A stretch of 64,000 nt of DNA from assembly GCA_964035545.1 (NCBI GenBank), contig OZ037768.1, positions 17,651,500-17,715,499 of the forward strand, written 5' to 3'. Within the stretch, counting starts at the first letter, position 1; each line of letters opens with the position of its first letter. The notes under the pieces were generated by a model that was not told where the DNA came from, made no database searches, and worked only from the letters and a program-made list of their open reading frames with translations. Positions 1 through 64,000 of this stretch are shown here, piece by piece. Both the position numbers and the translations under genes were made by a program. Source of the stretch: Bugula neritina (Eukaryota; Animalia; Bryozoa).

Positions 1-536
1 TAGATTTGCATTGAAATTTTAGTCTCCTTTTAAATTGTTTAATGATGTCATTAATTAATACATAGATTCAATATGTAGAAATTAACGATCAAATATGTAA
101 TTAACGAAATATTTGTAAATTTGTTTTTGTTAATTGATTTGTCATATATGGCAACAATCAATGTTGGCAATGTCCTAAGTCTATTGCAGTGTGTTATCAA
201 AAATCTTATACAGTTATTTGGTGAGAGCAGTAAGGACTCTTAGATATCCTGTTACAATAGCTTCTAAGATTGTATCAACTTTCTACAAAATTCAGGTTTT
301 TGCAGGATATTGAGACTATCACTACGTTTTGTTGCTTCTAATGGCTTTATGGTTGCGGTTTAAATTGACTTATAGTTATGGCTTCATTTAATTCAACTGT
401 TCTCAAACATCGAATGAAGAACTTCATTTGCATAATACGAAGCAATGGAAATGCAGTGTATAAAATTGTTTCCCCTATCTATGTTATCACTTTCTCGGTC
501 ACTAAGTAATAACTATGTCTTTGTCACTTTGCACAG

Positions 537-3500
537 AGAAGCACATTATTCCACAAGCAGACATCAGGTTTATCCTCTGCCTCATTCTCTCCTCATTGAT
601 ACCCAACTCTACTTATGTTGAGATGTTGAAGCCTAAGCATCCAGAACAGTTTAGTATACATGTGCATCACGGGCTGGGTCATTCAACCCCCCACCTTCCT
701 CTACCAACAAGTGTGTTGCTACATCAGCTTGCTTTGTTGGGTGAGTTCAGTTTAAATGATCAAGGTATTTGTTGTTACATTAAAAGATAAATGAAGTTCT
801 AGTTTATGTGATCAATTATTTTATTTTAGTTTAATTTAAATAGGTTTTTATTATTGGGCGTTATGAAACTATAAAGAAGCTTAAAACTTTTTACAATTTC
901 AATAAAACTTTTGCAGTTTGCCAAATACTTCGTTTTTGTACATTAGCAGTTTCTTGAAAGTTCAATTTTTAAACTTTTTCTCATAAATACTAACATATTT
1001 TCTAATTTTTTGTTATACAGGTTTGAAGACTCTTCTAGTTTGTTGTGATGATCAGTTGTATAACCTGCTGCCAATATTATCCAAGAGTGTTATGGAGATA
1101 GGAGAACAACTAACAGGTCTCTGGATTCTATAGTTTCTTCACAATTTTCTTCCAGACATTTTATATCCTACATCCTGTGATGAATCACCTGTGCAGTTAG
1201 TCACTGGTAACACAGTATGATCTGACTCAGTACGATTAGACTTGCACTGCGTTCCTATACCGAGATTGGATTGGAAGGATGGATTTGTGGTTGCAGTTTG
1301 CGTTAACTTCTAGTTGTGGTTTCATTTGATTGACCTGTTTTCATGCATCCTATGAAAAGTCCTTTTGAATAATGCTAAGTGTGGGAATGCAGTGTCAGTT
1401 TAATCTAACTCATCATCATGTGACTCAGCGTCATGTGACTCAGCATCATGTGACTCGTCATCATGTGACTCATCATCATGTGACTCAACATCATGTGACT
1501 CAATATCATGTGACTCAGCGTCATGTGACTTAGCATCATGTGACTTAGCGTCATGTGACTTAGCATCATGTGACTCAGTATGATTCACCAACTAGCCTAA
1601 TATTAAGGCGATGTTATGTATGTTTTAGGTGTAGAGACATTGAAGTTCTTCAACTTTCTAGTAACTGTTCGCACAGTGCTCTACCCTCTGATCAAACCAT
1701 ACATCCATTCTAAACTGTTGCATAAAGTGATGGCCACGGAAGATGAGGATATTGCTCTACATAATATACGCTGTAGTATTAAGGCTCTCCCTTCCTACAT
1801 TCATAAAACTCAACTACTTGCTGATTTTGCCAAGGAGCTAGATATGCATAGAAAAACTCACATATCTTCACTCGGTTGGTTGCAGTTTTAAGAATATTTT
1901 AAGACTTTTATTTCAAACTTGTGTTTAAATCACTTTTTTATTATTTTATAAGTATGACTTAGCTTTGATATATCGCTAGAAATCAGTTGCAGCCTTATGG
2001 AGGTTTAAAAATTTTTATTCCAGAAAAGCAGTTTTTTATAATAAATATGTTCCAATTGCAGGGAATCATGAGACATAAATTAGAAATGGGAAAAATTTGG
2101 CTATTAAAATTCTTTATTCATTGTAGCTAGTAGAAAGTTCTGCAACTTTTGTTCAAGTATCTGTAGCTCACTCTATGTACATACATATACTTGTATCAGT
2201 TGACTTTGATGATGAGTAACTCAGGGACATAGCACTTGAGTTTAGAGTTTGAGTTTAGAGTACTTAGAGTGTGTGTCTCATGTTTTCAGGGGAACTGCTG
2301 CGGTCAGCCTCTGTTTCAGCAGGCCCTGTTAAGAAGCGTAGATTTTCCACGTGGAGAAAAAGCAGTTTAATCTCCAAGATTCACCAGAATGATCACAGCA
2401 TTCACACCTCTGTAGCCGTTGATCACCCTCCTACTATCGTCAATGCCAGCTCTATACGTGGTAATTCTTGCAACAGTTCACTTATCATTTGCGATAAATA
2501 ATTGTTTGTGATTCAGCCATATTTTTTTGGCAGATTCTAATTTAGTTTTGTGCTTTTACCCACACACTCATTTTTAACATTATTTTACCAATACTGGGTT
2601 CAGTATTTTACTTTTGTTAAATGCTTGTTTTCCTTCCCACTCATTTATTTAACTGTCAGCATTGCAAGTGATTTGTATGTGGTTTTGGTGTACTTGGGGC
2701 AAGAAAAAGCAAAATTTATAATGTGATGACATTTTGAAAACATCGAACTGGGTTGTAGTATTTGAAAGAAAATCAGTTTATTAATTTAAAAATTTTCAGC
2801 CAACATTGCTTCCAACTTACTAGTTTCAAACTCAAAAGTTTTTTCAACTATAACCAGTACTTGGGAATCTTTTACGTTGAAATGGTGATTTCAGCTGCTC
2901 CTCATTGTTACACCACTGATGAAACAGATTCTGGTTTACCTGAACACAAGTTATCTAGAAATAAGACTACTAAAGGCTCTCGATACGGAAGTAAAAATCC
3001 ATTAAAACGAATTTCAGCTTCAGAGGGTGCTAAAATAATATTAGATAAATTCAAAACCTCAACACTTGCCTTGCATGACGCTAGTTCTTCAAAACAATAC
3101 TATGGTAAGTTTGTTGTCAACTGCCATTTTTTTCTACCGTTTTTATTCTAGTCTTGGTTCGTGACCCCCACGGCTACAGCTGCATTTCCCCTGCTCACTC
3201 ATATCTCAATGCATTTGGCATATTTGATGTCAGTGTAAACACAACTCGCCTAGTTGTGTTTACTGCTGCTTAAATACTAGTGTTTTTGAGTTTGAAGCAT
3301 TACACATCAATGTCTGTTCTATGTTTTACCATATGCTTATCTTCCGTTTTAAGATTTTTTTGTGTGTTTATAATTTACAAATAACAGTAGGTGCTACAGC
3401 TGATAGTCCACCTGTGGAATATGATACAGAGGAAGGTAATATCTTCATTTTTCGGAGTAAACATGTGTAATACATACTCACACCAATATCATCATACATA

Positions 3501-6500
3501 TAATATGTATATATTGTAATAGACACACATACGTTGTATGTAGGTTTATTACATGGCTGCTACACCCAATATTTTGTTTTACTGAGTCCATTATTGTCAG
3601 AGATGCATGTAACCCTTCCCGTTCTTATATTTGCTAACTTAACAATCTTCACTGCCCTCATTCACACTTCCTTTGCTATATCTGTGTTATCATTCTTTAG
3701 TTTTTAAAGATTTTATTATTGCTACATATTAATCAAAATTCCCTTAGTGGTAGACTGGTAGTCTAGCTTTTTTACAGACAGACAATGTGAATATCAACAC
3801 TTAGTTTCCTGTTCAGAGAGTGATATATTCTGCACTAGATTCTTGCACACCATGTAGTTAGTAAAGCGTGAGTGTGAAGCAAATAGTCAAACTGTATTCT
3901 GCTTAAGTTTGCATTTCCTAAGGAAACTTCTGTAATCATGTGTTGCCTAGTGGGAACCTGCGTATAATTTTTCATAAAATTTTTGGTACTCAATGATATC
4001 ACCTCAGAGTAAGATTTACTACTTTCTAATATAAATATTCAGTGTCCTCATCAGTCCTAATTCGGTGTCCTTTGCATTCCTCAGGAAGCTAACATGTGAT
4101 AAAGATCTTGTCTTGAATGTGCTTTGTTGCCTTACCGAATTATTTGAGCAATAAATGTTGTCACACATGTCTACCAGCTTGGCTGTGTGTGTGAGTGTGG
4201 GCGTGTCTAAACATGCACATGTCTTGTAGAGCAACTAGCTCATGCTGGTCGCAGGTTGCGGCCGTCTCTGCAGCTCATCAGGCAGCCCCATGTTATCATA
4301 GAAGAAGAGTCGGTTTCGCCTCCTGTCTCTGTGCCAGCAACCTCTCTCTCTCAGCCACCATCTCTAGTCACTAGCTCAGCATCAACAACTAGTAGTGATG
4401 TGGGCATGATGACTGTAGAGGTCAAAGGTGGGATGAGCGGTGAGAGCTCAGGGCCAGGTAAGATACTTTCAATAGTTGGAGACGGGAAATTGAAAATCTT
4501 TAACTTGTATTATGAGGGTGTGGTGTGCTCATGCTTTTACATATTGTTTTGTGATTTTATTATTTTGCTAGAGTGCCAGTGGTGATTTCATTTTGATTCC
4601 TGCTTACGGGCTTTAATTGGTTCAATGTTAATTTTTGCTTTACTGCATCCTAAACTTTTTGTACCGTTTCAAAAGTGATTTGAAACTGTTTAGTTTTTCC
4701 AATTTCTTTAGATTGTACCAGCACATTTTGAGGTGCATTACCTTGGTGGTCTTACCTCACAAAAATTATTGCAATCCTAAAAATCCTTCCGAATTCAAAT
4801 GCTTTTCTACAAGTCTTTACCATGTGGACATGGCTCCTTTGAACATTTAAAATGGTACAAAAGTTGCTGGTGCAGTTAACACTCGCTATGTTGTGCTGAT
4901 TGTTCAGTGTTGTATTGGCTAGACAGCTTAATTATGCCATTCTATAAAAATGTCTACACTGTAAAGGCTGTTGTTATGTTTCCGTAGCTATTTGCATGAT
5001 GTGTTTTGTTAGCCGCTGTGATTGGAAATAGCCCTAGCTCTCCTTTTGCTACTCAGTCTATGCCTCTTTCTAATTTCCCTATACTCGCTAAAGTAACTAA
5101 GAACAATACGTTCCCACCGTTACACGAGGCAGTCGCTGTTCGAGAGGCCATCTGCCGACAGTTTCATAGGAGACCCGCTGTCATACGCAGGATTTCTAGG
5201 GCAAACAACCAAGAAAAGAAAGATAAATTTTTGAGTCTATACTTTATTGATGGGGAAGGTATAAGTTAGCACACTGTGATATGATAGTTATAGCAGCACT
5301 CAGGCTATTCAATATGAATACTCAAATTGTCTAGCAAAATATATTTCTATAGACTTTCTATCTGCTATCTTCCAAGGTGGTGGCTGCTTGTGTAAAGTAC
5401 TAGATGGTGATAGTGGTGATGGGTTGAATAACTAAACACTTTTTATCATTTGCACAATTTTGGTTTTATAGCTGGTAAAAATTGCATAGCAAAAAGTTAA
5501 TTATTAATAAGATAGATTGTATTAATTTTCTTAATGATAAATAAGTTAATAGTGAATGTGTCTAGCAAATTGATACTTTAATAACTCACAATTCTTTACC
5601 TCTGAGAAGATTATTGTTTTATAACATCTTCTTTAACAATGTTGTTACAAAATTTATTAATTTAAATTTGCTAAATAGTTTATAAATAGAGAAGTTTTTG
5701 AAATGTCAACTGCTACACATTTATTGTAAATATAAATGCCATAAAGAATTTATATATACTTCACAAAAGCATAATTTGCACACAGCATAATGTTATGTAA
5801 TGGTAATATGAATGGTACTTGTATTGTGTAGCTCCGCCTATAGTTCTAAATGACTACACAGACGAGAAAATGGCTGCCTCAAAGCCCCCAGTGCCGGTGA
5901 CGTCTGCTAAGATTGACCTTGACCCAGCCCTTAGTACTGCAGAGCTACAGCCAACTCATGTGGTTACGCTGGACAGTGATAGACCATCTAAAGACATCAG
6001 CCACGTTCACGGGCTACACAGACAAGGGGCATTGTACCAACATGAACATCATGGTAAGAAGTAGATCTGCTCTGTGTCTTTGCTCCTCTATCTCTCCTAG
6101 TACTTGGTTGTAGTTTTCTCCCCATGGACTGTGGGTGTGGCAGCTTGTAATACTGTGGTAGCCGGTAGTCGCTTATCGTCTTGTAACTTGGTCTGTATTT
6201 ATCAACTCTCAATACTATGCTCAGTTTAGTAACTTGTAGTTTTTATTTGTACCTTGGTCTTGGGTAGTTTTCATGGAAATCTACAAGTTTTTTCCCCACT
6301 ATATTGTTATAGGCCTGTTAACGGTTGTCGAAAACTATTTTCAAAAGTCTTTATAAGCCACGACAGTATACCCTATTTTGTTTAAAATCACATAGTAGAA
6401 GTTAAACTTTGTTGAAACAAATTTTTTTTAGCTTGGCCTTTTTTCCTCACACATTTTGATAAAAATAGTATGATGTCCTTTGTTTGTCCCTAATCTATTG

Positions 6501-9108
6501 TCACCCTCCACTATCCCCACTATCCTTCACTATCCTCTCATATTTTATCCCAAGTTGCCTTTCTTTCTTTTATATTGTCCATGCAGATTCTCTTACTATG
6601 GTGAGGTTTGTTCATTTCCTAAGGCAGTAGCTTTTCTGTCAATTCCTGCAGACCTGCGGTTTTATTTCATCATATAAACGCCACCAACCTGCTTCATGTT
6701 ACCCAAATTTCAGTCATTAAGTTTCCTGTAGCATTTTGGTATATTATAATGTCATCGTGACATTACAATAATAATTTTCTAAAGTATTGGTGTGCAATAA
6801 TTCCAAAGAAAATGTAATAACCCCTGACTATTGAGTTTAGTCATTGACCAATGAAACTGCCAATTTATTCGGCCATTTTAAATGATTCTGCTTTTTCATA
6901 AAGTCGCATTATTATTCTTAAACTGTTTGAAAGTTTCATATTAGGTTGTGGATTGCTTTTTTGAAGACAATTTCTATCTTATTTTTCAGTCATAGACTAG
7001 CTATTAGCCCTTACAACCTCTTTTCTGTTATTAATCTACTTGAAAGCAGTTCATAAAGTGTTACCTAGCCCAACACTTGCACCATAATCCATACTTGCTC
7101 AATGATTTGTACCTTTCGCTTCCATCTAGTGTTGTCATTTGATTTATATTCAAGTGTGTTTCATACTATATGTACAGACAGTGACACGGATGGAGAGACG
7201 GTTCCCTTACTTCAAGTTGGTAAGGTCAAGGTTCAACTTCATATCACCTTTCTGTCATGTTAGAAGATGTTTGAGACTAATTATGGTGAACAGGCTTTTT
7301 AATATATTTTTAATATATTTTTGTACTCTTGATATAATTTCAACTCCTTATAACACTAAACACCAGGTTCCTGTAACATCTTACTCAGTCATCCCATACG
7401 TTTGTATACATATCAATCTCTATGGTACTTATGCCCTCCACGCCTGTGTTGTATTGCCTTCTCTGGTGCTTGTTGTTTATTGCAGTCTCTCTAATTTCAG
7501 CTGTAACTATTATAAGTTTGGTGGATAGTCAGGCCTGCTTTGTTGCATGGCATGAAACTGTAGTCAACTAAATTACTTGGCACATCATCTTTTATCATCG
7601 TTATAAAGTTTGCCAAGTGCTTGAGGTTATATTTTGTCAGTTAGATATTGTAAAAAACAACTTACCTTCAACTTTAAAACAAATTTATTTTTTTATCACA
7701 GTTTTATTTAGTAATAAATAGTGATATTATTTGATAAAATGAGTGTAGTTGGTGTGTTTTCATAGAAATTAAAATTTTAAACACGTAGATATGTGTAAGA
7801 CTTGTGTTGTTGATTCCTCGTACCTCCACACAATGCTAGTTGATATGACAGTCACCATGAATCTCACTCCACCTCCTCCCCACCTGTCTGTGCTAACTGC
7901 TTGCCGCTAATGCTTTGACGTATCCTGTTCCAGTAGGTAAAGAACCCAGAGGTAGCTACGCTCGCAGGTTGTCTAATGAACCAAAGCTTCAAAAATCCAA
8001 GACCTTAAAACAAAATATTGCTGCTTCACCATTACAGGTTAATGACCTTAATGCTATCCGCTATTAACATACTTCGTACACAACTGCTGCTTGTATTATA
8101 TAAATATAATGTTAGTTTAAACGTAAAATCTTCACGTTATTTTTTAGTATTTAGTGACTTTTCCTAGATTCAAGTGGATAGATTTTAACTGTATCTGATA
8201 AATTTAGGAAAGTTGTACGAATTTAAAATATTAACCTGTGTTTTGCAGGTGCATGAGCACCTATGGCTAGCTGTAATGAATATTTTGCTTTGCTCAACTC
8301 TAGCACTTGCAGCATGAAGGCTAACCAAGCTAGTTGCTGGTCACGGCATACTATAGCACTACCTTTATTTACTTTTCTTTTTTGAAATATGAGTATTTTG
8401 TGAGCAAATTTTTTCTAAGACATTGTAGAATTAGGATGTTGCATTGAGGGGTAACTCTATTCTTATAACTATAAATCAGTTGAAAATTAGCCCCTAGATT
8501 TTACTTTATGGTTTAATTATATGACATTGATGATCGTTGTTTGATATTCAAAAGTTAAAAACTATTTTGCAATTTTGTATAATTTTACAGTTTTTAATGC
8601 TAAAAAGAAAAATATTAATACTTTTTTTTAAAAACACTAGACACACTGGATACACACGAGCTTGTGACATTTGTTTAATAGAAGCTGTTTATCTCTCAAT
8701 ACTAATTAATTTCTTGTGTAGGCCAGCACGCCCATAGGCAACATCGCTGCAGGCATCATTACTACCCAATCAAAGAAGAGTCAGATAAAAGTAGAGACGG
8801 CGAAACCTGAGCAAGTGGTTATTGAAATGTCTCCGACAACGGCTAAGCTACGACCTCGAGATTCACTCAGTAAAATGGGTACCGGGTCAAGCATACCCAT
8901 GCCATCTTTGAAAAGAAAGGGCTCTGATACGGAGGAATTAGTGAGTAATGAAGAAACGTTGGCTAATAGTGAAAGCTGCCATAAAATAATGGCCGATGTT
9001 CCTGCCATGTGTAGTGCGAGCACAACCTTCACTTCCGCTGGATCCAGCCTTTCTACAGACAGCATACCTTTTATGGACAACTCCAGTTGCTCTGATGTAG
9101 AACTTTAA
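537..9108 (+). CDS. UNC80: UNC80 (NALCN channelosome subunit), 3' portion; 5' part lies upstream of the window
   Basis: Phase-compatible exons 537-740, 1021-1116, 1629-1874, 2290-2460, 2895-3104, 3391-3435, 4230-4457, 5013-5258, 5832-6053, 7178-7219, 7934-8037, 8722-9108. Joined peptide LLHQLALLGLKTLLVCCDDQL...LKFFNFLVTVRTVLYPLIKPYIHSKLL...HKTQLLADFAKEL aligns with the recalled UNC80 C-terminal helical region (LYQVAFLALKVILVCFERQL...LWDFLDFIVRTRIPIFVLLRPFIQCKLL...CKSSLIAEFNSEL), followed by a low-complexity tail. Downstream small exons are less certain. Confidence 0.8.
1416..1580. repeat. 15-bp minisatellite, 11 units, invariant TCATGTGACT core
   Basis: Units TCATGTGACT+N5 at exact 15-bp spacing in the UNC80 intron. 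Confidence 0.95.
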
Positions 9109-11420
9109 CAGCTTGTAAAACAGCTAATTTTTCATGTCTTTATTTTTTCTATAAATAATGGGATATTTTTTATTATTAACACATTGTCTTTGATGGTATA
9201 GGTATAATTGTTAACAATTTACAACATTTTATTTTTTATATCATGAATGAGTTAGGGTAGTTAGATCAACGATGTTTACACTAGTCATGTTTATTGCTGT
9301 TTATGTTGCCTAAGCTATATTGTTTATCTTGCTCAGCCAGAGTCATTTTCTAGTCACATGCCACCTAGTCCTGTGTTTATATCATTTGTGTTCTTTGCAT
9401 CACTTATTCTATTCTAACTTATTGTCTTGACTTTTACACCTCTTTGTGTTGTTAAAGGATATTCTAAGTAATATGCCTAATTTAAAAAGCAAATCCTGCT
9501 TAATTTCATAACAAATATACATTGAATGTAACAAAAATTTGTATTGTGCTGGTTACTGTAAAATAAATAGGGATCTTAAAACAATATATACAGGTGCTGC
9601 GAGATAGACAAAAATGAACATTGTTGTTTATTTAATTTTACAACTTGAGTTTTGTTTTTAGCCCGTATGTATCACATTATGTGCTGCAAGGCAAAAAGGC
9701 AATCTTACTTTGTCATTCACAAAGCTAGGGGTTGCAAATCAAAGGGATAAAGCGACTCTAAAAATGCTGATCAATATCTATACAATATTATAAACAATAT
9801 TTATTGCAGTCTACTGTACCATATCACATTTACAATATATTTTTCACACAGTATTCCAAAAAATCAAAATCAAGTTAAATTTGGAGAATTTAGATGGTTC
9901 TGGCAATGGCAGCAATTGATTATAAACAAATACAAGTATTTATAATACTGATAATAATATATATATGCATATGTACTAAGTGTTTAGTCTATGGGCTAAT
10001 GGAACTCTGTTCTGTGCTGATGAGAAGACAAACCCTGGAAACAGTTGCAGACTGTAGTATAATTGAAGTTTTTAACGGTGGTTTATATGCAAAATAATTT
10101 ACAAAGTGTGCTTTTTTTTATTCTTGTTTAGAAATTTTGAACACATACTAGTTTCTAGTCTCCATATGTTATTATTTACAGCGCCCTCAGAAAAAATATG
10201 TATATCAAATTGTATCATCACATTGCACTAGAATTTGGAGTATATATCTTATAATTGTAATTTGAGGTAACAATCTATAATGATGAAATATAAAAATTAC
10301 TTTATTTTTAATACGATTGACAAATTACTTTTTTAGTGAATACGGAACCCTTGAATTTATGGGTTCCAAAAATACTTCATTACAATATGATCATGATATT
10401 TGTAGCTGATGGCAGTACTACAATGTGAAATCTTCTATCAAATATTACATGCGTTGTGTGCAATATTGTTCACAGCACATATTACATTATTTACAACAAT
10501 TTTTTATTTCAAGTTGTTTTATGACTGCAGTCTGCAATGAATTTTTGTGTTATAACTTAAAATAACATATTTTAGATGTCTATGTCTGCGAAGGCTCATC
10601 AAACGTTATTCAAATATCTGAGTTGTCTTCCTAATAAGTTTTAAGTAGCCACTAAAACTATATTATATTGGGTCCAAATTGACATCGGAATGTGATAGTT
10701 AGAAAATTGCTAAGTTTATGTCAAATTTTTGTCAGTCTACGTTTTCCGCCATTGCAAAGAGTAATGTCATTGTCACTGTGCATGAATCATGCGTAGTCTC
10801 AGGCTCATGCTGATCTTCATCATGTTATGATAGAGATAAAAATCGTTATAATTAAAATAATAATTTGTAATGATTTTAATTATTTAAGTTAGGCTTTTAA
10901 GCTACTCTTTGGTTAGATTACATTAATATTAAAATTTTAAATAATAATAATTAATTATTTAAATTTATTTATTTAATTATAAATTAATATTTTGATTTTC
11001 ATTATCACGATTATCAATATCATAATCATGATTATCATTATGATAATGAAGATCATCAAATTCAATAATCATGATCATCAACTTCAAGTGATCGTTATTA
11101 TGAGTATCATTAATCATTATGAATATGAATAACATTAACATAACTCATTAACTGATAACTGAGTAACTCATAACTCATAGTCATAAGCATAATATTAATA
11201 TTATTTATTAATATTATTATTAATGATAATGATGAGGATAATCATCAAATTCAACAAGTATAACACTACAACAACAGTAACTGCACAACTATAACAATTT
11301 TAAATTGTTATACTTATAGTTATAGACTATAGACTTGGAGTATCACTATCAGTATAGAGTATAGTTATACTTAGTCTTATAGTTATCAGAATCTTATCAT
11401 GTTTATTATATTTGAGAACA

Positions 11421-11935
11421 GGTTATTTCTTACACAAGTCGTTTCGTACTCACTTTTTCGGGTCGTTTCTTACACATCTGATTAGTCGTTTTGTACACAT
11501 CAAATGATCAATATAAATTAATTAAAATACATATTTTCAATATTTATTTATTATTTTATGTATGACTATGAGTCATACACTTGCAGTGCAGCTATTATAT
11601 GAAAATAAATATTAACACATTTATCATAATTATAATACTAATAGATTTAACTTTAAGATTGGTATAAAACATTTATGATTGATCGATGACAATAGGCTAA
11701 TGAAACAGAAACTGAATACTAAATACTAATATAAGACATCAGACATAGAAATTAGAAGGTGTGAAAGATACATGATTGAATGCAATAAATAAGGGAACTA
11801 GTATCATTCCAAGAGTTATCTAGTGGATTAATTTATTATTCATTTTGTGTACGAAATAGACAGAAGTTTGTGTACAAAACGACCATTTTGTATACGAGTG
11901 TACGAAATGACTTGTGTACGAAATGACAGTAACCC
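11421..11935. mobile_element. MITE/foldback element with repeated subterminal motifs
   Basis: Left end GGTTA...GTCGTTTCGTAC/GTCGTTTTGTACAC repeats are mirrored by right end GTGTACAAAACGAC/GTGTACGAAATGAC...GTAACCC; AT-rich non-coding interior. Confidence 0.7.
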
Positions 11936-12280
11936 TTGTATTTATCTTTATGATGAATTGAATTTATCATAAAGATAATTATAATAATCAATGAATATGA
12001 TTATGGTTATCATTATTCTTATGATCATCAATATTATAAATATTAAATAATTATGTTAATCAACACTATTACAGTATTACTGATAGTATTAGTATTACTA
12101 ATAGTAATAGACAAATACTAAAAGTAAATTTAATAGTAATACTAATAGTAATAATAATACTGATTGCATAACTACCTATCTCCGCTCTGTCCTGTTCAGT
12201 AGCGAGATTAATAGTAATACTAACAGTAATACTATAAGATTAAGTATAACTATTCTTATATTCTATTAGTATTCGAGACC

Positions 12281-12319
12281 TATACTTACTTTTAGGTCTA
12301 AGACCTAAAAGTAAGTATA
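12281..12319. repeat. Perfect inverted repeat, 19-bp arms, 1-nt spacer
   Basis: TATACTTACTTTTAGGTCT-A-AGACCTAAAAGTAAGTATA. Confidence 0.95.
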
Positions 12320-13764
12320 ACTTAACTATAAGTATTACTTATAAGTTTAAGTGATATTTATAATATAACTGTTAGTGTTATAATATAAGTTAAAGGTTAC
12401 TAATAATAATACTATTAGTAATAGACTAATACTTGCTCAGTTACTCTGTCTTTTGTAGTTATATTTATAGTTTTAGTAATATTGTTAGTTACTATTGCTA
12501 TTCAGTTACGCTGTAGACTGACTGTTTAGTAACTATTACTACTATGCAGTTAATGATATTGTTATAGTTATACTAATACTTAATCTTATAGTTATACTTA
12601 TACTTTTATACTGTAGTAGCAGTAAGAGACGGTAGTTCTAATGCTATCATAGAGTTGATACACCTATGAACTCCGTCTACATTCTTGTAGCTACAGATTG
12701 AGAGTTTAAACCTCGAAGTTGTTATATCACTCATCTAGTCTACAGGTGTCAAAGTTAATTTTAATTGTTCTGGTTAGCAAAACAAAATTAAGCTTCAAAG
12801 TTTAAATTGACTATTCTGCAAGTACCCATAGAATTAGATGTGAGTGTGAATATGATATCATGTTGTTCATGGGAGTTTGGCTGTTTAGTCACTATTCCTG
12901 CAGAATGGTTATTATTATAATGATAATAATGGAATTTAGAGTTTGACCTAGTCTTGTGTTTATTTCTCACTAAATTGTTATTGGCTTCAGTGACGGTATT
13001 GCTTTTTAATGTTGGGCAAGTGTTTTATAAAATGAGGTTCTCAAATATTATCAGCACCTGACTTCACTTTGTCTGAAGTTTGAAATTATACAAAACGTGA
13101 TTCTGTTTTCAAGTGAAATGGTATTTTGTTGTGAAAAACACTGATGTAAATTTTTAAATCATGTTTTTGGCTCAAATTGTAGCATGTTTCCATGTCATTA
13201 TCTAGAGTTGTGCTCTTCCTTTGTTCATTGATAAGCGCATTGCATTTGTATTTTAAGTTATTTTATTTTACAATCTAATAACTAAAAGGTTTCTTTTATA
13301 AGCTATGCTCCCTCCATGCTGCCCTGAAACCTTAATACCAGATTTAGCTCACAATCTGTTGAATCCTGCTATTTTGTCCTTATACACACATATGTATATA
13401 AGCATTTTATTTGACCTTTGCTATCAAAACAATGCATCCCACGCCTATCATACAAGAGATAGCGTGCCCAATAATGGAGGCATTACTTACTCAAAATTTA
13501 AAATTGACGCAACAAAATATTATGTCACAGATTTTCAATGGTATTTCGGTTAAAAAACAGAGGGTCCAAGTTTTTCTCGTGGCCCTACGAAATCTTATGA
13601 GAAAAGGATCTGTAAGCTATAACGAGAGCACTGTAATTGTGTCTGCTAGTTTAGTTTGGGTTGTATAATGTACTTATATTCACATCATTAGGATTTATCC
13701 TTCTTTTCTCACTTGCACTATAAACATTATTAAGTTCGTAACCTGCTTTTAGTTATACAAAGAA

Positions 13765-16198
13765 ATGTTCGAAGTCAAACCTAGGAGGAAACGCTATTCG
13801 TATTCTGATCCTGATAGAGATATGGACTCCTGTTCACCTTATGCAAGGAAGAGAAAGTACATAGAAGCCAGGTATGTGTAGAGTGTTGAGATATTCTTAT
13901 GTTAGGACTTCATACTCTGGTGTGTTCTTTGATCACTAAAACATTTCCATATCTAATAACGTTACATGCTATTTTACAACACATTTCTATATATGCTCTA
14001 TTCTGCATTACATGCTATTCTAATGCACATTTCCATATCTATTCATGTTACATGTTATTCTATAAATTATAGCCCCGAGTATAGAAGTTCCCGTCATGAA
14101 CGAAGTTGTTCAAGGAGCAATTCTTATTCTTCACGGAGGAAAAAGCAGAGGAAAGACAGACACTATTATCGTCAAAAATATGACTCCAAGTATTCGAGTT
14201 CTTCCAGGAGGAGAGGGGACAAGGGTGGCAGTGACTACAGAAGAAAGAGATATAGCACGGTAAGTAGCTGCAGTAAAATAGCTGCTCTTTGAAATCGTGA
14301 GTCATTAAAATAATTCTGTGGGTTTCATCATTCCTTCTGAAGTCTGGCCTTGTAGTTTTACTATCACAGTTTCTAGATTTACTTCTATCTATAGTGTGTC
14401 TGTAATTCGATATCACTTGTTATTTTCTCTTCGAAGTTGTCTATTCACTTGTTTGACCTCGGTTTGATGAAATGCGATAGGCCTCGAGTGAAAGTTGGTT
14501 TCATTTCTGCATCAGTGAAGTGTTCCTCTAATTGAAAGGTCAAAGGTGATGCACTTTAGATAGACTTATCTATGCTGCTTGCTCCACTATTGGATAAATT
14601 ATACAGTTGGTCAATTAACACATCAGTGCTTCTTGTTATTCATTCTGCTGTTTTGGATTACACATTGTAAGTGGCTGATAATCGCATAGGGCTAGCTGAG
14701 TTCACTTGTCAGCCTAGCTGAACAAGTGATTGAACATGGTTGGTAAGGGGAATATGTTTCTCAACTGATTTTGACTTCTAACTGCTGTCAGTTTGTTATC
14801 CTGCGTGGCTAACTGCGTAGAATGAGGGTAGGAAGCATGCATAACAGCAGCACTATAGTTCAAATGGTTCCCTCTAGCCGAGCTTTGTTCTCTACTCAGA
14901 CTTACCACTCTAGTAACCCACGTTCTTACTCTGGACATAGTCTGTCCATGTCATACTCATCTCGGCGTAATACTAGGCAGTTTTCGGTAAGATCTGTTTC
15001 TTTGTGATTTAGTAATAATGATGCTGTTTCCAGTTGTTCAGACTATATAATGTTTCTATTAATATTTTACAGTAACATTTATCTGTGTGTTTTAGTCATG
15101 TTTTTATAATGTATTTACGTTCCTTGCTGAAGTATGAACTTGTGCGAGTATATTGTTGTGTTCATATTGATATCTTTGGCCTTTTTTTTACCAATTTTCA
15201 TATGACCTGCTCTGAAACGAAATGTGTAAATGCTGAATGAAATCCTTGCCTGAACGAAACTTTTGACGGGCTGAAACTTTGCCACTGCTGTGCCACCCGC
15301 CCGCTGCACTGTCTATGGCGGAAAATGAACCCTATGATGTCATGGTTATTGGTTGGATTGAATTGATGAATTTACTGATTGCGGTGCCGCCCTGCGATAC
15401 AGAGTAGAGATAGTGACGGAGGGAAGATTCAACTGGCAACTCCCATTAAAGATGATGAGGAAGGACATCTAATTTACAAAGTGGGCGACGTCATCAACGC
15501 CAGATGTATTAACTTAGTAATCTTATCAATAACCTTGGAATTGTTGGTCCCAACCAAATTCGCCCCCAAAATTTCAGTATTGGCACAGCTGAGTCTATTT
15601 TTCTAGCATGTTTGCATATATAAGAATTCTTTGACAATGTTTATCCTAAGAAAATTGGAATTATGCTTTACAAGTTTACTGAGCACTGAAATCTAATTTA
15701 GTTGCGTTTGATGAAGAGAGGAGAAATTATCTTCCCATTCAACTCATCGTCGAAATATGATTCCTTGTCTCATTTACCCGTTATTTGTTTTTCTAGATGA
15801 GATAATATCCACACTGGGTGAGGGTACATTCGGGAAAGTTGTTCAAGTTCGAGATGGTCACAGGTGAGGAACAGTTTACTAATTAGTAGCCATTGCAGGG
15901 GTAATTTGTTGTTACTGTATCTTAAGAGTACATTTTCATCAATCAATCCTTAGAGTCACTCTTTACTAGATCTTGGCCCAAGTCATCAAGTCGTTCTAGA
16001 ACTCGGCACACAAAGCAGCGGTAAGCCCATGTTTTGTGTATGATCTTCACCGCCAGCTAATACCTGTAACACTCATGCCATGCGTTTCCAGCAACTGCTC
16101 ATCAGTCTTTGTTTATATTGAACCTGTGGAACCTGTTTCTACCAGCCAAACCTCTTGTTAACATCCAGCTTCTACTGTAACTCCTGTTGCTATTGCTA

Positions 16199-16266
<68 letters not shown>

Positions 16267-16276
16267 GCTACTACTG

Positions 16277-16309
<33 letters not shown>

Positions 16310-19300
16310 ACTGGCAGTGCCATTATTATCATCACAAGATTGAATTAACATCTTTTGAAAAATCCTTACCAAGTTGGTGAAAACGGGAACCACAACTCCA
16401 AAGTACATCTCCCTCTAAAGTTTCCAACAGGTTATAGACAGAAAGTTGTAGTAGCCAGCATTACACTCACTAATCTCTACTCCTGTAACTGATAAACTTA
16501 GTAGCTTTTAAGTTGCTGCCAACAATAATTGTTTCGGTTGGCATTGCTGAAAAGTCCTCACAATTTCTGCTTCATTGTTTACTGCTGTTAGTTGAACACA
16601 GAAATAAATTTCTCTACATCAAATCTTCAAATATCTTGGCTGTTATTTTATACATTGACTGTCATTTTGATAGGCCAGTGGGACTTTGTTTTTAGAAGGT
16701 GGTGTAAGATGTCAAACATCTGTGTGCAATGAGTTTTTTAGTAGATAATGCAGTGCATAGTCATAAATAGTTTCACTGTTTAGAAATTAATGAGTGCCCA
16801 ATTTGAATAATGCCACATTCACCAGTTTCCCATGGTCCAGTCTTAGTTAGGCTGCAACCAATCCGCTAGCTCAGTCTAAAATTAGATCCTAGGCCAATGG
16901 AACAACTCCAGGCTAAGCTTCAAGATTACAAAAGTGGTTGAAGCAAAAAAATTCTAATTCAGTATAAAAATTTAGTCTAGTCCTAAAAATGCCTAAAGAG
17001 ACTTTGTTACAAAAGAGAAGGCAATTACCTAAAGTCAGGTCATAAAACATCCTTGTATTGAATATAGTCCTCAATAGAGCTAGCTGTAGTCAAACTGGGA
17101 TTAGTGCATGGGAACTGGTGATACGCATATAACCAGTGACTGCTACCTAGTAGGTGGGGTGTGTAGTACGTACCCATCACCTACTCATATACTGCAAGTT
17201 TCATTGCATGCTCTTTACCTATGATACAATTAATCTCTTATTCCAACATCAACACAGAGGATGAACTTATGTATGTACCCAGTCCGATGTTACTAATTAG
17301 AAGCTTCTAATTGCAGTGGGTATGAATGGTCAAATCAATGTAGGTAGGCACTGTGCTGTATGCATAAATGCTTGAACATAGAGGGCATTCAACATAGAGG
17401 GCATTCAACATGGAGGGCATTTAACATGGAGGGCATAGACCAGGCTGAATAATCTACTGGGCTGAGTGTTGAGTGATTACTGACTGATGTTGTATTAGTA
17501 ACTTTGATAGGAACAATGAGATGCACAACAACCTGCTCTGACATGTCATTATTCTCTCCTAGTCTACACTTGACATTGTGTAATGCGTGACTCATGACAG
17601 CTGACTGCCAAATATTCTCCAATATAAATATTCCGACAGGTTAAACTAATATACTTACTTACTCTACTTGCACAGGGAGAATGTTTATGTGGCACTGAAA
17701 ATCATCAAGAATGTGGATAAATACAGGGAAGCTGCAATGCTTGAAATTAATGTGTTGGAGAAGCTGGGTCGGAAAGATCCGGAGGGGAAGTAGTAAGTTT
17801 GTCTCGCTAGCCTGAGGGTTATTGGGCTGTACTACTATAAGCGGTGGATATGCTGCTAATGTCAGTGACCTGCCTTTCTAACTAATCCTTGTAATCATTG
17901 TGTTGCAATGATCTTTAGGACCTGCCAGCGCAGAAAAAAACCCTCTTCACTATTTCACAACTACTTCATTTGATCAAAATAAAGGCAGGCATAGTCACCT
18001 TATGAAAAGATGTACATTTTCATGAGTAAAAGTGAAATGTGCGGCTGGTGCAGTCGCTAATGTCCTAAATGCTAGTTGGCTACATGTTCAGAGAAAGTCT
18101 TAACAGCTGGGCTATTTCAATTGCATCAGATACATCCTTCTTACAATACCTCAATTATGATATAAATATATTATGCAATAGGTTATAGTAATTAATTAGT
18201 AGCAATTTTATGTGTAATTGCTAGCTCTGTTATTATTTGCAGCCTCTGTGTGAAGATGTTGGATTGGTTCAATTATTATGGACACATGTGCCTTACATTT
18301 GAAATGCTAGGACTCAGTGTTTTTGATTTCATGGTATGTTATCTATAATCTACTTATATTTTACTTGGAAGGTGTATAAATAGTACCCCCTAGTGGTCAC
18401 CTACTCTGGCAATGTGCCCTGTAGTGTTTAATATATCTTAATATTGTATGATGAAACAGGCTGAAATAACCTGGAGACATGCTAGTGTATATTCTTGAGT
18501 ATGGTAGAGTATTTCAAGGTAAATCTTGCAGAGATCTATGCAGTAAGTGGATCTCCGGTGTACTAATTGCTGTCTGGGGTTGTGGAATGTTGCATACTTC
18601 AAATTCATTTTGTAGAAAGATAATCATTACCTGCCATATCCACTTCACCAAGTTAGACACATTGGCAAGCAATTAACATATTCAGTCAAATGTGAGTATC
18701 CAGTCTCCATCTCTGTCACCTGTCTGTGCACCAGATTCACATTGTCTCCGCCATTGTTGGTGCTGCTTAACTACCTCATACTACCTCATACTGTGACTAA
18801 ACAGTAATCTTTGCTGCGACTAAGCATTTTTTATTCTACGTTGTAAATTAATTGACTATTGGTTGGTTTCTTCCTGCGCAAACATGGCTGTAGTTGTTGC
18901 AAGCAGCTGCGCCATGAATCAAATCCTTCTAATCTCATTGGTTTCAAGAATATCCATAAAAGATTATTACTTCCTACGCGTAATAATAGCCACTACTGTT
19001 AATACTAGTAAGTAGACAGTGCAATACAATATATTTATGTATATTTTATAAATTACACCAGCACATGTATCTTAATAGCAAAAACGAATTTCTATTGAAA
19101 ATAAGCCTAGGGCCACACGGTGCGTATTTTTATATTACTTCAAGTCAAATGCCTTCTACTGAATCAAATTACATCATGCAGATCCTGCAGAGTCTTACCG
19201 TAGTAAGTGATTGAATAACTTATAACTACTCTACATTTGTATTTGTTTTGGTACTTTTAGCCTAGGGCCACACTGTGCGTATTTTCGCATGCAAAAATTG

Positions 19301-22300
19301 AAATCACAAGTAGCAAAGGTGTCCACTGTACGCAAGTGCGAATGGTCTCTGTCGTAGTCACCTAATTGGCTGGTAGTTATTTAGCGAGCCCAATTTCTTT
19401 ATTTTAGTGCTACATTCCAGTAAATTGCGTTTTATTGAAAGCAGTGCGATTTAAAAATGAAAGCTTTATTTATCACGCATCACTGACGCTGCAGTGGACA
19501 CCTTTGCTACTTGTGGTTTCAATTTTCGCATGCGAAAATACGCACAGTGTGGCCCTAGGCTAAAAGTACCAAAACAAATACAAATGTAGAGTAGTTATAA
19601 GTTATTCAATCACTTACTACAGTAAGACTCTGCAGGATCTGCATGATGTAATTTGATTCAGTAGAAGGCATTTCACTTGAAGTAATATAAATATACTATT
19701 ACATTTCTACTCTAGTCTGGTATGCTCAACTGACTGACAGTGCAGCATCTCTTTGGGGTTGGAGAAATATTTTTAAATCAAAGTTACAGCTGAAACTCCA
19801 ATATTTTATAAAAAGTTGTAAAATATATATTATTACTACTTCAAGCAGCCTGTTTTTCTACTAGATGTAGTTGCAAAGCTCTGACTTATCATTTTTTTGC
19901 TAAAATAATTTAAAGCTGTCTGAATTTGTTAATTAAGGTGAACAAAACTATTAAAAAGTAGTTCTCACACAATGTTTAATAATTGGAAATAACTTTATTT
20001 TTGGTCAATAAATAAATTAGTTTTCAAAAATATCCGCTGGAAGTAGTTGCATTTTATACAATTTTTAAATCAGTATATAAATTACAGCATGCTTTATTGC
20101 TTCCTTTACATGTGTGTTTTATTACCTCTTTGTTATTGTTTACAGGTGCTAATGTTTACCTGAAATGAATGGCTCTGTTGTTTATTTGTATTACATCATT
20201 TGCACTAAAAAATTATTCATATGAAAGCTTTTTCTGTTGAGGCCATATTTTTCAGCGCCCCTTTTTAAAAGAACTGATGATTATATCATTATTTTTCAAT
20301 TTACATAATCAAAACTGAGGTACTGCCCTTTGATTTGATCATATGAAAATTTACAACAAAAGCTCTAAGCCTAATTTAGCACGTTTCTTAATAAAGACAT
20401 ATTGTGCTTTTGCTGCCAAAAATGTCCGTGAAGACCTTTATGAAGACTTTTATTGTGCTGTTTCTTGTAAAAACTGGTTTTGACAGATATTTGGTTTAAA
20501 AAAACAACCTTGCAGTGTGTTGTTTGTTTCTGCTAATATCTTTTCCAGCTTGTGACTATTGTTGATGTTTTGTAGTTCTCCATGATAACCGCCTCACACA
20601 TACTGATCTTAAGCCTGAGAATATTCTGTTCCTTAACTCAGATTATGATGTTGTCTTTAATGAACGCAAGGTAAGCTGCACCACCTGTTTTATTACACCT
20701 ATTCTTATGTTGCTGATAGTTAAATTGTATTCATGCGTATCAACTTGTTTTCTTGTGATTAAACTCCATGATAAATTGCTATTAGCATTCCTTTATAACG
20801 GAATTATGGCTCTACTTTGTTGAAGCTCTACTTTTGTTGCATTTTATTTCCTTACTGTTCAGAGAAACGCCCTGCAACGAATAATAGCAATACTTTTAAA
20901 TTGCTTGGTTTTGAATTCACTTGTAAATTGATGCTTGAGGGCTGTGGGTAAGATTTGTGAATATATCTACTATGTTGGAAAGGCTTCCATTTTTTATCCT
21001 AATTCTTTATGATTTTCACCTCAAATTTCATGTAATATTTCTTTTTTTATATTTGGTTGAATAAGGTGTTTAGAAGAATATTTGCTTTCTGCATCAAGTT
21101 TGTTTTCTACACCACTATATTATTTTTCTCTCTTACCAGAAAAAAGATCAAAAAATAGTGAAAGACAGTTCCACTAGATTAATTGACTTTGGTTCGGCTA
21201 CTTTCGATGATGAACACCATAGTACTATAGTATCTACGAGACACTACAGGGCACCTGAGGTCATCCTAGGTAATGCTAACTCTGTACCTTTCACCTTCTA
21301 CTTGTAACAAAGCATTCCCTTTGGTACCCAACGCAAACACTGCCAGGTGCTTTCACTGTAGTTTTGTGGAAGAGTTCATTAACACTTTTTAGTAATTAGT
21401 TTGGAATTTTACGAAACTTTGATTTATATTTAGGGCTGTGAAATTAGAGTTTTCCTGTTTTTGAGACAGAGTTTTGGCTAAGGGTGTTGTTAGCTCTGTC
21501 GACCTCTGTCTGTTAGAGCCTTCAGCTTGAAACCTCAGGTTATGCATATTTGATGAACTAGTTTCCACCTGGTTATGCGAGAGCTATTACACACAGCACT
21601 TGGGTGTACTAGTTGCTATATTACAGCTAATTATCAATCAAACAGCTCATTACACACTCTATTCTCATCTATTACCTGAATTCTGCAACTGCTCCTATCA
21701 AAATGGCTAAAATGAGTGTTATTAGCTGTATATTGCTCCACATCTTCATCTGTATATGTGTTAATACAGTATGTGTGTTCATTGATATTTACAGAACTTG
21801 GATGGTCTCACCCTTGCGATGTCTGGAGTATCGGTTGTATTCTATTTGAGTTATATACTGGCTACACTCTCTTCCAGGTAACATAACTTAGTTTCTCTCC
21901 CCCCTCTCTCCTCTCTCTCTCTCCCCCTCTCTCTTTCCCTCTCTCTCTTTCCCTCTCTCTCTTTCCCTCTCTCTCTTTCCCTCTCTCTCCCCCTCTCTCC
22001 CTCCCCTCTCCCCCCTCTCTCTCTTTCTCTTTCCCTCTCTCTCTTTCCCTCTCTCTCCCCCCTCCCTCTCTCTCCCTCTCTCTCCCCCTCTCTCCTATCC
22101 CCCCCCTCCTCTCTCTCTCTCTCCCCCTCTCCCTCTCTCTCGCCCCCCCTCTCTCTCCCCCCCCCTCTCTCCCCCCTCTCCCCTCCCTCTCTCTCCCCCT
22201 CCCTCTCCCTCCCTCTCTCTCCCCCCCTCTTCCTCCCTCTCTCTCTATTCTATTCTCATCTAATTCTGGTGTCTCTTGAATGAATAGTAACTTGCTAGTA

Positions 22301-24464
22301 TAAAACTGCACACAGTGTATGAAAGTTTGTATCTTGTGTGTATGTTGGGCTCAGTTATCAGGAGTGTTTAGGTTCAGTTGGTGCCCCATCATTAGATCAT
22401 GTACCAAATGGGTTGGGTGGCTCTCTGTTTACTGTGTGAGCTTCCTTTCTCCTGTCTATTTCTGTTGTGATTTCCAGTGGAGAGAGATTATGACTGGTGC
22501 AATGCTATTTTTGACGAGCTAATATTTCCTTGGATTTAGATTTAGAGTTAATCTGCTTAGGAAGCAGAAGTTGTGTGCTTAGATAGTTAGTGTGTGCTTA
22601 GTGTATGCCCGTACCACCTTCTCCACTCAACACTCATCAACTCTGTTCACTAACATCCTGCGGATTAAAACCAACTTATATCTGCTCCTCCCTCCTGCTA
22701 TTCATTTCCATACAGCCTAGAAATTATGGTAATGCTCTTGTCTCACCTGGCCACTCCACAATGAAGCTAATGACGCTACTCTCTGTGCCGCCATTAAACA
22801 AATTGATGTCTTTTGACTGACAATTCAGGAACTTCACAGTTTCACCATCTCTACTCAGTAGTTGATAAGTAGTTTCATTGCTGCTAGAATAACTGCCTGT
22901 AACATTGTGTCAACCCTGGTTACCAATTGTTGCAATTCAAAAGGCAAATCCTAATATAATATATAATATTATATAAATGAGCACTAGCTGGCGAAGTGGC
23001 TCGTGGGTTGTTTTGGCTTAGATTTGCCATTGTTATCTGATATTGTATTATGTAATGGTGTTGCAGACACATGATAATTTAGAGCATTTGGCCATGATGG
23101 AGCGAATACTAGGCCCACTGCCACATCGGATGACTAGGAAAACCAGGTATTTTTGTGTACTTTTCTAAATATTGCCGCCTCTTTCTATCGGCCCTGTACA
23201 TGATTTATGGCGGCCATTTATTTTTTAATTACTTTTTTTCTGAAATATTTCCGGATTAGTGTTGGAGGTTACCAACAACTTACAAGTCATGACCGTGTGA
23301 CCAACTGTCTTCTCTTGCCCACAAATCCTATAAGGATGTGGATAATTGGAGATTACTCGGTGAAGAGGCTCTTTGTACCTGCATTCAACTACGTGTGTAA
23401 TGTCTATAAATACATTCTTACTAACTGGAGGGTTTTTTGCCTAGTCTGTTAATTATTCACACATTTCTCAGACATTCAAGCTGCACCTTTCTTCTTTCAA
23501 TTTATTTCTCTGAAGAGTTACTTGTTGAGTTTAGCACTCACTCATCTCCGGACTCGCACTCACTCATCTCCCGACTCGCACTCATCTCCCGACTCGCAGT
23601 TGCTGTTGATTACATGTTGTGTGTTACCATTTCCAGCTGCATACGTAAATACATGTTACTGATTCATCGCACTTCGTAGTAAACATCGGGAATAAGCTCG
23701 CTCTCTGCTAATCATAATAATAGTAAAAACTACTTGACTTACGAAGGCAATAACAACCAGGCAAGGCTTACTAACCTGTAAACAGTGGAGCAGTTTGCAG
23801 TTTATCTCTCCTGCTTACGTTGAAATGGCATAACCATTAGCAGCAGCATATATTACTAATACTCACATTGTATATAAATGTTAAGCTCTCCCTTTAATAT
23901 CCACATTACTATTATTAGTCTTGTTTATAGGGAGTGTGGAGAAGCAGGTCAGCTGCTCTCGTCTATATGCTGACTCACCGACAGCAGCAGCTGCCAATAT
24001 TTTGTCTAGTGTTTCATATCTGTTGCAGAACTGACTTCTTCTATCACGGGCGCCTCGACTGGGATCCCAACACAACAGCTGGTCGTTATGTTAGAGAGAT
24101 GTGCAAACCTTTACAAGTAAGATCCTTTCATCATGGCGCTATTATATAAATTGCATATTTTCTCAGGGCATATTTCATATCAGTTCATACATTGTTTTAG
24201 TGTTGCAAAAGATCTTGTTTTCAATGTTAGCTTTTCTGGCTTTGAATGTGTGTTGTCTTGTGACTGCAGAGATATATGAAACATGAAGATGAAGAAACTA
24301 GACAGCTGTTTGACCTCATAACTCTTATGTTAGAATATGACCCAAGTGAGAGAATTACGTTATCCGGGGCGCTGCAACACCCGTATTTTAGTAGAGCTGA
24401 TGATGTCATGGAGCACCGCCGATCTGACTCATCGCGAGAGCACAGACACAGTAAGAGTCGCTGA
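13765..24464 (+). CDS. CLK2: Dual-specificity LAMMER kinase (CLK1-4/Doa family), ~501 aa; possible 64-aa N-terminal extension from 13432
   Basis: Exons 13765-13871, 14073-14259, 14900-14986, 15403-15505, 15797-15863, 17676-17792, 18243-18333, 18616-18691, 20576-20670, 21140-21269, 21795-21877, 23067-23146, 24029-24116, 24270-24464 (1506 nt, all phases compatible). RS-rich N-terminus, [45 protein letters not shown] and the [11 protein letters not shown] signature. The symbol denotes the family, not a specific paralog. Confidence 0.96.
16186..16311. repeat. (TAC)n trinucleotide microsatellite
   Basis: Long CTA/TAC run in a CLK intron. Confidence 0.95.
19105..19691. mobile_element. PIF/Harbinger-like MITE (19260-19560) with an inverted duplication of flanking DNA
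   Basis: TIRs GCCTAGGGCCACACTGTGCGTATTTTCGCATGC and its reverse complement; extra TIR stub at 19105; TAA at 19102-19104 and 19561-19563; inverted arms ~19129-19330 and ~19490-19691. Confidence 0.85.
21891..22246. repeat. Polypyrimidine (CT/CCCT)-rich tract
   Basis: ~350 nt almost exclusively C/T, starting 14 nt after the CLK donor at 21877. Confidence 0.95.
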
Positions 24465-25282
24465 CTGGAGTTTTCCTCTACCGTGGGCTGTAAATGAAGG
24501 CCATCTTGTCGAGCACGCCATGTGTCTGTGTGGTGCTCTGCATGTTAGTGAGCATATTCACTGCAGGACTGCCACCCATAGTATGATTTGATGCTGGCAT
24601 GTTAGTCCCGCTAGCATAAGTTGCCATGTTTAGTGAATGACAGCTCTTTTTCTAAATTATTTAGATTTCTTTCCTCTTGTACATGAACTTTTTACACCCC
24701 AATTTATTCCTTTATATTATGTCATATCTATCCTACACATGTAAATACAGTTATGCTGATCTCTGAAACTCGTTCTTGTGTTTGCATTGACATTTGCTGT
24801 GAGAGACATTGAGAAGAACAGGTTTTTAGATCTGGCATGTTTTGCACTTTGCTTATACCCATGATCGTTGTCGCTGTGACTAATAGGTTTGCAGTGTTGC
24901 ATCTTGAAGCTGTGTGCAAACTCACTCGTAAGTATATAATCTACATTATTTTGTTTTTTTCCTTAGTTTAGAATTGTCTGCTGTTGTGGTTTATTGTGTT
25001 AATTTGTTGCATTAGGTTTAATATGTGATTTTTTCATTCTAGTCACTACCGCATGGTATATATATATTTATTAAAGTGTTAGTTTTAAACAGACATGGCT
25101 AATTAAATTTTAATCAGCGTTTGTAATTGAATTAATACATTAACAATGTTGCAATTGAAGCAATCATTTTAACTTGAAATGCGGCATCCCCAAGATGTGC
25201 TTTTTATGTACACTAATCTTAATTTTATGTAATACTGAAACCTGTGCTTTGTTGATCACTTTGCAGGTTATGCACCGAATAT

Positions 25283-26458
25283 ATGTTGGTTGGCTTTTTT
25301 GTAGATCGTAGAGCAAAGAGAATCGCAACTGATATCCAAGTAATGTTCCCTCAGTTCGATTTTGATACGATCCTTGCTGTTGTCAAAGCTGAAGTGACAA
25401 ATGAGGCTTCGGTTGCCCGACTGGTGGAACTGGATGACCAGCGTAACCGAGACATTGCAGAGCAGTTTGCCAAGAACTCCAAACGGCAAGAACAAATAAG
25501 GGAGGAAAACAAGCGACATTTATTGGCTAAATCTCATTCTAAATCTAGTTCTTTCAAAAGTAATGCTGAATCGGTCTCTCTCAATCAACCAGAACTAAAC
25601 TCTAATGTTGTGCAGAGTCAAAACCTAAACAACTCAAATTCGGATAGCAAGGACCCGGTGTCAAAAGAATCGGAAGTGAATCCGTGTAGCAAAGATGAAG
25701 GCCGAGTTATTTCTTTGCCCTCTTATTCTGATTTATCTAGCCCTGCTGTGGATCTGCTATTGCGTGGCTATGGGGGAAGAGAGAAGCATGCACCGGAGAA
25801 AAACACAGATTTTTCTCTACCATCTCATGTTGTAGAAGATACGCTAAAGAAAAATATTTCAGATTCGAAAATGTATCCTGAAACATCTGGTGGAGACTTG
25901 GCTGCAAAGAAAGAGGCGCGGCGAAAGGCAAGACAAGAGAGAAGAGAGCGTCAGCAGAAGCAGCGCCTGGAAGCTGCTAAACTGCAACAAGAAGTGGCAG
26001 TTGAGCGACGGCAACGAACTGCCCGAAATAAAAATGGCACCAGTATGACGACCCACTCTAGCAAGGAAAAGCCTTCCGAGTCAACAGCTATACTGCATAC
26101 ATTAGAGACATCTTCGGAATCTGGAAAACCTCAGGAGGAAAAGCGTACAATGCACGGTGCCTCTTCTGGATACGATACTGGTCCAGAAAGAAACCAAGAT
26201 GGTGTTGATAATCGTCCGAGAGAAGCTATGTCTAGCAATACTAAAAAAGGTGATCATGTGTCGAGTGGGCCACTTAAAGCTGAACGCAAGGGTGTGAAAT
26301 ATGCATGTGGAACTAAATACGATTCATCATCCAGCCATGCAGCAACCAAAAATAAGCCTAGTAAATACGAATCTAAAAAAAGCAAGCGCTACAACAGACG
26401 CAAGACTCTAAACTATGACCATTATTCTACTGACCAGCAAGACAGAACCTCTCTGTAG
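25283..26458 (+). CDS. Uncharacterised 391-aa protein: N-terminal CUE-like domain, coiled coils, low-complexity tail
   Basis: Long stop-free ORF in AT-rich DNA, preceded by a good acceptor (tttgcag|, 25266). IATDIQVMFPQFDFDTILAVVKAE has the MFP-x-D-x3-I CUE pattern; KKEARRKARQERRERQQKQRLE is a charged helix. Confidence 0.7.
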   Translation: MLVGFFVDRRAKRIATDIQVMFPQFDFDTILAVVKAEVTNEASVARLVELDDQRNRDIAEQFAKNSKRQEQIREENKRHLLAKSHSKSSSFKSNAESVSLNQPELNSNVVQSQNLNNSNSDSKDPVSKESEVNPCSKDEGRVISLPSYSDLSSPAVDLLLRGYGGREKHAPEKNTDFSLPSHVVEDTLKKNISDSKMYPETSGGDLAAKKEARRKARQERRERQQKQRLEAAKLQQEVAVERRQRTARNKNGTSMTTHSSKEKPSESTAILHTLETSSESGKPQEEKRTMHGASSGYDTGPERNQDGVDNRPREAMSSNTKKGDHVSSGPLKAERKGVKYACGTKYDSSSSHAATKNKPSKYESKKSKRYNRRKTLNYDHYSTDQQDRTSL

Positions 26459-27353
26459 ACATTTGCAAGTAGATGTTTTATCATGTAGTTGAAGTATTTT
26501 AATTATTATGGGCTTATGTATATTACAATTTACTAATACAGTTCTTTGCTTTACCTGTCGCGAACTCTCAAAATCTATGATATAGCTGTTAGCTGCAAAT
26601 TGATTTTTTATCTTTTTAATAAAATAAGGGCAAGTCGTACTTAGTTTTAAGCACGGAGATAATTTTGTAAAAAGTCGTCGTTTTGAGTTTTTCAGGTAAA
26701 AATTTTAATTTTTACATTTTGGAAGTTGGTAAAAGTTAACATATGTTGTCTTAACTTTAACGTCAAGTTTTTTAAAATTTATGTAAACAGTTTTCAATCA
26801 TTTGATTTTCCCTACTATAGTTGTGAATATTTATGCTGTGATGGAGTTTTGGCATTCACATAGTCTTTCTTTGTTTACTCAATGTTGTAGCTTGTAATAA
26901 ATGTTATTCGACAGTGTTTTGCCTTTTTTGTGTTTACGAACTCTTGCACTGGTTTCATGAAGGTATTTTTATTGTCCAGTCATCTTCATTTGTCATTGTA
27001 TCAAAAAACGTGGGTTATGGTGAAGTTAGGTTAGACGTGTCACCTGCTTCAGTTCTATTCATTAGTTACTCCCTAGAGTTAAGTAATTCAGCAAAGCATA
27101 AAATATACCTAGATATCAAAATGTTCTGCGTCATTCCAGTTTTTGTGGCATATATTACATGGGTGATAGGATTTACAGCCAACCACTATACATTCTTAAG
27201 TCGGGCACTCAAGCATGTCTCCTACCTAATTAGGAAGTTCTGATACCAATGCCAACTTTCAAAAGACTGCAGGCAGTCAAATGTAGAGGACGTTCTTGTC
27301 TAAGCACAGCTGGACTGTAGCTAAAGGATAATTGAATAATATATGGTGATAAC

Positions 27354-28258
27354 ATGTCTGTATCATCCGAAAGAAGCTGTTCTAGTCCCGACTCATCTGC
27401 TGATGGCAGCATAGCATGTGGACCAATGAAATTAAAGCGTCGTTGGATACAGATGAGCTCAACAGAAGATGCCCATACTAAGCAGGACACAATTGCTGTC
27501 GATTTAACTCAGTACACCAAAAAACAAAAAGTTCACAGGTATTTAATACACGTGTAATGAAAACATAGTAGCAAAATGTTAGTTGGCTTGACTCATAAAA
27601 TTTAGGTTTTCCAAAATAGAAATTTTGATGAAATATCGGAGATGTAAAAATGCTTGTTAATGTAGTAAAAATTTATTATTAAGTACGTTTTAATTTTGCT
27701 GAAAGATTGCTCTCTGCTAACACCAAAAAGTTTTCACATAAAACCAATTTTTATTTTTGTAGCCCTCAACCAAAGAATTCACCATCCACTCATTTGGACC
27801 ACCTGCATAACTCTCTATATTCACTCATCTTGCCAAATGGTATGTGTAATATAAAGACAGTATAATGGCATTGAGGTTACTTGAAAGCCGTGCATACTAA
27901 AATATTATAGTTCTTCAAATATTGAAGTACTATACAGAAAATTATTTATAATGCTAACTGTATTGTAGATCCTAGAGATTGGACAAAGAAAGATGTACTA
28001 AAATGGCTAAAATACATGAAGTCGAAATATAACTTAGATGTTGCTCCTGTGCGATTTGATATGAATGGAAAAGCCTTGTGCATGATGTCTATGGAAATGT
28101 TCATAAAGCGTGTGCCTGTTGGAGGAAAGTTGCTCTACAGAGATTTCCGGCTAAGATTATACCCAGCAGTGTTCTTCCAAGAGAGTCATAAGTCTAATTT
28201 TTACAAGTTGACACCTTTACAGATGCTTGCTCTTACTACTGGAAAGTATTTTCCTTGA
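27354..28258 (+). CDS. edl: SAM/Pointed-domain-only protein, Mae (ETS-domain lacking)-like, ~183 aa
   Basis: Exons 27354-27538, 27763-27839, 27969-28258. LPNDPRDWTKKDVLKWL...FDMNGKALCMMSMEMFIKRVPVGGKLLYRDFRLRL closely matches the recalled Drosophila Mae SAM (LPLDPRDWTRADVWKWL...FPMNGKALCLMSLDMYLCRVPVGGKMLYRDFRVRL). No ETS domain before the stop. Confidence 0.85.
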
Positions 28259-31200
28259 ATTGTAAAAACTATCGGTTGGCAGGTTACAACTATAATCAAT
28301 TATTCTATGTTTGTGATGACAAGGTCTTGTTTTGTAGAGCGTCCAAATGGGCAAAGCTTTTAAGGGTAGATGTTGATGTGATTTCAATTTTGTATTTCCA
28401 GTTATATAAATATACAACCGGAAAAAATAGCCATTTTAAATTTTGACAGGTACTTCAACCAGATTGAATAAGTCGCATGGTAATGCATGACTGAGCTCTT
28501 TTTTATGATCTTATATCTGTATGTATATTAAACAAATTTCATTTGTTGTTTTTATTTGTTGCACTTAGAAATCCACCCAGCAGTGGAATGTTATTTTGCG
28601 CTGGTCGCAAATAAATTTTACTTAAATCAATTCAAATGTAATGTTATGCATAACATATCTTAAATCATCCATCATCCGCCATAAAATCCGGTTGTCACTT
28701 ATCTCGTTTATCTTGCAATGTTCTTGCTTGATTGAGCTCATAAACACATACAGTCTTGGGAGATGTTAACAAATGTTTCTGCCAACACTGGCTGGTACCA
28801 ACATCTCTACACGCACATATTTAGTTAAACCCTAATCACTATAATACAGCTAATCCATTTAATTGTTTGTTTTTGAAAGTTATATGATATTTTGATGGCT
28901 ATAGGTAATGAATGTTGTCTTTCAAATGTTCCGTGTATATAATTTGTGCGACTGGATCTTAGCCATTACTTAAAATGGTAAAAAGATATAACAGTTGTCA
29001 AAAGTAATATGTTAAAAATATTTAGTCTTAGAATCCCCTAAGCAAACTTAAAGCAATAACTTGCAGTTGTGAATCTGTGACACTGTACAAATCGTCAAGT
29101 TGCATTTAAACAGTGCTAGCTTTTTAATAGGTAGAAATCTCAAGCTCCGTAATTATATACTTAATTTTCTCTAGTAACATCGATATAATCTTTTTAGGCC
29201 CCTAACCATCCTTCCATTTCATTTTATATAGCTCATATGCAAATGTTGCTCATCAATAACTGCTCAGCTTTTCTTAAACATTTAAGTTGTGTTGAATTAT
29301 ATGATTGCCTTATTAATATTTGTTGTTGCATGTTTATTAAGCCTGTCATTTCAATCAACTCTGTTCAAGATACATATTATTATATAATTCATATTAATTA
29401 CTATTAAATAGATGCTACAACTATGTAGCATATATTACTTGATATAATAGCTCACTGCACATTACTTCATATCTAATGTTGGATTTTGTAATATCCTCAA
29501 AAGCCAGTAACTTAAGTCAAATTATATAGTTTGGGTGGACAAAAACTGTTTTTGTATAATATTTGATGAGATTAAAAATAAACAAGAATGTTTGGAGTTA
29601 TCCTTTCTCAAACTGAAACATAGGCAGGACAACTCTCAATAAGCTACCCTTGAATTTGGTCATGCAAAGTCGAATAGTTATTAAATAAAGTTTATTTTCT
29701 GCTAAAAGCTAAATTACTGGTGGAGAAAAAGTGCAAGGTAAAAATATTTGTCTCTGTACAAAGAAAATAATCATAGCTAATCAAACGCAGATATGCTACA
29801 TTTACTGATTTACATTGGACTATTCATTTATAGATGGCAAAGAACATCAAGTCTGCTGTGAAAGTAACATAGCCTCTGGTAGCTAGAGAACTCAATCTCA
29901 ACTTATTCCTTTGTATATTCATTTTGTAATTTATGATTTAACAGGCTTTTGTTAACTTAAAAATAATATTAAATCACTTTTTATAACAATATTGTATTTC
30001 AACTGCACTCATATTTTATTGCTCCACTGCACAATAAACAACATTTTAATGACATCGCAGCCATAAACGATTGATAATACAACAAATTTTACAACACCTA
30101 AAGATGAGACTTCTCAATATCTACAACCTGCACAAGTATATATGAAACAATTAAAAACAATTAAATATACAGTAAAAACCACAAATCACTATGTAGACTT
30201 GAATAGAAAAAACCGTATAGAACAATTGAGTACAAAATGGCTGTAAAACATTCAGCAAAAATATTTATTATATACACTAGAATGTACCATAGAATGCGCT
30301 AAATACTGAACTAAAAAAATAATCTATTTATTAACCAGCTAATAACAACAAGTGTAAAATGAGTATTGGCACATTTTAAAAGAAATTATTTGCCAAAAAA
30401 TGGACAGAATTTACTTGATAAAACTGAGAACACTACTACATATACAGTTTACCAAAGTACAAGTAACAAGTTTTTACTGAATTTATACTTGACAGTATAA
30501 GCTTTGAGTGTGAATTTGACTATCTTAGGAGATTAGAACAGGCTCTCCAAATAGATTTAGTCAAAATTGATATCTGAAACAGAAATTGAAAAGAAATCAT
30601 TCTCAATTGTTTCTGTTACCAGAACAGGGTGGAGATAGATGAGGATAGGTGGGGTTAGGATTCTAAACTGTTAATGCAAATAGTTAATAGAGCTAGTTAA
30701 AAATGCTAACTATCCTAATCAATTAGAATTGAAAAATGGAATTATTTCTAATAAACTTTGTAATACAAAATATACATGAGAAATTCCAGCCTTATTAAAC
30801 TAATAAATTCATGCAGTAACTGATGAACTTAAAATCTTCTATTTTGATAACAGAAGGTAAAATTATGAAATAGAAAAGCCAAGGAGTTATTTAAATATGC
30901 ATGACAGACTTATTCCAGAATAAACTACATCCAAGAAAATTTCAACTTAAATAAGAATATCAGATTTCTTTAAAGTGCACATGCTTATGAGACTTCCTGT
31001 AAGTTTTTAAGCAGACTAAGGATTTGCCTCTCACCAAGCTGGCAACATAGCAAGAGGACTGGTTCACATGGCCCAACGTTTACTAGAACAATGCTCTAAC
31101 CACTAGATCATGGCTGCACAAAACTTGGAAAAACCTCGGCACAGCAAGATTTCTGTGTGATAACATGTGATAAACCACGAACTACATGTACAGAGATTAA

Positions 31201-31841
31201 TATGTTTGGAAAATGTAAGTAATAATTATTGAAGTAAATCGATACGATCTATAAAGGTTATAGTAGCATGAAGCCGTGGAAGAAAGAATGGTCTATTTTA
31301 ACTAGACTGGTGTTTAAGACTGATTAGGTAAAGAATTGCAGGTCAATAACAAGAAAATAGTGATACACTGTAAGCGAAAATGAACAAGCATAAACAATGT
31401 CCATATAATTAAGAGAAATAGTCTATACTATACAGGATGACACGTTTAGTATTAGCAATGTGATTTTTTTCTGAAGCTAATTTTTCAGTTCCATGATTAA
31501 ATTTGTCTACTAATGCAGGAATACTAACTAAGGGAATTGTATTTAATTTCATACATGAATGCAATGAGTAGCAGCCATTTTACACAAAAATTTAAAAGGA
31601 TATTTTACAAAATAGTTTTCATGATAAAAGTTTTAGCATGATAGTTTTAGTATTAAAAATTAATTTCATTGCTGAACAATTTCTATGTAAACCTCAATTT
31701 AGAACTTCAAATTAATTTTAACTTACAAACTACTATCCCATATTTGAATTGCGAGAACAACTCCCAAAATAAAAATTGACACAATATTTAGGCATGAAGC
31801 ATGTGTCTTGTGATTGTAGATGTGAAGAGTGCAGGTAAAAC

Positions 31842-34800
31842 TCAAGTTATACCTGGAGGGTTCTGATCGTTAAAGCTAAGAATAATTTTTTGTTTGGCCA
31901 CAGCCGTTTCCAGGTGTGTCAACAGTTGAGGAATTTCATTCAGCATTTCTTTACTGTTGAGCCTAGTGGAGGAGATCTACAAACAGGATGTAGCAGTAAA
32001 TAATGACACTATTTCCTGTTTAGCGGAGAGTTCACTATTTAGAAGATCAAAAACCAGTCAATTACAAAGCAGCAGTTTTATGCATGACTATTTCTACAGC
32101 ACAGGTTTCAGTAAAAATATCTTGGCCCAAACTCAAATTTCTACTGTCTTATGCAAGTTTACTCGAGTAATGCAATCTTACCATAAATGCTATAGAGAAA
32201 CAATATTTTAATTTATTCTTTGAATTACACAAAATACTCTATTTCAATAACTATAGACAACTATTAAATAAGCATAATAGGGTGGCAGTGAAAGGGCTAA
32301 GAACAACCTAACAAAACCCACCTCATGTGCGAGAGCTGCTTTGAATTGCTGGTGAATGTGAGAAATGGCTGCTGGATCTTTCAAGTCAGGCACATCTGAA
32401 AGCAATTTAAATTATATCATTTATATCTCAAAGCTCAAAGTATATCAGTAAAACTTCTGTGCAAAAATTTGCTGGTTTTTTAAATTCAAGTTTAATACTA
32501 AAAAGTTGTCCACTCTTGTAAGTGGTGTGTGTGTAATGAGATAACTTACTATCGACGGTAAGTGCCACGCCACATAAAATTGCTGTTTCATTGATACTAA
32601 ACCTAACAGCGTTTTGCCTCCTTGTATACTCATATAAATAAGTTACAAAATCTGCGGGGAGAATCTTCTCCATCCATTCTCTGGTGTAGACATATTCGTT
32701 GCAAAATGGTATGTAAGTCTGGCCGTTCTTGAACAACGGAGAGTTCCATATCTGCAGGTGATCATAACATAAACTTAAGTGAAGCGTGTAGAATACATGC
32801 AAACCAGATCTTCTACTATTCCTGTTAAATCATCCTCAAACCAAGAAATAAATCGCTAATTCAAACTTAGCCACGTATATAAGTAAATGATATAACAATT
32901 GAGCAATTCAATGAATATAAACATATTTAATTATATTACAAATCATATTATATTACATTATGTTACAAAGCATAAATAACTGCATCCCATGTATAGATCT
33001 CAGTGAATCAGTCAGGGAGTTAGTCAGTGAATCAGTCAGTCCACTGCTCAGTTCAACTGTAGGCTAATCATTCCATAGAAAAACACCAGATCTGGTCTCA
33101 GAAACTTACCAAAGAGGTAGAAAAAATAAGTTATTATTCAACTAGGAAAATAATACTTTTATTGTTGCCAATATTTGTGCTGACTAATCACAATTATTAT
33201 TTTCAACTGCCAGCAGAATAAAATGTATCAACATATTGAAAACATCATAACTGTCTGAAAGGTCACCAAAAGTTTTTAAAACAAAAGAAAATCTACAGCT
33301 GTACTGTAGCTATTTGAATATAAAAACTTATTTTCATCAAATAAATGTAAAAGTTGCCAGTTAATGAACTGGTGACTTAAATGTAAGGAACCAAAATTCT
33401 TGCAGTACCACATAAATATTTTCAGCAATAACACTACCTCTAGTATTAACTCTACTTTCAGTACTAACACTACCTCTAGTACTAACTCTACCTTCAGTAT
33501 TAACTCTACTTTCAGTACTAACTCTACCTTCAGTACTAACTATACCTTCAGTATTAACTCTACCTTCAGTATTAACTATACCTTCAGTATTAACTATACC
33601 TCCAGTATTAACTCTACCTTCAGTATTAACTCTACCTTCAGTACTAACTCTACCTTCAGTATTAACTATATCTCCAGTATTAACTCTACCTTCAGTATTA
33701 ACTCTACCTTCAGTACTAACTCTACCTTCAGTACTAATTCAACAATGAAGTAATGGAGAAACAGTCAAGTTAAAAGTAGCTCCACAACCTACCACAGACA
33801 AACTGAGATCAATACATAGGAAAACAGTGATGGATAACCAAGAACTGCAAAGTTCAACAAACCAGCAGAAACTTCAGTTAATAACTTACACAAGATACCT
33901 TGACTGCAAAACATTTGATAGCAAAAGAAAACAGATTAAAAATATTGATTTTCATAACAGAGTGCATCAGAGCATCTGTATGCTATGTAATCATCTAATG
34001 GGTGGTAAAACCATCAACTCCAATGCAGACATTCTTGGTTATTTTATAAGCTTACCAGCCATAGAGGTAAATAGGAATGTTGAATGAGAATTTTCGTATC
34101 TTCAGCGCTAACTTTATTCAGCAAAGGACATTTCAAACAAAATTCTATAACACAACGTCAAACAATTATTATACTGCAAACTTTATACGATTTATTGAGC
34201 ACAACCTTGGCATTACTATATTCCAGTTCTGAATGCATGCGTTAGTTTGATCCGAGAGTTGAAACAGAGAAAATAATTTTTCTCTGTAAGGTGTAATGTC
34301 AAGATAAAACCATGCATACAACTAAAACTAACTACGATAAGTTGCTCTGTTAAGGTATATAAGAGTCAAGGCAGCCCAACAACAAACTCAATTCCATTAT
34401 CAACTACAGCCGGTTAGACTGTTATAATGGTCAACTCTAAATATTGTTAAACTAATCGTTGGCACTAGAAAAAACCTCGATGCAATATTAGCCCTCAAGT
34501 CACCATTTATTTTCTCACTGGCGAAAAAAGTAACTCATGTTATATAAGCTATATTTCCCGATATACAGTTCCACCATATGAAGTATAACTTCCAGTGGGA
34601 AACTGTCAATGGTGAAAACCAACTGCAAGAGTTGTCTGCAACATCCAATATAACTACACTGAAAGGGACTGAGTGACTGTATATTTTAAACTACAAGCCT
34701 ATATACAATAGAGAGTATATACTATACACCACGAAAATATTGCTACTGTAACTGCAATAACTGCTTACTATTTAATAAAATGCATTCCGGTTAAACTAGA

Positions 34801-37800
34801 GTCAAGCCACAAAATTAAATTAAAGCCACACAATGGCCTTCAAACTTGAACTTGCTTGCTTTGCATTACCATATTTAAAGTGAAACGTGTGAACTATAGA
34901 TAAGAAGGTATTCGAACCACACCTGATATCTTTAGCTTATAAAACTGTTTTGAAAGAGTATAAAACTTGGCAGGTGCTTTTACTGAACCACAGTAGAGTT
35001 ACAATAGCTTGGTATGACAATCTGAAAGCACATAAATCTAGTTTAAAATCAGACTTTCAACACTTTTTGCTCGCAAACACTTACTAAGCATTAGGTCATT
35101 ATACACTCCTACTGACTCCATTAGGTACTTCCAAACAGTGGATAAGTTCTCTTGCCGAAGAGGTATCATTCTGTCAGTCTGCAATCAGTATAGAAGTCTG
35201 GTAAACTAGTGCAACAGCTTGCACTCAACATTATTTAGTTGTCTAATTGACTAGACTATAGAGAACATTATCAGTAAGCATTTTAGAAGTTTTCTACACA
35301 ACTAACAGTAAAGAAAGAAGCAATGGAGTCGCAGTGGATAAGCTTTGGTTTGCAACAGCACCAGTTAACCAGCACTTTGTACTTTTATCAGTTATTGAGC
35401 CTAAAAGTGAGTTTATACCTTCAAAATGTTCAATCAGAAATTCAATTTGACTGAGTTGCATGGCATTATAAAAGCCACTTGTCAAAATTTTTGACTTGCT
35501 ATAACTGGTCGATTTCAGAAGAACAATCAAAGGGAATGATAACTCCTTGTAGATATTGGTATTTCATTGTGATTTGACTAGATGACTCACAGATTCATTA
35601 GTTCAAGTAAAAGCTCCACAAGTAAAAGCGCCACAAGTAAAAGCTTCATGTTCACAATATCAAATAACAACACCGACTGCCTTTCTCAATGCCACTTTTG
35701 TAGTGTCACTTTACTAATTCATAATGTTTTCAAAGGGCATTAAATAGCAACTAAGAGGGTCCTATTTTACTATTAGAAAGTGAGCTTCCGCATCAAAATG
35801 ATTTCAACCATTTTCAGTAAAACTATAAGCGATATTAATTGAAACATAAACACAACATAAGATTGGAAAGGTGTTGGTGAGGTGAGCATGATAAGTGAAT
35901 TTGTCCTAAATCCGAACAGACGTAACCAATGGTTAACATAACCTGAAGAATTTCTATAGAATTACAATATTATTAATTTTATAGGGGGAAACACTGTGAT
36001 CAATTGAGACAACTGAGCGGAGGGTGAGGCTATGCAACCCTATTCACCGAACTTTGTACTCTTAATTTGTAAATTTTATTTCAACATTTGTCCAACCACC
36101 TTACCACTCTATAAGTTAATCTTACTTCAAGGCATCAGAAAGTTTCCTAGTTCCAGTAACAGGTGTAGGTTTTTCCAATTTTAAAACCTGACATCAGTCA
36201 CTGAGTTGATAAGATTTCACGAACAATACTGGTGTTGGACTCTTAGCCAATTTTCTTGGTGCCAACATAAATAATACATAACAAGATTGTTAAGAATCAG
36301 TCTAGTTGAAAAAGCTATAAAGCAATATTACGTATTTTCAACCACCATTTAATGCTACATTAATAATTTCCAGAGAAATTATACAAATTTTAGGGTGCAT
36401 TAGAACCAATACCCTCTGTGTTGTCAGCATAGTGTACAAGTTATAAGACCTACACTGCCCGTAGCTATCATTTCCTCCATGATATCCACTCCTCTCCTAA
36501 TATCACTTGTCACATCCCAGTAAACCTTTGCAACAGACTTGATGAGATTGTTCAGAGTTTGCTCAGAATTTCTAAGACTGGAGGGAGATGTGAACTCACT
36601 GCGAACATCATCAAATGAGCCATAATCAGAGTGGATGTCGTGCTACAAATATTCGTATTGCTGCAAATTGGAGATTTGTTTATGGCAAATTAATTTCATG
36701 AATTAATAGTCCTTCAACATTGCGGCATTCACAAGTTAAAGATTAGGATGTTAGAAAAATTAACTATGCTATCAAAAGATTTAAATTGTGAATAAAACAA
36801 GCAATATTCAATGTAAAGTTTTACTGTCTAATATCTACAATACATCTAAACATATCACACAGCATTAGGTATCCTGGTAAAACTGGCACAGGTAAAAATG
36901 ACACAAGTAATAATGGCACAAGTGGAAAAGTATGTAAAAATGGCACGTTTTCAATATTGGGGTTTAGGGTAAAGGGTTATGAATTTGGGGTTTAGGGTTT
37001 GAGTTTAGGTTTCGAGTGGGAGAGGTTTGGAAAAATTCAACATTAGTGTGCCGTATTTACCTACTTTTCCATTTGTGCCATTACTACCTGTGCCAATATT
37101 ACCTGTGCCACTTTTACCTAAACTGACAGCATTCACAAGTCAGTTGGGGGGTACAATAAGTATGCATACAAGTATGTGTGTATGCATGTATACTAGTAGA
37201 CGTACAAAATTGGGGCTGCATTGCTGTGGAGGAGGAATATCTTCATACAGAAGTTGGTTGGAGGAAGGAGTAGTATCTATAGAGTTCACATTCTGTATAT
37301 CCAGAAGCTGGGTGCTACTGCCATTCTGGGAGTTACACATTATTGCCTGACTGGTGCTGCTGTTGCATCTAGAGGCAGCAGTTACTGTAGGGGAATGACT
37401 ATGGAACTCAGAACTGTCTTTAGTATTGCTGCCGTATGACTGATAGGGTTGAACAGCTGGTGATTGATAAGTGTTGAGTGAGCTGAGGCACACATCGTGT
37501 CTATTGCCTGCTAACTTGTGCCTGTCAGAATATTTGGCACCATAATTCACTTTATGTACAGGATAGCGGTTAGATGAGTACGTGGGGTCACCGGGGTCAA
37601 CTGGCTGAAGAGGTGGGTGGTGTTTACTGCTAGCCATGGAATGCCAGTCACTGAAGCTGTGGTCAGCATAGCTAGACGTTAGAGGAGGCAAAGCTGGCAT
37701 CATGTTATGCAGTAAAGTACCACCTTCAGCTATTCTAGGCAGTATGGCCAGAGTAGGAGGAGCCATTTCTCTGGACTCATCCATTGCTATGACTTCGTCC

Positions 37801-40590
37801 AGTACCTGCCCCATTTCATAGTTATTCTGTTGAATGGAGGCCATGTTATATCCAGGATTGCAATGGTATGCTTCAGCCATGCGCCTCTCTCCACCCCCGT
37901 GTAGCACCTCCTGGAATTGCCCTGCACACATATGTTGAGTGAATCAAATGCTCTAGAGTCTAGATTATATCTATAATCTACAGATTTTACGACTAGTTAA
38001 TAATAAACAAGTCAGCAATTACTGGCAGCATTCTCAGCTTCAGTCTGAGAGGGGGAAATTCTCAACTAATTAACAACAGACAGCATTAGAACAGTTGGAA
38101 AGAAATGAAAAGCAGTATATTGTAAAAGTCATCAGATAATGGCCATTGATTGGTAACTAGAATATACATGAACTACACTAAAGTGAAAACAGGGAGTCAT
38201 ACAGTTGATTTCATTTTTAAAATAATTTTTCAATAAAATTATAAAGCGTGGATGCAAGTAGCCAACTAAAAACCCCTGCATTTAGTAACATAACAGCTAA
38301 ACGCCATTCACTTTGCTGCGAGCAACCTCAAGCAGCCCATGGCTTTCTACTATTATGGTATAAATCTTAAAGTAGTGACATACTTTGGGAGTTCCGGATA
38401 TTCTGGTGAACAGGGCTACAGTGACTGCCTGCACCGACTCTGTTGTTACAGGTCTTCATCAGTTTGAGTGGGGGAGGTCCATTCACCTCTTCATTCACTG
38501 CAGCACCACTATCTGTCTGTCTAGCCTCACTGCTGTTTTCTTCAAGAGCCTTTTGTCTTTGGACTTTCGGGATCCGTCCCATCTTGATAGCTAAGACAGG
38601 GCTGCACATTTTAGTGAATAAACAGTGAACGAAATATTTCTGAATTGAAGAGCAAATTTGAAGTAATTAAAAAAGGTTTTAACTCATGACATTAATTAGA
38701 AGAGTTTATTAAATGGAGTCCATTTGAGCTAACATGAAGTAGATTGGCTGACACTGGCTCAAGTAATGGCCAGTTGGTCATACACTAACATTAGTAGTGA
38801 ACTTCTCGAGGTGAAAGTAATGCTAGTAGACAGCCAACTATAATGAGTGACTTTCAGCAAGGTTGCCAGCCCATCAGACATTGTATAAATATAGTTAGGC
38901 CTATATTTATACAATGTAGGTCATTTCAACAACCTTATTTTTGGCATCAACAATACAACGTAACCGCAGCTTAGACTTTGACCTTAAATACTGGTTTCAT
39001 CTATCAGAACAATATGGCTATGATGTACTCAAAGCTTGTAACCATAGACTGCAAGTAAGCTCTTAGTCTGGAATGTTTACTGAGTGATAGCCTTCAGGTA
39101 AACTATTTATCACCTCACCCTCTCAAGTTCAACGTGAAGCATCACATTAATAACAATGTGACAAGATTAGTATTTCAGTGCTTTGCTCATTCACGATAGT
39201 GTAGTAAAACTTATCATCTGTGAACTTAATGGGGAGTGCAAGCTTAAGGACTGGTCAACGCTCTGATCAGTTATGGTTTCATACAGTTATTTCTACAACT
39301 TGAGTTGCTTATCACCAATATTAGTATCCATGCCAGGATATTAAATTTACACCACAATGCGATGGCTAAATCATGAAATAGTTGCTTCATTATTATTAAA
39401 TTTTCCAACAACTTTCAAAAGAGCAGTTCTCTATTGATTCAGTTTGAGAAGCCAGGTGGTATGACATTGCTGACGGATAAAGCCGCTGCCTTTGAAAGGT
39501 ACACAAATCTGGTATAAGACTTCATGAGCTATTAGAAAAAATCATTACTAGTCATTATTGGCTTCGAGTAGTTCATAATGATAGGCAAAACCACCTTACG
39601 AAGTATAAATTACAAACTTCCAAGAAAACACATTCTTATTGCTATCATACTGCATGATAACCATAAAGTGAATAAAATTGGCACGTGATAATGAGCTAAG
39701 TTGAGATTATTATGGAAGTTGAGTATTCAACTTCTTCCCCCCTCCCCCATTAGCTAGCAATAATAAGTATAGAACTCAAGCCACCACAACTGAATACAAA
39801 AGAGACAGTGAACTCTGAAAACCATAAATACTCATTCAGGCAGAACCAAGCTAGAGGAGAAATATATTTCACTGATGGGAAGCAAATCTGATGACAAGCA
39901 ATGGAATAACTTCAGCAGTTAGTGAAGGATGAGGTGGATGAGCTGTTGCCAGTATAACATGATGGTAGTAGCACTGTTGAGAGTACTTATTTAGTTTGAG
40001 TAGTAGCTGAGAGCTAAGGCTAGCTGGTAATTCTAAACTAGTTCCACTTACCTTAATGAACAAAGTACCAGCATAAGTAATGGCAAGACACAAAACCAAA
40101 CATATAACAGAAGTGGGAGAACCACAGAATTAAAACTTTATTTCAACAGAAAACCTGTCGATAACTTTACTCAGTTTCACATTGAACTTCCGCTCAGTTC
40201 AAGAGAGTAGAGATAACAGTACTAAGAAGCCAGACAGAAATAGCTAGCTTACCATCCATAGACATGCCAAGTTCTAGACATCTGTTGAACCTACACAGCT
40301 TGCACTTTATTCTGTTCTCCGGGTCTATAGAACACTTATCGTTGTGTAAGCATTTGTATTTGCCAAACTTGGGAAGACTTCGTTTGAAAAAGCCCTAAAC
40401 AGAACAAATACAAAATCCGGATACAAATCATTTTAACAGGTGGAAGCAGACTTCCCAGATGCTGCTATAAAACTAATTCAGCCTTCACCTTGCAACCTTC
40501 ACATGTATTGGCCCCATAATGCTTTCCTGTAGCCTGGGCACCACAGACACGGCATTTTCCAAATGGAAAGGGTATAGCTCCCTGGGGCAT
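31842..40590 (-). CDS. Nuclear receptor, NR1 subfamily (Rev-erb/E75/PPAR-related), ~649 aa, no AF-2 helix
   Basis: Minus-strand exons 40590-40489, 40394-40253, 38590-38384, 37921-37206, 36642-36454, 35178-35085, 34144-34056, 32751-32550, 32395-32322, 31976-31842 (1950 nt). DBD [28 protein letters not shown]...CLHNDKC...CKLCRFNRCLELGM; CTE AIKMGRIPK; degenerate LBD signature KFCLKCPLLNKVSAEDTKILI. The true start may lie further upstream. Confidence 0.9.
33430..33738. repeat. 18-bp minisatellite (CAGTATTAACTCTACCTT)n, ~17 units
   Basis: Direct tandem repeats in a nuclear-receptor intron. Confidence 0.95.
36876..37118. mobile_element. Small foldback/MITE with repeated TGGCACA(G/A)GTAA motifs and a TTTAGGG-like core
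   Basis: Left GGTAAAACTGGCACAGGTAAAAATG... is mirrored by ...TTACCTGTGCCACTTTTACC; centre GGGTTTAGGGT/GGGGTTTAGGGTTTGAGTTTAGG. Confidence 0.75.
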
Positions 40591-40886
40591 GGTCAGTCTG
40601 AAATAAAAATTATAATAAATTATTGCCTCAAATTATTTTATAGTCATACAAATTGCACTACCGACTGTTTTCTATTTTATCACATCGCATCAAATAATTA
40701 TAACTTTATCATGCTAAATTGAGATGTGCTTTCAAGTTGAATAAATTGTTACATGGTAGAAGCAGACTTGAATTGATGCAGATATGGTTTATTAAATAAA
40801 TGAACTAAGATGAAAGTTTATAGATATTATACATGTAACTTGCAAGAGCTCAAAACAAACTGCGTGAATTTTTCAAAATCTAAATT

Positions 40887-40947
40887 ACCCCCTAAAAAGT
40901 CCAAATTCCCCCTAGGGGGGAATTCCCCCCAAGGTTGGAAACCACTG
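40887..40947. mobile_element. hAT/Charlie-like transposon terminus fragment
   Basis: Ends in GGTTGGAAACCACTG (reverse complement CAGTGGTTTCCAACC, a typical hAT TIR); internal palindrome AATTCCCCCTAGGGGGAATT; no partner end found. Confidence 0.5.
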
Positions 40948-41610
40948 TGTTACAGTAACAACATTTAACAGTTTCCATGTCAACTACCAATCTCAGTGTT
41001 TTTACAAGCAGATTGTAACTTGCATCAAAGGCAGATGCCACCATTGCATAATGATCTGAATTACAGCAAAAAGTAATAATTACATGTAAACTTAGTTATA
41101 GTTGAGAGACGTCAGCCGTGCTGCATGTCAAATTATAGAATTCCTAATTACTATTATTATAAAAACAACACCATGTAATGCTATGACTAACACAATCTTA
41201 CCAGCAGTTTGACAAAACGAGCCCTTATTTTCCTTCCTTCAGGTCCAGGAGAGCCGAGTTGTGGGCAACGTCAACTACCAGCAGACTAACTATCTATGTT
41301 AGCACAGCTTCTTACCAGGTTTTGCTCTTTATTCATGGCTGCTAAAGAGATAGTAATGCGTCCCCATGTCCAATACGATTAAGATACTAAAAGGTTGAGT
41401 ATATTAAGCCAATCAGCAACCAGTGTGCATAGAAATAATATGTAGGACATTTTATCCCGCATAAACTTGTCAATGCTATAGCAGAACCAGGGTCATTCAC
41501 AGTCTAGCTATAGCATAAATCAAAAGTATGTCATAAATCAGATAATTAAAATATTATTTAGCCACGTCAGTTCGCCTGATAATTAATACAGTGCAGATCT
41601 ACACCTATAT

Positions 41611-41757
41611 CACTGCGTTTCCATGGATTTTTTCATTCGGCTAATGGAAACAGTTACATCGGATGAAACCGCAACTATAAGGTAATGCAAACCACAAACC
41701 ACAAATATTCCGTATGAAGCATTCATTCGCATTATGCGCAGTCATGGAAACGCAGTG
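41611..41757. mobile_element. 147-bp MITE with 15-bp TIRs and a 3-bp TSD
   Basis: TAT|CACTGCGTTTCCATG...CATGGAAACGCAGTG|TAT. Confidence 0.8.
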
Positions 41758-44700
41758 TATAGCAGTGCAGGTTGCTTTTGTACAACTGACGCTATAGTGA
41801 GAATACAGCTTGTGGACAATAAAAAATTATTTTTATAATTAGTTATCTAATTTAAATAATTAATATATATGATAATTGTGTTGATTCTATCTACAAGAAA
41901 AACTTTAGAGGGCGGGTTCAAGTCACAGCTACTCACCATGTACTCAAGTACTTAAAAGTACTAGACTCCACACAACTAGCTAAAACTATGACTTGACTTG
42001 CCAAACTAATGGAGACTATCAATATAAACATCAGTTACTTCTTATCAAATGAAGGTAGCTGTTTAAATGAGTACTACACATACATTGACTTCATCAAAGA
42101 CTTGAAATTCAGTTGAAAGCTGGAGATGAATGTTGAAACGCGGACCATGACTTGACTTGGTTGGATACTGACTTGCATTAACTTGGCCTATTCAAGAAAA
42201 GTACACAGTAAAACAATATAATTTGTATGTCTATAACATGTTGGGGGGGGGGGCATATATAACTAGTTTGTTTCATGGTAGTTTGACCATATCTACGAGA
42301 TCAATAAAGAGCTTAGGCTATTAAAAATTTCTCATTATTGCACTTTTCCAAACAACTGCAACCTTGATGGTATGTTAAGGAATAAATAACTAAATTTGGT
42401 AGACTTTTCTATATCTCAGAATAATCTTTTAATGCCATAGGATGTAGAAGAATTTTGTGCAAAATTTAACCGAAAATTATCATTAATAAAATCCATACAA
42501 GATTTTCTTGCACAAAAAGTAGCTGCATATATAAGCTCTATTTTAAAGCTGATTTTTGCTCACAAAACTCTCAAATCAGAACAGAAAAAAACAAGTTCAA
42601 GTATTTAGCGAATCTCAATGCATCTAGCTCTGTCATAGTTGGGATGCCATCAAATAAAAAAATCTCCGCACTCTAAAATCTAAAAATGCCAGTGATATCA
42701 GACCAGCAGCCAATCATGACATACTAGAGCCGCAATATCATGATTACTGGTTAATAGAGCAAAATAGTGACGAAAGTAGAGCAAAGTGTTGCGAAAGTAG
42801 AGCAAAACGGGAAAGTGTCCTACTTTTCAAATCGCCCCTGTAGCTTGCTGGAAAATAGCTGCAGGGAAAAAAAACAGTAGGTAAGGAAAATATCTACGAG
42901 TGGCAACGGAAAATCATCAAGAAAACTTCAAATAATTGTGTGTTGTATGCTCATTAGTGTTTTAAGCTTGTATACCAGTAGATGGTTACTGGCCTAGTGT
43001 CTAGACTCATGTACCAGTAGCTGGTTACTGGTTTAGAATCTAGACTCAAGAGTCTAAACCAATAATATTAAAAATAGCCATTATAGTGACCCGTAGCGCA
43101 TGTAGATGTGGAACAACGTATCTCACTTGAGCTCTTTCAAAAGGTAATGAATAGATCAAAGCAAAAAGCTGAAAACAACTTGGTTGCCTACGTGCTTCCA
43201 CATTCTATACCTCTATACAATCCTTAATAAGTTGATGGCCTCAAACAGTACTGAAATACTGTTTTTAGGTTTTTAATAGCAGAGTGAATGTCAACTGTCA
43301 GGTAGGCAACACACCTTCAACTGAGACCCTCTCTACATTTAAAATAATCAAATACTCATACTTTAAAGTGGGATAAAAAACTGAAATATAAATAACTGTT
43401 ACAATTCTATATTAGATATAATGAAGAAGCATTATCAACAGCGGACCACACTAGTTAAACGCTTCAGAGTAATTTGCGATTGACCAATAAAATCAAGGCT
43501 CGCATGTCATTCAAAAATCGACAACAAAAAAGTAGAGCAAAGTGGTAGAATGTCCTACTTCTTAACTTAGTTACAATTTTAGGACCTAGTGGTTAAGGTA
43601 ACAAACAACAATGCCAGTGCAAGTGACTTACTAGTAAACAGAGTTGCCACACCTATCCTATAAGCACAGGCTTTTTTTTGTAAAACTAATGAGATATTTC
43701 TGGTTTGCTGTAACTTTACTTGTCACTTCAACTTTCTGATTATAATACAATAAAATCTGCTGAAAAAACTTCTAACTTTATCTGATACTATCTACAAACT
43801 ACCCAACATATAGTTTTGCCAATATTTCAAAGCAATTTATGAATAGAATTTAGTGGAATAAGGAAACTGCAGAGTTTAAGACCTTGCCATATTACAAAGA
43901 TTCTTAGGTAAGAAACTATATTAGCACAAAAAACAAGCAGTATATTCAAAAAATATGACAATAAGTTCAGATTCCTTTGCTTTTGCTTATATAATTGCGC
44001 CCCTACAATGTGTACAACATGCTATACATAACTTGCATGCATTTTTGCAAGGTAATCAATTAGCAACATACACCAGACAACCTCACTCTATAATTACTCT
44101 AGAGTCTAGAGGTATGGTCTATCTAGCTATAAAACTGAAGTTAAATTGCACAGTAAAACATAGAATTTTGCTGGGTGTTCATATAGTATAGTACGCAGTT
44201 AATATTTATAATCTGCCCTGGAATACACTTTGCAACAAAATTAGCTCCATTCTTCATTGAAATTTTCTGTCATTTAATGTCAAGTAACTCTGATAATAAT
44301 TGCAGTAATATATTGATTTTTATCCAGTTAATCATTTACACCATCACTATCAGGTGTAGTAAAACAGATTGCATAATACAGGAACACCTATTTTCTCACT
44401 TTTTGTTCATTTGACTAGCCCAGACAATTAAAATACTTTGCAAGGTGAAAAGTGCTGTTACCTTTTAACAACACCAAGTCTACTTGGGAAATTTGAATAT
44501 ACAATAGTTCTAGTGCATAATCATTAAAAGTCAATAAAATGAAACAACCAGGCATAGATTAGCTCTTTCTTTTCTGGACTTGAGTTTACGCAAACCACAC
44601 AATAAATGTTGTGACAATTATCACGCTGTGGGCTTGAATGCAAATGATTCAGGCTAATATGTCTAAGATCCAAAAATAAGAAAAACATGGCTGCTTATTG

Positions 44701-46033
44701 TTGTGGTACAGTGTACAAATTGAAATTATTACAACCCACCAAGCAAAACCTTTAAAGAGTCTAACATATTTTTGAGTAGCCTATAGTTACAGTTGCACTA
44801 CAAATATTTACCAGAATATACTTTTTTCCAATGTCTCACCACTCAATAAGAATTGTGTTCCCTTTGCAGATGTATAATTTAAACTCATTATAGAGAGCCG
44901 GCTCATTATAAATTTAAAGTTTGACTGCTACATAAAATACTATACTACAGAATTCTTTTATACTAGATAGATATTTTGGTAATGGCACACATCAACACTT
45001 CAAAAAAGATTTTAAAACATTTTTTTTATGACAAATCTCGAGAAAAATATATTTGAAAGCATGTTTGTGGTTTTGGTTAGTGAACAGTGCTGAAATGGCA
45101 GCTATGATATAAATCCCATTCATGTGCCTGCAAAGGGCACGACTCCTAATTGTAAATTGAGTGTCAGGGACATTGGAAAAAGGTCTATCAAGTTAAAACT
45201 ATCCTACCATATTGCAAACTCTTAGATGATTATTGTAATTATTGTGAAAACTAAAATACTGCAATAAAACAACTAAAACAAATGACAACAATAGTGACCC
45301 ATCTACATATAATTATGCGTCCCTAAACAAAACATTTGGGTCACATAACAATTGTATAGCCACGTTTAATACAGTGGGATATCCAATTCAGCTCACTTGC
45401 TTTTAAAGTTCAAATGACAATAATCAATACTAAGCATGAATATAGGGTGTCATTTCAGAGAGACGCTTCCCCGTTAGAAGCTCTTTATTTATCTTGGTAC
45501 AACATATGTGTTTTATGCGCAATTTATTTGAATATTATTGAAATATATGTAGATTTAAATAAATTTGGATTATTAAGTTTTTTTTAATATTGAAATAAAT
45601 TTCTTTGATCTGCATTAACTTATTAATTATGCATTTTCTATACTTCTTGTTGTTTAAAACAGTATTTCATTAATAAGTAATTATTAAAGATAATATCTAT
45701 GATTAATGTATTATTGGTCTTTTTTGTCCCACACAAATCTATAAAAATTGGAATATTATTCCAGATAATTCACATTAACTATTATTCCAGATAATTCACA
45801 TTAACTATTATTTCATGTTTAGCAATGGACACAACAGTTATATAGGTATATGTAGGTATATACATGTATATTACTACATATATTGTACCCAAAAAAATAG
45901 CGTCTAACTGGGAAGCATCCAAGTGGATTTTACCATGTTGACTCTATTGGTAAATTTAAAGAACTTGAATAAATAAAAATGCAAATGTTTTTATTGTTTC
46001 AAGTTAGGATAATGATCGGGATTATCATTTATA

Positions 46034-47962
46034 GCGGGATAGCGCAGCCGTTAAATCGGCTCACCACAAAGGGAGTCCAATGGCAGTGGACCTCAGTCGA
46101 ACAGCAGGCATTCGACCACCTCAAGGGTTGCTTGCTCCGAGCGCCCGTCTGGGCCTACCCCGATCCCGCACCAGAATACATCCTGGACACTGATGCCAGT
46201 GACCACAATGTGGGTGCCGCACTGTCGCAGGTCCAGGAGGGTCGGGAAGTAGTCGTTGCCTACTACAGCAAAGCTCTCTCCGCCGCCGAGAAGAATTACT
46301 GCACTACTAGGTGAAGCACTTCCAGCCTTATGTTTACGGCAGAATGTTCCGGCTGCGAACAAACCATGCCTCATTGATTTGGTTGTGTAAGAGAGCTGAA
46401 CTCTCCAGCCAGGTTGCACGGTGGCTTGAAATCCTGACCGAGTTCTCCTACCGAATCGAACATCGATCCGGGAAGAAACACGGCAATGCCAGAGCGGCAG
46501 CGCTCTTCTGCCCTCGGCACCAACACACTCTCATCTCAGCCAGAGAAGTTACCTGCCATCTTACTCCGACGGTTGTGCTGGACAGCAGAAATCACAGAAC
46601 ACAAGATCTCCGAGACAAGGGGGGACCCGGAGAACACGTGTAGATTGTGCCAGCAGGTCTTCACGACTCCAAGGCGGCTAAAAGTACACATGCCACAACA
46701 TTTTGCTATTGTCAACTACCATTGAGATTATATCTTAAGGCATCAACAGACAATGAAATGCTACCAAGGCCACCTCTTTGATGTTGACGAGCCAACTTTC
46801 CACAGACTCTTCAATGTTATCAAGCCCTTGTTACGAGACCCATGTAAGCTGGCTAGTCTGTCTCGCGGATTCCCGACCCCTCGCCCGATTACCTGAAGGA
46901 CCGTTACCAAGGCCCCCTCGATCGAAGAAGGAGGAGAAAGCTACCCCTGTCTCCCTGTCTCTTCAGTGCCCTAGGATAACGCTACAGAGACTAGATATGA
47001 ATGTTATCCCATCAGAATCTGGTGATTTCATCCAGCACTCCCCCCACATGCGGCTCCAGGTTGTCCGAACAATCTCACAAGAAGAAGAGGAGAACTTCTC
47101 CATCCCGGCCCCTACATCCATCTTTGCCCCCGCCACCTCAATCCGGGAGGTGGAATAGAGGATTTCCAAGCTGGAGTCCCAGCTATTCCAACTCACACCA
47201 CAGGTCTTGGCTGCCACCAATGAGTTAAACCTCTTGAAACACTCGTTGCATAAGTTGAAGAAGAGGGCTAAAAGCTTTTGAGGCCACCTGCCACTAGCTC
47301 CGGGTATGCTTATATTTCTAGTGTATTCCAATTCTTTTCGAATTCTCATATCTTGTTCTTTCCTGATCTTTTCGGTAGCAGTTGCTTGCTGCTTGTTACA
47401 AGTTCCATTTCGTTGGCTACAGTTGTGAGTTGTGACTGTGATACAAATATCTCAAATCAGATTCTTTCCAATATATTTTATAATATAGTTTTTTATAATA
47501 ATGTAATTTTCTTTTTATAATACTGGTTTTTATAGTTTTTTTATATTACTGATACTTTCCTACACTTTTTGAATGTATCATAAAGTGGGTTTTTTGCTGG
47601 AGGGGGTATAATGGTTGGGGGAAGTATACTCCTCAGTACTCCCTGCTAAACATTGACTATATATAATATTATGGTGCAACTAACGTCAAGGACCACAACT
47701 CCACAAGCCACGCCGTGATTCCATGCGGCGCCCTGCTACTCTTTACAGTGACACCGCCGAAACTTTATCCCATCCAATCAGGAGCGACTCTCTGTATATA
47801 AACGATACCTTCCGGCTGTCAACTCTATGTAGCATTTTTAGGGATTATATTCTTTTCTATTTTATGCTTACACCTGATTTTATCGCGCGTAATTAACTAA
47901 CAACACAGTTCTCTTGTTAATAAAAAACGATCAACTGGTTCGGTTCTTCACATAACCTCACA
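46034..47962 (+). mobile_element. Decayed, 5'-truncated Ty3/Gypsy element: connection/RNase H fragment, pseudogenised ORF3, PPT, probable 3' LTR (~47607-47962)
   Basis: GIAQPLNRLT...YILDTDASD...NYCTTR / KHFQPY...ARWLEIL...KHGNA is homologous to pol of the neighbouring intact element; integrase deleted; ORF3 homolog with in-frame stops; TTTTGCTGGAGGGGG PPT motif shared with the intact element; TATATAAA and AATAAA in the putative LTR. The right boundary is approximate. Confidence 0.85.
46490..47281 (+). pseudogene. Disrupted zinc-finger/coiled-coil ORF3 of the decayed Gypsy element
   Basis: CRLCQQVFTTPRRLKVHMPQH...RHQQTMKCYQGHLFDVDEPTFHRLFNVIKPLLRDPCKLASLSRGF ... IREVE*RISKLESQLFQLTPQVLAATNELNLLKHSLHKLKKR aligns colinearly with ORF 49499-50311. 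Confidence 0.8.
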
Positions 47963-48904
47963 GTGGATATGCAGTAATTACTCGCACGCAATAACACCTT
48001 AACTAGTAGTGCACAAAACTACAACAATACCATCATGATGATGACCATACTCTCTCCTATCCTCATAATAATAATAATAACGTTAACTGTTGAAGTTAGA
48101 GTTGGTGTTATTGTGATGACCATGATGATAATTCTAACGACATTAAGATAAAAATAACAGAATCGTAATTATAGTAACTGTAAGTATAGCGAATAACGTA
48201 GGACTAGGAGCTTACCGTGCCATTAATTAAAAAGCCTAAAATTTATCGGGTTTAACCAGCATAAGGCATAAGCCTAAGGACAAGGTAATGCCTTTTCTAC
48301 TATTACTAGTATTAGTAATAGTAATAGTAGCCGCGAGTGACTTTGAGCTTGCACGTTTGACTTGCGCTTGGCTTTTTACTTCAAATTTTAATTTTACCCT
48401 AGCCTTCAAGTTCAAATTGAAATTTATTCTTTAACATTTAGTTTTACACTGCGTACATTTACAACTACAAGTTGAAGTACATTCCATCAGCATTGCCATT
48501 AGTAATAGTAGTTTTGACAACTGATTTGTTTCAATAGGACTTTTACTTACCTAATCATCTTTGAGTGCACTATTCAATTTCATGAAAAGTAGTACGATTA
48601 TAAATTGAAATATTGTGCCTTGTGGAAAATGCTCATGCTCATGCTCTTGCAGAATCAAAGTGAAAGTATATACTAACTTAAAATGAAACCACACATGAAA
48701 GCCGCCGAGCTTCTTTATATTAAGTTAGGATAACTCTGAAAGTTTTAGTTTAGCTGAAATATCTTAGCAAGTTTCAACACATTGAAATATAAAAATGTTT
48801 TGGATGACAAGCGAAGCACAAATATTTGTGGACAGGACAACTCCATAAAGGCCCTAAATAACTGTCAATAGCTATTACTATAATTATAATAATTTCTGTG
48901 CGTG

Positions 48905-49211
48905 TGTTATAATTTTCAGATTTAGGGTTGATGTGCTATCCAGAGAGTCTATTTATCTACTATAGAACTGCACCAGGCTAAGTCGAGTGAACGAGTATAT
49001 TTTATACACAACTAGACATTATAAAAACACGATACATTATTTCCAAACAAGTTACACATCTAATCTATTTCACACTCTAGCTTCGACTGAGTTAGCAGCG
49101 GGAAACTACAATTGCTGCTAACTATCAACTACGCTAATTGGCTATCCATTGTTCCGGGTCAATTACGCGACCCTACATGTCGTGCTGCTGGTAGTTCCAC
49201 GAACCACCACA
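48905..49211 (-). repeat. 3' LTR (307 bp)
   Basis: Identical by eye to 55841-56147; preceded on the minus strand by the purine-rich GGTGGGGGCGG (49212-49222). Confidence 0.97.
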
Positions 49212-49498
49212 CCGCCCCCACCAGCAGAAAGCCATCTTTCTGATATATATATATAAAAAAAACATTCAATAGTAATTGCGTACATCAGTGGACAAAATAA
49301 TACATAATATACAGGAAGAGACACAATAATAGGCAGAGTCATTTAACGATCCGTTGCATACAATTGGCCAGCTGTAGATAGACAAGGAATACTAGCTAGC
49401 TGTGGTATTAGACAAGGAATAACCTGTCTAGCAGTTAAGCATTTGCACGACCTTGGCTTCTCCCAAGAGGCGGAGTTGGAGTACTCAGGGTAGTCTAA

Positions 49499-50311
49499 CT
49501 AGAGTCCTTGTTGGGCACGCCGGTGCTTGGCTTGGCATGTACGCAGTTTCCGTTTCATACGGCATACGGATCCCTTTAGCTGGAAGAGTCCGGTGGTAGT
49601 GTTAAGTAGATCTGGTGCCAGCTGGGTGAACTCTTCTTGTAATCGTAGGAGGCGTTCTTCTACGGTAGCCAGGCGTACTGGGTCTGGGGACGGTGTCCGT
49701 CTGCGGCGCAAGGGTGGACTGGGGGACCTGGTTCGTCTCTTCGCCGGTGTAGGGGAGATCTCTCCTTCTTCTGGGTATGTAATTTCCTCGGGGGTGTATG
49801 TAATTTGAGGACGGTCAGACACCAACGGGGATTGTTGGCGGGCGTTGTCTAACACACGTTGGAACCCCGAGGACAGAACGGCTAACAACATGGCCTTCTT
49901 CACCAGAGGTCGTATAAGTGTGAGGAACTCCGGGTATAGCTTAGCGTCGACCACGTAGTTTTCTCCAGGGAAACAGCCCGCCGCTCTGTGTCTGGTGACG
50001 GGGTAGGGATACACATCATTGTACCCGCAGGGGCAGAATGTTAGTAGGAGATGAGCATTGACGTGTAGTTTAAGGGAGCGGTGAGAGGCGCAATCTTCAC
50101 CACAGATCTGGCATCTCGTCCGTCCTCTGGACCCCCAGGCTGTTTCTATTTCTTCTTCTGTTTGTGGAGACACCCACCGCCAACGGCGGCGTAGTGGCTC
50201 AGGCCGGTTACCACTAGCGTACTCCTCTGGATACGGAGCGGGAAGTGTTCTATCCCGTACCCTGGTTGTAGCGGGTCGAGTGTAATCCCACGATCTGTTG
50301 TCGTAAGACAT
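49499..50311 (-). CDS. Retrotransposon ORF3: C2H2 zinc finger + basic Ser-Pro linker + coiled coil (270 aa), not env
   Basis: Intact ATG-initiated ORF 24 nt after the pol stop; CQICGEDCASHRSLKLHVNAH finger; FCPCG...H...C cluster; RRTRSPSPPLRRRRTPSP; heptad-rich C-terminus; homolog present in the decayed element. Confidence 0.85.
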   Translation of the reverse strand: MSYDNRSWDYTRPATTRVRDRTLPAPYPEEYASGNRPEPLRRRWRWVSPQTEEEIETAWGSRGRTRCQICGEDCASHRSLKLHVNAHLLLTFCPCGYNDVYPYPVTRHRAAGCFPGENYVVDAKLYPEFLTLIRPLVKKAMLLAVLSSGFQRVLDNARQQSPLVSDRPQITYTPEEITYPEEGEISPTPAKRRTRSPSPPLRRRRTPSPDPVRLATVEERLLRLQEEFTQLAPDLLNTTTGLFQLKGSVCRMKRKLRTCQAKHRRAQQGL

Positions 50312-50335
50312 ACTGAATGTGTGAAATGGTTTGAA

Positions 50336-53300
50336 CTACTGCTTAGAAACACGTCTACTCCTGACTGCATCAGCGTATGAAAAGATCGAGCAACGTGGTT
50401 GGGGTGCGTGATTAAGACTTTGTGCACCCGGCGGATGAATTTTGTTTCTATTTCCGCCGATGCAAAAGTTGATATTTCCGTGGTGTTGACAACTCCCACA
50501 TTTGCTCGATTCTTTTCTCGTACGGTTTTCCCCTAGACTTTCATGCGTGCCGCTTTTAACGCAGTCACATACGAAGTCCTTCAAGTATGCGGGGGGTTGC
50601 CTCGTACGCTGTCCCCTTTCTAGGGGGGGTGACACGCTTGCCGGTTCGTTAGTAGGGGCCTCTAATGGCGTCTCTACTTCACCGTCAGCCGTCACCTCTT
50701 CTTGTTCTCCGGATGGAGCCCCTCCCTCCGTGGGGGTTTGCACTTCCGGAACCGGCTCGGTTTCTGGAAGTGATGGAATTAGACTTGGCGGTGGTGGACA
50801 CGCTTCTGTTGGCAAAAGCTGCCGCTCCTCTCTCACCAAGTTTTCTTCCCGCGGTATGACCACTTCGTATTCAGGTCCATGCCGCCGTCGCCCGCGCGTT
50901 GTTGTCTGCCTCCTGGGCTCTAACAACGGGGGGGCTTCTCCCACTCCGCCGGGGCTAGCCCAATACGGTTTCAAGCAAGACTCATTCTGGATAGATACCT
51001 GTCCTGAGCGCTCAATCTTGTACGTATGATTGGGCATAGCCTCGACAACCACGTAGGGGCCTACGAACTTAGGCTTCAGCTTATCAGCCTGTCCGCGGCG
51101 CCTACGGTAATTGACCATCCACACCTTATCTCCCCTTTGATAGAGGGGTGGTTCATCGGAATCTTCGTGCCGCACCTTCCACTGCTGTTGGCGCAGTATC
51201 TCGTGTGCGGCCTTCATCCGTTCCACTAGTTCACTGGCATACTCGTGGACTGAGTTATCTTGCTCTGGAACGTGATAGGTGAGATGGTCAGGGACACGAG
51301 TCTCCCTCCCGAGCATCAAGAGGTTTGGGGTCTCACCAGTACTGGTGTGTGGGGTGCTACGGTATGCACGCATGACTTGCGGCAACACCGTATCCCATTC
51401 CTCTTGACCTCGTCCAAGGAGGAGACTCCGGAGCGCATCACCTAGCATCCGGTTGTTGCGCTCCACCACCCCGTTACCTTGAGGGTGGTAGGGGGTGGTC
51501 CTGCTCTGATTTACTCCCCAGAGGTGGCAAAGGTCGCTCATCAGTTGAGACTGGAATTGAGCGCCTTGATCAGAGTGTATCTGTTCGGGAAGCCCAAAAT
51601 AACAAAATACATGTTGGTCTAGCGCCCTGGCCACTGTTGGGGCTGATGCATCTGGGATAGCCAGAGCGTCCGCCCACCTAGTAAAGTGGTCGGTTAGTAC
51701 TAGTATCCAATTATTGCCTCTGGGGGTCAGGGGCATGGGTCCGACCAGGTCTACAGCGACTACTTGCCAGGGCCTACCAGCATATAGCCTCCGCCGTCCT
51801 GCTTCACCAGGGGGGCGGCTATGCTTACTGGCCTGGCAGATCTCACACTGTTTGACTCTGAGCCGGACGTCACGCTCCATCTGCGGCCAATACCACCGGA
51901 GTCGTAATTTGGATATCACTCTCTTGACCCCTGCGTGGGCCTGTTTGTGAGTATCCCAAATCAACTCACGGCGGATGGCCGTGGGGCAGACTACCCTCTT
52001 CCTTTCCGGGTGTCTGCCGCTGGCAGCTAGAGAGATGGTTAGCAACCCATCCTGCCCGATCCGCAGCGAGTCCCAACGCTGACAGTATAGCCGGAACTCG
52101 GCGCATCCCTGTCGTATGCGTTCCTCGCTGGGTCGTCGCCCTTCCCTTTTGGCCCGGTATATGTCTGCCACGACTCCAGGCAGCTCTTCTTGGAGCTTCT
52201 TCAGCTCTCGAACATTACCGGCCAGTACGGGGTTGGCGCGGAGGTTTTGTACATCCTCCGGGGACTCATCAACTCTTTGCCTGAGTTGACCTTGATCCCA
52301 ATCAAACGGTGCTCCGTGATGAGCCAGCGTCTCCAACTCGCATCGTGGGGGACCTCCATCCCTCCTCTCGATGTTGAGACACTGTTTGCAACCTCCGTCA
52401 GGTCGGCGACTCAACCCATCCGCATTGCTGTGTCTCTTGCCCGGTCGGTGTTCGATCCGGTACGAGAATTCAGCTAGGATTTCGAGCCACCGGGCGACCT
52501 GACTAGAGGGCTCTGCTCTCCTGCACAACCAGATCAGCGAGGCATGATCCGTACGCAGCCGGAACTTCCTGCCATATAGGTATGGTCTGAAGTGCTTCAC
52601 TGACTTGATTACTGCCAGCAGCTCCTTGCGGGTAGTGCAGTAATTTTGTTCAGCGGGTGAGAGAGACTTGCTGTAGTAGGCTACTACTACCTCTCGGCCT
52701 TCCTGCACTTGTGACAGCACAGCGCCAACATTCTGGTCACTGGCGTCCGTGTCAAGGATGTACTCCAGAGTGGGGTCTGGGTAGGCCAAGATGGGCGCCG
52801 TTAGTAGGCAGCCCTTGAGGCGGTCGAACGCTCCTTGTTCGACTGGAGTCCACTGCCACGTCACTCCCTTTGCGGTGAGCCGGTTTAACGGCTGGGCTAT
52901 GCCCGCAAAGTCTGGTATGTATTGCCTGTAATACCCTACCAGCCCCAAGAAAGCCCGGAGTCCGGTCAAGTCTTGGGGGGTGACCCAGTCTTCTACTGCC
53001 CGTACCTTTTCGGGATCCGTTGCCACGCCGTTTCGACCGACAACGTGCCCCAGGTACTTGACCTCCGGCTGCAATAGAGCGCACTTGGAAGGTTTGAGCT
53101 TAAGACCGGCACCTCGGAGTCTCTCGAAAACCTCCTGTAGACGACTGACATGTGTCTTGAAGTCTGGAGAGATTACGATGACATCATCGAGGTAGACCAG
53201 CAGTGTCTTCCAATGGAGTCCGCTAAGGACTTGTTCCATCAGCCTCTGGAAGGTGGCTGGGGCGGAGGTTAACCCGAAGGGCAGCACCTTCCACTTCCAC

Positions 53301-54907
53301 AAACCGTCCCGTGTGATAAACGCCGCTTTCTCCTGGGCGTCGGGACTCAGAGGAACTTGCCAATAGCCGCTTAGCAAGTCTAACGTACTGAAGTACTTGC
53401 TGCCGGCTAGGGCGTCCAATGACTCGTCAATACGAGGTAGAGGGTAGGCGTCCTGTATGGTTACGCTATTGAGTTTGCGGTAGTCCACACAGAACCGCCA
53501 ACTGCCGTCTTTCTTCCGGACCAGTACGACTGGCGAGCTCCACGCACTATGGGCGGGCTCTATCAGTCCCCGGTCCAGAAGATCCCGTACTTGTCGGCTA
53601 ACCTCCTTCTCTTTCTCCGGCCCCAACCTGCGGGTGGGCTGCCGGACAGGGACTGTCCCTGCAGTCAGCGGTATTTCGTGTCTGACAATTCCAGTCAGTC
53701 CCACGTCATGCTCCCCGCTGCTGAACACATCACCGTAGTCGCGTAGTAACTTTGCCATAGCTTGGCGTTCCCGGTTACTCGCGCAGCCGCCACTGGCTGT
53801 TTCATATAACTCCCGGAGATGTGTTGGGACTGCCCCTCGTCCCTGAATAGGGTGTCGAGGGAGTGCCTCTGTCGCATCACCCAGCGACGGGCCTACGTCT
53901 CCCTCCTGAACAGAGTGAAAACGGCCCAGCATCGACCCAGCCGGGAGCTTGATAGGCTCGGTAAAGGGGTTGACGCACTGCACTAAGATCTCCCCTTGCT
54001 CAGTTAGCTGATTCAGACTGCTGGCAAGTTGGATCTTTTCGTGCGCGCCTTCGACCACCCCGAGTCCAGAGATCCGGCTACTATTCACCCTGCAGTGAAT
54101 GGTAGCCCGGGAGCGGCCTGGTATGGTACGGTTGCGTACCACTTGCACACCTCCCACTAAAGGGCGGCCGAACTTGTCGACGCAGGCGAGTTCCCGCCCG
54201 GACATCATCATTGCAGATCTGCTAAAATCTATGTGACATCCGTGCCGTTTAAGGAACGGCATCCCGAGGATAGCATCCTCCTTGAGCTGACTGACGATGA
54301 ACGTCTCTTGGATCGTTTGATCGCGGACTCGTCCCGTCAGCTCAATTATACCATAGAAGGGAAGGCACGACCCGTCAGCTAGGGTGCCGTATTCCCCTTC
54401 GTATGCTTCCATCTCGCCCCTGACCCTAGCGCTGAGGGTGTCGAAGAGTTGGCGGCTTAAGAGGTTTGTGGTACAGCCCGAATCAATGAGAAAAGTAACA
54501 GCTTTGCCTTCCAGTTTACCGGGCAAGAAATAGCTGTTCCCATGGGGCTGCACCTGAACTCTCCCTTCAGGCCTTACTCTCGCAGGGAGTACCTCCCTCG
54601 CTTTGGGTCGCGAAGGAGGTCTCTTGGGGCGGTGATAGGTAGGCCTCGGGGGTGCCGAGGCTAGATTCTCAGCTACCTTTGTGTGCTCCCATCCAGATTC
54701 TTGGACTTGTAGCCCTGTGAATCTGTTGTGAAGGGGCATAGAAAAGGCAGCCGCGGGGCGAAGCCCCTTGCTGGTCCGCCGTGGCTGTTGCCACTGTTGG
54801 TTGCCAGTACGTGGTACCCGTCTGGGTGACCTGCGTTTCTTCTTCCCTAGAGGTTTCATCGTCGGCCCGCGGAAGGTGGGAACATCTGCGGGCCGCGGTA
54901 GTTTAAC
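50336..54907 (-). CDS. pol: Gypsy Pol polyprotein (protease, RT, RNase H, integrase)
   Basis: FLIDSG protease; PFGL and YLDD RT; LDTDAS/TDH RNase H; HKQAH...CEIC zinc motif; VAVD/HSDQG/VVER DDE integrase; GPY motif; no internal stops. The start is taken at the frameshift site. Confidence 0.97.
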   Translation of the reverse strand, partial: VKLPRPADVPTFRGPTMKPLGKKKRRSPRRVPRTGNQQWQQPRRTSKGLRPAAAFSMPLHNRFTGLQVQESGWEHTKVAENLASAPPRPTYHRPKRPPSRPKAREVLPARVRPEGRVQVQPHGNSYFLPGKLEGKAVTFLIDSGCTTNLLSRQLFDTLSARVRGEMEAYEGEYGTLADGSCLPFYGIIELTGRVRDQTIQETFIVSQLKEDAILGMPFLKRHGCHIDFSRSAMMMSGRELACVDKFGRPLVGGVQVVRNRTIPGRSRATIHCRVNSSRISGLGVVEGAHEKIQLASSLNQLTEQGEILVQCVNPFTEPIKLPAGSMLGRFHSVQEGDVGPSLGDATEALPRHPIQGRGAVPTHLRELYETASGGCASNRERQAMAKLLRDYGDVFSSGEHDVGLTGIVRHEIPLTAGTVPVRQPTRRLGPEKEKEVSRQVRDLLDRGLIEPAHSAWSSPVVLVRKKDGSWRFCVDYRKLNSVTIQDAYPLPRIDESLDALAGSKYFSTLDLLSGYWQVPLSPDAQEKAAFITRDGLWKWKVLPFGLTSAPATFQRLMEQVLSGLHWKTLLVYLDDVIVISPDFKTHVSRLQEVFERLRGAGLKLKPSKCALLQPEVKYLGHVVGRNGVATDPEKVRAVEDWVTPQDLTGLRAFLGLVGYYRQYIPDFAGIAQPLNRLTAKGVTWQWTPVEQGAFDRLKGCLLTAPILAYPDPTLEYILDTDASDQNVGAVLSQVQEGREVVVAYYSKSLSPAEQNYCTTRKELLAVIKSVKHFRPYLYGRKFRLRTDHASLIWLCRRAEPSSQVARWLEILAEFSYRIEHRPGKRHSNADGLSRRPDGGCKQCLNIERRDGGPPRCELETLAHHGAPFDWDQGQLRQRVDESPEDVQNLRANPVLAGNVRELKKLQEELPGVVADIYRAKREGRRPSEERIRQGCAEFRLYCQRWDSLRIGQDGLLTISLAASGRHPERKRVVCPTAIRRELIWDTHKQAHAGVKRVISKLRLRWYWPQMERDVRLRVKQCEICQASKHSRPPGEAGRRRLYAGRPWQVVAVDLVGPMPLTPRGNNWILVLTDHFTRWADALAIPDASAPTVARALDQHVFCYFGLPEQIHSDQGAQFQSQLMSDLCHLWGVNQSRTTPYHPQGNGVVERNNRMLGDALRSLLLGRGQEEWDTVLPQVMRAYRSTPHTSTGETPNLLMLGRETRVPDHLTYHVPEQDNSVHEYASELVERMKAAHEILRQQQWKVRHEDSDEPPLYQRGDKVWMVNYRRRRGQADKLKPKFVGPYVVVEAMPNHTYKIERSGQVSIQNESCLKPYWASPGGVGEAPPLLEPRRQTTTRGRRRHGPEYEVVIPREENLVREERQLLPTEACPPPPSLIPSLPETEPVPEVQTPTEGGAPSGEQEEVTADGEVETPLEAPTNEPASVSPPLERGQRTRQPPAYLKDFVCDCVKSGTHESLGENRTRKESSKCGSCQHHGNINFCIGGNRNKIHPPGAQSLNHAPQPRCSIFSYADAVRSRRVSKQ

Positions 54908-55809
54908 CCCTGATTTAGGAAGGGACAATATCGGCGGAAATGTCCTTGATTTCCGCACTCCCAGCAAAAACTGACTGTTTCTCCCTGTGGCGGCGCCGAT
55001 GGCCGCATGGGCTCAGGGGCGGTACTCACTGGGTTTTGTGGTGTCAGTGTTGCTATCAGCTTGGCTAGCATGTCCGTCAATTGAGTGACTTTTGATGCCG
55101 TCGCCAACTGGGACACGGCAGCCGCGGCGGGGGTTTCCTCCCCTTGTCCCGCGGCCGTGTCCGCGCGGTCTATCTCCACTTGGCGGGAGCTTCCACGACT
55201 TTTATGCATTTGATTAGCTAGGAGGTAAGCTTCCCCCTCAGTCAGAGCATCTTCAACGGTGGTGACTCCCCTAGCTAGAAACTGGTGGTGGAGACCCAGA
55301 TCGTCGACAGATGCTATGAAAGCGTCGAGGGTGTACCTCTCGCGGTTGACTGGGGGCAAGTCGCTGTACGCGATCTGCGCCAGCTTCATGACCGCGGCGG
55401 CATGCTCCCGCAGCGGGGTGCGGGGATCACGCCGCAACCTCTGCAATCGGGCCCTGGCATCTGTAGCAGAAAGGCCAAAGCGGGCCCGCAGAGAAGCAAA
55501 GATATTATCAATGTCTACGCCCAGCCCATAGGGCTTGGCTTTGTCCATCAATGCCATTCTAAGCTTCAGCAGGGCCACCCTAGGGGGCCACTGAGCGACG
55601 TCCATTACGTCGCTAAACTCTTGGATAAATTGTTCCACCTCCTCTTCACCCGTGAAGGTGGGCGCCTTTAACCTGTAGCGGTCTTCAGCTAGTTCTCGCG
55701 GAACCCTTCGCTCTTCTACTACATGGTTAACAGGCATTGTCTCTACAGCATTGTCTCTACGCTCACCTTCGATTGCCGGTGGTTGAGTTCCAGCATTTTC
55801 AGTCTCCAT
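54856..55809 (-). CDS. gag: Gag (317 aa) with CCHC zinc knuckle
   Basis: Follows the PBS; KAPTFTG capsid-like start; CWECGNQGHFRRYC knuckle. Confidence 0.93.
   Translation of the reverse strand: METENAGTQPPAIEGERRDNAVETMPVNHVVEERRVPRELAEDRYRLKAPTFTGEEEVEQFIQEFSDVMDVAQWPPRVALLKLRMALMDKAKPYGLGVDIDNIFASLRARFGLSATDARARLQRLRRDPRTPLREHAAAVMKLAQIAYSDLPPVNRERYTLDAFIASVDDLGLHHQFLARGVTTVEDALTEGEAYLLANQMHKSRGSSRQVEIDRADTAAGQGEETPAAAAVSQLATASKVTQLTDMLAKLIATLTPQNPVSTAPEPMRPSAPPQGETVSFCWECGNQGHFRRYCPFLNQGLNYRGPQMFPPSAGRR
54864..54907 (-). promoter_or_regulatory. Putative -1 ribosomal frameshift signal (G UUA AAC + stem-loop)
   Basis: Gag frame GGG TTA AAC, with pol in the -1 frame; 5 nt later CGGCCCGC...GCGGGCCG forms an 8-bp GC stem. 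Confidence 0.7.
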
Positions 55810-55821
55810 CTTGGATGCACT

Positions 55822-55839
55822 ATCCCACCGCTGCCACCA
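55822..55839 (-). promoter_or_regulatory. Primer-binding site complementary to the tRNA-Leu 3' end
   Basis: Minus strand TGGTGGCAGCGGTGGGAT, 1 nt inside the 5' LTR; complement of ATCCCACCGCTGCCA-CCA, the recalled 3' end of metazoan tRNA-Leu(AAG). Confidence 0.85.
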
Positions 55840-55840
55840 C

Positions 55841-56147
55841 TGTTATAATTTTCAGATTTAGGGTTGATGTGCTATCCAGAGAGTCTATTTATCTACTATA
55901 GAACTGCACCAGGCTAAGTCGAGTGAACGAGTATATTTTATACACAACTAGACATTATAAAAACACGATACATTATTTCCAAACAAGTTACACATCTAAT
56001 CTATTTCACACTCTAGCTTCGACTGAGTTAGCAGCGGGAAACTACAATTGCTGCTAACTATCAACTACGCTAATTGGCTATCCATTGTTCCGGGTCAATT
56101 ACGCGACCCTACATGTCGTGCTGCTGGTAGTTCCACGAACCACCACA
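55841..56147 (-). repeat. 5' LTR (307 bp)
   Basis: TG...CA, adjacent to the PBS; minus-strand GTATAAAA TATA-like box. Confidence 0.97.
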
Positions 56148-56778
56148 CGTGCACTTGAATGATGTTCAAAATTAATCATTTTGATGCCCAGATTAATCAA
56201 ATTTTATGTACACAATCATGCTAATATATTTTTCTATAATGTTTTTCGAAACTTTATAATATCCTTATAATTGACATATGCTTTATATGTTTGGTTATTA
56301 ATCATATTAGTAGTTTAAATAAACAGTTTTGACAGGCAAAAGTTTTACTGCGTTGCATTATTTGCTATTCCTCTTTTAGTAGATATTTTGAATTTTATTA
56401 CCAGGTTATAGCTAGGTCGAAAATTCTTGTTGTTTTAATACATTTAAAATAATATGATATATAGCATGAGGGATTATAAACTGTGAATTGTAATGTATAT
56501 TATCTATAGTTATGCTATAAATGAAAATGCAATAACTGGTTCAGAGGAATTGCAAACTCCAAATTATAATTTCTGGGAATTGGCTGAAAAATGTTAAACT
56601 CGAACAAGAGACAGCATGTTACAAGTTTAGCAGCACCAAATTTTAACTTTAAAACCGTGTCCAATTTAATGACAAGAATGATTGCTTTAGAGTTTGAACC
56701 AATAAAAAATACCACCAAGCAATATATGGTTTCCTTAAAATCCTATTTTTGTTTTACATTTCACTCATGCACACACGG

Positions 56779-56925
56779 GAGAGAGGGAGGGAGGGAGGGG
56801 GAGAGGGAGGGGGGAGGGAGAGAGGGAGGGAGGGAGGGAGGGAGGGAGGGAGGGAGGGAGGGAGGGAGGGAGGGAGGGAGGGAGGGAGGGAGGGAGGGAG
56901 GGAGGGAGGGAGAGAGAGAGAGAGA
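56779..56925. repeat. (GGGA)n/(GA)n polypurine microsatellite
   Basis: Direct reading of the sequence. Confidence 0.95.
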
Positions 56926-57561
56926 TAGCTCAATCTGTGTTTAAGAGCTCAAATAGCCATAGGAGTTGTGAGCTTTTCGGAATGTCAAGCAGCTGGCTAC
57001 CATTACCATGGTTGAAATGTGTTATCACAAAATGTCAATGCTGAGCATTAAGTAAGACTATTCATTATCTTGTTACTTGTACAGATTCTATATATTTATA
57101 AATTGCATTTTTATCTTTATTTATATCATAAGCAAAATACCCTGCATATATGAAAACTTTCTTTAGTACCTGTATTAAATATACATATTAAACTTCTATT
57201 GTTAAGAAATATTATAAGCAAATAATGTTATCTTTGATAAATCAAAAAATATAATGCCCTTGCACAGAAATTACCCTAGTATTACTTCATTATAAAATAA
57301 TAGCTGCGTTATCAGTGGTAACAGCTTGTTAAATTCATTCATTTTCTAAGTTAAACATAATGTTTGCTAAACCTATCAGTTATTTACCACCAACAACAAT
57401 AATTACTCTAGTGGTACTTGAAAACAGATTGGCTGTAGCCACGTAAGCAGTTTGACAGCATCATAGTTTATCCATCAGTTGAAAGTTGGCTGTTGCTCTC
57501 AAGGCATCATAACCAAGCTTACTGTTGTCAGATTTTAAACTGATTCGAGTTGAATAGAAAG

Positions 57562-60085
57562 ATGTATTTTGGATTATTTGCAAGTGTGCTTGCTTGTGCC
57601 GCTTTCTGTGCTCAAGCTACACAGAATGTCAAGTTTCCGAAAGATCAACGGATGGATGTTATGTTCCCTCCAATTATAGAACTGCCACCAAGTCCTGGAT
57701 TGCCATTGGGACATCTTCGCCCTTTAGGTGAGTGTGAAATATACTTCTAGCAATACTTTTAGTTAACTGTTGCTGTTTAAGTTATAGCATCACTGCTGCA
57801 TGGTTCCGTATTATGTTCAACTTTCTTAAAAGATTTTAGGTGCGGGTTGAATGTCTCGCAGGGTTATAACTTTGTGGTTACAGTTTTCATCTAGAGCACG
57901 TAGGCTTTTCAATTCCGTTGTTACTACACTTTCCCTGCCCATTGGATATAAATACCTGACAGGGTACTTTCAGTTTCTGTGTGGTTCTATATAATAGATA
58001 TATGCTTTATATAACACATATATACTATAAACTATGATATGTACTATAAACTATATCTATACTATAAACTATATAAACTATATAAACTATATAAACTATA
58101 TATATATATATATATCTGCTTTAAGTAACACTTATATACTAATTTAAAAAATATTATTTGTTGGTGCTTATGTCCTTGAAATGTCAAATATTTAAAGTAC
58201 CTAGAATATTGCCTGTTTTCAACAAAATATTATAATGATCATTGCTAAAAATGCTTATCAATTAGCATGTGGTCCAACACACAACAGCAGAAGTCTGAAT
58301 GGGGGGTTAGAATCAAGGTTTTAGTCTAAATAAAATTCAATTAAATTAAAGGTCGCCAACAGAGAAGCAGTGGGCAGGTGAGGGTGAATATTAATGAAAC
58401 TTGGAATGCGAAGGAAACACAGGTGTTCAAGAAAATCGTAAATTATGAGTCATTGTTTCATATATGGTCCAAAGAAGACGCCGATTCAGGTGAAAGGTGA
58501 GGTAACTGATCTTTTATTCCATTTTATTAACAATTGTAAATGTGCTTTATGATGCATTACACATTGAATGTTAATTTTCAAACAATGTTTAGATATTATT
58601 TCTTTTTTAGCATGTAATTATTGCAATAATTATGCATATTTTGCACACTACAGTGTTTTAATAAGAAAACGTTCAATAAATGGTGAAACAAAACATGAAG
58701 CTATGAGTTTGGCATCTTTCATCGAAGACTATGGCAGCGAAGAGTGGTTATTAGATCAGGTTGTTCCTGCACAGCTACTGGACAACATAAAGGTATAAAC
58801 TCAACCGATTTAGTCATTGATGAAAATAAAATTATATAATAAAAGATCTAAAAATAAATTGCAGCTTCAATGTAGATTTGAAATAATATTTTAAACACAT
58901 CTCATATCTAGTATTCAACATATAGATTATAGTGTGCTATAAAAATGGCGCAAAAGTATAAACTGTAAATTCTTGTTTAGCTTAAATTTGCACTTTTTTT
59001 GAGTTGCGAGTTTTAAGTTTGATTTATTTCATAGATAGATAACTAACTTTTCATATCTGCTCGAACCAGCACTATTTGAGAAGAAACTGCAACTAAGTTG
59101 TCGAACATTACACACTAGAACTACATATTTATAGTTTATTCTCACCACACCGTAACATCATAATTCTTTTGTATGCAGATTCCTGATGCATTCAAATGCC
59201 TATCAGGAGAATTACTTCACATTTCAAGCTCCTTGACTAGTGGTACTACATCAGATGACATCAAAGTTTCCTCCTTCCCTACACTGCAATGTGTTCTCCA
59301 AGGTAGAAGAGATTACATAATTTTGAGCAAATCACAGACTATCCCTACATCTCCATCGTCCCACCCCCATGTGAGTAGCCAGATACATACCCTTGGCTAC
59401 TGGCAACTTCTCTGTAGTTATTCTATGCTGTTTAAAGTATGTTTCTCTGTTCTCCAGTATAATACTTTTTCAAATGTTATGCTTGAGTTTGGCCGGATAT
59501 CATTGTTCAACTCTCATTACTTAACTTATCTTTTAAGTTTTGTCTTTTTGTAAACTAATAAAACAATAAACTGATTTAGGTTGCATGCAAATGGAAACTA
59601 TTTTGCAAATTAAGTATATTTACTCAAATTTGGCAATCCTAAACTGAGGATAGATTTTATATTGACTTGCTATACAAACCTTTGATTATCTATAGTCTAT
59701 ACTAACTAAATTTGCATAAAAATTCTCTATAGATTTTAAAAATTCGAATGCAAATAAAAGTTATGATTCTAGTAAATATATATTTAGTATTTAAATGTTT
59801 ATTAGTAATCTGAAACATAAACATGTTTATACTGATCATTAATTACAACATATATAACTTTTATGTTATAATTTGTGTGATATTTCTTTGACTTCTCGCT
59901 GTATTATTATAGAACATTTGTGGCCTTGACTCTGTTGTTAACCTCAATCCTGATACAGTCAACGTGTTTGACAATCCTTGGGTCATTCCCCTGGTGTGGC
60001 ATCATGCAAAGCTTATGGCCGGAGATTGCATTCTTCTACCGGCTGGTTAGTTGATTTATAACTATTGGTACATACTACACACACA

Positions 60086-60137
<52 letters not shown>

Positions 60138-62276
60138 CACACGCACACACGCACACACACACACACACACCACATGCGCGCACACCACATGCGCGCACAC
60201 ATACAGTTTCTCTGCTTACACTCATTATTGATCTAATCTAAAGAGTAATATGATTCATGGCTCACTGTTTCAAGTTACTCTGCCCCTCTGCATAGGAAAA
60301 TTAAAATCATCAAATTTTTGCAAAGAATCAAAATATTTTAGGATGCTGGATTAAGTTCACAAATGTTTAATCACTATTGCAACACGCAATTCATGTGTCC
60401 CGTGTCTCGTGTATGTTTTTCTTTCTATCATCAGATACTGCAGCACACACAACATCCTACGGACCAAAATGTGAAACTGTGACATACAGCTGGCACCCTT
60501 CTATTAACTGTAGTAACGAAAACGGTGGTGATGAAACCAGCAAAGTATCCCCATTGCTGTGCGCAAACTCAGAAAATCAGGTAATCTATGAATATATGCT
60601 GAAACATAGGATATGCTTGCCTATTGCAATGGTTGAAATTTTACCCAAATCTAACATTTCCTTTTAGTCATTTTTAAGTTTCACTAGAATATAGTTGCCA
60701 TGCAGAAACTTCTTTTTTATATATTTAAAAACATGATTTAAATTTTAAGTGATCTTCGGAACAATATTTTCATGCTTCAGCAGCTATTAGTGTCAAAAAT
60801 ATATTTTTATATTTTTGACAGCATTGAAAAAGAGGTAAAATTTCTCATAACCCATTTAAACGATAGTATGTGCATACTACTTAGTGTTAACTCATCACAG
60901 TAGAGTATGAAGTGGTTATTCTTGAGACCAAACTACTATGGAGTTATCTCTCTCAATTCTTTTGCCACCCTTGAAACTTCAAGGCACAGTATGATGTTAA
61001 AATATCTAATTCTTATATTTACTATATTCATCAACTACCAGCCTATAATAATAAAGCTTAATCTATACTACACAAACCTTGCTCTAGTCAATTCTCATCA
61101 TCATCATGGCAGTCTGTCAACCCCACAATGACTGTTTTTAATTTGGTTTAATCAAACATCTCCACCGGACTCTATATTTAGCTTTTCTTTGCCATCTCTC
61201 TCTGTTCGTATCTATCTTTTTTTATATTTTACTTTACATTGTCTTTAAATCTCAGCCTCGGCCTTCCTTGGTTACGTTTACCTCCTTTTAGCTGCGAATA
61301 AAGAAGTTGTCTAGGTAAATGGCTACGGTCCATCCTCTCGAGATGTCCTATCCGTCTATTTGACAAGAAAAAATGTAATCTAATAAAGTTAGAAGTTAGG
61401 AGTTAGGAGTTAGCATACTGTGTAGTGGGTTTGCCCTTCAGCTTCTCATTAAGTAGCTGATGCATTTATTTTCACATCTTTGCAGTATATTATTATCAAG
61501 TGTTCTAATTGTTTTGATACTAATAAATGTCAAATTAAAATGTTGGTAGAGACTGGAGTTGTGTGACAAAGGAAGCCCTGAGAAATGGAGGGCGTTATTA
61601 AAGAGCCTGGTTAGCAGCAGTACAGGAGTTCTAAGTAAACAATGCTTTGCAGAGCTGTTCTATGATGCGGTAATATAAATTTTGTATATTTTTTTTGAAC
61701 AATTTCTAGTACTCTGTTGGGTTATGGGATGTTTTCGTAAAGACAAAATGCACTGAGGAACATAGTAGGCTGTCATTGTTTCAGCTGATGGGGCTAATAT
61801 CCTAAAGTTTCTCTTATCAAATGCTGAGTGGTTGTATAAGCTGCATAATTTGTTCCATGTTTTATTTGAAGAAAATGAATTATTTCTGTAATAATTGCTT
61901 GCACCACTACTTTTTTTTATATCTTTGCTTTATCAGTGAAACGATTTGTCAACCCAATTTTATATGTAAGCAGAGAGTATGCTAAATATATACCATTGGT
62001 AGGTGCAAGATTATAACAAAACATAATATTGTAATAGCTTTCATAGCAAACTGATTAGTCTGTTGCTATAAAGAAGAAAATATATTTTTTTCTATAATAG
62101 TTTATATATAAACAATTTCCTTTCAGGAGGAAGGAGAGAGCATGTATGAGCTCTTTGAGACAATTCCAGTGACTGTGGACGCGATATCAGAGCTACCTGA
62201 CACGACCTTACTCAAAATGATTAAATCAGCATACACTAAGACACTGAGTCATTCTCATCAGCATGATGAGCTCTAA
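57562..62276 (+). CDS. ER-luminal JmjC/cupin-like protein with signal peptide and C-terminal HDEL, probably catalytically inactive (~396 aa)
   Basis: Exons 57562-57727, 58352-58496, 58654-58792, 59179-59370, 59913-60045, 60435-60580, 61550-61669, 62127-62276 (1191 nt, phases compatible). Signal peptide MYFGLFASVLACAAFCAQA; GHLRPLG; MSLASFIEDY; LQCVLQGRRDYII; VNVFDNP; AKLMAGDCILLP; ends QHDEL*. Confidence 0.8.
60077..60200. repeat. (GCAC)n/(CA)n microsatellite
   Basis: Direct reading of the sequence. Confidence 0.95.
61096..61350 (-). mobile_element. 5'-truncated RTE-clade LINE fragment
   Basis: Minus strand encodes GHLERMDRSHLPRQLLYSQLKGGKRNQGRPRLRFKDNVK (typical RTE ORF C-terminus), followed by a short 3' UTR and a (TGA)n tail. 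Confidence 0.8.
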
Positions 62277-64000
62277 GTTATATAGCAGTTCTAATGGACA
62301 TAGATGAATTAAAATAGGGAGTTTTTAGCTCTAACTAGGTTCTTAGTATCATATAATTATTAAATTTATATTAATATCACTTGAGGTTTACTTTGTAATG
62401 TTTTACTTAAATCATTTCATGGTATAGCCCAAATCATCAATATTGCATTGATTTAATAATAGAGTTTAAGAATTACTTGGATTTATGCTATTGTTCAAAT
62501 ATAGTTCGATGGTAGACTCTAAAAAGGCACCATAATGTGTGTGCGAGTGTGTCTGTCTGTCTGTCTGTAACCAGAATAAATCAACTAACCATCTGGTAGA
62601 AGAGTGCAATCTCCAGGCATAAACTTTGCATGATGTCACACATATAGGATATATATATATAGGCTATATATTCTAGCAAGGTATGAATACTTTTTACTCT
62701 TATAATAATAACAATGATAACACATTGTTGCAAACTTCTTATATAAATGAGTTATATTCTATGTCATTAAAATTGAAGTAAATAATACAACATATAACTA
62801 TTAATGTTACCATGTAAAAATCATATAACTTAGCTAAAGGCTCTTAACCACATTTACCAGGCATGGTAAGATTTAGGGCCAAAGCAGAAAGTTTTTGACA
62901 CTGTTTACTAGCCAACTGCTAGAACCATTCTAACTTTTAACACTTGTTTTACGTTTAAGTTGATCATTCCACATAACTCCAGTAATGTGGTTGTTTTGCT
63001 GCGAAAACTGTCCGTGAACCAAAGCCGGAAGATTAAGAACTGCAGCTGTTGTACTAGAGAATTAGTCATTGTAGGTTTCTAGCAAATAATTACAGTGGTA
63101 TAATAGTATTGCTATGTGTTAGACAGCTAGTGTCTTGTTTAAATAAAAATATATGCAAAAGATCTGCGAAGTTTTTTTCTGGCCGTTTTGGAATACAGAA
63201 TTTTTTTTCTATAGAGGCAATAATAATACTATGTATATATAGTTGATTTTTTAACTCGGCTTCACACATTGCCATATATCTGTGTTTTAATCTAGCAGCA
63301 TTTTTATCGCTTGAAAGCAAGAAAAAATATTATGTGTTTGATTTCAACTTCTTAGCTTACAATTATTTAATGTGATATCATCATATTTCCATGATAAAAA
63401 GCAGTAGGTATTGAAATTGAAGCAAATTGAAACCTGGATTTGCTGTATATTATAATAGTATACAATATACAATATGTATATGCAATATAATATTATATAA
63501 TAATTATTATTAGTTGGCGTTGCTTGATATCAATAGGAGTTGTAGCCTCTATTTTAAAATATTGACTTTTACCGATTCAAGTAAATACTCGATTAGCCTA
63601 ACATCCTGTTTAGTTCGCTTCCAGGAGCAGTTAGAGATCTGTAAATAAAGAAAATACGTAAACTTTAAGCCTGTCTTGAGGATATATAAACACACTTTGA
63701 AGTTTATATTCAATATTAGTATCATTACAATCAGTCAATGCTGATTGTTAGTTTTTTGTTTTATTTTTATTATTGGTTTGGTTTCTAAATTAATAAATTG
63801 CTATCAAATTGAAATTCGATATAAATTAAAAATAAATCATAATCATTATGATTATCAGTCATAAGAGTATATGTAACATTAACTATGACCTTGTCTATCA
63901 GTATTAGTATGAGTATCGGTATAAGTATAAGTGATTACTTATAATTAATAATTACTTATACTTAGTTACACGTATTGTTAGCTTAATGTCTTCATGCAGA

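Follow-up and report, generated by a model that had tools for sequence, protein, structure and literature searches.

The expression of simple LTR retrotransposons is commonly viewed as dependent on host factors. Tat, Rev, Tax, Rex and Tas are small regulators that are made from spliced mRNAs and act on the expression of their own element. In animals, Cer1, a Ty3/Gypsy element of C. elegans, encodes CERV, a nuclear accessory protein that is not an envelope protein and is produced from a spliced mRNA; the available part of its description reports no obvious homologues outside nematodes (PMC10309623). Apart from CERV, the literature searched yielded no characterised nuclear accessory protein of animal Gypsy elements. 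Some of the extra open reading frames (ORFs) of plant LTR retrotransposons encode nuclear proteins and have been proposed to resemble retroviral accessory genes, as far as the available part of the source goes (PMC7264820). Other extra ORFs or clades have been reported, none of them with a C2H2 third gene in the portions of main text available (PMC8220671, PMC12440569, PMC6338049). Non-env third ORFs are already known from animal Gypsy elements (CERV and the ORF3s of bdelloid rotifers).

The window, meaning the whole 64-kb stretch of DNA that was analysed, contains on its minus strand a complete Gypsy element made up of LTRs, primer-binding site (PBS), gag, pol, ORF3 and polypurine tract (PPT) (Table 1). 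Its third ORF is genuine and represents an accessory gene found across a clade, with a double-finger domain not previously described. The family was not found in the full-text literature; supplements, most subscription papers, Repbase, Dfam and GyDB lie outside that scope, so a prior annotation is possible. The order protease, reverse transcriptase, RNase H, integrase, together with TG...CA LTRs, a target-site duplication, a PBS and a PPT, places the element among the Ty3/Gypsy LTR retrotransposons. The LTRs (307 bp each) are 100% identical, so the insertion is very recent. Its PBS, which we take to be tRNA-Leu-like, recurs as an identical 18-mer at three other loci (L001, L003 and L004), and its gag shares 25-35% identity with those of L001, L003, L005 and L011. 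Behind the candidate -1 frameshift heptamer lies a GC-rich stem-loop with a stability of -22 kcal/mol in 60 nt (54907-54850, minus strand); the same heptamer pattern was searched for in L001, L003 and L011 and was not found.

Table 1. Features of the intact element, its ORF3 and the decayed neighbouring element (positions in the window)
Feature	Position	Strand	Remarks
5' LTR	55841..56147	-	307 bp; identical to 3' LTR
3' LTR	48905..49211	-	identical to 5' LTR
Target-site duplication	56148-56151 and 48901-48904		CGTG
Primer-binding site	55822..55839	-	18 nt
gag	54856..55809	-	C-terminal CCHC knuckle; zf-CCHC E 0.15, weak
Candidate -1 frameshift heptamer	54901..54907	-	G_TTA_AAC in gag frame; GC-rich stem after it
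pol frame	50336..55012	-	1558 codons stop to stop; protease, RT, RNase H, integrase, SH3
ORF3	49499..50311	-	270 aa; ATG at 50311, stop ends 49499
Inferred first coding exon of ORF3	50287..50311	-	ATG, 8 codons plus one base
Double zinc-finger domain	49832..50206	-	residues 36-160
Variable linker	49676..49831	-	residues 161-212; Arg/Ser-Pro-rich in the subfamily of the window copy only; low pLDDT
Predicted coiled coil and basic tail	49508..49675	-	residues 213-268, C-terminal
Polypurine tract	49212..49225	-	
RNase H fragment, decayed element	46034..46489	+	71-82% amino acid identity to intact pol; frameshifted
ORF3 homologue, decayed element	46490..47281	+	fused directly to RNase H fragment; stops, frame changes
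PPT-like tract and probable 3' LTR, decayed element	47590..47908	+	by eye

The window also holds a MITE-like inverted repeat (19124-19696; 205-nt arms, 98% complementary, 163 nt apart), two open frames of 400 and 267 codons that match nothing in Pfam (25256-26458, plus strand; 37140-37943, minus strand) and two tandem arrays with 15-nt and 18-nt units (1373-1612 and 33362-33809).

ORF3 starts 25 nt past the pol stop and is followed by the PPT and the 3' LTR; the plus strand opposite it is closed, with no open frame. An earlier note on this DNA had described an intact ORF of 270 residues in the env slot, bearing a C2H2 finger, a second Cys/His cluster (FCPCG...RH...C), a helical block, an Arg/Ser-Pro stretch and a heptad helix, and lacking a signal peptide or transmembrane segment. 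The ORF and all of its listed parts were recovered. By simple hydropathy the N-terminus is hydrophilic and the best 19-residue Kyte-Doolittle mean is 1.5, in a segment that coincides with the modelled core helices, in agreement with the absence of both membrane signals. No likeness to F-type or gB-type fusion proteins appeared among the Pfam or Foldseek matches listed, and the ORF3 product does not appear to be an envelope protein. A single metatranscriptome contig, of depth 2.6, spans 49920-50138 and differs at 5 of 219 letters; it is uninformative on level, strand and splicing. In run X1, ORF3 depth is similar to gag depth, contig depth not being the same as copy number.

The first finger (ligands C67, C70, H83 and H87) has the classical C2H2 spacing C-x2-C-x12-H-x3-H, with a predicted helix at residues 77-88; the motif is kept in 64 of 74 aligned rows, although its Pfam C2H2 score of 13.2 bits is below the cut-off of 25.2. 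The second reads CxC-x12-H-x4-C (C93, C95, H108 and C113). The pair is not a Kruppel-type array: there is no TGEKP linker, the fingers are joined by five hydrophobic residues that form a strand, and the second finger is not C2H2. Additional domain core residues are W46, I55, F92, V121, D122 and P135. The earlier note had called for structure modelling and comparison. For the monomer, this gave a compact double-finger domain and a long C-terminal helix, with only generic zinc-finger matches. In the full-length model, residues ~40-160 have pLDDT >90 and residues 211-268 form a single helix, whose heptad register extends over six repeats (V217, L221, L224, F228, L231, L235, T238, L242, L245, V249, M252, L256). 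The domain alone was modelled with pLDDT 94.7 and pTM 0.86, and is predicted to fold as a single compact unit in which the two fingers are accompanied by three short strands and by flanking helices.

Comparisons of this model returned little. Foldseek gave no match at E 0.001 or better against PDB and BFVD; a wider structure search with the whole model retrieved generic long helices, and with the domain a best Z of 3.7. Such results from a predicted structure would not amount to proof of a new fold. Residues ~61-115 superpose only weakly (all Z <4) on DNA-bound tandem C2H2 pairs, for instance Kaiso (5vmu; Z 3.7, rmsd 3.0 over 57 residues) and SALL4 (7y3k; Z 3.5, rmsd 3.0 over 51). In a profile search against PDB sequences, finger 1 was the only part with a match, and Pfam gave only sub-threshold C2H2 matches and no enzymatic or known silencing-related domain. 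In the ESM Atlas the whole protein scored <0.9 and the domain 0.95-0.96 to unnamed clusters; DUF5810 and zf-C2H2_CASZ1, at 0.93 on few shared features, are leads only.

The family to which ORF3 belongs is large. A word-based search among 2195 candidates yielded 59 proteins at 46-98% identity to ORF3, and a full HMMER scan 104 family representatives; ORF3-based locus scans of metagenome and viral contigs gave no match. One relative, from a separate source, is 98% identical (P0004), and the named relatives are bryozoan (P0177 of Bugula neritina, 57%, and Watersipora subatra), which makes a bryozoan host likely. Across the 74 aligned rows, C93 is invariant, C67, C70, H83, H87, C95 and H108 are kept in 69-73 and C113 in 66, and the full motif C-x2-C-x10-13-H-x3-H-x5-C-x-C-x12-H-x2-9-C/H is present in 57. 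This conservation identifies the second Cys/His cluster as a second finger with the canonical 12-residue spacing. Conservation differs by region, with identities to the window copy of 57% for the domain and 76% for the coil, against 27% for the linker, over 33 rows (which exclude the window copy and its two closest relatives), the high values being inflated because the relatives were found via conserved words. The linker holds 9 Lys and Arg residues in the window copy and its two closest relatives and 1-6 in the other 33 rows, so that in this alignment the Arg/Ser-Pro character appears private to one subfamily. The conserved blocks proposed by the earlier note accordingly stand in part: the two zinc-finger motifs and the predicted coiled coil are supported, and the basic Ser-Pro linker is not a defining block.

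Other properties recur across the family. A basic cluster lies behind the domain in 24/31, 2/4, 7/8 and 5/7 members of four subfamilies, and all four have basic residues at +2 and +5 of the finger-1 helix. Net acidity characterises the region N-terminal to the domain in 22 of 30 proteins and the region C-terminal to it in 14 of 78, and acidic-hydrophobic 30-mers occur in 8/30 and 4/78, respectively; the N-terminal parts of machine-called proteins may contain intron or non-coding sequence. Acidic N-terminal part, double finger, basic linker and coiled coil follow one another as in a transcription activator. Among the functions considered, first place goes to transactivation of the element itself by a dimeric nuclear protein that would bind DNA through the double finger and raise LTR transcription, with a probability of roughly 0.4. 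The weak superposition on DNA-bound C2H2 pairs, the basic +2 and +5 positions, the acidic N-terminal parts, the basic clusters and the heptad helix all speak for it. Against it, the window copy has an N-terminus of only 35 residues that is not acidic. Moreover, finger 1 carries L, V or I at +6, and the finger-2 helix of the subfamily starts YPYP; neither these features nor the hydrophobic finger linker are typical of base-reading fingers. In the one element pair compared, the LTRs share no DNA similarity though the finger-helix residues are shared, which is unlike what sequence-specific co-evolution predicts.

The same non-canonical recognition helices would suit a protein that binds or titrates a host repressor or chromatin complex, and not the nucleic acid of the element, in order to escape silencing. 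C2HC-type fingers often bind proteins, which counts in the same direction. As noted above, no enzymatic or known silencing-related domain was found, and nothing in the searches pointed to a partner; such a host-directed role is unlikely.

Codon changes between related copies suggest that ORF3 has been under constraint. Between L010 and L011, ORF3 shows 8 nonsynonymous and 16 synonymous changes in 245 codons (integrase 10:11), and between L010 and L008 8:7 in 246 (integrase 4:0), the two pairs being non-independent and outside the subfamily of the window copy. Neutral decay would give ~3:1 by rule of thumb. A count of 9:10 for L001/L002 spans a repeat and was set aside. The dN/dS comparison that the earlier note proposed thus shows an excess of silent change over the neutral expectation in related ORF3s, in another subfamily than that of the window copy. 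This excess, together with the region-specific conservation, weighs against the view that ORF3 is a passenger, whether as a host zinc-finger exon captured recently or as an ORF that has no function.

A second copy of the gene lies in the same window. The decayed element, oppositely oriented and tail to tail with the intact one at a distance of 1 kb, lacks the whole stretch that separates RNase H from ORF3. A domain HMM run over six frames of the window found two sites only, ORF3 (1e-47) and 46549-46878 (1e-30). Against a 2.1-kb subject, ORF3 residues 37-150 align to the decayed copy at 28% (E 2e-11) and residues 217-258 at 33%. The earlier note had reported colinear counterparts of every block, with the FCPCG residues deleted; its quoted alignments are right for the domain and the coil, the counterpart of the Arg-rich Ser-Pro segment is weak, and a gap of about six codons does cover the CxCG motif. 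The decayed copy is 46-58% identical to its eight best matches and 30% to ORF3 and belongs to a different subfamily, and its candidate 3' LTR has no significant DNA match to the intact LTR. An element-borne family, region-specific conservation and this decayed homologue uphold the earlier proposal of a heritable lineage gene, as opposed to a chance ORF.

The link between ORF3 and its pol clade was assessed on loci chosen by integrase alone (89 pattern matches, 29 confirmed) and then scanned for the ORF3 domain. Nineteen loci have integrases at least 50% identical, of which 10 have 1009 or fewer bases downstream and are uninformative, none with the domain. Among the nine with at least 1250 bases downstream, eight carry the domain on the same strand, ~0.7-1.1 kb downstream, and these collapse to five lineages. 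Ten further loci have integrases at 33-42%, and the domain is present in none of the five with at least 1400 bases downstream. The co-occurrence with one RT clade that the earlier note had proposed checking is borne out at the level of integrase (8/9 against 0/5). The integrase tree separates the domain-bearing group from the distant one by a branch with full support, a split expected from kinship alone. L014 has an acidic ORF behind pol and no domain before the contig end, and was counted neither way. In the ninth locus, L003, gag-pol is flanked by two 728-bp repeats and no ORF3 follows pol, so ORF3 is not needed in cis. In its segment 75-8113 a domain-bearing ORF lies ahead of the first repeat, and the second repeat follows pol directly, with no PPT; a tandem, a deletion variant and an assembly artefact are candidate readings. 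ORF3 can be described as an accessory gene that one Gypsy clade has conserved, and the proposal of a third gene that is heritable, carried by the element, distinct from env and under selection is supported.

A more distant Gypsy clade was also seen to carry a different third ORF of ~330 residues (L018:5417-6418 and L019:3534-4526, also L020 and L021). It has one C2H2-like motif and an Arg/Ser-rich region, and it matches neither Pfam nor the ORF3-domain HMM.

Within the ORF3 clade the domain takes several forms. It is a free ORF in the window, L005, L006, L008, L010 and L011, and is broken in L012. In L001/L002, P0204, P0205 and P0206 it is in frame with Pol, behind integrase-SH3; the reverse transcriptases of P0204 and P0206 are 72-79% identical to that of the window element, and the integrases of P0204-P0206 64-72%. 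The fused forms carry a low-complexity linker of 300-700 residues, with acidic-hydrophobic stretches in P0204-P0206 that resemble the N-termini of free ORF3s. Fusion to Pol raises the prospect that the domain is a partner of integrase and, like chromodomains at the integrase C-terminus, ties the integration complex to a host protein or to chromatin, and the compact modelled fold with its strand-forming linker might serve as a protein-binding module. Against this role, the free forms just listed are separate from Pol, and P0157/P0191 combine a Gypsy protease and the ORF3 domain in one long ORF that has no reverse transcriptase and no integrase, possibly a non-autonomous lineage. The long low-complexity linkers mean that fusion may be mere stop loss, and a role as integrase partner is considered improbable, ranking below the host-directed role. 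Integrase-based scans of viral contigs were empty.

The domain is present outside elements as well. One or two copies occur in named bryozoan genes (P0116, P0193, P0187/P0068 and P0194); P0116 of Watersipora and P0193 of Bugula have similar N-terminal regions by eye and look like host orthologues. By sequence, these genes look like cases of domestication or like donors, and the domain tree, a quick version with 118 columns, 123 different rows and long-branch joins, gives no transfer direction. Host-like genes with the domain (P0116, P0193, P0187) add to the case for a host-directed role, and the existence of named bryozoan genes is what the passenger view has in its favour. However, the domain is spread across the integrase clade at 50-72% identity, both free and fused, which largely refutes the recently captured host exon that the earlier note had named as an alternative. 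The passenger view, as "recent" or "non-functional", is largely refuted and very improbable; an ancient capture is possible.

A further line of evidence concerns splicing. In run X1, whose type (DNA or RNA) is unrecorded, loose contig ends fall at 50287 from both sides. Two contigs match the first 25 coding bases and continue with GTGAGT on the strand of the element, and one other enters the remaining gene through a pyrimidine run and CAG, donor and acceptor thus lying on separate contigs. In the window copy the two sides (50287/50286) are joined with no spare base. Translation of the sequence on the acceptor side gives the N-terminus of P0004, and without splicing the ATG frame is closed by a stop seven codons inside the insert. 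A readable DYT-like N-terminal motif occurs in 16 of 53 close homologues examined, and in 14 of these S or L precedes the same D/G, as expected from a phase-1 YAG acceptor. The window copy and P0023 lack such an acceptor-type codon, and both look spliced. Sister copies therefore apparently have a GT-AG intron after codon 8, at a fixed site, and the simplest reading of these sequences is that the intron is ancestral to the subfamily and was lost exactly in the window copy through reverse transcription of spliced RNA. The same splice-signal pattern was not evident ahead of ORF3 in L005, L006, L008, L010, L011 and L012; in L010 and L011, ORF3 has an ATG of its own. In the window copy, the ORF3 ATG is also preceded, at a distance of one base, by a pyrimidine-rich stretch that ends in CAG (50351-50312, minus strand), possibly a second acceptor for a subgenomic mRNA.

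The intron brings in a function in RNA export, by which a protein made from spliced mRNA would bind unspliced element RNA and oligomerise on it for nuclear exit, as Rev does and with the precedent of CERV in the available part of its description (PMC10309623). Since most relatives keep the intron (14 of 16 readable rows), intron-bearing RNA must be exported and copied, and the early stop in the unspliced reading of ORF3 is consistent with a product of spliced mRNA. The linkers of the window copy and L006 are Arg- and Ser/Pro-rich. Furthermore, the sense-strand RNA of the element is strongly structured, with z below -2 in 34 of 143 windows (30 shuffles per window); the most stable stretches (z -3.8 to -5.8, minus strand) form a cluster at 54847-54578 and include 53597-53478, 54347-54228 and 51997-51878. 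These stretches could be packaging, frameshift or export signals, and service in frameshifting or packaging would remove them as support for export. The Arg/Ser-Pro linker, moreover, is unconserved, the window copy and P0023 show that spliced RNA is also copied, and acidic N-termini fit activation better. Elements with a spliced env manage export without a Rev-like protein. Taken together, an export function seems rather unlikely, although it is the main rival to transactivation and ranks above an integrase-bound or host-directed one.

Transactivation remains the preferred reading. The protein would be made from a separate spliced mRNA, be carried into the nucleus by its basic clusters, dimerise, bind proviral DNA and recruit host co-activators, the acidic, hydrophobic N-terminal region of many relatives perhaps acting as activation domain; the window copy would descend from genomic RNA spliced before reverse transcription. 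In the wider sense of a regulator of the element's own expression, through DNA or RNA binding, the assignment is quite probable. At its broadest, and offered as somewhat less than an even bet, a broad marine-invertebrate Gypsy clade would consist of "complex" retroelements in the sense of HIV and HTLV, with a regulator of their own that is spliced and dimeric and has a double-finger fold not described before, switched between free and Pol-fused forms, its intron lost through reverse transcription of spliced RNA and its domain exchanged with bryozoan host genes. A young intact element, alleles with and without the intron, and free and Pol-fused forms make the origin of retroviral-style self-regulation outside Retroviridae testable. 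They also expose a zinc-finger domain outside Pfam coverage that occurs in host-like bryozoan genes.

Known systems share some traits with ORF3 and differ from it in others. Kaiso/ZBTB33, SALL4 and ZBTB7A superpose over ~50 residues (Z 3.1-3.7) and have in common with ORF3 the classical spacing of finger 1. Tandem C2H2 pairs differ from it in the second finger, CxC-x12-H-x4-C in ORF3, and in the short hydrophobic linker, and the ORF3 fingers are embedded in a larger domain of helices and strands without a match. With Tat, Rev, Tax, Rex and Tas the relation is one of analogy only, no sequence or fold match of this type being found in BFVD or PDB. The errantivirus env is likewise a third ORF of metazoan Ty3/gypsy elements, also in Bryozoa, but encodes F-type or gB-type glycoproteins, in gag-env-pol order in Bryozoa, and the terms zinc finger and C2H2 are absent from the available portion of the main text (PMC13524379). 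Bdelloid rotifer ORF3s are non-canonical genes in the env slot, as ORF3 is; they are env-like, esterase or exonuclease, and the main text, where available, contains no zinc or finger term (PMC5408684). Grande gene23 and the extra ORFs of Retand lie between pol and the 3' LTR like ORF3, whereas the plant nuclear proteins discussed in the available part of that source are antisense, and a zinc finger or intron goes unmentioned there (PMC7264820). CERV resembles ORF3 in its Cys-rich finger, leucine-zipper-like helix and basic signal and is predicted to multimerise; it differs in its 517 residues, exons shared with gag, C4-type loop and G-protein-like domain, according to the available part of its description (PMC10309623). 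ORF3, with 270 residues, a place behind pol, and C2H2 and C2HC fingers, is set apart from CERV by that published description. By analogy, CERV may be regarded as the closest functional precedent for ORF3, built on another architecture.
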